Below are positions 1-64,000 of a DNA stretch of 64,000 nt, piece by piece (position 1 is the first letter of the stretch; every line of letters starts with the position of its first letter). This DNA is from Candidatus Latescibacterota bacterium (lineage in GTDB: Bacteria; Latescibacterota; UBA2968; GCA-2709665). The notes under the pieces were generated by a model, which did no database searches, was not told the origin of the DNA, and was given only the letters and a program-made list of their open reading frames with translations. The stretch spans positions 5,344,001 to 5,408,000 of the forward strand of contig OZ241917.1 of the NCBI GenBank assembly GCA_965203805.1, in the 5' to 3' direction. The translations under genes and the position numbers were made by a program.

Positions 1-7
1 GGATCTG

Positions 8-973
8 TTGCGGGACCGTCGCGACCGCGCTGTACGTGAGTTCGAATGCGATGCGTACGCGGACTACAGGGATGTGCTGGCGCGAGATGACATTGACCTG
101 GTAATCAACGCGTTGCCCAGCCATATGCATACGCAGGCCACAGAGGAAGCGTTCGACGCGGGACATCATGTCGTGTGTGAAAAACCCGTGGCATCGAGCA
201 CTGAGGACTTCCGGCGCATGGTGACGGCGTCCGAGCGGTCGGACAGGGTCTTCGCGCCGTTCCAGCAGTCGAGATACGCGCCGCATTTTCAACAGATACA
301 GCGGGTGATAGAATCCGGCGTCATGGGCCGCATCGTGCAGATCCGCATTGCATTCAACGGGTTCGCCCGCCGATGGGACTGGCAGACGCTGCAGGAGTTC
401 AAAGGCGGCAACCTGCTGAATACCGGACCCCATCCCATGGACCAGGCCCTCTGTCTCCTGGATTGGAAGAAGCCGCAGGTGCACTGCATCATGGACCGGG
501 CGAATACGTACGGAGACGCTGAAGACCACGTCAAGGTGCTGCTGCGCTGCGAGGGATCTCCCACGATCGATCTGGAGATTTCTTCGTGTGACCCGTATTC
601 CGACGACATGTATCGTGTCTACGGCACACGGGGCGGGCTGGCGGGCGGCGCCAACGGGATCAGGTGGCGGTATTTCGACCCCGCGGATGCCCCCGCGCAA
701 AGGCTGCTGCGGTCCCCGCTGCCGGGGCCGAGCTATTGCCGCGAGGAATTGCCGTGGACGGAAGCGTCGTGGGCGCCCGATGAGGAGGAAAAGCAAGCGT
801 TTACGTATATGTCCAGGGCGTTTTACGACCACCTGTACGAAGTGCTGCGCGACGGCGCGCCGTTGTTTATTACACCGGAGCAGGTCGCCGTGCAGGTGGC
901 GGTGATGGAAGAATGCCACCGCCAGAATCCCCTGTCCAGGCTGGCGCCGGAGGGCTGGGAAAAGGGGAATTAG
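8..973 (+). CDS. Gfo/Idh/MocA family oxidoreductase (probably 5'-truncated by window edge)
   Basis: HVVCEKP motif, GGNLLNTGPHPMD; the N-terminal Rossmann GxG is missing, so the gene likely starts upstream of the window. Confidence 0.85.
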   Translation: MRDRRDRAVREFECDAYADYRDVLARDDIDLVINALPSHMHTQATEEAFDAGHHVVCEKPVASSTEDFRRMVTASERSDRVFAPFQQSRYAPHFQQIQRVIESGVMGRIVQIRIAFNGFARRWDWQTLQEFKGGNLLNTGPHPMDQALCLLDWKKPQVHCIMDRANTYGDAEDHVKVLLRCEGSPTIDLEISSCDPYSDDMYRVYGTRGGLAGGANGIRWRYFDPADAPAQRLLRSPLPGPSYCREELPWTEASWAPDEEEKQAFTYMSRAFYDHLYEVLRDGAPLFITPEQVAVQVAVMEECHRQNPLSRLAPEGWEKGN

Positions 974-1001
974 CCGTTGGTTGCAGAAAGGAGCCGCCGC
1001 A

Positions 1002-2099
1002 ATGAAAACGTATCGGACGGTCCTGGTCGGCTGCGGGGGAATGGGCCGCCAGCACCTGGATATCATCCAGGGGCTGCCCGAGTTCGAAATTGCCGGGATC
1101 TGCGACGTCTTTGCCGAAACCCTCAGAGAGACGGGAGACACGCACGGCGTGCAGGCGCGGTTCCTGGATTTCGAGCGGATGTATGATGAGACGCGGCCCG
1201 ACCTGGTGGTGGTGGCCACCCAGACGAGGGGGCATCACGCGCCGGCGGTGGCGGCGCTGAAGCGCGGTTTATCCGTACTCTGCGAAAAGCCGATCGCCAT
1301 CGACCCCGCCGAAGCGGACGAGATGGTCGCGGCGGCCGCGGCGTCGGGCGCGCGGCTGGCCGTCAACCAGCAGAGCCACGTGAGTTCCGCGATCCTGAAG
1401 GCGCGGGAAATGGTCCGTGACGGGGCCATCGGAGAGGTCGTTCTGGTGCGCGGCCGGAACAAGTCCGGGCGCAGGAGCGGGAACGAGTTTACGGAAATGG
1501 GCACCCACGTGGCCGATATGATGATGCGCTTCGGCGGCCGGCCCGCGTGGTGCGCCGGAAACGTCTATTTTCAGGGACGCCTGGCGGACGTCAACGACAT
1601 CATGGAAGCAAAGGAGATGTCGCCGAAGGACCGGGATTCCGGGCTGGTGATGGGCGATTGCGCGGTGGCTCAGTACGGATTCGAGGGGGGTGTTCTGGGG
1701 GAAATCCATTTCCTGGAGTTCGCGTCGGCCAACAGCGCAAACTACGGCGTGGACGTCATCGGAACCGACGGGCAATTGGCGGTCCGTGCTTCCGGCAGCG
1801 TTGGACAGGCGCTCTGGTGTCTGCCCAGGCCGATGGAAGGTCTGCCGGGAGGCCAGGGGGACTGGAAGCCCGTTGAAACGGTAGGATCGGAGGCCCGGGA
1901 TGCCATTGCCAGGATGTACCGCCGCATGGCCGCGGCGATCGAGGAAGGGACGGAGCCGCCGTCGAGCGGCGAATCGGCCCGGACGGCTTTCGAGATGATT
2001 CTGGGCATCTACCAGTCCCACAGGGAAGGCGGGCGCCGGATTTCACTCCCGCTTTCGGACCGCCGGCATCCGCTGGAAGCGTGGCGGGCCGAACACTGA
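1002..2099 (+). CDS. Gfo/Idh/MocA family oxidoreductase
   Basis: VGCGGMG Rossmann motif, VLCEKP, EMGTH; AAAGGAG RBS before ATG 1002. Confidence 0.85.
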   Translation: MKTYRTVLVGCGGMGRQHLDIIQGLPEFEIAGICDVFAETLRETGDTHGVQARFLDFERMYDETRPDLVVVATQTRGHHAPAVAALKRGLSVLCEKPIAIDPAEADEMVAAAAASGARLAVNQQSHVSSAILKAREMVRDGAIGEVVLVRGRNKSGRRSGNEFTEMGTHVADMMMRFGGRPAWCAGNVYFQGRLADVNDIMEAKEMSPKDRDSGLVMGDCAVAQYGFEGGVLGEIHFLEFASANSANYGVDVIGTDGQLAVRASGSVGQALWCLPRPMEGLPGGQGDWKPVETVGSEARDAIARMYRRMAAAIEEGTEPPSSGESARTAFEMILGIYQSHREGGRRISLPLSDRRHPLEAWRAEH

Positions 2100-2118
2100 G
2101 GAGCGGGTCGCGAAGAAC

Positions 2119-3192
2119 ATGCCAACTGTTGACAAAATCAAGGAGGCGCGAAACGCCCTGGATGCCCACGTTCGGGAGACGGTAGCCTGGCACTTCAATC
2201 CCGAAACCGGCTGCCCGTTCTGGCTGGAATTCGCGGACGGGCTGGATTTCGATCCATGCAGGGAGATCGGCGGTTTCGCGGATCTGAAGATCCTGGGCCA
2301 TTTTCAGGACGACTGGCTTCGCGGGGGCCCGGTGCGCCGCTGGATTCCCCGGGGAACCGCCGGCAAGCGGACGTATGTCTTCGAAACGGGAGGGTCCACG
2401 GGCGTCCCGAAATACCGGATCAGCCAGGATGACTTTCAGATCGACTACGAGACGTTCAGCAGGCACCTTTCAAACGAGACGTTTCCACGCGGCGCCGACT
2501 GGCTGATGCTGGGTCCGACGGGTCCGAGGCGGCTGCGTCTGGCGGTTGAATACCTCTGCCAGATCCGCGGAGGGGTCTGTTTTCTGGTGGACCTGGATCC
2601 CAGATGGGTGAACAAGCTGATTGCGCGCGGCGCCCTCCAGGAACTGGATCTCTACAAGGCGCACGTGATCGACCAGGCGCTGACCATTCTGCGGGCGAAC
2701 GACAACGTGAGGTGCATGTTTACAACCCCGAAGCTCCTCGAAGCGATCTGTGAGAAGATCTCGCTTGAAAAGGCCGGGATTACCGGGATATTCTGCGGGG
2801 GAACCGAGATGGACGCGCAGTTCAACCGGTTCGCCAGGGAGGAGCTCGTTCCCGGCATCGATTTCGTGCCGACGTACGGAAATACGCTGATGGGGTTGGC
2901 GTATTCCAAGCCGCTGGAGCCTTCGGACAACTATGCCATTACCTATTATCCGCCGGTCCCCCGGGCGGTGATCGAACTGGTGGACCCCGATTGTCCGGAC
3001 CTGCTGGTGGATTACAACACCGTTGGCCGCGTGATGTTGACCACGCTGACCCGCGAGTTCTTCATGCCGCGGTTTCTGGAACGGGACGAGGGAGAACGGG
3101 CCGAACCGAGCGGGGCGTTTCCGTGGGACGGGGTGAGGAATCTGGGATTGTTATCCGAAATGCAGGAGTCGGTCGTCGTTGGCGTATACTGA
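2119..3192 (+). CDS. EhpF-like short adenylate-forming (ANL-type) acid-activating enzyme
   Basis: WHFNPETGCPFW N-terminus, ETGGSTGVPK P-loop, PTYGNTLMG, GRVMLTTLTREFFMPRFLERD; resembles phenazine-tailoring EhpF (recalled similarity). Confidence 0.65.
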   Translation: MPTVDKIKEARNALDAHVRETVAWHFNPETGCPFWLEFADGLDFDPCREIGGFADLKILGHFQDDWLRGGPVRRWIPRGTAGKRTYVFETGGSTGVPKYRISQDDFQIDYETFSRHLSNETFPRGADWLMLGPTGPRRLRLAVEYLCQIRGGVCFLVDLDPRWVNKLIARGALQELDLYKAHVIDQALTILRANDNVRCMFTTPKLLEAICEKISLEKAGITGIFCGGTEMDAQFNRFAREELVPGIDFVPTYGNTLMGLAYSKPLEPSDNYAITYYPPVPRAVIELVDPDCPDLLVDYNTVGRVMLTTLTREFFMPRFLERDEGERAEPSGAFPWDGVRNLGLLSEMQESVVVGVY

Positions 3193-3252
3193 CCCGTTAC
3201 CGACTTCTCCAGGCTGAAGGCAAAGGTTGAATTGACGCCCCAGGAGGATGGT

Positions 3253-4677
3253 GTGACCCATATCCCGGTTTTGCGGGCGGGAGAGCCATACGCAAGTCTG
3301 GACGTCCGGGACGTCCCGCACATTCAGACCGGAGAGCCCCTCGTCCGCGTGAGCCACGCGAATCCGGGTCTGATCGCGAGGGATCTGAACGCCGCCAAGG
3401 CGAATAAACGCGCCCTGGAGGCGTTCAGCGTCTCCGAACTTGCAGCCGTGACGCGCAGGGCCGGCCGGCTGTTCGCCGAGGGGGACCTGCCGCTGGATCG
3501 TCAGTCGCAATCGCCGGGGGACTACGTCCGCCAGGTATCGGGCACCACAGGGATTCCCGAGACCCTCTGCCGGGAGAACATGGAAAAGATCCGGCTGGCC
3601 TGTACCCAGATCGACGAGGTGCTCGCCGGTCTCACGCGCCATCTGGATCTGTCGGTGCTGGACCGGGGGTGGGGTCCGCAAAACGGCCGCCCGCTGAGCT
3701 ACGTCTGCCAGACCGACGCGCTAGGCGCCGTGTTGCCGAGCAATTCGCCCGGCGTGCACTCGCTCTGGGTTCCGTCGCCGTCGCTGAAGGCGCCCCTGGT
3801 GCTGAAGCCCGGCCGCGAGGACCCGTGGACGCCCTTTCGGATTGCACAGGCGTTTATTGCCGCGGGATGCCCGCGCGAGGCGTTCGGGATCTATCCGACC
3901 GGGCACGCCGGCGCCAACGAAATCCTCTTGAGGTGCGGGCGCTCCCTTTTTTTCGGGGGCGGCGCAACCGTCGCGCCGTGGCTGCACGATCCGCGGGTTT
4001 CGATTCACGGTCCGGGCCGCAGCAAGGTGATTCTGGGTGAAGACCTGGTCCACCGCTGGGAGGATTTTCTGGATGTGATCCTGGTTTCGATCGCGGCCAA
4101 CGGCGGACGTTCCTGCATCAACGCGTCGGGTGTGTGGACGCCCGCGCACGGCCGCGAGATTGCCCATGCGATTGCGCACCGGCTCGCGCGAATCGAGCCC
4201 AGGCGGCTGGATGACCCGGAAGCGCGGATTGCCGCATTTTCCAATCCTGCTGCTGCCGCCCGGATTTCAAATGGTATCGACGTCCACCTGAAAAGCGGTG
4301 GCGCGGAGGACCTGACCGCGGGCCTGCGCGGCGGCCGGCTTGCCGAACGGGACGGCCTGACGTTTCTGAATCCGACGCTGGTCTGGTGCGAATCTCCGGA
4401 ACACCCCCTGGCGAATACGGAATACCTTTTCCCGTACTCGAGCGTGGTCGAAGCGCCCCGGGCGGGATTGGCGGACCGGATCGGGCCCAGCCTGGTGGTC
4501 ACGGTGTTGACGGAGGATGAGGATTTCGTGAGTGAGTTGCTGAATTCACCGCACGTGGACCGACTGAACGCGGGTCCCATACCCACGAACCGGATTTCGT
4601 GGGACCAGCCTCACGAAGGCAATCTGTTCGAGCATCTCTACCGCCAGCGCGCCTTTCAGTTCGCAAGCAGAGCATAG
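3253..4677 (+). CDS. Aldehyde-dehydrogenase-fold acyl reductase (EhpG/LuxC-like)
   Basis: LPSNSPG, LVLKPG, catalytic Cys in NGGRSCINAS, HGPGRSK in place of ELGG; GGAGG RBS before GTG 3253. Confidence 0.7.
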   Translation: MTHIPVLRAGEPYASLDVRDVPHIQTGEPLVRVSHANPGLIARDLNAAKANKRALEAFSVSELAAVTRRAGRLFAEGDLPLDRQSQSPGDYVRQVSGTTGIPETLCRENMEKIRLACTQIDEVLAGLTRHLDLSVLDRGWGPQNGRPLSYVCQTDALGAVLPSNSPGVHSLWVPSPSLKAPLVLKPGREDPWTPFRIAQAFIAAGCPREAFGIYPTGHAGANEILLRCGRSLFFGGGATVAPWLHDPRVSIHGPGRSKVILGEDLVHRWEDFLDVILVSIAANGGRSCINASGVWTPAHGREIAHAIAHRLARIEPRRLDDPEARIAAFSNPAAAARISNGIDVHLKSGGAEDLTAGLRGGRLAERDGLTFLNPTLVWCESPEHPLANTEYLFPYSSVVEAPRAGLADRIGPSLVVTVLTEDEDFVSELLNSPHVDRLNAGPIPTNRISWDQPHEGNLFEHLYRQRAFQFASRA

Positions 4678-4687
4678 CAATCCTCGA

Positions 4688-5803
4688 ATGGAACCCTTCG
4701 ACCTCCATCCCGCCCCGCGTGTGATATTCGGGGAAGGCGCGCTGGCGCAGCTCCCGGACCTGGCGGACGGACTGGGTGGACGACGAATTCTGCTCGTGAC
4801 CGATCCGGGCATCGTCAGCGCGGGCATCGCGGACAGGGCGCTGGGATTGCTGTGCGGATCGGCACGCGATGTCTTCATGTTCGACGACGTGGCGGAGAAC
4901 CCCACGACGGACCACGTGGAAGCCGGTGTGGCAGCCGCCTCGGCGCACGGCGGGATCGATCTGATCGTGGGGCTGGGCGGCGGGAGCGCGATGGACTGCG
5001 CCAAGGGCGTCAATTTCATTCTCACGAACGGCGGCCGCATGGAGGACTACCGCGGGATGGGCCGGGCAAAGCGGCCCATGTTGCCGTCGATCGGCATTCC
5101 CACCACCGCGGGCACGGGAAGCGAGGCCCAGTCCTATGCGCTCATCGCCGCGCGGGACACCCATGAGAAGATGGCCTGCGGCGACCTCAAGGCGCGGTTT
5201 CGCGGCGTCATTCTGGATCCTGCGCTCACGGCAAGCGTCCCAGGGCCTGTGGCGGCCGCGACGGGAATCGACGCCGTGGCGCACGCCGTGGAGAGTTACG
5301 TCTGCACAAAGCGGAACGCGGTGTCCCGCATGTACGCGCGCGAGGCGTGGCGGCTTCTCTCGTCGGGCTTCGGAGGGTCTCTCGAACCGGCGGCGGATCC
5401 GGACGCCAGGGCCGCTATGCTTCTGGGCGCGCATTTCGCGGGAGCGGCGATCGAGAACGCGATGCTCGGCGCCGCCCACGCGTGCGCAAACCCGCTGACG
5501 GCCCGGTACGGCATCACCCACGGCGTTGCGGTTGGCGTGATGCTTCCGCCGGTGATCCGGTTCAACCGGGAAACACACGGGGCGCGCTACGAAGGGTTCG
5601 GGATGACGGCCGGCGCGCTTTCCGATCGGATCGATCGGTTCGCACGCGCGGCGGAATTGCCGGCGCGTCTTCGTGAACTGCGCGTCGAACGGGAGCGGCT
5701 CCCCGAATTGGCGGCAGACGCGGCGCGCCAATGGACGGGAACGTTCAACCCGCGGCCGGTCCGGGAAACCGATTTTCTGGCGCTATATGAAGAGACGTAT
5801 TGA
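4688..5803 (+). CDS. Iron-containing alcohol dehydrogenase
   Basis: GLGGGSAMDCAK, IPTTAGTGSE, DAVAHAVES, HACA...HG metal ligands. Confidence 0.92.
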   Translation: MEPFDLHPAPRVIFGEGALAQLPDLADGLGGRRILLVTDPGIVSAGIADRALGLLCGSARDVFMFDDVAENPTTDHVEAGVAAASAHGGIDLIVGLGGGSAMDCAKGVNFILTNGGRMEDYRGMGRAKRPMLPSIGIPTTAGTGSEAQSYALIAARDTHEKMACGDLKARFRGVILDPALTASVPGPVAAATGIDAVAHAVESYVCTKRNAVSRMYAREAWRLLSSGFGGSLEPAADPDARAAMLLGAHFAGAAIENAMLGAAHACANPLTARYGITHGVAVGVMLPPVIRFNRETHGARYEGFGMTAGALSDRIDRFARAAELPARLRELRVERERLPELAADAARQWTGTFNPRPVRETDFLALYEETY

Positions 5804-6944
5804 ATTTCATGCGCGGCGAAAAGTGGGTCGCGGATGGAACATTTTCCTCATATTGTGCATCTTGTACATACCGGTTCCCGTCCGTGTGGCCGCCGAGACG
5901 TCCTGGCCGCGGTTCCGGGGCGACGCGCAATCCACGGGGCTCGCCCGGGAATCGCTGCCGGAGAGCCTCGTCGTCGCGTGGACGGCCCGCGTACCCGAGG
6001 GCATCGAGTCCACGGCGGCGATCCGGAAGGGTTCGGTTTTCGTCGGCGGGCTGGACGGCAATCTCTATGCGTTCGATTTCGACACCGGCGCGTTGAAATG
6101 GAAGTACCCGGCCGGGGGGGAAGTCAAGGCTTCCCCGCTGGTGGCGGCAAATGCGGTTTTCTTCGGAGACGGAGACGGCGGTTTTCACGCCGTGGATGCG
6201 TCATCGGGCAAGGGATTGTGGACCTATCGGACCGGGGGAGAGATCATCTCTTCCGCCACGGCGTACGAAGGCCGGGTGATCTTCGGGTCCTACGATCAGT
6301 TCCTGTACTGTCTCAATGCGGAGGACGGGTCGCTGGTCTGGAAGCTGGAGACCGAGGGATACGTTCACGGAACCCCGGCCATCTGGGGCGAACGCGCGCT
6401 TGTCGCCGGTTGCGACGGTTTGCTGCGGATGGTCAACGCGGCTGGCGGAGATGAAGTATCGAGGGTGGAACTGTTCGACTACGTGGCGGCAAGCGTTGCC
6501 GTGCGCAATGGTCGGGCCTATGCCGGTACTTTCGGCAACCAGGTCCTGGGTATGGATCTGCGGGCGGCGAAGGTCCTGTGGCGGTACGAACACCCAAGCC
6601 GGAAGTTTCCCTTTTACGCGTCACCGGCGGTTGCGCAAGGCCGCGTGATTGTCGCCGGGCGCGACAGGATGGTGCGCGCGCTTCGTCCGGACAACGGCGA
6701 CCTTTTGTGGATTCGCGCGTTCCGTTCCCGGGTCGACTCCTCACCGGTTGTCGCGGGTAGACGGGTGTTTGTGGGCACGACCGGCGGGAGGATCGTGGCG
6801 CTGGACCTGGACTCGGGCGAACCGGGGTGGGAATTCGTGACCGGTTCGGGCGTCCTGGCGTCGCCGAGCGTGGCCGGCGGGAGGCTTGTGATCGGCACCA
6901 CAGACGGAACGCTATACTGTTTTGGCGGCGAGGTAAGCGAATGA
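5787..6944 (+). CDS. PQQ-binding-like beta-propeller repeat protein, secreted
   Basis: Signal-like hydrophobic segment, WPRFRG, repeated S(S/T)P..V.G.V..G..DG.LYA.D..G...W units. Confidence 0.85.
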   Translation: MKRRIEFHARRKVGRGWNIFLILCILYIPVPVRVAAETSWPRFRGDAQSTGLARESLPESLVVAWTARVPEGIESTAAIRKGSVFVGGLDGNLYAFDFDTGALKWKYPAGGEVKASPLVAANAVFFGDGDGGFHAVDASSGKGLWTYRTGGEIISSATAYEGRVIFGSYDQFLYCLNAEDGSLVWKLETEGYVHGTPAIWGERALVAGCDGLLRMVNAAGGDEVSRVELFDYVAASVAVRNGRAYAGTFGNQVLGMDLRAAKVLWRYEHPSRKFPFYASPAVAQGRVIVAGRDRMVRALRPDNGDLLWIRAFRSRVDSSPVVAGRRVFVGTTGGRIVALDLDSGEPGWEFVTGSGVLASPSVAGGRLVIGTTDGTLYCFGGEVSE

Positions 6945-8287
6945 CCTCTCAGGTTCACATTCCGGAACCCGCGACCTCCAGGAAAGAATGGAAGGAAACC
7001 GCGGTCGGCAGCGTTTTCGTGTCCAACTATCCGCCGTATTCGTTCTGGCGGGACGAGCACAACGCGCAGGTCGAAGCGATGTTGCGGGATTCGGACCCTT
7101 CGGCCAGGGATGTGCCGCTCGGACTGTATCTGCATATCCCGTTTTGCAGGAAGCGATGCAAGTTCTGCTATTTTCGCGTGTATACGGACCGCAACAGTTC
7201 CGAAATTCAACTCTATCTGGATGCGCTGGCCCGAGAGGTGGAAAATTACGCCACGCTGCCGAGAATCGCCGGACGCAGCCTGCAATTCGTCTACTTCGGC
7301 GGGGGAACGCCCTCGTACATCAGCGTGAAGCACCTGAACGCGCTGGTGGACCGGCTGAAGGCCGTATTGCCGTGGGACGACGCCGAAGAGGTGGCGTTCG
7401 AGTGCGAGCCGGGCACGCTTTCGCAGCCGAAGGTAGAGGCCATTCGCGGGATCGGCGTGACTCGCCTGAGTCTGGGTCTGGAGAACCTGAACGACGGGAT
7501 ACTCAAGGAGAACGGCCGGGCGCACGTCGGCAAAGAGATCTACCGGTCCATGGACTGGGTGAAGGCGCAGGCGTTCGAACAGGTCAACGTGGACCTGATT
7601 TCGGGAATGGTGGGCGAGACCTGGCAGACCTGGAAGGAGACGGTGCAGGGTACGATCGACCTGGACCCCGACAGCGTGACGATCTATCAGATGGAGCTGC
7701 CGTTCAATACGACGTATTCCCGCTCGCTTTTGGAAGGAAACGGATTGACGGTTGCCGACTGGGACACGAAGCGCGCCTGGCATGCCCATGCGATCGACGC
7801 GTTCGGCGAGGCCGGATACGAGATCTCGAGTGCCTATACGATGGTCAAGAAAGGTCGACCGAAGCGGTTTGCCTATCGGGACGCGCTCTGGCGCAGCGCG
7901 GACCTGATCGGCGCGGGCGTCGCGTCGTTTTCGCACGTGGGCGGGATACACTTTCAGAATCACACGCAGTGGGACCCCTATGTCGACGCATGTATGCAGG
8001 GGCGCCTGCCGCTGAACCGGTCCTTTCTGCCCACCGACGAGGAGCGCCTGGTACGCGAGATGATCCTGCAACTCAAGCTCGGACGGATCGAGACCGGCTA
8101 TTTCAGGGAGAAATTCGGTGTGGAAATCCTGGAACGGTTTGGCGAGGCCTACCGGAAGCTGAGAGATTACGGTATGCTGGAATTCGATTCGCAGAGTATT
8201 ACTCTGAGCCGTGATGGACTATTGCGCGTCGATCAGTTGTTGCCTGAGTTCTATCACGAAAAGTATCGCAATTCGCGTTATACTTGA
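6941..8287 (+). CDS. HemN-like (coproporphyrinogen oxidase family / class C) radical SAM protein
   Basis: LYLHIPFCRKRCKFCYF (CxxxCxxC), YFGGGTPS, HemN_C-like tail; ATGA overlap with upstream gene. Confidence 0.85.
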   Translation: MTSQVHIPEPATSRKEWKETAVGSVFVSNYPPYSFWRDEHNAQVEAMLRDSDPSARDVPLGLYLHIPFCRKRCKFCYFRVYTDRNSSEIQLYLDALAREVENYATLPRIAGRSLQFVYFGGGTPSYISVKHLNALVDRLKAVLPWDDAEEVAFECEPGTLSQPKVEAIRGIGVTRLSLGLENLNDGILKENGRAHVGKEIYRSMDWVKAQAFEQVNVDLISGMVGETWQTWKETVQGTIDLDPDSVTIYQMELPFNTTYSRSLLEGNGLTVADWDTKRAWHAHAIDAFGEAGYEISSAYTMVKKGRPKRFAYRDALWRSADLIGAGVASFSHVGGIHFQNHTQWDPYVDACMQGRLPLNRSFLPTDEERLVREMILQLKLGRIETGYFREKFGVEILERFGEAYRKLRDYGMLEFDSQSITLSRDGLLRVDQLLPEFYHEKYRNSRYT

Positions 8288-8396
8288 AGAGTACTGGGTA
8301 TCACCACTTCGCTTTCCATCCGCGTTCATCCTCGCTACACCACGATTTAGATACGTCCGTACTCCGGTTTCACCAGCTCAAGTCAGGAGACTCGCC

Positions 8397-8666
8397 ATGA
8401 CTGTGAACAAGCCAATCCGGGAAGATAGAATCGTTACTGATCCGCTGATATTGGCCGGGAAACCAACCATAAGAGGTACTCGGATTTCGGTGGAGTTGAT
8501 TATGGAATTGCTGGACGGGGGAAGGTGCGAAGCCGACATCATTCGTATGTATTCGCACATTACCCCGGAGGATATCCGAGCCTGTCGGGAGTATGCCGCT
8601 ACCGGCGCGAAGTTGTCCAACGTGACCTGGACGGATATTGACGCCATTATGGATGGCAAACGGTAG
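8397..8666 (+). CDS. DUF433 domain protein (putative antitoxin)
   Basis: RIVTDPLILAGKPTIRGTRISVELIMELL...ITPEDIRAC; lower-GC insert. Confidence 0.85.
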   Translation: MTVNKPIREDRIVTDPLILAGKPTIRGTRISVELIMELLDGGRCEADIIRMYSHITPEDIRACREYAATGAKLSNVTWTDIDAIMDGKR

Positions 8667-8715
8667 ATGAGAATATTGGCTGACGAGAATATATCAGAGG
8701 AGGCGGAGTCAATCT
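8667..8715 (+). pseudogene. Stub of DUF5615 PIN-like toxin
   Basis: MRILADENIS starts right after the DUF433 stop; similarity is lost after about 10 codons. Confidence 0.6.
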
Positions 8716-9924
8716 ATGAAATACATCCTTTCATTCGCCTTTGTGCTGTGCTTTTCTTCCGCATACGCGGATTGGCCCCAGTGGTTGGGTCCCGACCGAA
8801 CGGGTATTTCCACCGAGACCGGATTCCTGAAGACCTGGCCGAAGGGCGGTCCGGCGGTTGTGTGGAAGAAAAACCTCGGCGAGGGGTTTTCGGGTATTTC
8901 GGTGGCGAACGGCCGCGTCTTCACCATGTTCGCCGAGGGCGACGATGAGTTCGTCATTTGTCTGAAAGAGGAATCGGGCGACGAAATCTGGCGGTTCAGG
9001 ACCGGTGCGAAGTTCGAAGAATGGCAGGGCGGCAACGGACCCCGATCGCAGCCGACGGTCGACGGTGACCGGGTCTACGTCCTGGGCGCGGAGGGCTGGT
9101 TGTACGCGCTGGACGTGGTGAACGGCAAGATGATCTGGTCCGTGGACCTTGTCGACGGGCTGGGCGGGCGGTTTCCCCGGTTCGGCTTTTCGAATTCGGC
9201 TCTGGTGGAAGGCGACCTGTTATTCCTGGAGGCGGCCACCCGCAAGGGCACGTTTCTGGCCTTGCGCAGGACGGACGGCGAAGTCGCCTGGGCGTCCCAG
9301 AACGACGTGGCTTCCTATTCTTCTCCCATTGCGGTGGATCTCGCCGGCGCGCGTCAGGTCGTCTATTTTTCAGGTGACGCCGCGGTCGGCCTTTCGCCGG
9401 TGGACGGGTCCCTGTACTGGCGGTACCCGTGGAAGACGTCGTACGATTTGAACATCGCCACGCCCATTTTCGTGCCGCCGGATCAGATCTTCATTTCCTC
9501 GGGCTACGACCATGGCGCGGCCCTGCTGCGAATCGAGGCAGGCGCCGGCGGGATGGCCGTGACCAGGGTCTGGGAGAGCCGGCGGATGAAGAACCACTTC
9601 GGCACGTCCGTGCTGGTCGGGGATTATATCTACGGATTCGACAACGCCATCCTGAAGTGTATCGAAGCCCGGACGGGAAAGGAGCAGTGGAAACACCGCG
9701 GGTACGGCAAGGGGGCGTTGGTTTACGCGGACGGGCATCTCATCCTGTTGAGCGACAACGGAAGGCTGGCGCTGGCGCGGGCCACGCCCGAAGGATTCAA
9801 GGAAAGGGCCGGCGCGCAGGTGCTTTCCGGACGAAGCTGGACAGCGCCGACCCTGGCCAATGGACGCGTGTTCGTCAGGGACATGCGCAAGATCGTCTGC
9901 CTGGATCTCAGGCAGGGTGGATAG
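8716..9924 (+). CDS. PQQ-binding-like beta-propeller repeat protein, secreted
   Basis: Signal peptide ending AYA-DWPQWLGPDRTG, YSSPI, WTAPTLANGRVFVRD. Confidence 0.88.
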   Translation: MKYILSFAFVLCFSSAYADWPQWLGPDRTGISTETGFLKTWPKGGPAVVWKKNLGEGFSGISVANGRVFTMFAEGDDEFVICLKEESGDEIWRFRTGAKFEEWQGGNGPRSQPTVDGDRVYVLGAEGWLYALDVVNGKMIWSVDLVDGLGGRFPRFGFSNSALVEGDLLFLEAATRKGTFLALRRTDGEVAWASQNDVASYSSPIAVDLAGARQVVYFSGDAAVGLSPVDGSLYWRYPWKTSYDLNIATPIFVPPDQIFISSGYDHGAALLRIEAGAGGMAVTRVWESRRMKNHFGTSVLVGDYIYGFDNAILKCIEARTGKEQWKHRGYGKGALVYADGHLILLSDNGRLALARATPEGFKERAGAQVLSGRSWTAPTLANGRVFVRDMRKIVCLDLRQGG

Positions 9925-9953
9925 TCCGTTGAAATCATACATAAACCGAGATT

Positions 9954-10125
9954 TAACATGGATATACAGGATGGACAGGACAAAAATCCAGAGGCGGGCA
10001 ACCACAAGGGTGGCCTCTACGAATACAAGCTGAACGCGGTCGGACAGGATGAATCGGTTCGCTGCCGTTACTCGTTCTCTCGCGCTTTTTGGTCTTTATC
10101 CTGTTCATCCTGTCCATCCATGTAA
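9954..10125. repeat. Imperfect inverted repeat (CAGGATG-type arms) enclosing a GTAG-family REP-like palindrome
   Basis: Arms taacatggatatacaggatggacaggacaaa (from 9954) and tttatcctgttcatcctgtccatccatgtaa (10095-10125); gggcaaccacaagggtggcctctac at 9996-10020. Confidence 0.7.
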
Positions 10126-10167
10126 GTTTAATCTCTTGAATTCATCAGGTTTGGGAGAGGAGATCGC

Positions 10168-12285
10168 GTGTTGAATCAACTCCAAAGGGGTATGGTGGCT
10201 GTCATTCTTCTGGGTCTGCTGGCAAATGCCTCGTATGCCGCGGACGACAAGGCGGATGAGGATGCCGGGGACGATCTCCCGGTTTACGCCGGTGAAGAGA
10301 TCGTGGTGACCGAGAGCAAGGAAAAGGTGGCCACGATCGGTTCCGTGGCCAGCAAGATTCCGGTTCCTCTGAGCGAAACGCCCGCGAGCGTCAGCGTGGT
10401 CAATCGCGGCCTGATCGACCACCAGAGCGGCGTGGTCCTCGGCGACGCGCTTCGCAACGTGAGCGGCGTAAACGTACAGACGGTGTTCGGCGTGACGGAT
10501 TTCTTCGTGATTCGCGGATTCGACTCGCTGTCGAGCGGGCTGGTTCTGACGGACGGCGCGTCCGAGCCGGAGGCCACGTTCTACAACCTTTACAACCTGG
10601 ACCGGGTGGAGGTGCTGAAAGGGCCGGGCGCGTTTCTCTATGGCGCCAATCCGTTGTCCGGATCGGTCAATCTGAACCGGAAGCAACCCGTCTTCGAGCC
10701 CATGTTCCAGGCCAGGGGCGCTTACGGGCCATTCGGGAGTCTGCGCGGAACCGTCGATGGGAACTGGGCGGACCCTGCGCAGGGGGTGGCCGCGCGTTTC
10801 AACGGCCTCCGGCAGGTCTCGGACAACTACCGTGACGATAAGCACAGCGGGATCTGGGCGTTGAATCCAGCCGTCACCTTGCGAAATGAAAAGACGACGG
10901 CGACGGCGAATCTTGAATATGTGACGAGCGAATACAAGTCGGATTCGGGGCTGCCCGTGGCGGGAGGGCAGCTGGCCGACGTGCCACGCACGCGTTCATA
11001 CCAGTCTCCGTTCGACGTTTCAGACCAGGAGATCCTCAGGGTACGGATGGATCTGCAGACCCGGTTGTCGCCGCGGGTCACGTTGCGCAACAAGCTGTAT
11101 TACACCGATTTTTCCTGGATCTCCAACGGCACGCTGTTCAACGGTGTGTATCCCAACGCCGCGGGGAGCCTGGATCTGTTCAGGACGCTGCTGCTCCTCG
11201 ACGACAGGCAAAAGGTGCTGGGCAATCAGTTCGAGCTCGTGTTTTCCTTTTCCACCGGACGGGTCAGGCATACGCTCCTGGCGGGTCTGGAACTCATGCG
11301 GTGGACGGACCGGTTTACGCTCGACGTGGCGGTCCTGCCGAATATCGATCTGTTCGAACCGGTTGAGACGGCCGCGCTCCCTTATTTCAAGGTGCCGGAC
11401 CAGTCGCGGTCGGCTGATGCCACCAGCGGCGTCGTTGCGCCCTTTGTCGTCGACCGCATTGTGTTTTCGGATGTCTTCCAGGCGTTCGTGGGCGGTCGCT
11501 TCGATCGGATACGGTACGACGACCCCGTCACGTCGACGTCGAGGGCATTCGACGAACTGAGCCCGATGGCGGGTGTGGCGCTCAATCCCGCGGAGGACCT
11601 GACCCTCTATGCCAGCGCCGGCAAGGCCTTTGCGCCGCCGTCGAGCCTCATCGCGGGGCCGCGGGACGTCGAATCTGCAACGCAGTTCGAGGCCGGCGCG
11701 AAAAAGTACCTTGTCGACAACCGTCTGCACGCGTCTGTGGCCGTCTTCGATCTGCGGAAGTACGGCATCGGCATTCCCGATGAGACCGGCGTGACGAAAC
11801 AGGACGGCGACCAGCGGTCGCGGGGTCTGGAACTGGAGATGATGGCGCGTCCCGGCGGCGGTTGCCATGTCTTTCTGACGTACGCGTATTCCGACGCGGA
11901 ACTGACGCGCTTTACACAAATGTTGGCCGTACCCACGCCCACCGGAATGCAGTTCCGGCACCTGGACCGGTCCGGCAACAGACCGGCCTTCTCGCCGAGG
12001 CATATCTTGAATGTCTGGAGCGCGCTGGGCTTCGACAGCGGCGTCGAACTGGGCCTGGGCGCCAGGTACGTGGCCAGCCAGTTCATCGCCGAGGACAACC
12101 GGTTCAGTATCGGCAGCGTGCTGACGCTCGACGCGTCGGCATCGTACACGTACAAACAGGCGACGATCAGGCTCAATGCCAGGAACCTGACGGACCGCGA
12201 GTACGAGACACGCGGGTTCGGCGCGATGTCGGTGATCCCTGCGCCCCCGTTCGGTCTGTACAGCGCCATCCAGGTAGAGCTATGA
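10168..12285 (+). CDS. TonB-dependent receptor
   Basis: Signal peptide, EEIVVT TonB box, ETPASVSVV, IRGF, LDRVEVLKGPGAFLYG, NLTDREY. Confidence 0.92.
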   Translation: MLNQLQRGMVAVILLGLLANASYAADDKADEDAGDDLPVYAGEEIVVTESKEKVATIGSVASKIPVPLSETPASVSVVNRGLIDHQSGVVLGDALRNVSGVNVQTVFGVTDFFVIRGFDSLSSGLVLTDGASEPEATFYNLYNLDRVEVLKGPGAFLYGANPLSGSVNLNRKQPVFEPMFQARGAYGPFGSLRGTVDGNWADPAQGVAARFNGLRQVSDNYRDDKHSGIWALNPAVTLRNEKTTATANLEYVTSEYKSDSGLPVAGGQLADVPRTRSYQSPFDVSDQEILRVRMDLQTRLSPRVTLRNKLYYTDFSWISNGTLFNGVYPNAAGSLDLFRTLLLLDDRQKVLGNQFELVFSFSTGRVRHTLLAGLELMRWTDRFTLDVAVLPNIDLFEPVETAALPYFKVPDQSRSADATSGVVAPFVVDRIVFSDVFQAFVGGRFDRIRYDDPVTSTSRAFDELSPMAGVALNPAEDLTLYASAGKAFAPPSSLIAGPRDVESATQFEAGAKKYLVDNRLHASVAVFDLRKYGIGIPDETGVTKQDGDQRSRGLELEMMARPGGGCHVFLTYAYSDAELTRFTQMLAVPTPTGMQFRHLDRSGNRPAFSPRHILNVWSALGFDSGVELGLGARYVASQFIAEDNRFSIGSVLTLDASASYTYKQATIRLNARNLTDREYETRGFGAMSVIPAPPFGLYSAIQVEL

Positions 12286-13559
12286 GATCCGTCAACCCGG
12301 ATCCGGAAAGGCGCGAACGGGTTGAATCGCAGCTTGAACGCCTGCGTGACATGCTTGTCCCGGTCATGCGGGACAACCCGTTTTATCGGGAAAAGCTGGC
12401 GGGCGCGGGGCTGTCCGGTCCCGGCGACGTCCGGACCCTCGAGGATTACCGGCGGCTGCCATTTACAACCAAGGCTGAGCTTTCAGCCGACCAGGACGCG
12501 CACCCGCCGTACGGGTCCAATCTGACATTCAAACTGGCGGACTACGTCCGGGTCCATCAGACGTCGGGCACCACGGGCAGGCCCTTGCGCTGGCTGGACA
12601 CGCAGCGAAGCTGGGACTGGTTTGCCGGCTGCTGGCGCCGGGTTTTCGAGGGCGCCTCGGTGACGGCTGACGACCGTCTGTTTTTCGCGTTCTCGTTCGG
12701 CCCGTTCATCGGGTTCTGGACGGCCCACGAAGCCGCGCGGCTGATCGGTGCGATGGCCGTTACGGGCGGATCGATGTCCTCCGTCCAGCGCCTTCATGCC
12801 ATTGAAGAGCACCGTGCGACGGTGCTGATCTGCACGCCGACGTACGCGCTGCATCTGGCTGAGGTGGCCGAAGCAGAGGGGATCGATATCGCGGCCTCCA
12901 GTATCCGCGCCACGATCCACGCCGGCGAGCCCGGGGCCGGTCTGCCGGCGACGCGGCGGCGGATCGAGGAAGCCTGGGGCGCCAGATGCTATGATCACGC
13001 GGGCGCCACCGAGGTGGGAGCCTGGGGGTACGAGTGCCGCGCCCGGAACGGCCTGCACGTGAACGAAGCCGAGTTCATCTGCGAAGTGATCGATCCGGAT
13101 TCCGGCGAGCATGCCGATGAAGGGGAACTGGTCCTGACGAACCTGGGGCGCGAAGGGATGCCGGTGATCCGTTACCGCACCGGCGACCGCGTAACGCGCG
13201 CGAGCGGGGCATGCCCTTGCGGGTCCCGGTTCCTCCGGCTGGAAAACGGCGTGGTCGGTCGCATCGACGGCGGCATCATCATTCGCGGGGTCGTCATCTA
13301 TCCGAGCGCCGTTGAAAACGTGGTCAGGATCTTTCCCGAAGTGAGGGAGTTCGCGGTCGACGTTTACCGCCGCCGTTCCCTGGACGAAATGGAGATCCGT
13401 CTGGAAGTGAAGGGAGAATCGCCGGACGCCGTTGCCCGCGCCGTGGCGCGGGAGGCAAGACGGAAGCTGGGGTTCCGTGTCGGGGTACGTGCGGTCGAAA
13501 TGAACACGCTGCCCAGGTTCGAACTGAAGGCGAGACGGTTTACGGACCATCGCAACTGA
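12282..13559 (+). CDS. Phenylacetate-CoA ligase (PaaK) family protein
   Basis: LPFTTK, QTSGTTG, HAGATEVG, RYRTGD; ATGA overlap with the receptor stop. Confidence 0.88.
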   Translation: MRSVNPDPERRERVESQLERLRDMLVPVMRDNPFYREKLAGAGLSGPGDVRTLEDYRRLPFTTKAELSADQDAHPPYGSNLTFKLADYVRVHQTSGTTGRPLRWLDTQRSWDWFAGCWRRVFEGASVTADDRLFFAFSFGPFIGFWTAHEAARLIGAMAVTGGSMSSVQRLHAIEEHRATVLICTPTYALHLAEVAEAEGIDIAASSIRATIHAGEPGAGLPATRRRIEEAWGARCYDHAGATEVGAWGYECRARNGLHVNEAEFICEVIDPDSGEHADEGELVLTNLGREGMPVIRYRTGDRVTRASGACPCGSRFLRLENGVVGRIDGGIIIRGVVIYPSAVENVVRIFPEVREFAVDVYRRRSLDEMEIRLEVKGESPDAVARAVAREARRKLGFRVGVRAVEMNTLPRFELKARRFTDHRN

Positions 13560-13568
13560 GAAGATGGA

Positions 13569-14828
13569 ATGCGTTCAGATCCCTACGATGTCATTGTGAT
13601 CGGCGGCGGCCCGGCGGGAAGTACGGTCGCGGCGCTGGTCGCCGGGTATGGTCATCGGGTCCTGCTGCTCGAACGCGAGCAATTTCCAAGGTTTCAGATC
13701 GGTGAGTCGCTGATGCCGGGAACCTACTGGTCGTTCAAACGCCTTGGCGTCCTCGAAAAGCTGAAGAAAAGCGCGTTCGTCAGGAAATACAGCGTGCAGT
13801 TCTTCGGCGCTTCCGGCCGCGCGTCCGCGCCGTTCTATTTCCATCGCCACGATCCGCACGAGAGTTCGGTCACGTGGCAGGTGCTGAGGAGTGAGTTCGA
13901 CCGGATGATGCTGGAGAACGCCCGAGAAAAAGGGGCGTGCGTAAGGCAGGGGGCCGCCGTTCAGGAAGTCCTCTTCGAAGGGGGCCGGGCCGTCGGCGTC
14001 AGGGCGAGATACGGCGACGGCAGCCTGAACGACCTCCGGGCATGCGTGGTGGTGGATGCAACGGGCCGCAGCGCCCTGATTTCACGCAGGCTCCGGATCA
14101 AGACGGAAGAGCCCACGTTGAGGAAGGCGTCTCTGTTTACGCATTTCGAGAGCGCGTCCAGGGACGAGGGGATCGACGAGGGCGCGACCCTGATCCTGCA
14201 CACCATGACGAAGGACGCGTGGTTCTGGTACATCCCGCTGGCCGGGGACGTTGTCAGCGTCGGGGTGGTTGGAGACCTGGACTATCTCCTGCGGCAGCGG
14301 GCGGGGACGCACCAGGAGATTTTCCAGGAGGAGCTGGAGAGATGCATGCCGATGCAGGAGCGGCTGAAAGGCGCCCGGCAGTTGTTTCCCATGAAGGTGA
14401 CCAGCGATTTCTCCTATCGGGCCCGTTCGGTCTCGGGAGACGGATGGGTGCTGGTTGGGGATGCCTACGGGTTCCTGGATCCGGTGTATTCGTCCGGCGT
14501 GTTCCTGGCGCTCAAATCGGGCGAGATGGCCGCGGACGCGATTCACGAGGCCATTGTAAACGACGACGTCTCAGCCGAACGGCTGGGCAGCTGGGGCGAC
14601 GCGTTCATTCCCGGTATGGAAGCCATCCGAAAGCTGGTATACGCATTCTACACGAAGGAATTCAGCTTCAGCCGATTCCTCGACGCCCATCCGGAGTGCC
14701 TGGACGGCATCGTGGATATCCTGAGCGGGAAGATCTACATAAACGACGTCACCCCCATCTTCGGACCGATGGGAGAGATGTTCGATCTGCCCGAAGACGT
14801 GGCCTGCTATTCCGGCGCGGCCGGTTAG
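13569..14828 (+). CDS. FAD-dependent halogenase-like oxidoreductase
   Basis: GGGPAG, FPRFQIGES, conserved Lys in VRKYS, WFWYIP (WxWxIP), GDAYGFLDPVYSSGV. Confidence 0.8.
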   Translation: MRSDPYDVIVIGGGPAGSTVAALVAGYGHRVLLLEREQFPRFQIGESLMPGTYWSFKRLGVLEKLKKSAFVRKYSVQFFGASGRASAPFYFHRHDPHESSVTWQVLRSEFDRMMLENAREKGACVRQGAAVQEVLFEGGRAVGVRARYGDGSLNDLRACVVVDATGRSALISRRLRIKTEEPTLRKASLFTHFESASRDEGIDEGATLILHTMTKDAWFWYIPLAGDVVSVGVVGDLDYLLRQRAGTHQEIFQEELERCMPMQERLKGARQLFPMKVTSDFSYRARSVSGDGWVLVGDAYGFLDPVYSSGVFLALKSGEMAADAIHEAIVNDDVSAERLGSWGDAFIPGMEAIRKLVYAFYTKEFSFSRFLDAHPECLDGIVDILSGKIYINDVTPIFGPMGEMFDLPEDVACYSGAAG

Positions 14829-14884
14829 TCCGACGCAGGCGATGACGTCTCGAATTCCTCGAATGGAAAAAGGCGGGTCGGCCG

Positions 14885-16177
14885 ATGCGTGTTGCTTACA
14901 TAGCCGCGGGCGCCGCGGGGATGTATTGCGGGAGTTGCATCAGCGACAATACGCTGGCTTCGGCGCTCAGGCTCCGAGGCGTGGACCTGACGCTGATTCC
15001 AACGTACACGCCGTTGCGGACCGATGGGCCCGACGCGAGCATCAACCGGGTGTTCTACGGTGGAATCAACGTCTATCTGCAGCAGAAGCTGGCGTTTTTT
15101 CGCCGCGCGCCGGAATTCGTGGACCGGCTGATGAACGGGCGTACACTGCTGAAATCGCTTTCGTGGTTCAGCGGATCGACCCGTGCCGGCGAGCTGGGCG
15201 CGCTCACGGTCTCGATGCTGAAGGGAGAACATGGCGCCCAGAGGAAGGAACTGAAGAAGCTGGTTCGATGGCTGAAGGACGACCTCCGGCCGGACCTCGT
15301 TCATCTGACGAATTCCATGTTTCTGGGCATGGCGCGTGAGATGAAGCGGGAAATGGGCGTTCCCGTTCTGTGTTCCGTACAGGGGGAGGATGTCTTCCTC
15401 GAGGGGCTGATCGAACCGTACCGAAACGAGGCGTTAGCCCTGATTCGGGACCGCGCGCGCGACGTCGACGCGTTTGTGGCCACGTGCGGCTGGTACGCGG
15501 ACGCCATGGCAGCGGTTCTGGATACGCCCCGGGAACGCTTCCGCGTGGTCCGCCTGGGCATCGGCCTGGAAGGCCACGGCCGGGTCGCCCGGGCGCAGCC
15601 CGAGACCCCGTTTACGATCGGGTACATGGCCCGCATCGCGCCCGAGAAAGGATTGCATCTCCTCGCCGATGCCGTGGGGCGTCTGGCGGATCAGGTTGGA
15701 TCGGAGAATGTCAGGCTGCGGGCGGCGGGTTATCTGGGCGGACGTGAAAAGTCCTATTTCCGGAAGGTCGTCTCGCTGATAGAGTCCCGCGGGCTTGCCG
15801 ATGCCTTCGAGTATCGGGGCGAGGTGGACCGCGAACAGAAGATCGAATTCCTGAACAGCGTCCATGTCCTGTCCGTGCCTACGCCGTACCGGGAGCCGAA
15901 AGGATTGTTCGTGTTGGAGGCGCTGGCCAACGGCACGCCAGTGGTCCAGCCGCGCCACGGTGCGTTTCCGGAGCTTGTCGAGTCTACCGGAGGAGGGATC
16001 CTTGTCGATCCCGGCTCACCGGCGGCGCTCGCGGAAGGCCTGTCTCGTATGATGCGTGACGGGGAGGCCCGGGAAGCCATGGGCAGAAGGGGCCGTGCGG
16101 CCGTACGCCGGACGTACACCGACGCGTGCATGGCCGGCGCCATGCAGGACGTCTATCGACAATTCGTCGCGGGTTGA
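14885..16177 (+). CDS. Glycosyltransferase family 4
   Basis: RIAPEKG, EPKGLFVLEALANGTPVV; N-terminal YCGSC motif. Confidence 0.88.
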   Translation: MRVAYIAAGAAGMYCGSCISDNTLASALRLRGVDLTLIPTYTPLRTDGPDASINRVFYGGINVYLQQKLAFFRRAPEFVDRLMNGRTLLKSLSWFSGSTRAGELGALTVSMLKGEHGAQRKELKKLVRWLKDDLRPDLVHLTNSMFLGMAREMKREMGVPVLCSVQGEDVFLEGLIEPYRNEALALIRDRARDVDAFVATCGWYADAMAAVLDTPRERFRVVRLGIGLEGHGRVARAQPETPFTIGYMARIAPEKGLHLLADAVGRLADQVGSENVRLRAAGYLGGREKSYFRKVVSLIESRGLADAFEYRGEVDREQKIEFLNSVHVLSVPTPYREPKGLFVLEALANGTPVVQPRHGAFPELVESTGGGILVDPGSPAALAEGLSRMMRDGEAREAMGRRGRAAVRRTYTDACMAGAMQDVYRQFVAG

Positions 16178-16249
16178 TCCGGCCGGGAACGGCGGATTCG
16201 TCGGCGATTCACCACCGCAGTTCCAACGGGCTGCTAAAGGAGAGATGCT

Positions 16250-16750
16250 ATGCCGGCCGAACAGGCAACGACCCCGGGGTTCACGTGGTTGATCTTCGCG
16301 GCCATGACCGTGGGGTCGTGGGGATTGTACGGGATTTTTCTGCATACCGGGCAGATTGCAATGGCCGATCCCGTGAACGGACGGTACAAGGCGTTCCTGC
16401 TGGTGGGCGTGGCCTATCTGCTGACCGCCGTCATCGGATCGCTGGTCGTTCTCTGGTTGAACGGCGCGGACTGGTCGTTCCCCGCGCGGGGGTTCACATG
16501 GTCTCTGCTCGCCGGCACCGTGGGCGCGATCGGCGCATTCGGCGTCCTTCTCGCGTTTGGCGCACGGGGCACCCCTGCCGTGGTGATGTCGATCGTATTC
16601 GCCGGCGCTCCCGTCGTAAACGCGGTGGTGTCGATGGCCATGCACCCGCCCGCCGGCGGATGGGGCGGTCTGAGCTGGCAGTTTGTGATGGGCGTCGTGC
16701 TGGCTGCGCTGGGCGGATGCCTGGTGACGCTCTATAAGCCCGCGTCGTAA
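16250..16750 (+). CDS. Small multi-pass membrane protein (DMT/EamA-like half)
   Basis: About five hydrophobic helices, WGLYG motif; AAGGAG RBS. Confidence 0.65.
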   Translation: MPAEQATTPGFTWLIFAAMTVGSWGLYGIFLHTGQIAMADPVNGRYKAFLLVGVAYLLTAVIGSLVVLWLNGADWSFPARGFTWSLLAGTVGAIGAFGVLLAFGARGTPAVVMSIVFAGAPVVNAVVSMAMHPPAGGWGGLSWQFVMGVVLAALGGCLVTLYKPAS

Positions 16751-16761
16751 AGCTGCAGAGA

Positions 16762-16793
16762 CAGCTATCAGCGGTCAGCTATCAGCCGTCAGC
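16762..16793 (+). repeat. Heptamer tandem repeat (TCAGCnn; STRR-like); relatives at 26698-26727 (-) and 32002-32032
   Basis: cagctatcagcggtcagctatcagccgtcagc. Confidence 0.65.
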
Positions 16794-16857
16794 CAGAAGC
16801 GGTTTCTGTTAAGGATAGGCGTCGGGAATTACCGATATCTCCACAAGAGGAAGTCCT

Positions 16858-17298
16858 GTGCCAAGCGAATTCCACACCACGCGACGCGTAGAATTTTCGG
16901 ATACGGACATGGCCGGGATCGTGCACTTTTCCCGGTTTTTCGTTTTCATGGAGGCGGCCGAGCACGCGTTCCTGCGTTCGCTCGGCACCAGCGTGCATAC
17001 CCGATGGGAAGGGCGCAGGGTGGGGTGGCCCCGCGTGGGCGCGTCGTGCGACTATCTGGAACCGGCACGGTTCGAAGACGTGCTGGACGTCCGTCTGAAG
17101 GTCGTCAGAAAGGGAACGAGCTCGATCACGTACGGGTTCGAGTTTCGCCGCGGCGGCGTTTCGATTGCGCGGGGCCGGTTGAGTACGGTGTTCTGCGAAT
17201 GCACCCCGGGCCGGCCGTTCCGCGCCATCCCCATCCCGGGCGCCATCGCGGACCGGATCCAGGAAGCGGAGGAGGGGGAGGATGACGCTGCGGGCTGA
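16858..17298 (+). CDS. Acyl-CoA thioesterase (4HBT/YbgC hot-dog fold)
   Basis: RVEFSDTDMAGIVHFSRFFVFMEAA. Confidence 0.9.
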   Translation: MPSEFHTTRRVEFSDTDMAGIVHFSRFFVFMEAAEHAFLRSLGTSVHTRWEGRRVGWPRVGASCDYLEPARFEDVLDVRLKVVRKGTSSITYGFEFRRGGVSIARGRLSTVFCECTPGRPFRAIPIPGAIADRIQEAEEGEDDAAG

Positions 17299-17941
17299 GC
17301 GGATATCGAAACAGTATGGCGACGTGTCCGTGCTTCGGGAGGTTTCGTTCGAGACGGGACGCGGTCAGTCCGTGGCGGTCGTCGGGCCGTCGGGATCGGG
17401 AAAGAGCACGCTCCTCCACGTACTGGGCACCCTGGACAGACCGTCGTCGGGCCGTGTGGAGATTGACGGCCGGGACCCCTACGCCCTCTCCGACAAGGAG
17501 CTGGCGCGCTTTCGGAATCACGGGATCGGGTTCGTGTTCCAGGACCACCATCTGCTGCCACAGTATTCAGTACTGGAGAATGTGCTGATTCCCACGCTGG
17601 CGTCCGGCAACGCCGGATCCGGCGACGGGGAGCGGGCACGGGACCTGATCGAACGGGTCGGACTCGCGCATCGGGCCGAACACCGCCCGGCCGCTCTGTC
17701 CGGCGGCGAACGCCAGCGGGCGGCCGTGGCTCGAGCGCTGGTCAACAGGCCGGCGCTTCTCCTGTGCGATGAGCCCACGGGCAGCCTGGATCGGGCGCGC
17801 GCCGATGAAATCGGCGACCTGATATTCGAACTGCATGCCCGGGAGAACACGATCCTGATCGGGGTCACGCATAGCCCGGAAATGGCCGCACGGTTCGAAC
17901 GCACCCTTGAGTTGCGGGAGGGGACTTGCGTAGAAGCCTGA
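17282..17941 (+). CDS. ABC transporter ATP-binding protein (LolD-like)
   Basis: GPSGSGKST, LSGGERQR, LLCDEPTG. Confidence 0.93.
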   Translation: MTLRAERISKQYGDVSVLREVSFETGRGQSVAVVGPSGSGKSTLLHVLGTLDRPSSGRVEIDGRDPYALSDKELARFRNHGIGFVFQDHHLLPQYSVLENVLIPTLASGNAGSGDGERARDLIERVGLAHRAEHRPAALSGGERQRAAVARALVNRPALLLCDEPTGSLDRARADEIGDLIFELHARENTILIGVTHSPEMAARFERTLELREGTCVEA

Positions 17942-20900
17942 CCTTCTTCTGGCGAATTCATCTGTCCGTGCTGCTGGGCGTGGCCGTGGCCACCGCCGTG
18001 CTCACCGGGGCTCTGCTGGTGGGCGATTCGGTACGCGACAGCCTGAGAGACCTGACCCTCGACCGTTTGGGAGATATCGATCACGCCCTCGTTTCGGAGC
18101 GCTTCTTTCGCGCGGACCTCGCGCGGGACATCGAGGCGGCGGATGACGGACTGACCGTTGTGCCGGCGGTGACGCTCAGCGGATCGGCGGTGCATGCCAC
18201 CGAGGGGACTCGCGCTTCCCGCGTCGCCATTCTGGGTGTGGATTCCCGGTTCGTCGGCCTGTTCGATGCCAACGCGCCCGACCTCGCCCGCCGGGGGGCC
18301 GCGACGCCACTTGTCGCCAACGAGTCTCTGAGGAGCGAACTGAACGCCCGCGTGGGCGATGCGGTCCTGCTTTCGTTCGAGCTGCCGGGCGACGTCCACA
18401 GGGAGTCTCTGTTCGGGCGGGACGGGATCTCGGAGTCGATACAGACCGTACGCGCCAGACTCACGGGTGTCGTGCCCGACCGGGGAATGGGTCGTTTCGG
18501 TCTGCGCCCGCGTCAGCGGACGCCGCTCAATGCGTTCGTGTCACTGCCCCTGTTGCAGGAAACGCTCGGTCTGCCGGGCCGGGTGAATATGCTCCTGGTT
18601 TCGCAGGACACGCAGGCCGCCGGCGATCCGGCGCCCGCGCTCGCCCGCGCCGCTACGCTGGATGACCTCGGGCTTTCGATGCGGGTCGACGCCGGTTATC
18701 TCGCGATTGAAAGCACGGGATTTCTCCTGAAGCCCCACGTGGCGAACCCGGTTCTGGGTCTCGCGGATGAACTGGGGATGCCCCGAATGGCGATACTCAC
18801 GTACCTTGCCAATACGATCCGGGTCGGGGATCGCGTTCTGCCCTATTCGACGGTTGCCGCGATGGACGTCGGGAGCGTCGGCAATCTGCGACTGGCCGAC
18901 GGGCGCCCGGCGCCCGTCCCCGGCGAGGGCGAAGTGCTGCTGAATGCCTGGGCGGCGCAGGACCTGCGCGCCGGGACCGGCGACGCCGTCGAGCTGGCCT
19001 ATTTCGAAGCCGGTCCGAAGGAGGCGCTGAGCACGCGGCACGTCACGTTACGCCTGGCGGGCGTGGTCGCCATGGAAGGGTTGGGCGCCGATTCCCTGTT
19101 GACGCCTGCATTGCCGGGTCTTCACGACGCGGAAGACATGCACGCCTGGGACCCGCCCTTCCCGGTGGACCTGAAGCGCATACGGCCCGCGGACGAAGCC
19201 TATTGGGACGCCTATCGCGCCGCGCCCAAAGCCATCGTGTCGGCCGCCACGGGCCAACGTCTCTGGCGGAGCCGATTCGGAAGCCTGACGTCCGTCAGGA
19301 TGGGACCCGCGCCCGGACTGGACGCCGGGCAATCCGCCGGGCGGTTTCGAACCGGACTCCGGGAGGCGCTCCCGCCCGAATCCGCCGGCATGGGCTTTCA
19401 GCCCGTGAGAGAACAGGGTCTGGCGGCTTCATCGGGGTCCACGGACTTCGGCGGGCTTTTCGTCGGATTCAGTCTGTTCCTGATTGTTTCGGCGGCGCTG
19501 CTTGTGGGGCTCCTCTTCCGGCTTGGCGTGGAACAACGCGCCGATGAGGTGGGCGTGCTGATGGCGTCCGGTTTTACGGCGGGCGCGATCAGACGCCGGT
19601 TCATGGGGGAGGCGGTCTTGCTCGCCGGGCTGGGGGGACTGATCGGGCTCGCGGGCGGACTGGCGTACGGATGGCTCATGATTGCGGGTCTGCGCACCTG
19701 GTGGGTCCCGGCCGTCGGGACCGGTGAACTCACGCTGCACGTGCACGGATCCGGTCTGGCGGCCGGGTTTCTGATTTCACAGATTGTGGTTCTGCTCACG
19801 ATTCTGACGACGGTCCGGCGATTGGGCGGTCTGCCCGTTCGGGCCCTGCTCTCCGGCGCCGCGCACCATGCGACTGCCGGCAGCGGGCGCCGGCTGACGG
19901 TGCTCGCGCTGGCAAGCCTGGGACTGGCCGCGGCCTGTCTTGCCGGGGCGCCGGACGCAGGGCGCGAAGCCGCGATCGCGCTGTTTTTCGGATGCGGGAC
20001 GTTTCTTCTGATTTCGGGCCTGTGCGCGCTCGCCGTCTGGTTTCAGCGCGGACGGCGCACCCTGGTGACGGGAATCTGGAAGATGGGTGTGTGGAACAGC
20101 GCGCGAAATCCGGGCCGGAGTCTGCTGTGCGCATCGCTGATCGCCAGCGCCTGTTTCGTGGTCGTGGCGGTCGGCGCCCATCGCCGCACCGATGCCGGGC
20201 GCGATGCGTTGATCAGCCGGACGTCGGGCGGGGGTGGATTTCAGCTCATCGCGGAAACGGATGCGCCGCTCTACCACGATCCCGGTTCGGCGGACGGCCG
20301 TTTCGAGCTGGGGTTTTCGGAAGGGGATGCCCGGATTCTGGACGGGGCGCGAATCATGCCGTTTCGCGTATTGCCGGGCGACGACGTGAGTTGCCTGAAT
20401 CTTTACAGACCGCGTCATCCCCGGGTTCTGGGCGTGCCCGAGACGTTGATTCGACAGGGCGGCTTCGCGTTCGACCGGTTGCTGCACGAAACCGAAGCGC
20501 CGTGGACGTTGTTGACGCGGCAGGCGGAACCCGGCGTGATTCCCGCATTCGGCGACGCGAACTCCGTAACCTGGATTCTCCACAAGAACCTGGGCGACGA
20601 GATCCCGGTACAGACGGAAACGGGCGAGACCGTCAGGCTGCGGCTCGTCGGACTGCTGAAGCACAGCATCTTCCAGAGTGAACTGCTGGTATCGGAGGCG
20701 AATTTCACCGCGCAGTTCCCCGATCGCAGCGGGTACGGGTACTTTCTCGTGGAGACCGACCGGCCCGGAGAAACCGGCGCCATCCTGGAGCGGCGGTTGC
20801 AGGACGCCGGTCTCGATGCAACGCCGACGTCGGCCAGGCTCGCGCATTTCCGGACCGTGGAGAATACGTACCTTTCCACGTTTCAGACGCTGGGCGGGCT

Positions 20901-21246
20901 GGGCGTACTCCTGGGGACGATCGGACTGGGGATCGTGATGGTGCGTAACGTCGTTGAACGGCGTACCGAGCTGGCGGCGCTGAGGGCGCTGGGGTTCCGC
21001 CGGTCGCTGTTGAGCGGACTCCTGTGCGTGGAGAACGGATTCCTGATGGCGACAGGCATGGGAATCGGCGTTGTGGCCGCGATCGTGACAACCGTGCCCC
21101 ATGCCTCGGGCGGCGGCCTGCCGTGGGCGTCGTTACTGGCCATGCTTTGTCTTATCTTCAGCGCGGGCCTGGCTGCCGGTACCGCGGGAGTCCTGGTTGC
21201 GCTGAGGACGCCGCTGTTGCCGGCATTGAAACGGGAAGGCGCCTGA
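17926..21246 (+). CDS. Large FtsX/MacB-like ABC permease (duplicated architecture)
   Basis: Two TM bundles with large periplasmic domains; ERRTELAALRALGF motif. Confidence 0.85.
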   Translation: MRRSLTFFWRIHLSVLLGVAVATAVLTGALLVGDSVRDSLRDLTLDRLGDIDHALVSERFFRADLARDIEAADDGLTVVPAVTLSGSAVHATEGTRASRVAILGVDSRFVGLFDANAPDLARRGAATPLVANESLRSELNARVGDAVLLSFELPGDVHRESLFGRDGISESIQTVRARLTGVVPDRGMGRFGLRPRQRTPLNAFVSLPLLQETLGLPGRVNMLLVSQDTQAAGDPAPALARAATLDDLGLSMRVDAGYLAIESTGFLLKPHVANPVLGLADELGMPRMAILTYLANTIRVGDRVLPYSTVAAMDVGSVGNLRLADGRPAPVPGEGEVLLNAWAAQDLRAGTGDAVELAYFEAGPKEALSTRHVTLRLAGVVAMEGLGADSLLTPALPGLHDAEDMHAWDPPFPVDLKRIRPADEAYWDAYRAAPKAIVSAATGQRLWRSRFGSLTSVRMGPAPGLDAGQSAGRFRTGLREALPPESAGMGFQPVREQGLAASSGSTDFGGLFVGFSLFLIVSAALLVGLLFRLGVEQRADEVGVLMASGFTAGAIRRRFMGEAVLLAGLGGLIGLAGGLAYGWLMIAGLRTWWVPAVGTGELTLHVHGSGLAAGFLISQIVVLLTILTTVRRLGGLPVRALLSGAAHHATAGSGRRLTVLALASLGLAAACLAGAPDAGREAAIALFFGCGTFLLISGLCALAVWFQRGRRTLVTGIWKMGVWNSARNPGRSLLCASLIASACFVVVAVGAHRRTDAGRDALISRTSGGGGFQLIAETDAPLYHDPGSADGRFELGFSEGDARILDGARIMPFRVLPGDDVSCLNLYRPRHPRVLGVPETLIRQGGFAFDRLLHETEAPWTLLTRQAEPGVIPAFGDANSVTWILHKNLGDEIPVQTETGETVRLRLVGLLKHSIFQSELLVSEANFTAQFPDRSGYGYFLVETDRPGETGAILERRLQDAGLDATPTSARLAHFRTVENTYLSTFQTLGGLGVLLGTIGLGIVMVRNVVERRTELAALRALGFRRSLLSGLLCVENGFLMATGMGIGVVAAIVTTVPHASGGGLPWASLLAMLCLIFSAGLAAGTAGVLVALRTPLLPALKREGA

Positions 21247-21368
21247 GGCCCGCACGCCAGGTCCTGGCAACGAAAATAGGAGTTCAATTCCGGAGTCGCA
21301 GAGCGTATCTTCAGTTGAAGGCGCGAAGTCGGACTTCTCCGGTCTTGTATCGAGAAAAGGAGCGCGTT

Positions 21369-22667
21369 ATGAATCGGATGACGCTGGCCTCTACCGTTTG
21401 CTGTCTGCTGGTCGCAACCGTACCGGCTGCGTCGGACTGGCCGCATTGGCGCGGGCCGAACCGCAACGGGCTCGTGGACGGAGCGAATCCGCCCGTTGAG
21501 TGGAGCGAAGGGAAGAATATCCGATGGAAAGCGCCCATTCCCGGTCTGGGCCACGCAACGCCGGTCGTCTGGGGTGAGCGGATTTTTGTGCAGACAGCCG
21601 TCATGACTGACAAGGTAGTGGAGAACACCGGAGGGGGAAGGCGCCGGCCCCCGCCCAATCTGTTTCAATACAGGGTCCTGGCCCTGGATCGCCGGACCGG
21701 AGAGAAAATATGGGACAGGACGGTCCGGGAGGCCCGGCCGCACGAGGGAATGCACCGGACGGCGTCGTTCGCGTCACCATCGGGCATCACGGACGGAGAA
21801 AACCTCTATGCGTATTTCGGCTCACAGGGCCTCTATTGCCTCGATATGGACGGCAATCTGAAGTGGGAGAAAGACCTGGGCAAATACTGGAGCAGGGCCG
21901 CTTTCGGCGAGGGGGCTTCGCCGATGATCCACGGCAGCACCCTGGTGATCAACTGGGACCACGAAGGGGATTCCTTCATTGTCGCGCTGGACAAGGCGTC
22001 GGGCAGGGAGCTCTGGCGCAAGGCGCGGAACGAGGTGACGTCCTGGTCCACGCCGCTGCCGGTCGACCACGGCGGCCGGACCCAGGTGATCGTCAGCGCG
22101 TCGCGCCGCACCCGTAGCTACGACCTGAAGACCGGGGCGTTGATCTGGGAATGCGGCGGGCTGGGGACGAACGTGATTCCGACGCCGCTGTACGAAAACG
22201 GGGTGGTGTACGTGGCCAGCGGCCACAGGGACCCGGCCATGCAGGCAATTGATCTGGCCGGGGCGAAGGGCGACGTCTCGGGTTCGGACTCGGTGTTGTG
22301 GTCGATCTCCCGGAACACACCCTATGTGTCGTCACCCCTGCTCTACGGCGGCCGGCTGTTTCTCATGAAGGGCCGGGGAGCGATCCTGTCCTGCTATAAC
22401 GCCGGGACCGGAAAGCCACTCTTCGGGCCGGAACGCCTGGACGGGATGGGTTTCGTTTACGCGTCGCTGGTAGGGGCGGGCGGCCGCGTGTATATCTGCG
22501 ATCTCGAGGGAACCACGCTCGTTGTCAGGAACGGCCCTGAATTCGAGGTTCTGGCGAAGAACACCCTGGATGAAGGGAGCGGGGCGTCGCCGGTGGTTGT
22601 GGGGGACGCTATTTACCTCAGGGGACGCAGTCACCTCTATTGCATTGCGGAAGACAAGCGGAATTGA
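21369..22667 (+). CDS. PQQ-binding-like beta-propeller repeat protein, secreted
   Basis: Signal peptide, DWPHWRGPNRNG, SWSTP, YVSSP; AAGGAG RBS. Confidence 0.88.
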   Translation: MNRMTLASTVCCLLVATVPAASDWPHWRGPNRNGLVDGANPPVEWSEGKNIRWKAPIPGLGHATPVVWGERIFVQTAVMTDKVVENTGGGRRRPPPNLFQYRVLALDRRTGEKIWDRTVREARPHEGMHRTASFASPSGITDGENLYAYFGSQGLYCLDMDGNLKWEKDLGKYWSRAAFGEGASPMIHGSTLVINWDHEGDSFIVALDKASGRELWRKARNEVTSWSTPLPVDHGGRTQVIVSASRRTRSYDLKTGALIWECGGLGTNVIPTPLYENGVVYVASGHRDPAMQAIDLAGAKGDVSGSDSVLWSISRNTPYVSSPLLYGGRLFLMKGRGAILSCYNAGTGKPLFGPERLDGMGFVYASLVGAGGRVYICDLEGTTLVVRNGPEFEVLAKNTLDEGSGASPVVVGDAIYLRGRSHLYCIAEDKRN

Positions 22668-22707
22668 TCGATCGGAGACGCGGAATCGAATGGAGAGAGG
22701 AGTTTTG

Positions 22708-23706
22708 ATGGACCGGTTTGCAGGCATGACGCGCGTTATCGGCGCAGCGATCGTAATCCTTCTGGGTGCGCTCGGATGCGAAGCGCCGGACCGAGGGAGA
22801 GAAACAACCGAACCCCAGCGCCGGTTCCTGAGCGTGGGCACCGCTCCGCCGGGGGGCGCGTTCTTCGTGGTCGGCGGCGCGATCGCGCAGGTCGTGGACG
22901 ACCGCGCGGGCGACCTGTCGTGGGACGTATCCGCGGAGGCGACCAAGGGCACGCAGGAGAACATCCGCCGGCTCGTGCGCGGGGAGCTGGATTTCGCGCT
23001 GGCCAATGCCGCGATATCCTATTTTGCGGTGCGGGGCGAGGGCGCCTGGGGCGACAAGCAGGCCATCAACGCCGTGATGACGCTGGCCCCGAATGTCGCC
23101 CTCTTCGTGACGCCGGAAGGCACGGGGATCCGCGCCATCGGCGACCTCAGGGGCAAGCGGGTTGTGGTCGGTCCCGCGGGCGCCGGGTTCGAGTATTTCC
23201 TCGCGCCGATACTGAATGCTCACGGTGTCGCCTACGAGGACTTCAGCCCGTTGCACAATACGCAGGCCGGCGCCGTGGATATGCTTGCGGACGGGTCCGC
23301 CGCCGCGGCCTTTCTGGGCGGCGCCGTGCCGACGGCGTCCATCACCCAGGCGAGCGCTTCGCAGGACATCCGCTTCATCCCCTTCGGCGTTCCCGAAAAA
23401 GAACGTCTGTTCCGGGACTATCCGTTCTTCAACGCGGCAACTATTCCCGCGAATACCTATCGCGGCCAGGCAGAGGCCTTCGACGGCATGAACGTGGGTT
23501 CGATGCACCTCGTGACGCCTGCAGATCTGGACGAGGAGACGGTCTACCGGTTTACCAGGATCCTCTACGAGAACCGCGCGGACGTGGTGAAGAAGCATCC
23601 CGCGGGCAAAGCCATCCAGCCAGGGAACGTGATCCGGGATACCGGCACACCCTTCCATCCCGGGGCGATCAGGTTTTACAGGGAAATCGGAATCTGGCCC
23701 AACTGA
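22708..23706 (+). CDS. TAXI-family TRAP solute-binding lipoprotein
   Basis: Lipobox LGC, GTAPPGGAF, ATKGTQEN, PFHPGAIRFY. Confidence 0.9.
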   Translation: MDRFAGMTRVIGAAIVILLGALGCEAPDRGRETTEPQRRFLSVGTAPPGGAFFVVGGAIAQVVDDRAGDLSWDVSAEATKGTQENIRRLVRGELDFALANAAISYFAVRGEGAWGDKQAINAVMTLAPNVALFVTPEGTGIRAIGDLRGKRVVVGPAGAGFEYFLAPILNAHGVAYEDFSPLHNTQAGAVDMLADGSAAAAFLGGAVPTASITQASASQDIRFIPFGVPEKERLFRDYPFFNAATIPANTYRGQAEAFDGMNVGSMHLVTPADLDEETVYRFTRILYENRADVVKKHPAGKAIQPGNVIRDTGTPFHPGAIRFYREIGIWPN

Positions 23707-23707
23707 C

Positions 23708-25633
23708 ATGCTCGAAATTCGGCTTTTTCGCATCCTGGCGGTCCTGCTGGGTATCTTCGTCCTGGCTGAAGTCAACTATCCGGGACTGACGCCTCAAGCC
23801 CAACTGGCTTTCTTTGCCATGTTGGGCTTGAGTCTTGTATTTCTGAAACACCCGGTCCACGCAGGCGCAAGCGGGTTCCGCCGGACGCTGGATGCCTTCC
23901 TCGTTGCGGCCGTGCTCTTCTGTTTCGGCTATGTGCTGATTCAGACCGAACCGCTCTTCGAAGCCTTCTGGCTGGGGGGGCGCAGTCTGGGCAACCGCGC
24001 GGGACTGGAACAGCCGCTGGATTGGGCGGTCGGTCTGGCCGGCCTGATTCTCATCCTGGAAGCGACCCGCCGCGCCATCGGGCTCACGCTGCCGCTGCTG
24101 GCTCTCGCGTTCGTGGCGTATGCCGCCTACGGTCACGTCATGCCCGACTGGCTCTTCCCGCACAGGGGGTACGGCTGGGAGCGCATTGTCTCCCAGACTT
24201 TTCTGCATTCGCAGGGCGTGTTCGGCATCGCGCTGAAAGTGATGTTCACGTACGTGTTTCTGTTCGTTCTGTTCGGTACGACGCTGGAAGGGACGGGCGC
24301 GACCGGGTACGTACTGGATGCCGCGCGCAGGTTTTTTGGAAGGCGCACCGGCGGGCCCGCGAAGGTTGCCGTCGTCTCGTCGGGGATCATGGGATCGCTG
24401 TCCGGGAGCGCGGTCGCGAACACGGCCACAACCGGTACGTTTACGATTCCAATGATGCGTTCGGCAGGATTCCGGCCCGTGGCGGCAGGGGGGATCGAAG
24501 CGGCCGCCAGTTCGGGCGGGGCGCTGGTGCCGCCGATTATGGGCGCCGGCGCCTACATGATGCTGGAGATGGTGGATCCGGCGGTCACCTACCTGGAGAT
24601 CGTCAGGGCGGCGCTCATCCCCGCGGTGTTCTACTATGCCGCGCTTCTGCTGATCGTCCACTTCCACGCCCGGCGCATCCGGGTTGCCGCGGGAGATGAA
24701 CGTCCCCCGGATCGCCCGCGGGGCGCCCCGGGCCTTGTATTCCTCGTGGCGCTGGTGAGCCTGATCGTGCTGATCGTCCTCGGGTATACGCCGTTTCGGG
24801 CGGTCAGCATCGCGCTGGTCTGCACGCTCCTGGCGGCCGCACTGAATCCGGCAACGCGCATGGGGCCCCGCGCGTTGCTGCGCGCCGTGGAAGGCGCGGC
24901 CCGCGGCGGCGTGTCCCTCATCGCGGCGGCTGCCTGCGTGGGCATCATCATCGGCGTGGTCACCCTCACGGGGATCGGCGCCAGGCTGCCCGGCGCCATC
25001 CTGCCGCTGGCTCAGGACAATCTGGTCCTGGCGCTGATTCTGCTGATGGGCTCCACGATCATCCTGGGAATGGGCCTGCCGTCGGCCGTTTGTTATCTGC
25101 TGATGGCCACGCTCGTTGGCCCTGTCCTTGGCGAACTGGGCGTTGTGCCCCTGGCGGCGCATATGTTCATCTTCTACTTCGGGATGATGTCGATGGTGAC
25201 GCCGCCCGTGGCGCTGGCCGCTTACACCGCGGCCGCAATCGCGAAGGCGGACATCATGCGCACGGGCCTCGCGGCGTTTCGGTTCGCCCTGGTCGGTTTC
25301 GCCCTGCCCTACGCCTTCGTACTGCATCCCGAACTGCTTCTCGTCTCCCCGGATCTTGCGTCGACCGTCGTCAACGTCCTCGTCGTCTTCGCCGGAATTC
25401 TCCCACTGGCCGCGGCAATCTCCGGCTATGGCTTCGCGCCTCTGAATGCCTGGCAGCGTGCGGTGCTACTGGTTGCGGCGCTTCTCCTCTTCCTCACCCC
25501 GTCCGGAAGTCTTCGGTTCTGGATTCAGGGGTCCGCCGTCCTCGTTGCCGGAATCGTCGCGTTGATGAACCGGCGGTCCGCCGGCCGGGCGTCTTCGTCA
25601 CCGGACGACGGCGCTGATACTGCTGACCGGTGA
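23708..25633 (+). CDS. TRAP transporter fused 4TM/12TM permease
   Basis: GGPAKVAV, SGSAVAN, ASSGGALVPPIMGAGA, VTPPVALAA. Confidence 0.92.
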   Translation: MLEIRLFRILAVLLGIFVLAEVNYPGLTPQAQLAFFAMLGLSLVFLKHPVHAGASGFRRTLDAFLVAAVLFCFGYVLIQTEPLFEAFWLGGRSLGNRAGLEQPLDWAVGLAGLILILEATRRAIGLTLPLLALAFVAYAAYGHVMPDWLFPHRGYGWERIVSQTFLHSQGVFGIALKVMFTYVFLFVLFGTTLEGTGATGYVLDAARRFFGRRTGGPAKVAVVSSGIMGSLSGSAVANTATTGTFTIPMMRSAGFRPVAAGGIEAAASSGGALVPPIMGAGAYMMLEMVDPAVTYLEIVRAALIPAVFYYAALLLIVHFHARRIRVAAGDERPPDRPRGAPGLVFLVALVSLIVLIVLGYTPFRAVSIALVCTLLAAALNPATRMGPRALLRAVEGAARGGVSLIAAAACVGIIIGVVTLTGIGARLPGAILPLAQDNLVLALILLMGSTIILGMGLPSAVCYLLMATLVGPVLGELGVVPLAAHMFIFYFGMMSMVTPPVALAAYTAAAIAKADIMRTGLAAFRFALVGFALPYAFVLHPELLLVSPDLASTVVNVLVVFAGILPLAAAISGYGFAPLNAWQRAVLLVAALLLFLTPSGSLRFWIQGSAVLVAGIVALMNRRSAGRASSSPDDGADTADR

Positions 25634-26110
25634 ATGATATCCGGCAGCCGTCATCGCTCGCAGAACGTCATCGGCTTCCCGGGGCGACAGGATTCCATCC
25701 GGTACGCACGCTTTGAGGATTCCGATCGTTCCCGTAACGGGAACGCCGTCATCGAAGCAGCGGTTTCTGGCCGTCCGATCGTCCGTGAACACGACGCCTC
25801 CGCGGGTCCGCGCAAGGGATACGCAGGACGCTTCTCCCGGTGACAGGGTCCGCAACAGATTACGGTAGATATCGCGCGCTTCCGCGGAGAATCCCTCGGC
25901 GCTGCTGAAATCCCCGCTTGCAACAGCCGTCTCAACCTCCCGCAAATCCGAATATCCCGCGACGATCCCGTCTGCAATCTCGTCAAGGACCTGCCGCGGG
26001 ACGATTGCGCGCGGGCCGTATCGGGCAACGAGCAGGTCGATGCGGCCTGAGAGGGCGAAATTGCTCAGGGTTACGGTGTCGAGATAATAATGGCCGCCGG
26101 ATTCAGGCAC
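25598..26110 (-). CDS. PIN-domain toxin (DUF3368-like)
   Basis: YLDTVTL, GEASCV, FTDDRTAR, VTGTIGIL. Confidence 0.8.
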   Translation of the reverse strand: MPESGGHYYLDTVTLSNFALSGRIDLLVARYGPRAIVPRQVLDEIADGIVAGYSDLREVETAVASGDFSSAEGFSAEARDIYRNLLRTLSPGEASCVSLARTRGGVVFTDDRTARNRCFDDGVPVTGTIGILKACVPDGILSPREADDVLRAMTAAGYHSPVSSISAVVR

Positions 26111-26417
26111 GTGCGGCGTCCTCGTCTCCGTAGACGTTGCGCTGTGGAATGCCGTGTTCGTTCAGCCAGGACCTCAGTTGCAATACATGCATGCCCATTT
26201 CCCTGGCGAGCTTCCCGAGGCTGATGTACCCGCCCCGGTAGGCGGCCAGCGCCTGGCTCTGCCGGAGCGGCAACTCGGCGAACGCGGTCTGATAACACGC
26301 CGAAATCGCGTCCCGGACAAGCTGTCCCCTGCTCTTCCGGCGGATCTCCGCCAATCTTCTGAGCATTGAGTCCGTCTCTTCATCGAGCTTGATGTGCAAC
26401 GTCCTGTCACGCGGCAT
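26103..26417 (-). CDS. Antitoxin, ribbon-helix-helix plus UPF0175-like HTH
   Basis: RTLHIKLDE...SRGQLVRDAI; YRGGYISLGKLAREMGM; overlaps the toxin start. Confidence 0.75.
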   Translation of the reverse strand: MPRDRTLHIKLDEETDSMLRRLAEIRRKSRGQLVRDAISACYQTAFAELPLRQSQALAAYRGGYISLGKLAREMGMHVLQLRSWLNEHGIPQRNVYGDEDAARA

Positions 26418-26427
26418 ATGTGTCTCC

Positions 26428-26460
26428 TTGGATAGTATCCAATTTATGTATAAATATACA
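26428..26460 (-). promoter_or_regulatory. Putative operator palindromes of the TA operon
   Basis: TTGGATA-G-TATCCAA (26428-26442) and TGTATA-AA-TATACA (26447-26460) in an AT-rich leader. Confidence 0.5.
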
Positions 26461-26745
26461 ATTATTCATACAATATATCAATATCGTATACATCAACCAA
26501 AGGTGTTCGGGCACATGGGTAACACTAAGGCGGTGAGACGTAAGAGGGTAGACGTTAGATGACGTCCTTGCCTGATTGGATCTTACTTTATGCCTGCGGC
26601 AAGAGATGAAACCGCACAGGGCACACAATATCTCCCGTCTCACGTCTACCCTCTCCCCGCTTCTGAGGGGTTGGGGGTGAGGGTGCTTTTGCTTCAAGCT
26701 GACCGCCGAAAGCCGATGGCTGATCGCCGCCATTGCGCAGCAACG

Positions 26746-28311
26746 CTACGGCGAGACGCCTCTTTTGTCGGTGGGGCCGAGCAGGCTCTTGAGGCGGTTG
26801 CGGGTGAGGGAGATGAAGTTGCAGAGAAAGGGGCGGGTTTCACGCGGGTCGATGATCTCCTCCACCGCGAAGGCTTCCGCGGAGCGGAATGGAGACGCGA
26901 ACTGTCGAAGTTCCTCTTCAAGTTCCTTTTCTCGGGCCTGCGGGTCCTCGGAATTCGCGATATCCCGGCGGTACGCGGCGGCAACGCCGCCTTCGATGGG
27001 TAGGGAGCCCCACTCTCCGGAAGGCCAGGCGATCTTGAAATCCAGTTCGTCCATGTCGCCGGCGGCCATTCCGGCCATGCCGTAACATTTCCGGATCACA
27101 AGGGTAAGGATGGGCACCCGGACCCGGTGAATCGCGAAGACCGCCTTCATCCCTTCGCGCAGGGTGGCCTCCTGTTCGGCGGCGGTGCCGATCATGAATC
27201 CGGGGATGTCCACAAAGAAGATCAGCGGGATATGGAAACAGTCGCAGAGCTCGATGAAATGCGTCTGTTTCCTGGCCTCGCCGGCGCCCATCGCGCCGCC
27301 GGAAACCATGGGGTTGTTGGCGACGATCCCCACCGGATGGCCGTTCAGCCGTGCGAGGCACGTGATGAGCGCGCGTCCGAACGTCGGCTGGATTTCAAGG
27401 ATGGAGCCCTTGTCCACGACCAGCTCCACCAGGCGGTGCATCGAATAGGGAGAAGTGCGTTCTCGAGGGACAATGGACAGCAGTTCCTCTTCGCGCCGGT
27501 CGACCGGGTCGTCGCTTGCTTCCGCCGGAGGCAGTTCCCATACGTTCTGGGGCATGTAGGACAGAAATCGCCGGATCATGTAAAAGCACTCGCGTTCCGT
27601 ATCGACCGCGTTGTCGACCGTGCCGGCCATGTCCACCGCGATGTCGGTTCCGCCGAGGTCGTCCTTTGAAACCTCTACGCCGAGCGCCCGCTTGACGAGG
27701 GGCGGTCCGCCGGAGAATATCTGGCTGGTGCGCCGTACCATAACGGACCAGTGCGAGAGGATCGCCCGTCCGGCGGGCCCGCCGGCCGCGCTGCCGAGTA
27801 CGGCGGATACAACAGGGACTTCGCCCAGGAGTTGGACGGAACGGCCGAAACTGCTGACGCCGGGGAATACGGTGTAGCCCCTCTTTACCACCCCGCGGAC
27901 CGAACCGCCGGCCCCGTCGGCGAGGTTGATGAGCGGAATGAGATACTTGGATGCAAGGTCCTCGATAAAGCCGCCCTGACCCCCCTTCCGGCGGTGCGTA
28001 CCGGGACTGCTGCCTCCCCGGACGGTAAAATCCTCTCCGCCGATGGCCACCGGTCTGCCGTTGATGCGGGCCACGCCCATGATGTAGGGTGCGGGCTGCA
28101 CGTTGATGACGTTGCCGGCCTCGTCGTACTCGCCTGTGCCGCTGAGGCTCCCGACTTCCGTGAACGAGCCGCCGTCCACCAGGGCATCGATGCGTTCGCG
28201 AATGGTGAGCTTTCCCTGTCCGTGGTGGCGTTCGACGTTCTCGGTTCCGCCCATCTTTCTGGACCAGGACCGGCGCGCGTCGAGTTCATCGGTTTCTTTC
28301 TGCCAGTTCAT
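26746..28311 (-). CDS. Acyl-CoA carboxylase carboxyltransferase subunit (PccB/MccB family)
   Basis: GKLTIRERIDALVD, DFTVRGGS, VDIPGFMIG, IIDPRETR; GGAGG RBS. Confidence 0.88.
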   Translation of the reverse strand: MNWQKETDELDARRSWSRKMGGTENVERHHGQGKLTIRERIDALVDGGSFTEVGSLSGTGEYDEAGNVINVQPAPYIMGVARINGRPVAIGGEDFTVRGGSSPGTHRRKGGQGGFIEDLASKYLIPLINLADGAGGSVRGVVKRGYTVFPGVSSFGRSVQLLGEVPVVSAVLGSAAGGPAGRAILSHWSVMVRRTSQIFSGGPPLVKRALGVEVSKDDLGGTDIAVDMAGTVDNAVDTERECFYMIRRFLSYMPQNVWELPPAEASDDPVDRREEELLSIVPRERTSPYSMHRLVELVVDKGSILEIQPTFGRALITCLARLNGHPVGIVANNPMVSGGAMGAGEARKQTHFIELCDCFHIPLIFFVDIPGFMIGTAAEQEATLREGMKAVFAIHRVRVPILTLVIRKCYGMAGMAAGDMDELDFKIAWPSGEWGSLPIEGGVAAAYRRDIANSEDPQAREKELEEELRQFASPFRSAEAFAVEEIIDPRETRPFLCNFISLTRNRLKSLLGPTDKRGVSP

Positions 28312-28375
28312 CTGTGCCTCCTGTACGTCGGGCGCCGGGCCGCCCGCCGCATCCAATGACTGCATTCTCCGGCGG

Positions 28376-29587
28376 TTACGTCGCGTAAACGGTCTTCTGC
28401 CGGGCCAGCGCGTCAATTTCGCCGGGTTCGTATCCAGCGACCCGTGTCAGAACGTCCCGGGTGTCGATACCCACTTCCCGCCCTGCCCAACGCACGGCGC
28501 CCGGCGTTTCCGAAAGACCGGGCACCACGCCCGGCAGCGTGACGGACCCGAGGACATCATCCGGCATTTCCACGAGCATATCTCGCGCACGGTAGTGTTC
28601 GTCGGCGAAAATGTCCCGCAGCGTGAATATCCTGGCGGCAGGCACGGCACTCGCGTCCAGCTCGCGCTCCAGTTCCGCGAGCGGATGCCCCGACGTCCAG
28701 TCGGAGATGATGCCGTCGATGTCGTCCTCGTGCCTCGACCGGTCCGTGGGTGTCCTGAAGCGTTCGTCTTCGGCAAGATGCGGGGCGCCCATGCACGAGG
28801 CCAGGCGTTCGAAGGTGGCGTCGTTGCCCGCGGTGATGTGGATGAAGTCCCCGTCCGCCGTGGGATACAGGTTGTTCGGCGTGCTGTTCGGCAACCTGGA
28901 CCCCGTACGGGTGGGGACGGCCCCCAGCGCGGCGAATGCCGGGACATGGGGTTCCATAAAGCTGAACGCCCCCTCGTACAGCGCCGCGTCGACCACCTGC
29001 CCGCGACCCGTTCGGGTCCTGGAGAAGAGCGCCATGACCGCGCCGAACGCGGCGTACAACCCCGTGATGCAATCCGTGAGGGAGATGCTCACGCGGCTGG
29101 GCGGCCGGTCGGGATCGCCCGTGATTTCTCTGAGTCCGCCCACCGCCTCGCTGGTCACGCCGTATCCCGGTCGGTGGCGGTAGGGGCCCGTCTGCCCGTA
29201 CCCGCTGATCCGGACGAGGATGATGCCGGTGTTGACCGCGGAGAGGGTGTCGTAACCCAGGTTCCACGCCTCCAGGGTTCCCGGCCGGAAATTCTCGACA
29301 ACCACGTCGCAGGCCTTCACCAGCCGCCTGATGACGTCCTGTCCCGAGGGTGTTCTGAGATCCACTGAAATGAGATGCTTGTTGCGCAGGATGCTTGCGG
29401 CGTACAGCGAGCGGCCCCGGCTGCGTCTGCCCATCTGGCGCACCGGGTCTCCGGTCGGCGGCTCCACTTTGATGACTTCCGCGCCGAAGTCCGCCAGGAG
29501 GCGGCCGCAGAACGGGCCCGAAACGGTGCTGCCCATCTCCAGTACGCGACATCCGGCGAGGGGTCCGTCGTTCGTGGATGGCGCCAT
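28376..29587 (-). CDS. CaiB/BaiF (family III) CoA transferase
   Basis: GPFCGRLLADFGAEVIKVEPP, DVVVENFRPG, ISGYGQTGP. Confidence 0.92.
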   Translation of the reverse strand: MAPSTNDGPLAGCRVLEMGSTVSGPFCGRLLADFGAEVIKVEPPTGDPVRQMGRRSRGRSLYAASILRNKHLISVDLRTPSGQDVIRRLVKACDVVVENFRPGTLEAWNLGYDTLSAVNTGIILVRISGYGQTGPYRHRPGYGVTSEAVGGLREITGDPDRPPSRVSISLTDCITGLYAAFGAVMALFSRTRTGRGQVVDAALYEGAFSFMEPHVPAFAALGAVPTRTGSRLPNSTPNNLYPTADGDFIHITAGNDATFERLASCMGAPHLAEDERFRTPTDRSRHEDDIDGIISDWTSGHPLAELERELDASAVPAARIFTLRDIFADEHYRARDMLVEMPDDVLGSVTLPGVVPGLSETPGAVRWAGREVGIDTRDVLTRVAGYEPGEIDALARQKTVYAT

Positions 29588-29588
29588 A

Positions 29589-30689
29589 TTATCGATCGGC
29601 CGGGGATGGAATTTCGACACAGACTGCGCCCGGTACCTCAACGGGACTGCCGACGGGCTCGAGGGCGCCGGTGTCAGGGTCGATCCGGAAACAGGAGACC
29701 GCGTTGCCGCGCTGGTTGGCGGCGAGGAGATATCTGCCGGCGGGGTCGAATTCCAGGTTCCAGGGCCACGCGCCGCGGGATGGCTCGTGGCCGAGCGGTG
29801 AGAGTTCGCCCGTTGCGCCGTCGATCGACATCACCGCGATGCTGTCGTGCCCCCGGTTGGAGCCGTAGAGGAAACGGCCGGACGGATGGACCCGGACGTC
29901 GGCGCAGAAGTTCTCGCCGACGTAGTCATCGGGCAGGGCGGAAAGGGTCTGGCGTTCGGCAAGGGATCCGGCTTCCGCTTTGTAGTCAAAGACCGCGATG
30001 GTGCTGTCGAGCTCGTTGATCACGTACGCCCTGCTGCCGTCGGGATGGAAGGAGATGTGCCTGGGCCCCGCGCCCGCGCGCGTTGAAACGAATCCCTGCG
30101 CGGTGGGTTCGATGGTGCCAGACGAAGCGTCGAGACCGTAGGCCATGACTTTGTCGGTGCCCAGGTCGGCGGCAAACGCGAATCGGTGATCGGGCGAGAG
30201 AACGACAGAATGAACGTGAGGCGCTTCCTGCCGCCCGGCGTCGACGCTGGATCCTTCGTGCAGGACGACCTGTGAAACCGGTTCGAGATGACCGCTTTCA
30301 TCGATGGGAAGCGTGCTCAGGCTGCCGGATCCGTAGTTTCCGGACAGCAGACAGCGGCCGGAGCGGTCAACGCTGAGATAGCAGGGCAGGTCGCCCCCGG
30401 CATGTTCTTCGTTGAGCAGTGTAAGGGCGCCGGATCCGGGGTCGATGGAGAACGCCTTGATGCAGCCTCCGGGTCTGCCTTCGAACTCTTCGACGGCGCA
30501 GGCGGCATACAGAAAACGCGCGCCGGCGTCGGCGGCCAGGAAGAAGGGATTGTGGACGTCGGGCACCTTTGAGACGGCTTCGAGTTCGCCGGACGATGTA
30601 TCGAGTTGAAAAATGTGGAGGCCTTCGGTCCGATCGTCTGTATAGGTGCCGACGTAGACCGTGACGTGACTGCCGGTCTGATCTGACAT
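29589..30689 (-). CDS. Lactonase, 6-phosphogluconolactonase (Pgl/YbhE) family
   Basis: YVGTYT, RQEAPHVH, DLGTD, GAGPRH, SNRGHDSI. Confidence 0.88.
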   Translation of the reverse strand: MSDQTGSHVTVYVGTYTDDRTEGLHIFQLDTSSGELEAVSKVPDVHNPFFLAADAGARFLYAACAVEEFEGRPGGCIKAFSIDPGSGALTLLNEEHAGGDLPCYLSVDRSGRCLLSGNYGSGSLSTLPIDESGHLEPVSQVVLHEGSSVDAGRQEAPHVHSVVLSPDHRFAFAADLGTDKVMAYGLDASSGTIEPTAQGFVSTRAGAGPRHISFHPDGSRAYVINELDSTIAVFDYKAEAGSLAERQTLSALPDDYVGENFCADVRVHPSGRFLYGSNRGHDSIAVMSIDGATGELSPLGHEPSRGAWPWNLEFDPAGRYLLAANQRGNAVSCFRIDPDTGALEPVGSPVEVPGAVCVEIPSPADR

Positions 30690-31123
30690 GTGCCCGCCTC
30701 CCGCGTTGGAATAGACGATTCGTGGGGTAACGACTGAATAACTCTTGAAGTCCTGGTCAAAACCCCCGTTTTCTTGTCGATTTGTTTAAAATATAGACGG
30801 AAAAGGTGCGAGATCAAAATTATTTTGCGGCATAGGATGCAGAAATTTCAAATCTGTCCGCTGCAGAGGTCTGCCCCGTTCAAGCGGGACAATCGCAATC
30901 GCGCGCGTCTTGGATTTTCGCCGCCGCGGGAGTATCTTGGAAAGGCATGTTGAGGAAACCGGTTTGAAGGTGGGTGGGACATTCCTGTCTGCCCGCATCG
31001 CCGACCGACATCGCGATGGCATATCGCGAACGGTTTTTCCTCTTCCGTCTCACGTCTCCCCTCTCACCGCTTCTGAGGGCCCCCGACAGACAGCGCAATC
31101 CCTATCAACCTGCGAGGACATCC

Positions 31124-31969
31124 ATGGATACCGAGCTACTTCCCACCACCAACGCGGACGGTCTCCCGGTTGTGCCGATGACCGACGCGCAGAAGTACAT
31201 CTTCGATCTGAAGGGCTGGATCTGCCTGCCCGATCTGTTCGACGACGGGCAACTCGACCGCATCCGCCAGCACCAGATGGACTATCTCTACCGCCGCGAC
31301 GCGCTTTCCCCGGAGGAACGCGACAACCATGGGGGGCCGTCGCAGGCGCTGCTGGACCATCCCGCCGTGGTCGGGGTGCTCAACGAAATCCTCTCGCATC
31401 GCCCGCTGGCCACGGAAGATTGTTACGGGTTCCGCTACGACCACACGTACACCAGCCATCGAAAAGCCGGCCACGACAACTTCCGGCCCCACGGCGGCGG
31501 CGCCTATTTTTCTTTTTCCGGCAGTTCCCACATCTACCAGATGCTGCCGGGGACGGTCCATTCGGGCCTGACCCGCGTGGTGTGGGAACTCAACGAGGTG
31601 GGCCCGGGAGACGGGGGGACGATGTTTCTCACCGGGAGCCACAAGGCGGCGTTTCCGCGACCGGATGAAGTCAGCGGCCGGGACAGTTCGCTGTGGGAGA
31701 CCTACACCTGCCCGGCGGGATCGGCGGTGATCTTTACCGAGGCGATCTGCCACACGGGCACCCGCTGGAACAACGAGACCCGCGACCGGCTGAGCCTGTT
31801 CACCTGTTACAATACGGTCAACGCCAAGTGGGGCAAGGGGCGCCCGCCCGCGGAGGTGGTCGCCGCGCTGCCGCCCAAACGCCAGACGCTCTTCCGCGGG
31901 GTCTGGCACGGGATGAGGGAAGTACCGGGCATCAACCAGTACTACGACGAAGCCAACCGGGCGGTGTGA
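31124..31969 (+). CDS. Phytanoyl-CoA dioxygenase (PhyH) family protein
   Basis: QKYIFDLKGW, GGTMFLTGSHK, PAGSAVIFTEAICH. Confidence 0.8.
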   Translation: MDTELLPTTNADGLPVVPMTDAQKYIFDLKGWICLPDLFDDGQLDRIRQHQMDYLYRRDALSPEERDNHGGPSQALLDHPAVVGVLNEILSHRPLATEDCYGFRYDHTYTSHRKAGHDNFRPHGGGAYFSFSGSSHIYQMLPGTVHSGLTRVVWELNEVGPGDGGTMFLTGSHKAAFPRPDEVSGRDSSLWETYTCPAGSAVIFTEAICHTGTRWNNETRDRLSLFTCYNTVNAKWGKGRPPAEVVAALPPKRQTLFRGVWHGMREVPGINQYYDEANRAV

Positions 31970-32248
31970 ATCAAGACCTCGCCCCCGGCCTCTCAGAAAA
32001 AAGCGATCAGCAATCAGCGGTCAGCAGTCAGCTAAAGGCAAGAACGAAGATCAAAAACACAACCGGTGGATATCCGCGTCGTCAGGTAGCAAAAATGGGC
32101 GGAACGCAGACCTCTCCCCCGAACCCCCTCTCCCGAGGGGAGAGGGGGAGCAAAGCGAAACGTGTACAGGTGATGACAGTTCCCTCCTTCACCCGAATAC
32201 GAGTATAGGGTGTAGGTCTCCCCGCCATTGGACTAGATAGGAGGTCTT

Positions 32249-33052
32249 GTGATGAAAGTAGGCATATACGCATCGTATTTCGGCAAGGAAGTCCCCAAGG
32301 CCTTCCCGGACGTGGAGTCGTTCATTGACCTCGCGTATGAGTTGAAGCTGGATGTCATCGAATTCCGGGTGGACGTGGGTTTCGGCTCCCTGGACCGCGG
32401 CTATCTGCGGGACCTGAAGATAAAATGCCTGAAAGCCGGGCTCCCGATCGGCTATCTGGCGTCCGGCGGCCATTTCGTGGGGACGGATGAGGAATTGCGG
32501 GGGAAGGTCGAGCAGGCCAAGGCCGACGTGGAAGTCGCCGCTTTCCTGGGCGCGCCGATGATCCGGCTCTTCTGCGGGGCGCCGGGTGACGGTGACCCTG
32601 ATCGTGAGATCCGATGTTTCCAGGAAGTGTGCGATTTCGCGGCCGACGCCGGGATTGTCGTCGGCCTGCAGAATCACCCGAGCACGGGCGATAACGTCCT
32701 GCGGATTCTGCGGGAGACCGACCGCGAGAATTTCACGTTTATCCTGGACACCGGCCAGTGGGTGGGGTCGCCCGCGCTGAACCGCGGCGTGGCCAATCCG
32801 GACGTCGATATCTACCACTACATGGAACAGACCGCGTCTTTCGCGTCGTACGTCCGCGCCAAGATCTACAAGATCGACAGCGGGCGGGAGGAGTGGCTGG
32901 ATTACCCGCGCATCATCGGGATTCTCAAGGCGGCGGGTTTCAACGGCGTCGTTTCCATCACGTTCGAGGGGCAGGACGTCAACGAATGCGACGACAGGGA
33001 GACCTTCCGTCTTGCGGCGCAACACCTGCGCGAAACCATCGCCGCAACGTAA
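32249..33052 (+). CDS. Sugar phosphate isomerase/epimerase (xylose-isomerase-like TIM barrel)
   Basis: LGAPMIRLF, LQNH, LDTGQW, LDYPRI, SITFEG. Confidence 0.8.
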   Translation: MMKVGIYASYFGKEVPKAFPDVESFIDLAYELKLDVIEFRVDVGFGSLDRGYLRDLKIKCLKAGLPIGYLASGGHFVGTDEELRGKVEQAKADVEVAAFLGAPMIRLFCGAPGDGDPDREIRCFQEVCDFAADAGIVVGLQNHPSTGDNVLRILRETDRENFTFILDTGQWVGSPALNRGVANPDVDIYHYMEQTASFASYVRAKIYKIDSGREEWLDYPRIIGILKAAGFNGVVSITFEGQDVNECDDRETFRLAAQHLRETIAAT

Positions 33053-33065
33053 TCCCCGAGTACGT

Positions 33066-33794
33066 ATGCGACGACTGACCGATTTCCGTGTCCTCACCTT
33101 CGACTGCTACGGCACCCTGATCGACTGGGAGCGCGGCATCTGGGACGCGTTGCAGCCGCTGATCATGCACAATCCGGGGTGTGCGATCAGGCGTGACGAC
33201 GCGCTCCATGCGTTCGCCCAATGGGAGAACACGCAGGAGCAGACCACACCGGGCCTGCGCTATCCCGAACTGCTCGCACGGGTACACGGATCCATCGCGG
33301 AGCATCTGGGATTGCGGACGGACAACGAGCTCGACGCGGCGTTCGGCGGTTCCGTGCCGCACTGGCCCGCGTTCCCCGACACCGCCGACGCGCTGCGCAT
33401 CCTCAAGCAGCACTTCAGGCTCGTCATCCTGTCGAACGTACACCGCGAGGGCATCGCCGCCTCGATCCGCAAGCTGGACGTCGAATTCGACGCCGTCTAC
33501 ACCGCGGAGGACGTCGGCTCATACAAACCGGCAGACGCCAACTTCGAGTACATGCTTTCCCATCTGAAGTCGGATCTGGGGCTGGAGCGATCGGACGTAC
33601 TCCACACCGCACAGAGTCTGCACCACGACCATGTGCCGGCCAGGAAGTTCGGGCTGGCCAACGCGTGGATCGACCGGCAGCGGCTATCTGACGGCGGGAA
33701 CTGGGGCGCCACCGAGCGGGTGGAGACGATGCCCGAAACGGACTACGTCTTCTTCTCGTTGGCTGAGATGGCGGAAGCGGTGGAGGCAGGTTGA
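33066..33794 (+). CDS. HAD hydrolase, haloacid dehalogenase type II-like
   Basis: FDCYGTLIDWE, LSNV, GSYKP, AQSLHHDH. Confidence 0.88.
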   Translation: MRRLTDFRVLTFDCYGTLIDWERGIWDALQPLIMHNPGCAIRRDDALHAFAQWENTQEQTTPGLRYPELLARVHGSIAEHLGLRTDNELDAAFGGSVPHWPAFPDTADALRILKQHFRLVILSNVHREGIAASIRKLDVEFDAVYTAEDVGSYKPADANFEYMLSHLKSDLGLERSDVLHTAQSLHHDHVPARKFGLANAWIDRQRLSDGGNWGATERVETMPETDYVFFSLAEMAEAVEAG

Positions 33795-33851
33795 AGCAGA
33801 CGGGAAGGTACTCTCCCCCAGAATGCGGGGTTCCTCGCTACGAACGCGTGA

Positions 33852-34838
33852 TCACGCGCATACGGGATCGTCCACCTTCCAGCGATTGTACGTCGGATCC
33901 GCGCTGCGGGCGAGCCGGCTTCTGGCGTCGTGCCACAATCTCGCCCATTCTGCGGGATCGTGCAACTCGCTTTCGGGATTAGAGCGGCTGCGGGCGATGA
34001 AACCCGGAAATGAGCCTCGTCCGGTGGGTTGGCCGATGGGGTTGTACCGCAGGTCGAAGCTCCAGCGGATATTGTCGCTATTGTTGGGCAGTGAGGAATG
34101 GCAATTCAGGCGGTGGAAGAACAACACGTCGCCGCGTTTCATGGGAAGCACCACGCCGTCTCCCTGGCGCAGCAGCCGGTCCGGAATCTGCAGGCCGAAT
34201 CCACGCGACATCGTCGCGGTCGCGTGGCAATGATGCAGCAATCCCTCGCGATGGCTTCGGGGAATGACCTCCAGGCAGCCGTTCTCGATCGTGGCATCCC
34301 ACAAGCCGAACCACACGGTCAGCATGTTCGTGTCATCGGCTTCCGGCCGCACAACGCCCGTATCCTGGTGCCACGGCGTTGCGCCGAGCTGGACGCGTCC
34401 CGTCTCGTTGACGGGGCACAGGTGCTCCGGCGGCTTCAGGCGGACGTGCTGCACGGGATTGGAATAAATCTCGGGCCCGATCAGGGACTCCACGGCATCC
34501 AGCAGCTTCTCGTTCCGCAACAGCCGGAACACCGCCGGCCCCACCCACATCGGGGTATCCGCCCGGACGTTCTTCTGCGGCAGCGAAAAGTCGAAATACT
34601 GCGCGTGCACCTTTCCCGACTCCGCGTAAATCCGCGTCAGCCGGTCCCCGAACGGGAGGTCTTCGTACATCGAGGAGATCTCCCCGTTTTCGTATAGTTC
34701 TCCCGCAAGCCGATCCAGCACCCCCGCGTATTCCGCGATCACAGGCTCGAGATCCTCTTCCGTATCGAACAACCCCCTCACGACCAGGTACCCCTGCTCC
34801 TCGAATACCGCGACCTGCGCTTCGGTTAGGTGTGGCAT
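33852..34838 (-). CDS. Phytanoyl-CoA dioxygenase (PhyH) family protein
   Basis: TPWHQD, ENGCLEVIPRSH, HSSLPN..RWSFDLRY. Confidence 0.9.
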   Translation of the reverse strand: MPHLTEAQVAVFEEQGYLVVRGLFDTEEDLEPVIAEYAGVLDRLAGELYENGEISSMYEDLPFGDRLTRIYAESGKVHAQYFDFSLPQKNVRADTPMWVGPAVFRLLRNEKLLDAVESLIGPEIYSNPVQHVRLKPPEHLCPVNETGRVQLGATPWHQDTGVVRPEADDTNMLTVWFGLWDATIENGCLEVIPRSHREGLLHHCHATATMSRGFGLQIPDRLLRQGDGVVLPMKRGDVLFFHRLNCHSSLPNNSDNIRWSFDLRYNPIGQPTGRGSFPGFIARSRSNPESELHDPAEWARLWHDARSRLARSADPTYNRWKVDDPVCA

Positions 34839-35026
34839 CGGTACAATTCCCTCTGAATGCGCCGTTCAGTTAAGCGTTTCGCGTCGTCTTCCGCCGGATC
34901 CGATCCCGCATCAAATATAAACCCACCATCGCCGTATGGGAAGATGGAAAATCGACGCATTTATTCATTTTCGCTCAGGAAAACGGAGCGCTCGCCTCGC
35001 CATCACTCGTATACCAGGGTAGGACG

Positions 35027-35170
35027 TTTTGAAGGTGGGGCCTGCCTGCCAAAGCGTCACCGGCAGGCGCAGGCAGGCAGACATTCCTGTCTGCCGACAT
35101 CGATGTTTTGCTGTTGATGAAGAGACATAATGGAAGACCACTGCGCCATCACTCCCCCCTTGAGGGGAGT
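35027..35170. repeat. ~140-bp composite repeat, copy 1 of 3 (REP-like GGCAGACATTCCTGTCTGCC with inserted 37-bp CCTGCCTGCC..GGCAGG element)
   Basis: Similar copies at ~35890-36032 and ~36540-36666; a degenerate version without the insert at ~30961-30995. Confidence 0.85.
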
Positions 35171-35388
35171 CGCCTGGCTGCGTCCGCAGGACAGGCAGGC
35201 AGAAGCCGAGCCGTTCCCTGAGCTTGTCGAAGGGCCGGCGACGGCTGATGCGGTGGGGGGTGCTGTTGAATTCCGCGGGAAGGCAAGTTTGGAATTGCAC
35301 CGATGGTGCAACGGACATAAAAATCACCACTTGGCATTTGTATCCAACAATGACCTAACTTCACAATAATAGGTATCTTATACGCCTT

Positions 35389-35697
35389 TTATCCCACATG
35401 GGTCAAGTTCGCTTCGCGTTCGAGAAATGACGTCAGTTCGATGTCTGCGTCCAAATCGACAAGGTCCGCAGATCGCGTGAGTTCCAGGAGCAATTTTCCC
35501 TGGAGCCTGTAGAACATTCCTGCCGGACATCCCCTGACGGCGAAGTCAATATCGGATCGCGAGTTACTCCTCCCCTCGACAACTGACCCGAAGAGATAGA
35601 CCGCTTCACATCCTCCTGCTTTCAAGATCCCTATTCCCCGATCGATGTCTTTACGCACCGAATCAGATATGTCTCCGATGTTTTCGTACACATCCAT
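35389..35697 (-). CDS. Minimal nucleotidyltransferase (MNT/MntA-type antitoxin)
   Basis: VYLFGSVVEG..SDIDFAV..DLVDLD. Confidence 0.85.
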   Translation of the reverse strand: MDVYENIGDISDSVRKDIDRGIGILKAGGCEAVYLFGSVVEGRSNSRSDIDFAVRGCPAGMFYRLQGKLLLELTRSADLVDLDADIELTSFLEREANLTHVG

Positions 35698-35889
35698 ATC
35701 CGGTTCCTTTTTCGGTCAGAATTATCACGGGAACTCAATCAATAACGGCCGCACGTCTGTAGAGTTTCATAGTGTGTATAAGGCTTGGATGTAAATGTAT
35801 CATCTTTGGACCAATGCCGCAATACAAATGGCCTGAAAGACGGGCATCGGCACTTTGTGCGTCTACATCGGTCAGTCTGACGAAGGTGG

Positions 35890-36032
35890 TTTGAGGGTGG
35901 GGCCTGCCTGCCAAAGCGTCACCGGCAGGCGCAGGCAGGCAGACATTCCTGTCTGCCCACATCGAGTTCTTGCTGTCGATAAAGAGACACCAGGAAAGAC
36001 CGCCGCGTCATCACTCCCCCCGTTAGGGGAGT
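35890..36032. repeat. Composite repeat, copy 2
   Basis: Same sequence as copy 1; mini-element at 35903-35939. Confidence 0.85.
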
Positions 36033-36037
36033 CGTAC

Positions 36038-36415
36038 CTAACCGTTTTGATCGTCGTACGCGGGCGTCACCGGGTAGTCTTCAGCCTTCCCAGAGTCCCC
36101 AGATTGAATCACAAAATCCCTCCGGTCCCGGTAGAGCCGGGCGCGATTGATCACGTAGTCAATTCCGGGCTCAATTTCGTCCCAGTGGGTCATCAGCCAA
36201 TATTTGTAGTCGCCGACAAAGAGGTACGTATTTTTCGTACTGAAAAAGCGGCCAGACACACCCTCTCCGGTGCGGAACCGCTCCCGGATCGCTTCAAGAA
36301 GCTCAGTTTGTCCGTCCTCTTCGGACAACACGTACTCGTGAGGCCACGTCTTTCGATACGTAACCGCCTCCCGCCACGGTGCCCGCTCGATCAGTTCCGT
36401 TAGCCCAGCCGCCAT
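36038..36415 (-). CDS. Hypothetical protein, 125 aa
   Basis: GGAAGGGA RBS; protein-like composition (WREAVTYRKTWPHEY...YKYW...INRA). Confidence 0.7.
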   Translation of the reverse strand: MAAGLTELIERAPWREAVTYRKTWPHEYVLSEEDGQTELLEAIRERFRTGEGVSGRFFSTKNTYLFVGDYKYWLMTHWDEIEPGIDYVINRARLYRDRRDFVIQSGDSGKAEDYPVTPAYDDQNG

Positions 36416-36539
36416 GGTTCCCTTCCGTGAGTCGATTGTCCAGATACGAATTCAAGGAACGGCTTTGCTTGGTCAGAAATATCGTTCTGCCGACGGTCCG
36501 CGCCCTCACCTCGTTATCACTGTCAAGCCAACGTAGGCG

Positions 36540-36666
36540 GTTTGAAGGTGGGGCCTGCCTGCCTGCCAAAGCGTCACTGGCAGGCGCAGGCAGGCAGACA
36601 TTCCTGTCTGCCGACAACGATGTTTTATTGTCGATGCAGAGACATTAGGATAGACCGCGGCGCCAG
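36540..36666. repeat. Composite repeat, copy 3
   Basis: Mini-element at 36554-36594 with one extra CCTG. Confidence 0.85.
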
Positions 36667-36699
36667 TTTTTCCACGCAGTTGGTCCCCGTCGGGCTAGC

Positions 36700-36850
36700 A
36701 CGGTCACTTTCATGCTGAGGAAGCCCTGGTTTTCGGAACGGACTCGCCGTCTTCAAGCATTCCCCGATCATGAGATTCTATGGCCTCCCGAATTTCGTCG
36801 AGTGATGCGCTTTTGCAGAAGCGGGCTCTGTCGCAATAAACCGCGGCGCC
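36700..36850 (-). pseudogene. Chimeric hsdM/hicB remnant (second copy ~38930-39075)
   Basis: Translates GEGAAVYCDRARFCKSASLDEIR (HsdM-like) then EAIESHDRGMLEDGESVP (HicB-like). Confidence 0.7.
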
Positions 36851-36851
36851 C

Positions 36852-37352
36852 TCACCCTTGCCCTCTCCCAGTGGGAGAGGGATTGATTGCGTCTGCGATT
36901 TCGTTCAGGGCTTCCAGGGTTTGCAGCAGCATGTGTTTGTTTCTGATACGGACGACGGTCAGCCCGAGAGAATCCAGAAAAGCGTCGCGGTTTCTGTCCG
37001 TCGTGCGGCGCTCATCGGACTCGTGGACCGGTCCATCTAGTTCCACGACGAGCCGTTTCTCGTGGCAGTAGAAGTCGACGATATAATGGCCGATCTGATG
37101 TTGCCGTCGGAATTTGAGACTAAGGAACCGGCGGTCCCTGAACAGTTCCCACGCAAAGTCTTCCGCGGGAGTCGGCCTCTGCCGCATCTCCCGTGCCCGT
37201 TCCAGCAGAGCGGTAAATTCCCACCCGCCTCGGTAATGGCCCTGCTCCTGTCCTTCTAGTTGAGCGTGTTGCGACGCTCGTTGATGGGCTTCGCCGCCCG
37301 TCCCCTTGGATTCGGCTTTCGTCGAGGACTTTCCGAGCCTGCCCTTCGCCAT
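36852..37352 (-). CDS. DUF559 (Vsr-like) endonuclease, copy 1, using a duplicated hsdM promoter and start
   Basis: AREMRQRPTPAE..KFRRQHQIG.YIVDFYC..LVVELDG.VH; begins MAKGR like HsdM. Confidence 0.88.
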   Translation of the reverse strand: MAKGRLGKSSTKAESKGTGGEAHQRASQHAQLEGQEQGHYRGGWEFTALLERAREMRQRPTPAEDFAWELFRDRRFLSLKFRRQHQIGHYIVDFYCHEKRLVVELDGPVHESDERRTTDRNRDAFLDSLGLTVVRIRNKHMLLQTLEALNEIADAINPSPTGRGQG

Positions 37353-37509
37353 CGTGTAAAGCTCCCGGGTTTACCATTCCTTAGCAAAACTAATGTACAC
37401 ATTTAAAGTACACCACGCGGGAAATTCAGTCAACGCAAAACAGGTTAATTGAAACCGGGACCGTATACGAAAAACTGTCGCGATTCGCGACACTAAGCAG
37501 CGAGTACGC
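37342..37509 (-). repeat. Duplicate of hsdM promoter/5' region (55558-55726), with TTGACT-17-TACTTT at 37433-37405
   Basis: Near-identical ~170 bp. Confidence 0.9.
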
Positions 37510-37579
37510 ACTGGTCCCCCTGTCCCACAATCATACCCTCTCCCCTTGGGAGAGGGTGACGCGCAGCGTCGGGTGAGGG
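37507..37579. repeat. ~75-bp palindromic repeat; 8 co-oriented copies (37507-37579, 37811-37885, 39585-39659, 39930-40009, 49660-49739, 50970-51037, 51608-51688, 55750-55817)
   Basis: Consensus ggttcccctgtcccacaatCATACCCTCTCCCcttGGGAGAGGGTGaCGCGCAGCGtCGGGTGAGGG. Confidence 0.92.
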
Positions 37580-37605
37580 CGCTCTTGTCCGCTCTTGTCC
37601 GCTCG

Positions 37606-37801
37606 ATGGGATACTGACGTGTGAAGGCCAGATGGCCAGGCGCAAGGTTGTCAGGTATGCCGATTCGTCGGCTCTGGTAAAGTCACAGCCGTACCTGACC
37701 GCCTGTATTTGATAGAAACCGAGGATTATCCCTCGGTATTTGTACGTGAGCAGACAGGAATGTCTGCTCCACCCTCTAAAACTCTGGCTCGTCGCATCGC
37801 G
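37606..37801. other. ~195-bp non-coding, hairpin-rich duplicated element (copy 2 at 39718-39912)
   Basis: Near-identical copies, each flanked by two 75-bp repeats; nested stems. Confidence 0.75.
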
Positions 37802-38054
37802 TTGGCGCGCAGCACGTTGGTTCTCCTGTCCCGCAATCAGACCCTCTCCCTTTGGGAGAGGGTGGCGCGCAGCGCCGGGTGAGGGTGCCTTGCCTCCCCG
37901 CCTACCCATTAGGGCAAGAGTGATGCACGATATCGTGGCGCGGTACCACGGTTCACGGGCAGGCGGGAGTCTCAATGACGGTTTTGGTCCTCACGGTCGG
38001 AGGAGTCGCAAAATGCGCCTTGACAATCGTGACTACCGCATCTATTTTTCCCAC

Positions 38055-38636
38055 ATGAACCGGCTCGCCACCATAGCGATATTCGTCCTCGCAATCACCG
38101 TGTCAGGATCCGGACGTGAAACTGAGAAGACAGCGACTGATTCCGCACGCGGAGCTAAACATGCCGACATCGCCGCCACTGCCGCAGAAGCCAATGCAGT
38201 AAAGGCAGCCGTATTCGCCAAAGTCGCACGCAAGGCCGCGCTCAACGCCAGGGAACTCTTACGGAAAAAGTCCAAGGCGGCCCGAAGGGCTGCACGGCAG
38301 AGAAAGCAGGGAAACGCTTGGGACGATTGGGACAGTTCTGTCACAGGGGTCGAACGGCCGAAAGAGACGATATACGAGACCATCGCCAAAGCTGTTACAA
38401 CCGCTAAAGCCACAGCTGAAGCCAGTGCAACGAGAGCTGCCGCCGCAGCCGAAGTCGCCCGAATCGCCGCCGTCGAAGCAGCCCTCGAAGCCGAAGGTGT
38501 TGTCCGCTTGGCCACAAGAGCCACCGACGAAGCAGTAAATGCGGCCAAGCAAGCCGAACAAGCCACTAAAGCTGCCAAAAAAGCCGCCATAACGGCCCTT
38601 GAAGCCGAGAACTCGGCCCGCCAGTTGATTCCCTGA
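38055..38636 (+). CDS. Ala/Lys-rich putative secreted coiled-coil protein
   Basis: N-terminal hydrophobic signal MNRLATIAIFVLAITVSG, followed by helical low-complexity sequence. Confidence 0.55.
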   Translation: MNRLATIAIFVLAITVSGSGRETEKTATDSARGAKHADIAATAAEANAVKAAVFAKVARKAALNARELLRKKSKAARRAARQRKQGNAWDDWDSSVTGVERPKETIYETIAKAVTTAKATAEASATRAAAAAEVARIAAVEAALEAEGVVRLATRATDEAVNAAKQAEQATKAAKKAAITALEAENSARQLIP

Positions 38637-38826
38637 TACCGCCCGTCAGTTGGCAGACGCCCCTTAACAAAAAATCGGTACCCACCGACCACGTCATCCG
38701 GCATAGGTGTAGCCCTTGTTGTCGCCCATTTCGCTCGGATATTCCTCTAACACCCCGACGGCCATGAGCGATTGAGAGAAACGCCAAATCAGGTGCTCGA
38801 TCTGCCGGTTCCCGGTTTTAACGTAC

Positions 38827-38903
38827 AAAACCAAAACAGGCCTGCGCAACGTCGCGCAAGCCTGTTTTTGATTTCATGGTGGATCTGGTCAGGATCGATC
38901 CGT
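38827..38903 (-). repeat. att-like degenerate copy of tRNA-Ala 3' end plus terminator hairpin
   Basis: Aligns with 55851-55927 (aaaaccaaaacaggcctgcgc..gcgcaagcctgttt..tggtgga.ctg.tc.ggatcga.ccg). Confidence 0.85.
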
Positions 38904-39076
38904 CTACCGCCGCGCTTCCACCTCGTTATCACTGTCCTGCCACGGAAGCTCTGGTTTTCGCAACGGACTCGCCGCCTTCAAGCATTCCCCGATCATGAGA
39001 GTCTATGGCCTCCCGAATTTCGTCGAGTGATGCTTTTTTGCGGCAGCCGGCTATGTCGCGATAAATCGCGGCGCCC

Positions 39077-39610
39077 TCACCCTTGCCCTCTCCCAGTGGG
39101 AGAGGGATTGATTGCGTCTGCGATTTCGCTCAGGGCTTCCAGGGTGTGCAGCAGCATGTGTTTGTTTCTAATTCGGACGACGGTCAACCCGAGAGATTTC
39201 AGAAATGCGTCGCGATTTCTGTCCGTCGTGCGGCGCTCATCGGACTCGTGGACCGGTCCATCCAGTTCCACGACGAGCCGTTTCTCGTGGCAGTGGAAGT
39301 CAACGATATAGTTACCGATCTGATGCTGGCGACGGAACTTGAGGCCAAGGAACCGTCGGTCCCTGAACAGTTCCCACACAAAGTCTTCCGCGGGAGTCGG
39401 CCTCTGCCGCATCTCCCGTGCCCGTTCCAGCAACCCGTAAAGTTTCTCCCCGCCTCCGAATTGACCCGCTTCCTCCGTTGCGGATTGGTGCGAAGCTTGT
39501 TGGTGGCTGCTAATGCCGGTCCCCTCCGCCACCGAACGACCCTCTCCCTCTGCGAGAGTATGGCGCGAAACTTCCTTCTGAGCATCGCTTCGGTTCACCT
39601 GTCCCCACAT
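39077..39610 (-). CDS. DUF559 endonuclease, copy 2
   Basis: Same core as copy 1; C-terminus INPSPTGRGQG is encoded by a palindrome. Confidence 0.88.
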   Translation of the reverse strand: MWGQVNRSDAQKEVSRHTLAEGEGRSVAEGTGISSHQQASHQSATEEAGQFGGGEKLYGLLERAREMRQRPTPAEDFVWELFRDRRFLGLKFRRQHQIGNYIVDFHCHEKRLVVELDGPVHESDERRTTDRNRDAFLKSLGLTVVRIRNKHMLLHTLEALSEIADAINPSPTGRGQG

Positions 39611-40021
39611 TCATACCCTCTCCCTTTGGGAGAGGGTGGCGCGCAGCGCCGGGTGAGGGTGCTTCTGCCCCACGAGGGTGACGCGCAGCGTCGGGTGAGG
39701 GCGCTTTTGTCCGATCAATGGGATACTGACGTATGAAGGCCAGATGGCCAGGCGCAAAGTTGTCAGGTATGCCGATTCGTCGGCTATGGTAAAGTCACAG
39801 CCGTACCTGACCGCCTGGATTTGATAGAAACCGAGGTTTATCCCTCGGTATTTGTACGTGAGCAGACAGGAATGTCTGCTCCACCCTCTAAAACTCTGGC
39901 TCGTCGCATCGCGCACGCAATTTCATGCTGCACATCGCGTCGGTCCCCCTGTCCCCACATTCATACCCTCTCCCCTTGGGAGAGGGTGACGCGCAGCGTC
40001 GGGTGAGGGCGCTTTTTACCC

Positions 40022-43000
40022 TCACGCCACCGCCCATCCCTCCGACAGCGCCTCCGCCTGTTCGATCACCGTCTGCGTGGCCTTTTCCTGCTTGTCTGGA
40101 GGATAGCCGTGCCTGCGCAGGATGCGCTTGACAAGGCGCCGCAGGTTTGCGCGGACGTTCTCGCGCAACGTCCAGTCGATGGTGACATTGTTGCGGACCG
40201 TTTCGACGAGTTGGCGGGCGATGTCGCGGAGCGTGTCGTCACCGAGCACCTGCACCGCGCTGTCGTTCGTTTCCAGTGCATCGTAGAAGGCCAGTTCCTC
40301 CTCCGAAAGCCCCAGCCGTTCGCCCCGTTCGTTCGCCTCCCGCATCTCTTTCGCCAGTTCGATCAGTTCCTCGATGACCTGCGCCGCCTCGATCGCGCGG
40401 TTCTGATACCGCCTCAGGGTCTGCTCCAGCATTTCGGCAAACGAACGGGCCTGCACGACGTTCTTGCGCCGCCTTGTGGAAACCTCGCCCTTCAGCAGCT
40501 TCTGCAGGAGTTCGATGGCCAGGTTGCGGCGCTCCATGCCGCGGACCTCGGCCAGGAACTCGTCCGACAACACCGAAATGTCGGGCTTTTCGAGGCCGGC
40601 CGCGGCGAAGATATCCATCACGCCCTCCGAGGCGACGGCGCTGGAGACGATCTGACGCACGGCAAGGTCCAACTCCTCCTGGGTATGTTTCTCGTCAGTC
40701 GTTCGCTTGGACAGGGCCGAACGGACGGCCTGGAAAAACGCCACGTCGTCCCGGATGCGCCGCGACTCCGGATGAGGCACGGCCAGCGCGTAGGCCTGGG
40801 ACAGCGCCCGCACCGCGTTCAGCCACCGGTCCTTGCCGTCTACCTGGGCCAGGACGTGTTCCTGGGCGGCAGGAAGCAGATTCAATCGCTCCGCCGGCGT
40901 GCCGTCGGTCCACGCGGCCCAATCGAACCCGTGCAACAGGCCGCAGCAGACCTCGTATTTCTCCTGCATCACCGCAACCGCTTCTCTCTGGTCCACGGCC
41001 GTATCGCCTGTGCCGCCGCTCTCGGTATACGTAGCCAATGCATGTTTCAGGTCCTGGGCGAGTCCCAGATAGTCCACGACGAGCCCGCCGGGCTTGTCCT
41101 TGAACACGCGATTCACCCTGGCGATGGCCTGCATCAGTCCATGGCCGCGCATCGGTTTGTCCACGTACATCGTGTGCAGGCTGGGCGCGTCGAACCCCGT
41201 CAGCCACATGTCCCGGACCAGCACAACCCGAAGGGGATCGCCGGCGTCTCTGAACCGGTTCGCAAGAGCCTCCCTGCGTGGCTTATTTCGGATGTGCTGC
41301 TGCCATTCGGGCGGATCGGATGCGGAACCGGTCATTACGACCTTGATCGATCCCCCTTCGTCAGCGTCACTATGCCAACCGGGACGCAGTCGGACCAGTT
41401 CGCGGTAGAGGTCGATGCAGATGCGGCGGCTCATGCAGACGACCATCGCCTTTCCGTCCAGCGCTTCGAGGCGCTGCTGGAAGTGGTTGACGATGTCCGA
41501 GGCGATCTGCTTGATCCGATTTTCTGCGCCGACGACCGCCTCTAACTGCGCCCACTTCGTCTTGAGCTTCTCCCGCCGCTCCACCTCTTCGCCCTCGGTG
41601 GCTTCCTCGAAATCGGGGTCGATCTTCGGCTTTTCGCGCTCGTCGAGGGACAGTTTCGCGAGGCGGCTTTCGTAGTAGATGGGCACCGTGGCCCCGTCCT
41701 GAACGGCGCGCCGGATGTCGTAGATGCTGATATAGTCGCCGAAGACAGCCCGCGTATTGGCGTCCTGAAGTTCTATCGGTGTCCCGGTGAAGCCGACGAA
41801 GGAGGCGTTGGGCAGGGCGTCTCGCATATGTCGCGCAAACCCGTCGATGAAGTCGTACTGGCTTCGGTGGGCCTCGTCGGCGATCACTACGATGTTGCGC
41901 CTGTCCGACAATTCAGGATGGCTGTCGCCCTTCTCTTCGGGGAAGAATTTCTGGATGGTGGTAAAGACCACACCCCCGGCGTTCACCGACAGCTTGTTCC
42001 TCAAGTCAGCCCGGCTCTCCGCCTGCGTTGGCGGCTGGCGCAACAGGTCCTGGCACCGCGAGAACGTGCCGTAGAGCTGGTCGTCCAGGTCGTTCCGGTC
42101 GGTAAGCACCACAACGGTTGGATTTTCCATTGCCGGTTCGCTGATGATGGCGCCGGTATAGAAAGCCATCGTCAGGCTCTTCCCCGACCCCTGCGTATGC
42201 CATACGACGCCGACGCGCCGGTCGCCGGGCTCTCCGCCGGGTTTCTGCCCCGTCTCGTACCTTCCACCGGTGTCCACGGATCGGTCAACTTTGCGGTGTA
42301 ACTCCGCTGCGCGAAGCGTTTCGTCAACCGCGTACCTCACCGCGTGGAACTGGTGATAACCCGCCATTTTCTTTTCCAGCGCGCCGCTGCCGTCGTCGTC
42401 GAAGACGATGAAGTCGCGTACGAGCGCAAGGAAACGGTTCTGTTCGAAGACGCCTTCCAGCATCACCTGAAGCTCGGCCAGGTGCTGGTCGGCCAGCGTC
42501 TCCCCGGCAACCGTGCGCCATGGCTTGAACCACTCCTTGCCCGAGGTCAGCGTGCCGATTCGGGCTTCCGTCCCGTCCGAGACCACGAGCATTTCATTCA
42601 TGGAGAACAGTGCGGGCAGTTCGGTCTTGTACGTCTGTAGCTGGTTCCAGGCCGTCCAGATTGTGGCGTCCTCGTCGGCCGGATTCTTCAGTTCGATGAT
42701 TCCGAGTGGCAGACCGTTGACAAACAGCACGATATCCGGCCTGCGGTTGTTGCTGTTTTCCGTGACAGTGAACTGATTGACCGCCAGCCAGTCGTTCCTG
42801 TCGGGTCTTGCGAAGTCAATGACGCGAACTTGGTCGCCGCGCACGTTTCCGCTGGAATCTCGATATTCGACGTTGACGCCGTTTACGAGCATCCGGTGAA
42901 ACGAACGGTTTCTTGCTTCCAGGGTCGATCCTTCGGGACGGGTCAGCATGCGGCACGCGTCGTCCAGGGCGGACAGGGGCAGGGAGGGGTTCAATTCAGC

Positions 43001-43165
43001 GAGGACGTCGCGAAGCCTGTGCTCCAGAACCACCTGTCGGTAGTCATCGCGCTCTGCGTCAGGCGTCTCCGGCGCGATATCCGGTCCGTGCAAAACCTGC
43101 CATCCGAGACCGGAGAGCCAGTCAAGAGCCGCCTGCTCGACGTCCGCTTCGGTGAGGGTGGTCAT
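40022..43165 (-). CDS. hsdR: Type I restriction endonuclease subunit R
   Basis: [61 protein letters not shown]. Confidence 0.96.
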
Positions 43166-43581
43166 GGGGGTTCCCAGGGGTTGACAATACGGACGTTCAA
43201 GTTGTCGAAGTCCCTCACGTTGCGAGTGACGACCGCCATATCGTTGGCCATCGCGGTTCCAGCTATGAGCGCGTCGCCAAGTCCCAACTCGCCGCCGCTC
43301 CGATGTACGCGCGCCTGCAGTACAGCAGCCCACTCGGCTTCCCGCCTCCCAATCGGCGATATGCGCCCTTCAAAGTCCGCCAGGAGCAGAGACAGCCATC
43401 TTCTTAAACTGTCACGGCGTCGGCCGTCCGGGAGGAGTTGCAAACCCAGTTCAAGTTCTTTGACGACGATAGCCGGAAGCCACAGATCATCCCCGGCGTT
43501 AAGATAGTCAATGACGGCTTGGTTCGGATTCTCCTTCGTCAGCTCCGAGACCACGTTCGTATCCAGGAGAAAACCGCTCAT
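43162..43581 (-). CDS. vapC: VapC-family PIN toxin
   Basis: [29 protein letters not shown]. Confidence 0.9.
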
Positions 43582-43856
43582 TCGTCTGATTCCTCGATGA
43601 AGGGAATCTTGCGGCCACTCTCGCGACGCCCAGGGATTTCAAGGTTCGTGCCGCGCGGCGTGTTTTCAACCAGCCACTGACCCAAGGGGATGGACGCCTG
43701 GTCTCGAGACTTCCATACGCGCTCGGGTACGACGACGAATGGCTTCTGCGCGCCGATGCGTTGCGGCCCCTCCTCCTCGGCAAGGCGGAGGATTTCGGAT
43801 AGCCGGGCCTTCGCCTCGGCCACGGTCCAGACACGTTGGGAATTGGTTTTTTGCAT
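43578..43856 (-). CDS. Phd/YefM-family antitoxin
   Basis: WTVAEAKARLSEILRLAEEEGPQRI; overlaps the vapC start. Confidence 0.88.
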   Translation of the reverse strand: MQKTNSQRVWTVAEAKARLSEILRLAEEEGPQRIGAQKPFVVVPERVWKSRDQASIPLGQWLVENTPRGTNLEIPGRRESGRKIPFIEESDE

Positions 43857-43984
43857 CGTGCATCTCCCCGTGAACGTCGATGTGGTCTAATACAGAAGAT
43901 CTTACTGGATCAAACTCGATTTGCTTTCCGTGCGATGACGTTGCGGCGCACAGACCTCCCTCTTCGCAGCGCGACGACTGGACG

Positions 43985-44308
<324 letters not shown>

Positions 44309-44312
<4 letters not shown>

Positions 44313-44587
44313 TCGTCTGATTCCTCGATGAAAGAAATCTTGCGGCCACTCTCGCGACGCCCTGGGATTTCAAGGTTCGTGCCGCGCGGCGTATTTTCAA
44401 CCAGCCACTGACCCAAGGGGATGGACGCCTGGTCTCGAGACTTCCAAACGCGCTCGGGCACGACGACGAATGGCTTCTGCGCGCCGATGCGTTGCGGCCC
44501 CTCCTCCTCGGCAAGGCGGAGGATTTCGGATAGCCGGGCCTTCGCCTCGGCCACGGTCCAGACGCGTTGGGAATTGGTTTTTTGCAT
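44309..44587 (-). CDS. Phd/YefM-family antitoxin, duplicate
   Basis: One residue differs from 43578-43856. Confidence 0.88.
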
Positions 44588-44715
44588 TGTGCATCTCCCC
44601 GTGAACGTCGATGTGGTCTAATACAGACGATCTTACTGGATCAAACTCGATTTGCTTTCCGTGCGATGACGTTGCGGCGCACAGACCTCCTTCTTCGCAG
44701 CGCCACGACTGGACG

Positions 44716-44943
44716 CTATTCGCTCAAGGGCGCTATCCGTTCCTTTTCCAACTCGGCAGCGTAGAGCAGGGTCGCGTGCACCGCCTCGCGCGATACGGAC
44801 GGATAGTTCTCGACGATCTCCTCAGCACTCAACCCTTCTGCCAGGCTGTCCGGAATGACCGTCGCCATGACCCGCGTGCCGGTAATGCAAGCCTTTCCGT
44901 GGCATATCGTGGGGTCTGATGAAATGTATTCTTGCCACCTCAT
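44716..44943 (-). CDS. DUF433 domain protein, duplicate
   Basis: Close paralogue of 43985-44212. Confidence 0.88.
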   Translation of the reverse strand: MRWQEYISSDPTICHGKACITGTRVMATVIPDSLAEGLSAEEIVENYPSVSREAVHATLLYAAELEKERIAPLSE

Positions 44944-45061
44944 ACTAACCCTCCTGGGCGTTCGGATCGTCTATGAAGGCCCGGTCCGGATTTTCCTTCG
45001 TCAACTCCGAACGAAGCATTCGCGCCAACGTACGTCGCACGAGGGTCGCCACGGCGTCCGC

Positions 45062-45304
45062 CTAGATTGCCGCCGCAATCGTTCGGGCATGCGTGAGATC
45101 AGCGCCATTAACGGGACGTGCGTGTGAGGGCGCCACGGTTGCTATATCCACCGTGGCGCCATCCAGAGACATGAACTCCACCACGAAGGCTGCTTTATCG
45201 CGATGGACGTGGATGATGGTGCCCACGTCGCCCGGTTTCAGTTCCTCCCCCTCGTCACCACGAACATCAGCGGTAAGTACGATTTGCTCATGTTCCTTGA
45301 ACAC
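45062..45304 (-). CDS. DUF4926 domain protein
   Basis: LKPGDVGTIIHVH...FVVEFMSLDGATVDIATV. Confidence 0.8.
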   Translation of the reverse strand: MFKEHEQIVLTADVRGDEGEELKPGDVGTIIHVHRDKAAFVVEFMSLDGATVDIATVAPSHARPVNGADLTHARTIAAAI

Positions 45305-45307
45305 TTC

Positions 45308-45646
45308 TCACCTCCTGCGTGGGTACGCGGTAATGAACCTGGGATGTACACTCCCGGTGTCAACTTGCCAGACGGTCCTTATTACGGGATTGCGCCCGTC
45401 CGGTGTCTCTATCCTGCCGTCAACATGATAGCGCGAACCGTATGCGGTCTCCGCAACTCGGGCGACCTCATGGGATGCGGCATGTTTTTTCAATGCCACC
45501 GAGAATTCCTCCCAGCGGTCTACGCTGAACCCGAACCTAAGGAAATAATCTGCCTTGGCTCTGCCACGCGGATTGACGGCCGTCAGCAGATAGTTCGTGA
45601 TCTTTCCCCGTTCGATCTGCGCCTGACGCACATTGGGTAGTTTCAA
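45308..45646 (-). CDS. DUF6883 domain protein (putative toxin partner of DUF4926)
   Basis: KLPN..A.I...KITNYLL..NPRGRAKA.YF..FGF..TPDGRNP.IRTVW..PRFITAYP; TTG start. Confidence 0.75.
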   Translation of the reverse strand: MKLPNVRQAQIERGKITNYLLTAVNPRGRAKADYFLRFGFSVDRWEEFSVALKKHAASHEVARVAETAYGSRYHVDGRIETPDGRNPVIRTVWQVDTGSVHPRFITAYPRRR

Positions 45647-45659
45647 TCGTCGCCTCTTG

Positions 45660-45833
45660 TCAGGCTGCTTCGCAGCAAGTCCGGATGTTCGTCGTGAACT
45701 CCAGCACTTCGGATACACCGGTTCCGGCCACGGTTGAGATCTTATCAAGCATCAGGGACACACTAACCGGTTCGTAGGCCACGTGCCAGACGAGGACCGA
45801 CTACTCGACGGCCGCTTCCGTGAGGGTGGTCAC
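45660..45833 (-). pseudogene. Degenerate 5' fragment of hsdR
   Basis: GTG-TTLTEAAVE*SVLVW versus Hsd[17 protein letters not shown]; overlaps the ATPase stop. Confidence 0.7.
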
Positions 45834-47710
45834 TAGGTGCCTTTGAACTCTGCGGCTGTGAGATCTGAAGGGGTGGAGTTTATCACTTCCTCCATCAAAT
45901 CAAAGATCACCTGGAAACTCTTGAAGTCTTCATCCGTGCCATTATTGCAAAGCCACTCGCAGAGGTTCATTTTCTCGCTGCAATTGATAGTCCATGTCTC
46001 GGGAATAACGACTTCTATACCTCGCTTAGTGCTTTGATGTTCATGCTCAATGTCAATGAACGCCGGCTTATGCTGGCAAGCTTTATCCAATGTCGCCTTA
46101 CTGAACAAGTTCTCAATGCCTGCTTTTACTGGGTTACAGGGTTGTAATGGTACAGTGCGTTGAAAGAGGTTCCCTCTATCGCTGTTTCCCCTTTTCTCAT
46201 CGTAGTCGAATAGAAGTATCACTTTCTGAGGCATAAGATCGGCCATGGGGAGCTTAAAGCCTTTCCAAATGTTTGCCAAGTTCCCACTTCCACCACCGTC
46301 CCGGACTTCAAACCCGTTAATCAATGTCTCTCTTCCAAGTAGTTCTGCTGCCCTTTCTATGTACTTTGCGTCGGTTTCGCCCTCCGTCAACAAGATAGGC
46401 CCTTGAGCTTCTTGGACTGCTGTTCGCATGGCATCCGAAAACTTGACCGTTTCCGCAAACAACTGATATGCGTCTCCGAACTCACTGAACTCTTCGGCGC
46501 TAATTTGGTGTCCTTGAGGAAGGCGATATAGAGCAACGCCATCTTCTCCAAAGACCCTCTGCATGCCCAGAACAAATAGAGGCGAGTGTGTGGTTACAAC
46601 GAACTGAACCTTGGGGAACATCATGATGAGTTCAGGAAGAACTTCATACTGGTGAATCGCATGCAGGTGCAGGTCTATCTCATCCACCACGGTGATACCG
46701 CGAATGTCGGACGTGCTAGAAAATGGTGTGCCGCACAAGTCGAAGTCGCGTAGGATAGATAGGAACAGATTCAAGAGAGAGGTTTCCCCACTGGACAACT
46801 GAAAGATGTTTGGTACTATCTGCCTCGTTTGTGAACCATCGTCTGACATGATCGAAACAACTCTATTAGGTCGCCTACCGATCCCAAATCTGATCTCTTG
46901 CTTCCTTGCTATCGTTCTTACAATTCGCAGTGCCGTCTCGTATGAGTTAGCTGCATTTCCCGAGTATCCCAAGAACAAAGGGAATGGGACCGTCGTATTG
47001 CCATCCTTTATTGGCAGATTTACATGCTGCGTCTGAAGCTCAAAGGCAGCCCGATCATAGACCACATCAAATAACCAGTCTTGGTTTTCATGGAGCGGCG
47101 AAGATGCGATAACTCTACGACCGGTGTGGCCGGCGAGATTCCTTGTATCTCCATATCGAGCTTGGGCCTTCAAATTCTCCTCGTTCAACCACGCCGGTTC
47201 CTCAAAACGATTGAATGGGAAGTATAGGACAGAGTTTTTCGCGAATATCTCTTCGATTCTTCTCGTGGTGGTAGGATCAGATGTAAGGTTCGACTCGTAA
47301 TGGTCGTTCTCAGCGGGACTGATCTTCTCCCAAATGGCCTCGGCGGCGGTCCCTGAAATTCCCATGGGAACGTCAGAATACTCTTTTTTGTTACGCCACG
47401 TCCTTATTTCACTGACAAAGAAATCGCCATCAAAGTCAACTCTGCCGAAGTAGTATTCACTTCCCGGCTTGATGTAAGAACTACTACGGAGCTTGTATAC
47501 TTTGCCGGTCTCTACTTCTGGCGTTTCTGGGTAAGCGATACCTTTAGCCGCAAGCAGTCCGTTTACAATATGTGATAGCAGTATGCTCTTCCCAGAGCCG
47601 TTTTCACCCACCAAGACGACCGGCTTTGGAGTCTCGCCGTCGAAGGGAAATTCAATGTCGAGATTCTCGATGGGCCCGTAATTCGTCAGTTGTATTCGCT
47701 TTGTATACAT
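45833..47710 (-). CDS. ABC-type ATPase fused to TOPRIM-like domain (OLD-like putative defence nuclease)
   Basis: GENGSGKS, LSSGE, VVDEIDLHLH, TTHSP; C-terminal LLTEGETD and LLFDYD; lower GC. Confidence 0.75.
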   Translation of the reverse strand: MYTKRIQLTNYGPIENLDIEFPFDGETPKPVVLVGENGSGKSILLSHIVNGLLAAKGIAYPETPEVETGKVYKLRSSSYIKPGSEYYFGRVDFDGDFFVSEIRTWRNKKEYSDVPMGISGTAAEAIWEKISPAENDHYESNLTSDPTTTRRIEEIFAKNSVLYFPFNRFEEPAWLNEENLKAQARYGDTRNLAGHTGRRVIASSPLHENQDWLFDVVYDRAAFELQTQHVNLPIKDGNTTVPFPLFLGYSGNAANSYETALRIVRTIARKQEIRFGIGRRPNRVVSIMSDDGSQTRQIVPNIFQLSSGETSLLNLFLSILRDFDLCGTPFSSTSDIRGITVVDEIDLHLHAIHQYEVLPELIMMFPKVQFVVTTHSPLFVLGMQRVFGEDGVALYRLPQGHQISAEEFSEFGDAYQLFAETVKFSDAMRTAVQEAQGPILLTEGETDAKYIERAAELLGRETLINGFEVRDGGGSGNLANIWKGFKLPMADLMPQKVILLFDYDEKRGNSDRGNLFQRTVPLQPCNPVKAGIENLFSKATLDKACQHKPAFIDIEHEHQSTKRGIEVVIPETWTINCSEKMNLCEWLCNNGTDEDFKSFQVIFDLMEEVINSTPSDLTAAEFKGT

Positions 47711-47720
47711 CGGTTTTTTC

Positions 47721-49190
47721 TCAGTTCGATTGAACTTCGATATCTCCCGACACCAGCTTCGGCAGTAGCGCATCACGCTGGGCGGTGAGGGCGAGTGATT
47801 CCTTGCGGTTGAACTCCATCTGAGCAAACAAAGGGCTAACCAATATGCTGAACTCATTCCAGGTTTCTGCGGGTGGGTTGGGAAGAGTGTAGGGAGCTAA
47901 TGCGTCACCCTGGACGCGTTGCCGTCCCGATGTACCTGTCATGCTCTGAATCGCGTGTTCCCGGAACGCCATTTCACGGGCCAAGAGGTATGTGTACTCA
48001 GGTGGAACAGGTGGAATGGCCCGTAACACAATGAATTCTGTCGATCCCCAACCCACAGTGTCATCTGACAACAATTGGACGAAAGCGGTCTTGCCGTTTT
48101 CCAAACAGGGCGTTATGCGTGCAAACAAAGTATCTCCGTCGCGAAAGCGCGTACCGGACTTAAACTCTCGCAACACCGGAGTGCTTGGACTAGACCCAAA
48201 CGTCGGAAGGGATGCCATATCAAGGTATGGTGCCACGGTCCCCCGCTTCATTGGCTCTGTGGGATTCAACTCCACCACCTCCCCCAATGCCTTAACCTCC
48301 CACCCCTCCGGTATCTCGCCCAATTCCGAGTCGACAAAGTGATTGGGAAACAGCGCCGCGATGGACGGATCCATTTTGTCGAGATACGCGTGCGCCCGCT
48401 TCACAGTCCATCCCGGTGACCCTTTGCCGTCAGTTACCCCTTGGGCGGGAATCGTGCCGTGATGAGCGTCCGATCCCGAGCCAGCGTGTTTTCGGAGCGT
48501 GGCTTTGGCGTGGACAGGATCGAAGTCGACGAACCAGGACTTGAAGAGCGTCCGCGCCAACTCCTCCAGCGTTTCGTTCATCCGCCGGTTCAACTCAATT
48601 TTGTTGTCCAACGTGCCCAGTACATGGGCGATTTCCCTTTGCTCCCGTAGGGGAGGGATGGAGATTTCCAGAGACTCAATCATCCCTTTCGTGAGGGCAT
48701 TTCGAGTGCCCCCTGAACCTGCCCAAGACAGTAGTAGGGTCTGCATTTCCGGAGACACGAGGCAGTAGCGCAGATACCCCGCATCGAGATTGACTGAGTC
48801 CGGCCGGATGATCGCCACATGTTGATTGACGCGCGCAGGCAGCACGTCTGGCACAACCTGACACACCCTGGCGACCGAATCGCCCGTGATGTTGAGCAGT
48901 ACGTCGTTCTCGAAGACCTCCACGTTTCGTAACTCATCGGCATGATGTTCACCGATAAACGCCAAACCATCGCGATGGAAGCCATCGTTGTACACGTTCT
49001 GGCTGCGTATCAAGCTATAGGGACCGTCTTGCAGGTAGACATCCTTCCCGCCACGTGGCGTCGCACCGCTGCCAATCTTGGCACATACATCACCGAGCAG
49101 GACCTCCCGCCACTTGCTCTGAGGGTCCGTGTTATCCATGCTCACTCCACCTTGCAGAACCCTGTAGTCTTGCGTAGCCACAATCGCCAT
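47721..49190 (-). CDS. hsdS: Type I R-M specificity subunit (start may be 49139)
   Basis: IPPLREQREIAHVLGTLDNKIELNRRMNETLE, FKSWFVDF, GEIPEGW, RDALLPKLVSG. Confidence 0.95.
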   Translation of the reverse strand: MAIVATQDYRVLQGGVSMDNTDPQSKWREVLLGDVCAKIGSGATPRGGKDVYLQDGPYSLIRSQNVYNDGFHRDGLAFIGEHHADELRNVEVFENDVLLNITGDSVARVCQVVPDVLPARVNQHVAIIRPDSVNLDAGYLRYCLVSPEMQTLLLSWAGSGGTRNALTKGMIESLEISIPPLREQREIAHVLGTLDNKIELNRRMNETLEELARTLFKSWFVDFDPVHAKATLRKHAGSGSDAHHGTIPAQGVTDGKGSPGWTVKRAHAYLDKMDPSIAALFPNHFVDSELGEIPEGWEVKALGEVVELNPTEPMKRGTVAPYLDMASLPTFGSSPSTPVLREFKSGTRFRDGDTLFARITPCLENGKTAFVQLLSDDTVGWGSTEFIVLRAIPPVPPEYTYLLAREMAFREHAIQSMTGTSGRQRVQGDALAPYTLPNPPAETWNEFSILVSPLFAQMEFNRKESLALTAQRDALLPKLVSGDIEVQSN

Positions 49191-49195
49191 TCCCC

Positions 49196-49438
49196 TCAGT
49201 TCGATATCCGTCGCAAGACCAGAGCATCGACCACATCGGCGCCGTCACGCGCGCTGCCATTCGGGCCGGGGTCTCCGTGCCTACCTTCCCAATCGCGCCT
49301 CCCGGTGTTCAAGGCTATCTTGACCAGTGACATCTGCTCCGGCGCCAGGTCGTCATACCCTTCTTCGTAACCGTTCACCACTACGCGCAGGTCAGGTGGG
49401 TAGTTTGCCAACAGTTGTACCAGTTCAGCAACGGTCAT
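49196..49438 (-). CDS. Hypothetical protein, 80 aa
   Basis: GGAGG RBS, ATGA overlap; MTVAELVQLLANYPPDLRVVVNGYEEGYDD. Confidence 0.65.
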   Translation of the reverse strand: MTVAELVQLLANYPPDLRVVVNGYEEGYDDLAPEQMSLVKIALNTGRRDWEGRHGDPGPNGSARDGADVVDALVLRRISN

Positions 49439-49656
49439 GCTTCCTCCATGAGGGCGTCAACCTCAAGACTGAGGGTTGTAAGATCGGTTTCAATGACAAA
49501 CCGCACTGCCCGGTCGTTCACGTCAGCGTAGCCGTGGATCAGTATATTGCGAAAACCGATGATCTGCTCGTACTCGCTTATCCGGGAGACAATTTGCGGG
49601 GCAAGTTTTGCCAGACGATTCACTGCTTCACCGATGAATACATATTCCCACTCCAA
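49435..49656 (-). pseudogene. HepT/DUF86 HEPN ribonuclease, N-terminally truncated at a 75-bp repeat
   Basis: IGEAVNRL...IIGFRNILIHGY (RxxxxH). Confidence 0.8.
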
Positions 49657-49758
49657 TGCAACGCGTCACATTGGTTCTCCCGTCCAACAATCAGACCCTC
49701 TCCCACTGGGAGAGGGTGACGCGCAGCGTCGGGTGAGGGCGTGCCTCGTAGCACTGGA

Positions 49759-49932
49759 CTAAGGCACCAGCTCGCCGTCTTCCCTCATTCCCTCGATGTG
49801 AAATTCAATGGCCTCCCGAATCTCTTTGAGCAATTCTGCCCTGGTGTTCGCGGTGGCGACGCAGCCGGGCAGGTCGGTTACGTAGGCCGCGTCGTTGTTC
49901 GGGATCCTCTCGATCACAACGGTATATTTCAT
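49759..49932 (-). CDS. hicB: HicB-family antitoxin (short), copy 1
   Basis: MKYTVVIE..AYVTDLPGCVATA..EIREAIEFHIEGMREDG. Confidence 0.8.
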   Translation of the reverse strand: MKYTVVIERIPNNDAAYVTDLPGCVATANTRAELLKEIREAIEFHIEGMREDGELVP

Positions 49933-50042
49933 AGTCTGAATTCCTTGCTCAAACCCAATGGTCACAAGATGCTGTTCAACTCTCACGGAGGCAATCAACG
50001 TTTACTAACGCACCCGCCGGATTGTCGTCGAAGATTGCGATG

Positions 50043-50666
50043 CTAGGACTCCTCTACCCAAAAGGGCTGGCATAGCTCTGCGGAGATATCCCTTGTTAAT
50101 TCGGGGTAATCGGCGCACAGAACATCGGGTGTTATTTCGCCTATACGTTTCTTGCGGTATACGCGGATGCGTTTAACAGCTTCAGTCAGTTTAGGAATGA
50201 GTGGTTTGACGAGTTTTTCCGCTGTAGCATACGGTTCTTCATGACACGCCGCCTCAGACACTCGATCATTCTGGAACCACGTCGCGAGACCCTCTTCGAG
50301 CACGTTAGCAGTACGCCCCTCGATTTTCGGACACCATGGGTCGAGTAGGTGGACGCATTCATGCGCAAGCTGCCACCTCGCACGGATTGGGTCCGTAAGC
50401 GCGTTTTTGTTTAGACGGATAACAATGTGTTTCGACCTTCTTTCCACGCCACCTGTTGCAATGCCGCTGTTTGGAAACCAGATCATTGGCGGATTGTCTG
50501 GAGTTTTGTCTATGTCGATACCGACCAAAGTAAACGAGTGGTCACGCTGCCCGAACAAGCGTTCAATGTCCGCCAAGAATTGACTGGTCCACTCGGTCAG
50601 CGGTATTGGGCTATAGCTGCCGTCCTTCGTGTACTTGGTAACAAATAGTGAATCGATGACACTCAT
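50043..50666 (-). CDS. Hypothetical HExxH (zincin / ImmA-IrrE-like) protein
   Basis: WQLAHECVHLL...LEEGLATWF. Confidence 0.6.
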   Translation of the reverse strand: MSVIDSLFVTKYTKDGSYSPIPLTEWTSQFLADIERLFGQRDHSFTLVGIDIDKTPDNPPMIWFPNSGIATGGVERRSKHIVIRLNKNALTDPIRARWQLAHECVHLLDPWCPKIEGRTANVLEEGLATWFQNDRVSEAACHEEPYATAEKLVKPLIPKLTEAVKRIRVYRKKRIGEITPDVLCADYPELTRDISAELCQPFWVEES

Positions 50667-50671
50667 AGGTG

Positions 50672-50992
50672 TTATCCAAATCCAAGCTGCTTCAGGTTCG
50701 CCTCAATCGCAGCATCCAGCTTCGCGGCTTCGGCCTGCTGTTCGCGCCACTGCTTCGCGAGACGGGCCATCTTCTCCTCAAAGGGTTCGCCATCGTCTTC
50801 CTGCGGTTCCGCGCCGACGTAGCGGCCGGGCGCGAGGACATGGCCGTGTTTGCGTATCTCTTCGAGCGATGCGCTTTTGCAGAAGCCGGGTATGTCGCGG
50901 CAAACCGCGACGCCCTGGCCCTCACCCGGCGCGATAGGCTGGCGCGTAGCACGTTGCTGCCCCTCACTTCTGTTCCCCTGTCCCACAATCAT
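50672..50992 (-). pseudogene. Duplicate 3' end of hsdM lacking the GIY-YIG insert; ORF opened by an ATG in the 75-bp repeat
   Basis: [46 protein letters not shown]...LGFG. Confidence 0.9.
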
Positions 50993-51118
50993 ACCCTCTC
51001 CCCTTGGGAGAGGGTGACGCGCAGCGCCGGGTGAGGGTGCTTCGCCCCCCCTCGGGTGACGCGCGGCGCCGGGTGAGGGCGTCTTTGATTCTACAGCTTT
51101 GCGCCCTCATTCTGGATC

Positions 51119-51643
51119 TCACCCGGAGGGAGAGGGGTTTACTGCGTCTGCGATTTCGTTCAGGGCTTCCAGGGTGTGCAGCAGCATGTGTTTGTTTCTA
51201 ATTCGGACAACGGTCAATCCCAGAGATTTCAGAAATGCGTCGCGGTTTCTGTCCGTCGTGCGGCGCTCATCGGAGTCGTGGACCGGTCCATCCAATTCCA
51301 CGACCAGCCGTTTCTCGCGGCAGTAAAAGTCAACGATGTAGTTGCCGATCTGATGTTGGCGCCGGAACTTGAGGCCGAGGAACCGTCGGTCCCTGAACAG
51401 TTCCCACGCGAAATCTTCCGCGGGAGTCGGCTTCTGCCGCATTTCCCGTGCCCGATCCAGCAGCCGGAAAAACTCCGGACCACCCCTGTAATGACCCTGC
51501 TCTTCAGGTAGTGCGTGTTGCGCAGCTTGTTGATGGCTGCCACCACCGGTCGCCTTGTCCACCGAACTACCCCCTCCCCTTACGACAGAATCGCGCGCAT
51601 CTTCTTGCAGCACATCGCATTGGTTCCCCTGTCCGACAATCAT
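51119..51643 (-). CDS. DUF559 endonuclease, copy 3
   Basis: Same core motifs; ATG lies within the 75-bp repeat. Confidence 0.88.
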   Translation of the reverse strand: MIVGQGNQCDVLQEDARDSVVRGGGSSVDKATGGGSHQQAAQHALPEEQGHYRGGPEFFRLLDRAREMRQKPTPAEDFAWELFRDRRFLGLKFRRQHQIGNYIVDFYCREKRLVVELDGPVHDSDERRTTDRNRDAFLKSLGLTVVRIRNKHMLLHTLEALNEIADAVNPSPSG

Positions 51644-51707
51644 ACCCTCTCCCCTTGGGAGAGGGTGGCGCGCAGCGCCGGGTGAGGGTGTGCCTCGTAG
51701 CTCTGGA

Positions 51708-51881
51708 CTAAGGCACCATCTCGCCGTCTTCCCTCAATCCCTCGATGTGGAACTCGATGGCCTCCCGAATCTCTTCGATCAATTCTGCCCTGGTATTCGC
51801 AGTGGCGACGCAGCCGGGCAGGTCAGGCACGTAGGCCGCGTAGTTGTTCGGGGTCGCCTCGATCACGACGGCATATTTCAT
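51708..51881 (-). CDS. hicB: HicB-family antitoxin (57 aa), copy 2, not in the ORF track
   Basis: MKYAVVIEATPNNYAAYVPDLPGCVATANTRAELIEEIREAIEFHIEGLREDGEMVP. Confidence 0.8.
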   Translation of the reverse strand: MKYAVVIEATPNNYAAYVPDLPGCVATANTRAELIEEIREAIEFHIEGLREDGEMVP

Positions 51882-51960
51882 GGGTTGATTTTCCTGTTCG
51901 GGCCGAACTGCGACAGGTTGCGGCCACGGGAGTCTTCGTTCGAGGCGATAGCGCCGCGTT

Positions 51961-53700
51961 TCACGCCTCGAATGGCCGATATTCCACCAATGCCGACCGT
52001 CCTACAATCTCCACGATCCGCACGGTTATCTCGACGCCATTGACATCGGTGAGCCGCAAGTCTTCGCCAAGCACGAAATGCACCGGCTGCTGTTGGCCCT
52101 GGTTGATGGCGATGTTCGAGGCGTAGAGATATGTCCGGTCAAGGTTGTCTCGAATCGGATTCAGCGATCCTTTCAGCCCAGGAATTCGGCCGCGGTCTTC
52201 GGAAAGAATGACGCCGCCGCCACCGGGAAGCGGATCGAGTTCGATGGTGAGCGTTCCTTCCGACGGTATCCAGTCGCGTTCGCAGTGTGCGGCAAAACCG
52301 TGAACAGCGGCGAATACGGTCATTGGCAGATCAACCGTATGCAGGCCAATCATGGCCTGGCCCAACGCGTCTGTTGTGGCCTGTTTCCACGTCTTGTTCG
52401 GGAACAGCACCAGTACCTCTGCCTTAGCAAGCGGCTGGTCGCCAACACACACATTAATCAGCACGCGGGCCGGACTCGGCTCGGTGGAGGCCGCCGGTAG
52501 GGTGACGCGAAGGTCAGCGCCCCCAACCAGATCAAACTGCGGCAGACGCCCGGCGAGTTCCCGGGTTTCTCTGCGAATGACGGGGACGCCGTCACCACGC
52601 CGTTCCATGATGAAAAGTCGCCCGCCCGCCCCCTGGATCCCACTGGTTGGCATCCGGCCGAAGACCGAGGCAAGGACCTCGTTACGGGTTGCCTGGCGAA
52701 ATTCCAACTCTTCAACGGTGAGACTATTGGCGAGTGCGCCGGGTGACTGGATTTCCACGCGGTCGGCAAACATGGACAGGCGAATCCGGCTGCCGTGCAT
52801 CGAATAATCGCGGTGCGCCACGGCATTGGCGATAGCCTCGAAAAGGGCTTCTGCGCTGTATTGTGGCAAATCCATGCGTGCCGGGTCCTTGTAGGCTCCA
52901 ACGCGCATATTGCGCACGGCAAAGGCGACCGCTTCGGCAATTTGCCGGTTGAGGGGGCCGGTAATTGTCTGAGTGTCGAGTTGGCCGGAGGCTCGATCCG
53001 TGCCTCGATAATGGGTGGCCGTAATGCAGGCGTTGGGCAGCCATTCTTCCGGTGTGTGGCAGCAAAAGAGGAGGCCGGCGACAGTCGCTCGCACGGTTTC
53101 GTGTTCATCGAGTCCGACGAGACCCATTTTTTCCAATGCGGTCTCGGGATCGGCCCTGCCTTCCGCGCTCAACAACGGTCTCCACAGGGCTTCGTCCAGC
53201 GTTCCCAAACCGGTGTTGGGCACCGGCTGCTTATCGAACCAAAGAAACCGCGCTTGTCCCCTGCGTTGCGCCAAGCGCAGCCGCTCATCGCTTGTCATGC
53301 GGCGTTTAGATCCGCCTACCCGAACATAGCTGCCGCCTGGACTATCATGCTGCGATTCGCTTTGAGGAACTTCGACCAGAAGAAAACTCTTTCCCACCAG
53401 TTCTCTGTGATAGGTGGTGATGCGAACGGCAGGTCCGATCGCGTCAGTGCTGACCTCGACCAGAAAAGAGTCCAACTCGACGATCTGTTTGCGTGACATG
53501 CCCTGAATTTCGCCTGTGTCGGTCACGCCACACAGGAGTGCGCCGCCGGCAGTGTTGGCAAATGCGGCGATCTCGTCGGCCCAATCATCGCGGCTGGGAC
53601 TCCTCGGTCGATCGCCCGAAAACTCGATCTGCTTAAATTCCCACTGGCTGTCCTCGCCCAGACGAAGTTGACGTTTGATATCATCGTCAGTGTAGGTCAT
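51961..53700 (-). CDS. Schlafen/AlbA_2 domain plus RecG-C-like (HATPase_c_4) protein with extra C-terminal domain
   Basis: [52 protein letters not shown]. Confidence 0.8.
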
Positions 53701-55568
53701 CGATCGTCTCCAAAGCCAAGCTTTCTCAGATTCTTCTCAATAGCCGCATCCAGCTTAGCGGCTTCGGCCTGCTGTTCGCGCCACTGCTTCGCGAGACGGG
53801 CCATCTTTTCCTCAAAGGGTTCGCCGCCTGCCTGCCGAGCCCGTCCTTCAGCAATAATCCTCTTCAGCCAACGCCGTCCTGCCGAGGTTTTTAGCTCCCG
53901 CTCACGCGCCACGGCTTCCGCACGGCTCTTGAATTCTTCATAGTGAGGGATGTATCGGGGTCGGTTTTTCTTGGTCCAGTCTGCGGCCCTTCCGGCTACA
54001 TGCTCTTTCCATCGCCGGGGTATGTTGTCTGTATGACCAACGTAAAGGCTTCCACCCTCGCAGGAAATAACGTATACGAAAAACAATCCGGGACTCGGCG
54101 CAGGCAGGTCGTCCGGCTGCGGTTCCGCGCCGACGTACCGGCCGGGCGTGAGGACGTGACCGTGTTTACGTATCTCTTCGAGCGATGCGCTTTTGCAAAA
54201 GCCCGGAACATCGTCGTATCCCTCTCCGTTGCGCCATGCGTGGTAGGTGTCCGCGACCTTGGCGATGTCTTCCGGCGAGAGGTCCCTGTGCGTCCGGTCG
54301 ACCAGATGGCCCAGCTTTCGGGCGTCGATGAAGAGGGTTTCGCCATTGCGAACCCTCGCCCCTCTCCCGGGTGAGGGTGCCCGCGACAGAAACCACAGAC
54401 ACGCGGGGATCTGCGTCGACCGGAAGAGCTGGCCGGGCAGGGCGACGATGCAGTCCACGAGGTTGGCCTCGATGATATTCTTTCGGATCTCCCCCTCGTT
54501 CGACTGGTTGGACGACATGGAGCCGTTGGCCAACACGAAGCCTGCGGTGCCGCGCGGCGCGAGGTGATAGAGGAAATGCTGCACCCAGGCGAAGTTGGCA
54601 TTGCCGACAGGCGGGACGCCAAATTCCCACCGCCTGTCCTCGCGCAGCCTGTCGCCGCCCCAGTCCGACACGTTGAAGGGCGGATTGGCGAGGATGTAGT
54701 CGGCCTTTATGTCCGGATGCCGGTCGTTGTGGAAGCTGTCCCCGTGCTCGATTCGGCCGTCGATGCCCCGAATCGCCAGGTTCATCCTTGCCATTCGCCA
54801 CGTGGTGTAGTTGGACTCCTGTCCGTAGATAGAGATATCGCCCCTTCCTCCGCCTGCTGCGTTGCCGTTTCCGGAGGTATGGGCGTCAATGAACGCCATT
54901 GACTGCACGAACATCCCGGAGGAGCCGCAACACGGGTCGTAGACCCGCCCCTTGTAGGGCTCCAGCATCTCAACAAGCAGACGCACCACGGAACGCGGGG
55001 TATAGAATTCACCGCCTTTCCGGCCCTCAGCCAGTGCGAATTGCTCCAGGAAGTACTCGTACACACTGCCGAGCACGTCCGTCGCCCGGGCTTCTGCCCC
55101 GCCCACGTCAATGTTGGTAACCAGGTCCACCACCTGCCCCAGGCGAGTCTTGTCAAGGTTGGGGCGAGCGTAGTCCTTTGGCAAAACGTCCTTGAGCGCG
55201 GGATTGTCCCGCTCAATGGCGGCCATTGCATCGTCAACCGCACGTCCAATGGTGGGCTGGCGCGCCTGAGACTGCAGATTCTTCCAACGCGCTTCCGGCG
55301 GCACCCAGAAGATGCTCTGGGCGCGGTACTCGTCAGGATCTTCCGGATCCGCGCCTTCAGCGATTTCTTCCACGAGCCTGGCATGGGCTTCCTCGAACGC
55401 GTCCGAGATGTACTTGAGGAAGATGAGGCCCAGAACGACGTGTTTGTACTCCGCAGCGTCCATGCTGCCACGCAACGCGTCGGCCATTGCCCAGAGCCTG
55501 GATCTGAAATCCGTACTGGCACCGGTATCGGCATCCGTCCTGGTCTTTTTTCGTCGACCCTTCGCCAT
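53697..55568 (-). CDS. hsdM: Type I R-M methyltransferase subunit with in-frame GIY-YIG insertion
   Basis: [37 protein letters not shown]. Confidence 0.95.
53827..54108 (-). mobile_element. 282-bp GIY-YIG element with CCTGCCTGC/GCAGGCAGG inverted ends, inserted in hsdM
   Basis: [28 protein letters not shown]; removing it restores EPQPDDGEPF. Confidence 0.85.
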
Positions 55569-55620
55569 CGTGTAAAGCTCCCGGGTTTACGACTACTTAG
55601 CAAAACTAATGTACACATTT

Positions 55621-55649
55621 AAAGTACACCACGCGGGAAATTCAGTCAA
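55621..55649 (-). promoter_or_regulatory. Putative sigma70 promoter of hsdM operon
   Basis: TTGACT-17 bp-TACTTT on the minus strand, ~55 bp before the ATG. Confidence 0.55.
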
Positions 55650-55856
55650 CGTAAAACAGGTTAATTGAAACCGGGACCGTATACGAACAACTGTCGCGAT
55701 TCGCAACACTATGCAGCGAGTACGCGTTAACCTGCCGAGTTCCCCCACCGGTTCACCTGTCCCCACATTCATACCCTCTCCCCTTGGGAGAGGGTGACGC
55801 GCAGCGTCGGGTGAGGGCGCCTTTGGTGACGCGCAGCGCCGGGTGAGGGCAAAACC

Positions 55857-55891
55857 AAAACAGGCCTGCGCGATGGGGCGCAAGCCTGTTT
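55857..55891 (-). terminator. Hairpin/terminator downstream of tRNA-Ala
   Basis: aaacaggcctgcgc..gcgcaagcctgttt with a T-rich tail on the minus strand. Confidence 0.6.
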
Positions 55892-55900
55892 GTGATTTTC

Positions 55901-55976
55901 TGGTGGAGCTGATCGGGATCGAACCGACGACCTCATGACTGCCAGTCATGCGCTCTCCCAGCTGAGCTACAGCCCC
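55901..55976 (-). tRNA. tRNA-Ala (GGC)
   Basis: GGGGCTGTAGCTCAGCTGGGAGAGCG CATGA CTGGCAG TCATG ...GGTTCGATCCC...CTCCACCA, 76 nt. Confidence 0.97.
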
Positions 55977-56104
55977 ACCGCTGGGCAATGTGGTGCAAGT
56001 GTAACAAAGCGACCGTTTCCTGTCAAGCGAAAAGGCCGATTCCGGGCGCTCCGGCCAGGGGATTACAATCTGTCGAGCGGTCTGCGACGGGCTTTCACAG
56101 GTTG

Positions 56105-58111
<2,007 letters not shown>

Positions 58112-58435
58112 TCAAGCTGGTTTGTTTAACCTCAATTCGAAAAAAAAACAGCAACGGGTCGCTGCGACGAAACCTTCCGAAACGGGCCGAAGTGGTCGTC
58201 CGGAAGGACATTTTTTCCCTTCACGTCCAGTGACCCGACGGTTCATAGAAATCAGAAGTTAAATCGCCTTTATCTACTTGCACGTATTCGAATTAACGTC
58301 CCGGAATAATGAAGAATCAAGGTTAAACCTGGTTTTGTCGTGGGACCAAGATAATCAATGACTTGAGGAAGACGCAAGTCTCTCGCCCGCGTCTAACCCC
58401 CGCCGGCCCGCCTGCGGAAGGCGGATTGCTGCACG

Positions 58436-59311
58436 TCACAACGCGCCGGCGAGGATGGCCAGCAGACCGAGCACCATCCCCGCCTTGAGAAACCGGTTGA
58501 TCAACCGGAGGCGGGAGGTGTCCGGGACGCGCAGGATGGAGACCATGACACCAATCAGCAGGACGTCGAGCAGGGCGACGAGGCCCAGATAAGGTGGCCC
58601 GTAAAGGCCGAGGAAGTACGGGACAGGGGTGAGCAGAACCACGAGCGCGAATGCGCCGGCGGCAAGGCGGCAGGACCTGGCGGATCCCCAGTGCATGGGC
58701 AGCGTGCCGCCCGGCGCCCTGCGGTCTCCCGGGATGTCCTGAGCGTCTTTGAGGATTTCCCGGCCCAGGTGGTAGATCGCGGCAAACAGGGCGGGAACAG
58801 CGGCGGGCAGGGGTGCGCGGACGGCGAACCCGCCGTAGAAGAAGGCCAGACCGCACAGGAGGCTTACCGCGACGTTACCCGCCAGCGGGACGTGCTTCAG
58901 CCGGCGATTATAGACGACGAGGCATCCGCACGCGCAGGCCGCGGTGGCGATGGCTTCAGGCGGCAGGAAAATGCTCAGGCCGAGGCCGAAAGAGAAGAGG
59001 CCAATGCACTCAATGCCGGCGGCGCGGGGGGGCAGACGGCCGGAAGGAAGGGGCCTGTGAGGGTGGTTGACGCGATCGGTTTCGAGGTCCCACAGGTCGT
59101 TGAGCGCGTTGCCGCCGGCCATGACGGCCGCCGCGGAAAGTGCGGCAATCCAGAGCGGCGCCGGCAGCGCGTGTACGCCCAGCCATCCGCCCATCAGCAC
59201 CGAGGCAAAGGTGATCACACAATTCTGGGGGCGCGTGATCTGCAGGCCCGCGCGGAAGGCGGCGGCTTCGGAACGGTCAGACCGGAGCGGCGCCGGATTC
59301 CTTGAAGACAT
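58436..59311 (-). CDS. UbiA-family prenyltransferase, DGGGP-synthase-like
   Basis: RPQN, NALNDLWDLETDRVNHPHRPLPSG, REILKDAQDIPGD. Confidence 0.8.
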   Translation of the reverse strand: MSSRNPAPLRSDRSEAAAFRAGLQITRPQNCVITFASVLMGGWLGVHALPAPLWIAALSAAAVMAGGNALNDLWDLETDRVNHPHRPLPSGRLPPRAAGIECIGLFSFGLGLSIFLPPEAIATAACACGCLVVYNRRLKHVPLAGNVAVSLLCGLAFFYGGFAVRAPLPAAVPALFAAIYHLGREILKDAQDIPGDRRAPGGTLPMHWGSARSCRLAAGAFALVVLLTPVPYFLGLYGPPYLGLVALLDVLLIGVMVSILRVPDTSRLRLINRFLKAGMVLGLLAILAGAL

Positions 59312-60980
59312 CGGCGGCGTCCCGAATGGAATACCGGTAACCCTGTTCGGTAAGAAACATCTGGCGCTTGCGCGCGAACTCCAGTTCCCGGGTATCCCGG
59401 GTAACCAGGGTGTAGAAATGAGCGAGGCTGCCATTGGCCTTCGGCCGCAGGATGCGCCCCAGCCGCTGGGCCTCTTCCTGCCGGGAACCGAATGTCCCCG
59501 AAATCTGGATCGCCACGTTGGCGTCCGGCAGGTCGACGGCGAAATTGGCCACCTTGGAAACGACCATCAGCCGCAATTCGCCTTTCCGGAAGCGTTCGTA
59601 GAGCAGGTCGCGATCCTCGCTGGGCGTCTTGCCCGTGATGACGGGGGCTTCCAATTCTCTTGCGAAGGCCTCGACCTGGTCGACGTACTTGCCGATCACG
59701 AGGATCTGGTCGTTGTCGTGTTTCCGGATGAGCTCTTTGGCCAGCGGGATTTTGGACGGATTCTCGGATGCGATCCGGAATTTCCCGCGGCCCCCGGCAA
59801 CGGCGTAGTCCAGGCGCAGGTTCTGGGGCAGGGGAAGCCGGATTTCGCGGCACTCCGCGGTGGCGATCCAGCCCCTGGACTCCAGGTCGCGCCAGGGCAC
59901 GTCGAAGCGTTTCGGGCCGATCAGACTGAAGACGTCCGCTTCCATGCCGTCTTCCCGGACAAGCGTGGCGGTGAGGCCCAGCCTGCGTCTCGCCTGCAAT
60001 TCGGCGGTAAAGCGGAAGACCGGTGCGGGGAGCAGATGGACTTCGTCGTAGATGATGATGCCCCAGTTTCCCTGGTTGAAGATGGCGAAATGGGGAAACG
60101 CATCGCCCCTCTTCTTTCTGTAGGTGAGGATATTGTACGTCGCGATGGTGATGGGCCGGATCTCTTTGACCTCCCCGGAGTATTCGCCAATCTGGTCCGG
60201 CTTCAGGTCCGTCTTGTCCAGGAGTTCCGCTTTCCATTGGCGCGAGGCGGTAATATTGGTGGTGAGGATGAGCGCCTGCGTCTGCAGGCGTTCGAGCGCG
60301 GCGATGCCGACGATGGTCTTGCCGGCGCCGCAGGGAAGAACCACCACGCCGCTGCCGCCCTCCGGCCCGCCGCCGGCGTGGAAGATTTCCAGGGCCTCCC
60401 GCTGGTAGTCGCGCAGGTGAAACGGCGCGCCGGCCAGGGTGGTCGCGCGCCGCTGCAGCGTCAGGCGCCGGCCGGGCACGTACCCGGCGAGGTCCTTGAC
60501 CGGAAAGCCGATGCGGGTGAGCGCCTGTTTCAGGTGGCCCCGGTACAGCAGGTCGATTTTGAGGCGCCGCTCGTCGATCCTTCGGTTCAGATACGGCCGT
60601 ACCGACTTGTGCTGGCAGATTTCGGTGATGAGCAGGGGATCGTCGGCGGAGAGGACGAGGTCCTTCCCGGACCGTTCCAGCCGGATCCGGCCGTACCGCC
60701 CCAGGGTCTCCCGGATTTCAACGGAGACGTTCTGAGGGATTTCGTATTTGCTGAAGGATTCCAGCGCGCCTGTAATCTCGTCGGCCGTGAGCCCCGCGGC
60801 GGCGGCGTTCCAGAGCGAGAGCGGGCTGATGCGGTAGCTGTGGATATACTCGGGGCTCTTTTCCAGTTCGGCGAAACGGGCCAGAACGTCCCGTGCGGCT
60901 TCGTACCGCGGTCCGCCGACCTCCGCGAGAACGGTCATGTCGCTCTGCACGATGAGTGGATTTTGGGCGTTGTATGACAT
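59277..60980 (-). CDS. XPB/Rad25-family DNA helicase
   Basis: AELEKSPEYIHSYRISPLSLWNA, LPCGAGKT, DEVH, GSRQEEAQRLGRILR. Confidence 0.93.
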   Translation of the reverse strand: MSYNAQNPLIVQSDMTVLAEVGGPRYEAARDVLARFAELEKSPEYIHSYRISPLSLWNAAAAGLTADEITGALESFSKYEIPQNVSVEIRETLGRYGRIRLERSGKDLVLSADDPLLITEICQHKSVRPYLNRRIDERRLKIDLLYRGHLKQALTRIGFPVKDLAGYVPGRRLTLQRRATTLAGAPFHLRDYQREALEIFHAGGGPEGGSGVVVLPCGAGKTIVGIAALERLQTQALILTTNITASRQWKAELLDKTDLKPDQIGEYSGEVKEIRPITIATYNILTYRKKRGDAFPHFAIFNQGNWGIIIYDEVHLLPAPVFRFTAELQARRRLGLTATLVREDGMEADVFSLIGPKRFDVPWRDLESRGWIATAECREIRLPLPQNLRLDYAVAGGRGKFRIASENPSKIPLAKELIRKHDNDQILVIGKYVDQVEAFARELEAPVITGKTPSEDRDLLYERFRKGELRLMVVSKVANFAVDLPDANVAIQISGTFGSRQEEAQRLGRILRPKANGSLAHFYTLVTRDTRELEFARKRQMFLTEQGYRYSIRDAADVFKESGAAPV

Positions 60981-61175
60981 AAAAGGGTGGAGACAGGCGG
61001 GCGGTCGCCGGGAAATAGCAGGGAAGGCGGAGACCCCTTGCGGCGCGCCGTTGCCTGCCGCAAGGAATTCCGGGAATAGTGCCGTTGCAAAGGCGGTATA
61101 AGAATACACATGGCGGAACCGATTGTCAATCGGTTTCGTCCAACCCGGCCCCCAAGCGATTTCGAAGAGAATTAT

Positions 61176-61204
61176 TTGACTTTAACGCCTCGTTTACGTA
61201 ATTT
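61176..61204 (+). promoter_or_regulatory. Putative sigma70 promoter
   Basis: TTGACT-17 bp-TAATTT. Confidence 0.45.
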
Positions 61205-61355
61205 TACATGTCTGTTAATTTATAGTGGGCCAGTCGTTTCCGGCGTCAACGTTCCACTTTGCCTCAGGGTATTTTCACGTCGTGCGGCGCGGATACGCGG
61301 TACCTGGCGGCCCATGTCGGGAGGAGCTGCAAGTCACGTGGAGGGGAGGGTCAGG

Positions 61356-61547
61356 ATGGAAAATCAACTGCCGCGGTGTCTGAAGTGCGAAAAGGGCCTA
61401 TTGCTGCCGCTGTCCGATTACGGGCGCGACGGCGCGCCCATTCACTATAAGGCCTGGGTTTGCAGCAGCCCGGACTGCGGGTTCAACCTGCGTATCGATA
61501 ACGGAGAGATCAGCATGGGAAGAAACATCGCCGAGTCGTACAAATAG
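61356..61547 (+). CDS. Small zinc-ribbon protein, 63 aa
   Basis: CLKC..G.LLPLSD..WVCSSPDCGF; GGAGG RBS. Confidence 0.7.
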   Translation: MENQLPRCLKCEKGLLLPLSDYGRDGAPIHYKAWVCSSPDCGFNLRIDNGEISMGRNIAESYK

Positions 61548-61799
61548 CCCGGAAGACGGGGCGCCTCCCACTTGAGGGTCTCGCGTCACGCGTCCGGCGC
61601 CGATAGATCCGATACCCACGACGGCGGACGGATTCTTCGCGGCCCCGGGGTCTCATTGCCGCCGGACGCCGTCTCGACTTTTGAAAGTTTCTTTCAATCG
61701 CCTTTCTTTTTTTCCCACCTCGCGCGGGACCATCCCCTGATCAGCGGGGGTGGCGTTTTATTTCCGCCTTCCGCCTCCCTCAGATTCCATAACGTCCAG

Positions 61800-62855
61800 A
61801 TGTCCTATCAATCCAGGGAATCCAATCAGCCCGTATGGGATCGTCCTGTACTCGGCATCGAAACGTCGTGTGACGAAACGGCTGCCGCGGTCGTTGCCGG
61901 CGGCCGTATTCTGTCGAATATCATCTTTTCCCAGACGGAACACAGCCTGTACGGCGGCGTGGTTCCCGAACTGGCGTCGCGGAACCACGTGCGCAAGATC
62001 GTGCCGGTTGTACGCGAGGCCCTGGATCGGGCCGGAATCGGGCTGGATGACCTCGGCGGCATCGCGGTCACCCAGGGGCCCGGTCTCGTCGGATGCCTTC
62101 TCGTGGGTATCTCGGCCGCCAGGGGGATGGCGCTCGGAAGCGGCCTTCCGCTGATCGGCGTGCATCATATTGAGGGACATATCTTTGCGGGACTGCTGGC
62201 GGAACCCGGCCTGCGTCCGCCCTTTCTCGCCCTGGTGATTTCCGGCGGCCATACTCAGTTGATCCACGTGCGCCGGTGGGGCCTGTACGAAATCCGCGGC
62301 GAAACCAGGGACGACGCGGCAGGGGAAGCCTTTGACAAGGTCGCGAAGATGCTGGGCCTGCTGAAGGCCGGTGAAACGACCATGGGCGGGCCTGTCATTG
62401 CCGAACTGGCGGAACAGGGTGACGCCGACGCATTTGCGTTTCCGCGAGGGCTCCGGCATCGGGAGGGATTCGAGTTCAGCTTCAGCGGGATCAAGACATC
62501 GGTTCTGTACCACCTGAAGCGCCGGTCCGAAGCCGATGTGGCGGCGGAACGCGCGGACATTGCGGCCAGTTTTCAGGCCGCGGTTGTGGACGTTCTCGTG
62601 GAAAAGACCATCAAGGCCGCGAGCGCCCTGGGGTTGAGGCGGATTCTGCTTACCGGCGGCGTGGCGGCGAATCGGCGGTTGCGGGAAGAGATGCAGCGCG
62701 CCGCCCGCGGCTGCGGTGCAAAGGTCTGTTTTCCGCCGCCCGTCCTGTGTACCGACAACGCGGCGATGATCGCCTGCGCCGGAGGGTTCCGGTTGGGCAG
62801 AGGCGAGCGGTCGGAGCGGGGCCTCGATGCCGATCCGAGAATGAAGCTGGCCTGA
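61800..62855 (+). CDS. tsaD: tRNA t6A threonylcarbamoyltransferase
   Basis: LGIETSCDET, GGVVPELASR, HHIEGH, SGGHT, DDAAGEAFDK, CTDNAAMI. Confidence 0.97.
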   Translation: MSYQSRESNQPVWDRPVLGIETSCDETAAAVVAGGRILSNIIFSQTEHSLYGGVVPELASRNHVRKIVPVVREALDRAGIGLDDLGGIAVTQGPGLVGCLLVGISAARGMALGSGLPLIGVHHIEGHIFAGLLAEPGLRPPFLALVISGGHTQLIHVRRWGLYEIRGETRDDAAGEAFDKVAKMLGLLKAGETTMGGPVIAELAEQGDADAFAFPRGLRHREGFEFSFSGIKTSVLYHLKRRSEADVAAERADIAASFQAAVVDVLVEKTIKAASALGLRRILLTGGVAANRRLREEMQRAARGCGAKVCFPPPVLCTDNAAMIACAGGFRLGRGERSERGLDADPRMKLA

Positions 62856-62885
62856 CCCTGCCTCACGCCATACGATGATATCCCT

Positions 62886-64000
62886 ATGTTCCCGTTGTCA
62901 GATCTGGATCTGAGTTTGCGCGACGGATTGTGGCTGGGTCTGCTGGGACCGGTCTGTGTATACCTGGCCTGGCAGGCGTACCGCACCCGGAAACAGGAAT
63001 TCCCGTTGGTACGCTGGTTGCTGGTATTGCGGTGCACGGCGTTTCTTCTTCTGCTGGTGCTGATGATGGAACCCGTCCTCGCGCTCACGATGCGGCGCGA
63101 ACGCAAGCCGCTCCTGGCCGTACTGGTGGACGACAGCGAGAGCATGCGGATCGAGGACGGCGGGCGGACGCGCGGCGACCGTGCGATGGACCTCCTCAAG
63201 AGCGGTGTGTTCGAAGCGCTGGCGTCGCGCGCCCGGGTGGCCAGGTATCGCTTCTCCGAGTGGATGGCGCCCGTGCCGCCATCGAGCCTGGATTCCCTGC
63301 GCTTCAACGGGCGGGCAACGGACCTGGCCGCCGCGCTGAATATGCTGCGAGACGAGACGGCCGGCGAGGGACTGGCCGCTGCGGTTTTGATCTCCGACGG
63401 GGCGCACAACCTGGGGGCGAGGCCGGAAGTGGCCGCGCTCGCGCTGGGTGCGCCGGTCATTGCGGTGGGCGTGGGGAACGCGGACCCGCCGAAGGATGCG
63501 GCAATCGTGTCCGCCGTGTGCGATCCGATGGGTTACGTCGGGCGGCCGCTGTCGATTTCGGTGGGACTGAAGTCGAGCGGATTTGAAGGCGCAACGTCCC
63601 TGCTGGTTGTCCGGGAGAACGGGCGCCGGCTGGCGGAAGCGCCGGTCACGCTGGCGGACGGCGAGCAGGAGGTCCGCTTTACCGTATCGCCGGACAGGGC
63701 CGGTCGGGCCGTGTACGAAGTGCATCTCGCGGCGCAGCCGGCGGAACGCTCCAGGGCGAACAATACCGCCGTGGTGTCCGCGGAGGTTCTGGAGAACCGT
63801 CTGCGGGTTCTGATGGTTGCGGGTTCTCCAGGTGCGGACTTTGCCTATCTGCGCCGTTTGCTGGAGGCCGATGAGAATCTGCAGGTGGAGGTGCACATCG
63901 CCCGAAAGCCGGAGGAATGGCCCTACCGGATGCGGGCGGCGTTGGGCGATGCCGGTCAGTCGGAACTCGTCATCCTCTTCGATCTGCCCGGAGAGATGCT
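62886..64000 (+). CDS. Membrane-anchored VWA-domain protein (runs off window end; not in the ORF track)
   Basis: Two TM helices, then LVDDSESM (DxSxS), TDL..AL, LISDG. Confidence 0.75.
   Translation, partial: MFPLSDLDLSLRDGLWLGLLGPVCVYLAWQAYRTRKQEFPLVRWLLVLRCTAFLLLLVLMMEPVLALTMRRERKPLLAVLVDDSESMRIEDGGRTRGDRAMDLLKSGVFEALASRARVARYRFSEWMAPVPPSSLDSLRFNGRATDLAAALNMLRDETAGEGLAAAVLISDGAHNLGARPEVAALALGAPVIAVGVGNADPPKDAAIVSAVCDPMGYVGRPLSISVGLKSSGFEGATSLLVVRENGRRLAEAPVTLADGEQEVRFTVSPDRAGRAVYEVHLAAQPAERSRANNTAVVSAEVLENRLRVLMVAGSPGADFAYLRRLLEADENLQVEVHIARKPEEWPYRMRAALGDAGQSELVILFDLPGEM

Follow-up and report, generated by a model that had tools for sequence, protein, structure and literature searches.

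An in-frame 282-bp GIY-YIG cassette in hsdM and gene-less mini-hairpins with the same ends: a candidate mobile element

The window (the whole 64,000-nucleotide stretch of DNA that was analysed) contains a type I restriction-modification (R-M) methyltransferase gene, hsdM, that holds a 282-bp cassette in frame, bordered by CCTGCCTGC...GCAGGCAGG (Table 1). An in-frame GIY-YIG insert of this length had been predicted here, and its coordinates, its ends and its intact domain all matched. The insert forms residues 488-581 of HsdM (protein context EPQPDD/.../GEPF, where slashes mark the insertion borders), and the ORF matched the Pfam families N6_Mtase (1.3e-103), HsdM_N (1.5e-28) and GIY-YIG (8e-13, residues 497-562). 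Both a start and a stop codon of its own are absent from the cassette. Its first C finishes the host codon GA/C, and its last GG opens a Gly codon that is finished by the next host base; thus, of the original claim of 94 codons, the 282 bp and the 94 residues stood, but the codons start one base inside the element and not at its border. When the two ends pair, a 9-bp stem is followed by a GC bulge of 2 nt and then by the second stem, with the terminal stem present in the MFE and the centroid fold alike. The cassette is a single copy in the genome of the window (G000). The window contains its border sequence CCTGCCTGC 9 times, compared with 0.63 expected, and 0 of 100 shuffles reached 9.

Table 1. 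Features of the cassette, its host gene, the empty site and the mini-hairpins in the window.
Feature	Position	Strand	Remarks
Host gene hsdM, type I R-M methyltransferase subunit	53697..55568	-	Intact 623-aa ORF, insert included
282-bp cassette in hsdM	53827..54108	-	94-residue GIY-YIG nuclease domain, LPAPSPG...RARQAG; PF01541 3.6e-14 for the insert alone
Cassette end, 3' in ORF sense	53827..53840	.	CCTGCCTGCCGAGC on the + strand
Cassette end, 5' in ORF sense	54094..54108	.	Reads CTCGGCGCAGGCAGG on the + strand; coding-strand form CCTGCCTGCGCCGAG, translated as (D)LPAPS
Truncated paralogous hsdM 3' piece with empty site	50672..50992	-	GAC GA/T GGC, site between 50792 and 50793; 90-91% identical to the filled-site flanks
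37-bp gene-less mini-hairpin	35041..35077	-	Same 9-bp ends; inside a larger dispersed repeat; syntenic G012 (L122) empty; paralogous empty sites
37-bp mini-hairpin, second copy	35903..35939	-	Empty in G012 (L122), filled in G001 (L123)
41-bp mini-hairpin	36554..36594	-	37-bp core (from 36558) plus extra CCTG; empty in G012 (L122) and G001 (L127)
Decayed 27-bp mini	35173..35199	.	CCTGGCTGCGTCCGCAGGACAGGCAGG; corresponding place in the host repeat empty in G001 L127, intact mini in G001 L123

Short gene-less hairpins with the same ends (hereafter, minis) had also been predicted in the window. The three 37-41-bp copies were recovered with the same 9-mer borders and share the flanks GTGGGG/.../CAGACATTCCTGTCTGCC; the degenerate 27-bp copy was found as well, and a relative has an intact mini at one corresponding locus. 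In contigs from other sequencing runs, positions 35168-35236 are substituted by 20-29 different letters.

The insert-free hsdM 3' copy that had been described as an empty allele within the same window was present (Table 1), and a search for empty orthologous sites, which the original prediction had proposed, gave the same result in same-genus relatives. With positions 53400-54600 as the query, bases 1-426 and 710-1201 were placed one base apart in G012, G001, G011, G003, G004, G010, G006 and G009, and the hsdM site was precisely empty in at least eight same-genus genomes. Empty copies read ...CAG CCG GAC GAT GGT GAA CCC..., and the filled copy reads ...GAC GA[C CTG...GCA GG]C GGC GAA. Among the assembled contigs of four sequencing runs, filled copies were present in X3 and X7, and one contig match (X6, record 24) ended exactly at the cassette's left border. 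Some run contigs contain joints at which the truncated 3' copy of hsdM runs on into the body of the gene; such joints may represent insert-free hsdM relatives, possibly from other organisms. Both the cassette and the minis are insertions with exact borders, and close relatives differ in whether they carry them.

Taken alone, the 94-residue insert scored 53.2 bits against PF01541 (cut-off, 22.6), which places it in the GIY-YIG superfamily. Its nearest solved relatives were the UPF0213 proteins 1zg2 (5.7e-10) and 1ywl (3.8e-9), followed by SLX1 (6seh, 0.008), pointing to the Slx1/UPF0213-like branch. Across 14 sequences, Y22, R32 and E69 were invariant and Y12 and H36 were at least 90% conserved. 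All five residues, which occupy the Tyr, Tyr, Arg, His and Glu columns that we take to be the catalytic set of the domain here, are present in the window's copy, and the cassette nuclease looks active, a prediction from the retention of these residues. The 94-residue protein lacks the DNA-binding domain found in GIY-YIG homing enzymes (TIGR01453 gave 17.8 bits, below its cut-off of 56.05, over residues 10-38 only). The hallmarks of inteins are a Hint domain, Cys or Ser at the N junction, and His-Asn plus Cys, Ser or Thr at the C junction. In the hsdM ORF, Pfam gave only the three families named above, and the junctions DD/LPAP and RQAG/GEPF present residues L and G/G; with zero Rfam intron-family matches for the cassette, the original statement that it contains no intein or intron motifs was upheld.

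A protein search with the domain returned 5817 representative matches at E<=1e-3. The best 150 of these 5817 included 103 full-length matches, and 92 of the 103 were flanked on each side by 20 or more host residues. Hosts in the first 100 matches were HsdS (57), HsdM (3), HsdR (2), other DNA-modification or helicase proteins (6), housekeeping proteins (10) and unrecognised proteins (22). Host families included AlaRS, LeuRS, ArgRS, trigger factor, QueC, MsrB, TatD and RibD_C proteins, and all 20 host ORFs that were scanned belonged to recognisable families. Phages and plasmids were considered as carriers and rejected: viral contigs yielded only 2 weak partial cassette matches, and the plasmid collection yielded zero at 1e-8.

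At the DNA level, we sampled 50 full-length loci from other genomes, representing more than 15 phyla by their record titles. Two checks proposed with the original prediction, on the association of the termini with the GIY-YIG domain and on the preservation of frame, were borne out in this sample: ends conserved in 45 or more of the 50 loci (the 13 leading and the 12 trailing bases) bracket the domain at a fixed 282 bp (48/50), and the cassette occupies the same codon phase in all 50 loci. The majority fraction at third codon positions was 0.90-0.98 in the first five codons and 0.84-1.0 in the last four, with an interior mean of 0.45, and a single interior third position of 82 reached 0.9. Moreover, the pairs of the second stem covary among 49 elements (CGC with GCG, CGA with TCG, CGT with ACG, CAC with GTG, and CTA with TAG). 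Read from these alignments, the cassette ends are shown to be under selection at the nucleotide level.

Among 41 genomes, the cassette was found only in G000, which carries 114 minis in this comparison, and in G016, which carries 88. Synonymous-type identity between these two genomes was 0.60 in the cassette (n=47) and 0.48 in the flanking hsdM (n=234), a similar divergence, which simple co-descent followed by loss could explain. For 75 of the 123 mini loci in the window's genome, BLAST identified paralogous empty sites without target duplication; no target-site duplication was seen at the minis, and the empty sites rejoin the flanks exactly (e.g., ggcgttg/cgctccc). Some transposase genes contain minis in frame, while other copies of those genes are empty. 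The simple minis have a length divisible by 3 in 91 of 123 cases and are stop-free in all six frames in 100 of 123, and they appear suited to coding DNA. One mini of G000, CCTGCCTGCGCCGAGTCC+TGCTCGGCAGGCAGG, matches the ends of that genome's own cassette, and the commonest listed mini of G016 consists of the first 15 and last 16 bases of the consensus cassette with TT between them. Judged by their letters, the minis are two cassette ends joined, in agreement with the autonomous/non-autonomous pair that had been proposed. They resemble MITEs in having (i) the terminal inverted repeats of a gene-carrying partner, (ii) many copies, and (iii) presence/absence polymorphism. Two ideas about their insertion were rejected. 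The strand bias that would point to single-strand transposition was not observed, as mini orientation did not differ between replichores (37 vs 30 and 19 vs 15, a weak test with many copies inside other repeats); and insertion into the loops of other palindromes did not emerge as a general rule, a stem of at least 5 bp surrounding 2 of 34 site clusters, compared with 4.6% of control G^C sites.

We consider it probable that the cassette is a selfish 282-bp mobile element whose sole gene encodes a minimal GIY-YIG nuclease, and that the minis are its non-autonomous derivatives. Because start and stop codons are absent, the cassette would be expressed only if a host ORF surrounds it in the right phase, and it would be retained as an extra internal domain of the host protein. 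The imperfect hairpin of its ends would supply the cis-acting sites. The 27-41-bp hairpins would be MITE-like products of internal deletion and, since they keep the ends alone, non-autonomous. As modelled on Ssn with its ssDNA hairpin repeats, the nuclease would bind the terminal hairpin or cruciform and cut at its base, and host repair or ligation would finish excision and insertion without target duplication. The full cassette would persist and spread mostly as site-bound lineages in homologous host genes, chiefly those of type I R-M, with new sites rarely occupied, and the minis would multiply to more than 100 copies in some lineages. To our knowledge, GIY-YIG enzymes hydrolyse DNA, and strand joining is not among their activities; we infer the role of the domain as the mobilising enzyme, its action on hairpin DNA and the rejoining of strands. 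Of the "nuclease-driven mobile element" originally predicted, the insertion was substantiated, whereas the nuclease is a presumptive driver. Counting against this reading are the three mini-rich relatives in which the cassette was not found, the 0-7 minis in each of ten cassette-bearing genomes from other groups, the single cassette copy in G000, the strict clustering of cassettes by insertion site, the similar divergence of cassette and flanking hsdM, and the negative outcomes for orientation bias and palindrome loops.

It is unlikely, in our estimation, that the cassette spreads instead by homing, in which the nuclease would cut an uninterrupted duplex target (approximately CGA^CGRC, in hsdM, hsdS and other genes), repair would copy the cassette from a filled homologue, and the ends would go unrecognised. 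The 50 loci represent 25 distinct host sites with the consensus CGA^CGRC, and a target consensus that extends to either side of the insertion point agrees with homing; this consensus may also mirror insert-tolerant protein loops rather than an enzyme preference. Homing is likewise consistent with the filling of the same hsdM site in 15 of the 50 loci, across many phylum names, and with the site-bound lineages that the cassettes form: clustering by insertion site was strict (20 label changes, the minimum possible; shuffled mean, 31.3), with 17 of 17 hsdM-site cassettes on one side of a branch and 0 of 500 shuffles as low. Such site-strict clustering suggests that jumps to new sites are rare, and that much of the spread could ride on host-gene transfer. 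In addition, two base differences adjoin the G000 insert relative to empty relatives (GAT GGT vs GA[..]C GGC) and could be co-conversion. However, homing leaves unexplained both the conservation and covariation of the ends at the nucleotide level and the minis, which span about 30 unrelated sites without flank homology, and it would fall to a protein of 94 residues that has the catalytic domain alone and lacks the DNA-binding part of GIY-YIG homing enzymes (TIGR01453, 17.8 bits vs 56).

We regard as quite improbable a second alternative, that the hairpins owe their movement to something other than this nuclease (for instance, a REP-associated tyrosine transposase or the replication and repair of the host), with the nuclease gene a passenger trapped in one hairpin. 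Mini-rich genomes in which the cassette was not found with the query used (G001, 107 minis; G015, 116; G011, 63) fit this idea, as do the two Y1_Tnp matches encoded in G000, one of which has a mini about 90 bp away. Against it, the gene and the ends occur together at a fixed length in 48 of 50 loci and many phyla, unlike a chance capture, and the catalytic residues of the nuclease are conserved. A RAYT was rejected as the mobiliser: the cassette encodes only GIY-YIG, and the Y1 transposase gene that was examined, at 4.5338 Mb of G000, has its own, different repeat (GAGGGCA..TGCCCTC), with the nearby mini inside one such repeat. That the domain was recruited to give type I R-M and related defence proteins an extra nuclease activity, and is not selfish, seems to us very improbable, for although type I R-M subunits make up 62 of the 78 recognised-family hosts in the first 100 matches, the hsdM ORF is intact and the catalytic residues are kept, the same cassette occurs in AlaRS, trigger factor and the other families listed above, is precisely absent from the closest relatives, and has palindromic, nucleotide-conserved ends and gene-less derivatives.

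A selfish mobile cassette of this kind would share features with several known systems. Homing endonucleases of the I-TevI type have a catalytic and a DNA-binding domain and are encoded in their own reading frame, intronic or free-standing. Like GIY-YIG homing genes and inteins, the cassette would be a selfish nuclease gene that has settled at a single conserved position in a conserved gene and is missing from the alleles of relatives, and like inteins it is translated in frame with the host; it differs in having no DNA-binding domain, no intron, and palindromic ends that are conserved as DNA. Rickettsia palindromic elements are reportedly about 100-150 bp long and lack a gene-carrying form, whereas the present element has a 282-bp form with a gene, and minis of 27-41 bp; a literature search pairing 'GIY-YIG' with 'Rickettsia palindromic' found nothing. 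In REP-RAYT and IS200/IS605 systems, the enzyme is a HUH tyrosine transposase, which is able to rejoin strands. The sole gene of the cassette, in contrast, encodes a hydrolytic GIY-YIG nuclease, and both Y1_Tnp matches lie elsewhere in the genome. The resemblance to REP/BIME-RAYT and IS200/IS605 lies in the hairpin ends, in insertion without target duplication, and in a small autonomous partner accompanied by numerous copies that lack a gene (in part from the available text of Chenal et al. 2025, PMC11893778).

Together with the Rickettsia elements, Ssn is the nearest described system. According to the available text of Chenal et al. (2025, PMC11893778), these single-domain GIY-YIG nucleases bind and cut ssDNA adjoining their own hairpin repeats, the NTS-ssnA-NTS layout is IS-like, and proteins longer than 150 aa were excluded from the Ssn family tree. 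Ssn members (cd10448), stand-alone single-domain proteins of about 94-150 aa, are defined by a blastp match to N. meningitidis SsnA (E<1e-10, 75% coverage) or by cd10448 as the top CDD hit. The cassette resembles Ssn, as described in that text, in its GIY-YIG-only nuclease of about 94 residues and in hairpin repeats at the gene borders with tens to hundreds of genomic copies; it differs in that the gene lies inside one split hairpin, rather than between whole hairpins. It differs further in lacking start and stop codons and lying in frame in host genes (92 of 103 full-length matches internal to longer proteins), and the terms 'in-frame', 'fused', 'fusion' and 'inserted' are absent from the main text of PMC11893778. 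The SRM motif in the available text of that paper, HGTCWYN(0-2)YYVSBRHN(0-5)WNVSBRGN(0-2)RNCYNB, gave 53 matches in G000 (5.87 Mb), none of them on a mini and none closer to the cassette than 5.5 kb, the hairpin sequence being unrelated. It was rejected for the element, matching neither the minis nor the flanks of the distant stand-alone GIY-YIG genes L080-L095. Since the hairpin does not fit this motif, Ssn serves as an analogy and not as a family to which the cassette belongs.

A single GIY-YIG insertion in HsdR, with a remark on the 'ability to invade new loci', appears in the available text of Dunin-Horkawicz, Feder and Bujnicki (2006, PMC1564403), where it is a unique domain insertion with no mention of terminal repeats, fixed length, a frame rule, minis or spread across families. 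We found no description of the cassette element in the literature searched, which left most subscription journals outside. The original view that no described family accounts for it therefore held to that extent, and is qualified by Ssn and its SRM and by the single 2006 case, as far as the available portions of these two papers go.

Should the nuclease mobilise the hairpin-bounded gene that encodes it, the element would embody, in less than 300 bp, a transposition chemistry absent from described bacterial insertion sequences. It would also offer selfish DNA a route into essential and defence genes without splicing, adding folded domains and 9-12-residue loops to proteins, and its nuclease would be a candidate for the enzyme that partners a class of in-frame palindromic inserts. 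If they behave like Ssn, such cassettes could yield hairpin-specific DNA cutters of new specificity. More tentatively, we suggest that the cassette may represent a new class of transposable element in prokaryotes, with the smallest autonomous member yet: 282 bp long, its sole product, a hairpin-specific GIY-YIG nuclease, only ever translated as a domain of a host protein, homing in type I R-M genes, jumping occasionally into essential genes, and shedding 27-41-bp hairpins into the genomes and proteins of many phyla. If so, it would be a general source of short palindromic in-frame inserts in bacterial proteins. The window's genome is a good study case, with one closed contig, one full cassette, more than 100 minis, and empty sites in close relatives. 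A cassette is also held by hsdR of Pelomicrobium sp. G1 (L049), a record that has no MAG label and may be a cultured strain.

We examined the hsdM frame that carries the cassette, the 282-bp GIY-YIG-coding insert (see table). In a Pfam profile search, its product gave an additional GIY-YIG match at residues 497-562. The cassette encodes residues 488-581 (LPAPSPG...RARQAG), the insert by itself scores 53.2 bits against PF01541, and the active site of this copy is apparently intact in a residue comparison with homologues. Coordinates, reading frame and Pfam matches thus bear out the in-frame insert described in the original prediction. Its count of 94 codons was also correct, but their exact coincidence with the element's borders was not: because the first base of the cassette is the third of a host codon and the last two bases open a Gly codon, the codons are shifted by one base. 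The empty hsdM allele expected in the window exists as a truncated second 3' copy. Nearby, a Schlafen/AlbA_2-HATPase_c_4 gene adjoins hsdM, and the stretch between hsdS and the truncated copy, whose 207-aa ORF had no match in a Pfam search, may represent toxin-antitoxin-like content within the restriction-modification locus.

Positions of the cassette, its host gene and neighboring features in the window
Feature	Coordinates	Strand	Length	Remarks
GIY-YIG cassette	53827-54108		282 bp	starts CCTGCCTGCCGAGC, finishes CTCGGCGCAGGCAGG
Host ORF hsdM	53697-55568	minus	623 aa	Pfam N6_Mtase 1.3e-103, HsdM_N 1.5e-28
Truncated hsdM 3' copy	50672-50992			reads through the site without insert
hsdS	47721-49190
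Stretch between hsdS and truncated hsdM 3' copy	49196-50666			three small ORFs and a 207-aa ORF
Schlafen/AlbA_2-HATPase_c_4 gene	51961-53700
Free DUF559 ORF	51119-51643	minus
Repeat flanking DUF559 ORF, two copies	50975-51039, 51626-51690		~65 bp	contains CCGGGTGAGGGTG
Piece CCGGGTGAGGGTG in hsdM	54367-54379
Second hairpin family, GGCAGACATTCCTGTCTGCC	35078-35095, 35940-35957, 36595-36612			directly adjoins minis

Forty relatives were searched with window positions 53400-54600, in which the cassette occupies query bases 428-709. In eight genomes of the same genus (G012, G001, G011, G003, G004, G010, G006 and G009), query bases 1-426 and 710-1201, or parts of them, matched one base apart, and the same split was seen in additional genomes among the 40. 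The empty sites read ...CAG CCG GAC GAT GGT GAA CCC TTT..., and the filled site of the window reads ...CAG CCG GAC GA[C CTG CCT GCG ... CAG GCA GG]C GGC GAA CCC; no duplication of target bases was found when filled and empty sites were compared. The empty sites of same-genus relatives therefore confirm the proposed precise insertion without target duplication, and the cassette is an insertion with exact borders. Among the 40 relatives the site is filled only in G016, from another genus of the same family, whose cassette is 84% identical to the window's at the protein level. Contigs from four sequencing runs labelled as sponge or marine metagenome (X3, X4, X6 and X7) are 90-99% alike to window positions 34900-54899; in run X7, records 31 and 32 show a filled hsdM copy with ~92-96% similarity (from mismatch counts), and the match of one X6 contig ends exactly at the cassette's left border.

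A search of the 94-residue domain against 1.84 billion representative proteins yielded 5817 matches at E<=1e-3 and 347 at E<=1e-10. Among the best 150 of the 5817, 103 matched the full 94 residues; 92 of these 103 are embedded between host segments of 20 residues or more, and the domain borders are almost always LP.P... and ...R.AG. Hosts in the first 100 matches were HsdS (57), HsdM (3), HsdR (2), other DNA-modification or helicase-type proteins (6), housekeeping or other proteins (10) and proteins of no recognised family (22). The ten housekeeping hosts comprise trigger factor (2), MsrB (2), QueC, ArgRS, TfoX_N, NUDIX, an Ogt-type protein and a hexose dehydratase.

At the DNA level, 80 loci, 50 of them full length, were recovered when each species was represented by one genome; the phyla named in the record titles number more than 15, and the majority of the records are metagenome-assembled. 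The cassette is exactly 282 bp in 48 of the 50 full-length loci, its first 13 and last 12 bases are identical in 45-50 of the 50, and in all 50 the reading frame is open and in frame into the flanks on both sides. These 50 loci represent 25 host sites with the consensus CGA^CGRC, the window's hsdM site being common to 15 loci. All 20 host ORFs scanned belong to a recognisable family (HsdR, HsdS, SNF2 and UvrD-type helicases, DUF1156, AlaRS, LeuRS, TatD, RibD_C and DNA methylase). The majority fraction at third codon positions is 0.90-0.98 in the first five codons and 0.84-1.0 in the last four, and averages 0.45 over the 82 interior positions; the ends are conserved as nucleotides, beyond the conservation of amino acids. 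Further, the first three pairs of a second stem covary (CGC/GCG, CGA/TCG, CGT/ACG, CAC/GTG and CTA/TAG), which points to nucleic-acid pairing, since the covarying codons sit at opposite ends of the protein. When the window's element was folded as single-stranded DNA, the terminal stem was kept in both the MFE and centroid structures, and the overall fold energy was unremarkable (z = -0.26). Both the selection on the cassette ends and their pairing are evident.

The window's genome (G000) is a single contig of 5.87 Mb with 59% G+C. The terminal 9-mer of the cassette occurs in it 279 times on one strand and 270 times on the other, and nine times in the window, where 0.63 occurrences are expected. 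The three gene-less mini-copies and the decayed copy predicted in the window were all found in place. Genome-wide, short CCTGCCTGC...GCAGGCAGG hairpins (minis) occupy 123 loci; their commonest length is 33 bp, and many are nested within each other or placed inside larger repeats. For 75 of the 123, the joined flanks were matched by BLAST across the junction elsewhere in G000, and the printed examples of these paralogous empty sites are mostly exact and ungapped (e.g., ggcgttg meeting cgctccc). The syntenic region of G012 (L122) lacks all three window minis, its flanks meeting precisely where predicted; of the same minis, G001 has one filled and one empty site, and the position of the decayed 27-mer is empty at one G001 locus and holds an intact mini at another. 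Cassette and minis are thus both polymorphic, being present or absent.

Approximately 40 minis share the second stem CGAG/CTCG with the window's cassette (e.g., CCTGCCTGCGCCGAGTCCTGCTCGGCAGGCAGG), and the remaining subfamilies have different second stems; a mini consists of the cassette ends joined, and nothing else. The lengths and stop-free frames of the minis suit coding DNA: among the 123 simple minis, 91 have a length divisible by three and 100 are free of stop codons in all six frames. In-frame minis with empty paralogues were found in genuine genes, specifically one DDE_Tnp_1_4 and two DUF772 transposase genes, and the 11-12-residue pieces present in some proteins (e.g., LPAPECKLRQAG) are translated minis. 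A second hairpin family, with relatives CCTGCCTGT...CAGACAGG, directly adjoins minis in the window and genome-wide, and is also nested within minis, always between G and C.

In a tree of 49 cassettes, copies cluster strictly by insertion site (20 label changes, the minimum possible, versus a shuffled mean of 31.3), and a single branch separates the 17 hsdM-site copies from the rest. Homing alone would account for these site-bound lineages, as well as for the target consensus, but leaves unexplained the conserved palindromic ends and the minis at ~30 unrelated sites. At conserved residues of four-fold type, third-position identity between G000 and G016 is 0.60 for the cassette (n=47) and 0.48 for N-terminal hsdM (n=234); the same measure is 0.78 for the hsdM gene of G001 and 0.71 for that of G012. 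Because these much closer genes are empty, either the cassette was precisely lost in close relatives or its gain is old. Minis with a 9-30 base interior number 114 in G000 and 88 in G016, both of which have the cassette. No cassette was found in G015 (116 minis), G001 (107), G011 (63), G007 (31), the remaining members of the family (0-17 each) or the 19 genomes of the sister family (0 in 17, then 1 and 8); the control pattern, read backward, gave 0 matches in every genome counted. Ten cassette-bearing genomes from other groups have 0-7 minis each, with at least one in five of the ten. Minis can therefore outlast the cassette or exceed it in number, and major mini expansions are specific to certain lineages.

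The finding is real, and the interpretation first placed on it, an autonomous and non-autonomous pair of a putatively nuclease-driven mobile element tolerated as an in-frame protein domain, holds. We postulate that the GIY-YIG nuclease would act on the hairpin formed by the cassette ends, because Ssn nucleases act on their own hairpin repeats. Chenal et al. (2025; PMC11893778), who tie Ssn nucleases to such repeats, describe 94-aa proteins with GIY-YIG as their only domain; these bind their own hairpin repeat on single-stranded DNA and cleave next to it, and the ssn genes are bordered by these repeats, a layout the authors term IS-like. We consider these nucleases a sister group, differing in that their published repeat motif (SRM) does not match here; the terms “in-frame”, “fused”, “fusion” and “inserted” have 0 occurrences in the main text of that paper. 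The solved structures nearest to the cassette domain are UPF0213 proteins and SLX1. Dunin-Horkawicz et al. (2006; PMC1564403) reported a single HsdR interrupted by an Slx1-like GIY-YIG domain that is missing from a homologue of 80% identity, and noted the domain's capacity to invade new loci. In full-text literature searches, no paper was found to describe a GIY-YIG cassette of 282 bp that lies in frame and has both terminal repeats and mini derivatives, and we file the cassette with small nucleases that have their own dispersed hairpin repeats. Should GIY-YIG-driven transposition be proven, the element would represent a new class.

The possibility that the GIY-YIG gene is a passenger, carried by hairpins that another enzyme moves, is made less likely by the constant 282-bp length of the unit across phyla and by the different repeat that belongs to the RAYT-like gene at 4.5338 Mb in G000. 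Two signs of single-strand transposition, replichore bias of mini orientation and insertion into hairpin loops, were negative. The RAYT-like gene (G000:C1:4533400-4534260, outside the window; L106) is flanked by the palindromic repeat GAGGGCA(N)TGCCCTCG, with 171 CGAGGGCA and 204 TGCCCTCG half-sites in G000, and one CCTGCCTGC mini is inserted in one copy of the flanking repeat. A Y1_Tnp (HUH transposase) match at G000:C1:4547970-4548200 (outside the window; L107) lies within a 1252-aa open frame, with the hairpin CCTGCCTGTGCGTTGCACGCAGACAGG ~300 bp upstream; it may be another nuclease/transposase domain in frame in a large protein.

In the hsdM of G003 and G016, a DUF559 (Vsr-like endonuclease) domain lies in frame and splits the N6_Mtase domain; it is a second in-frame nuclease cassette (loci L104, L111 and L022). 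Split search matches place its site at about the point occupied in the window's hsdM by the piece CCGGGTGAGGGTG alone, which is also contained in the repeat whose two copies enclose the free DUF559 ORF. One protein, P0014, has both DUF559 and GIY-YIG in frame.
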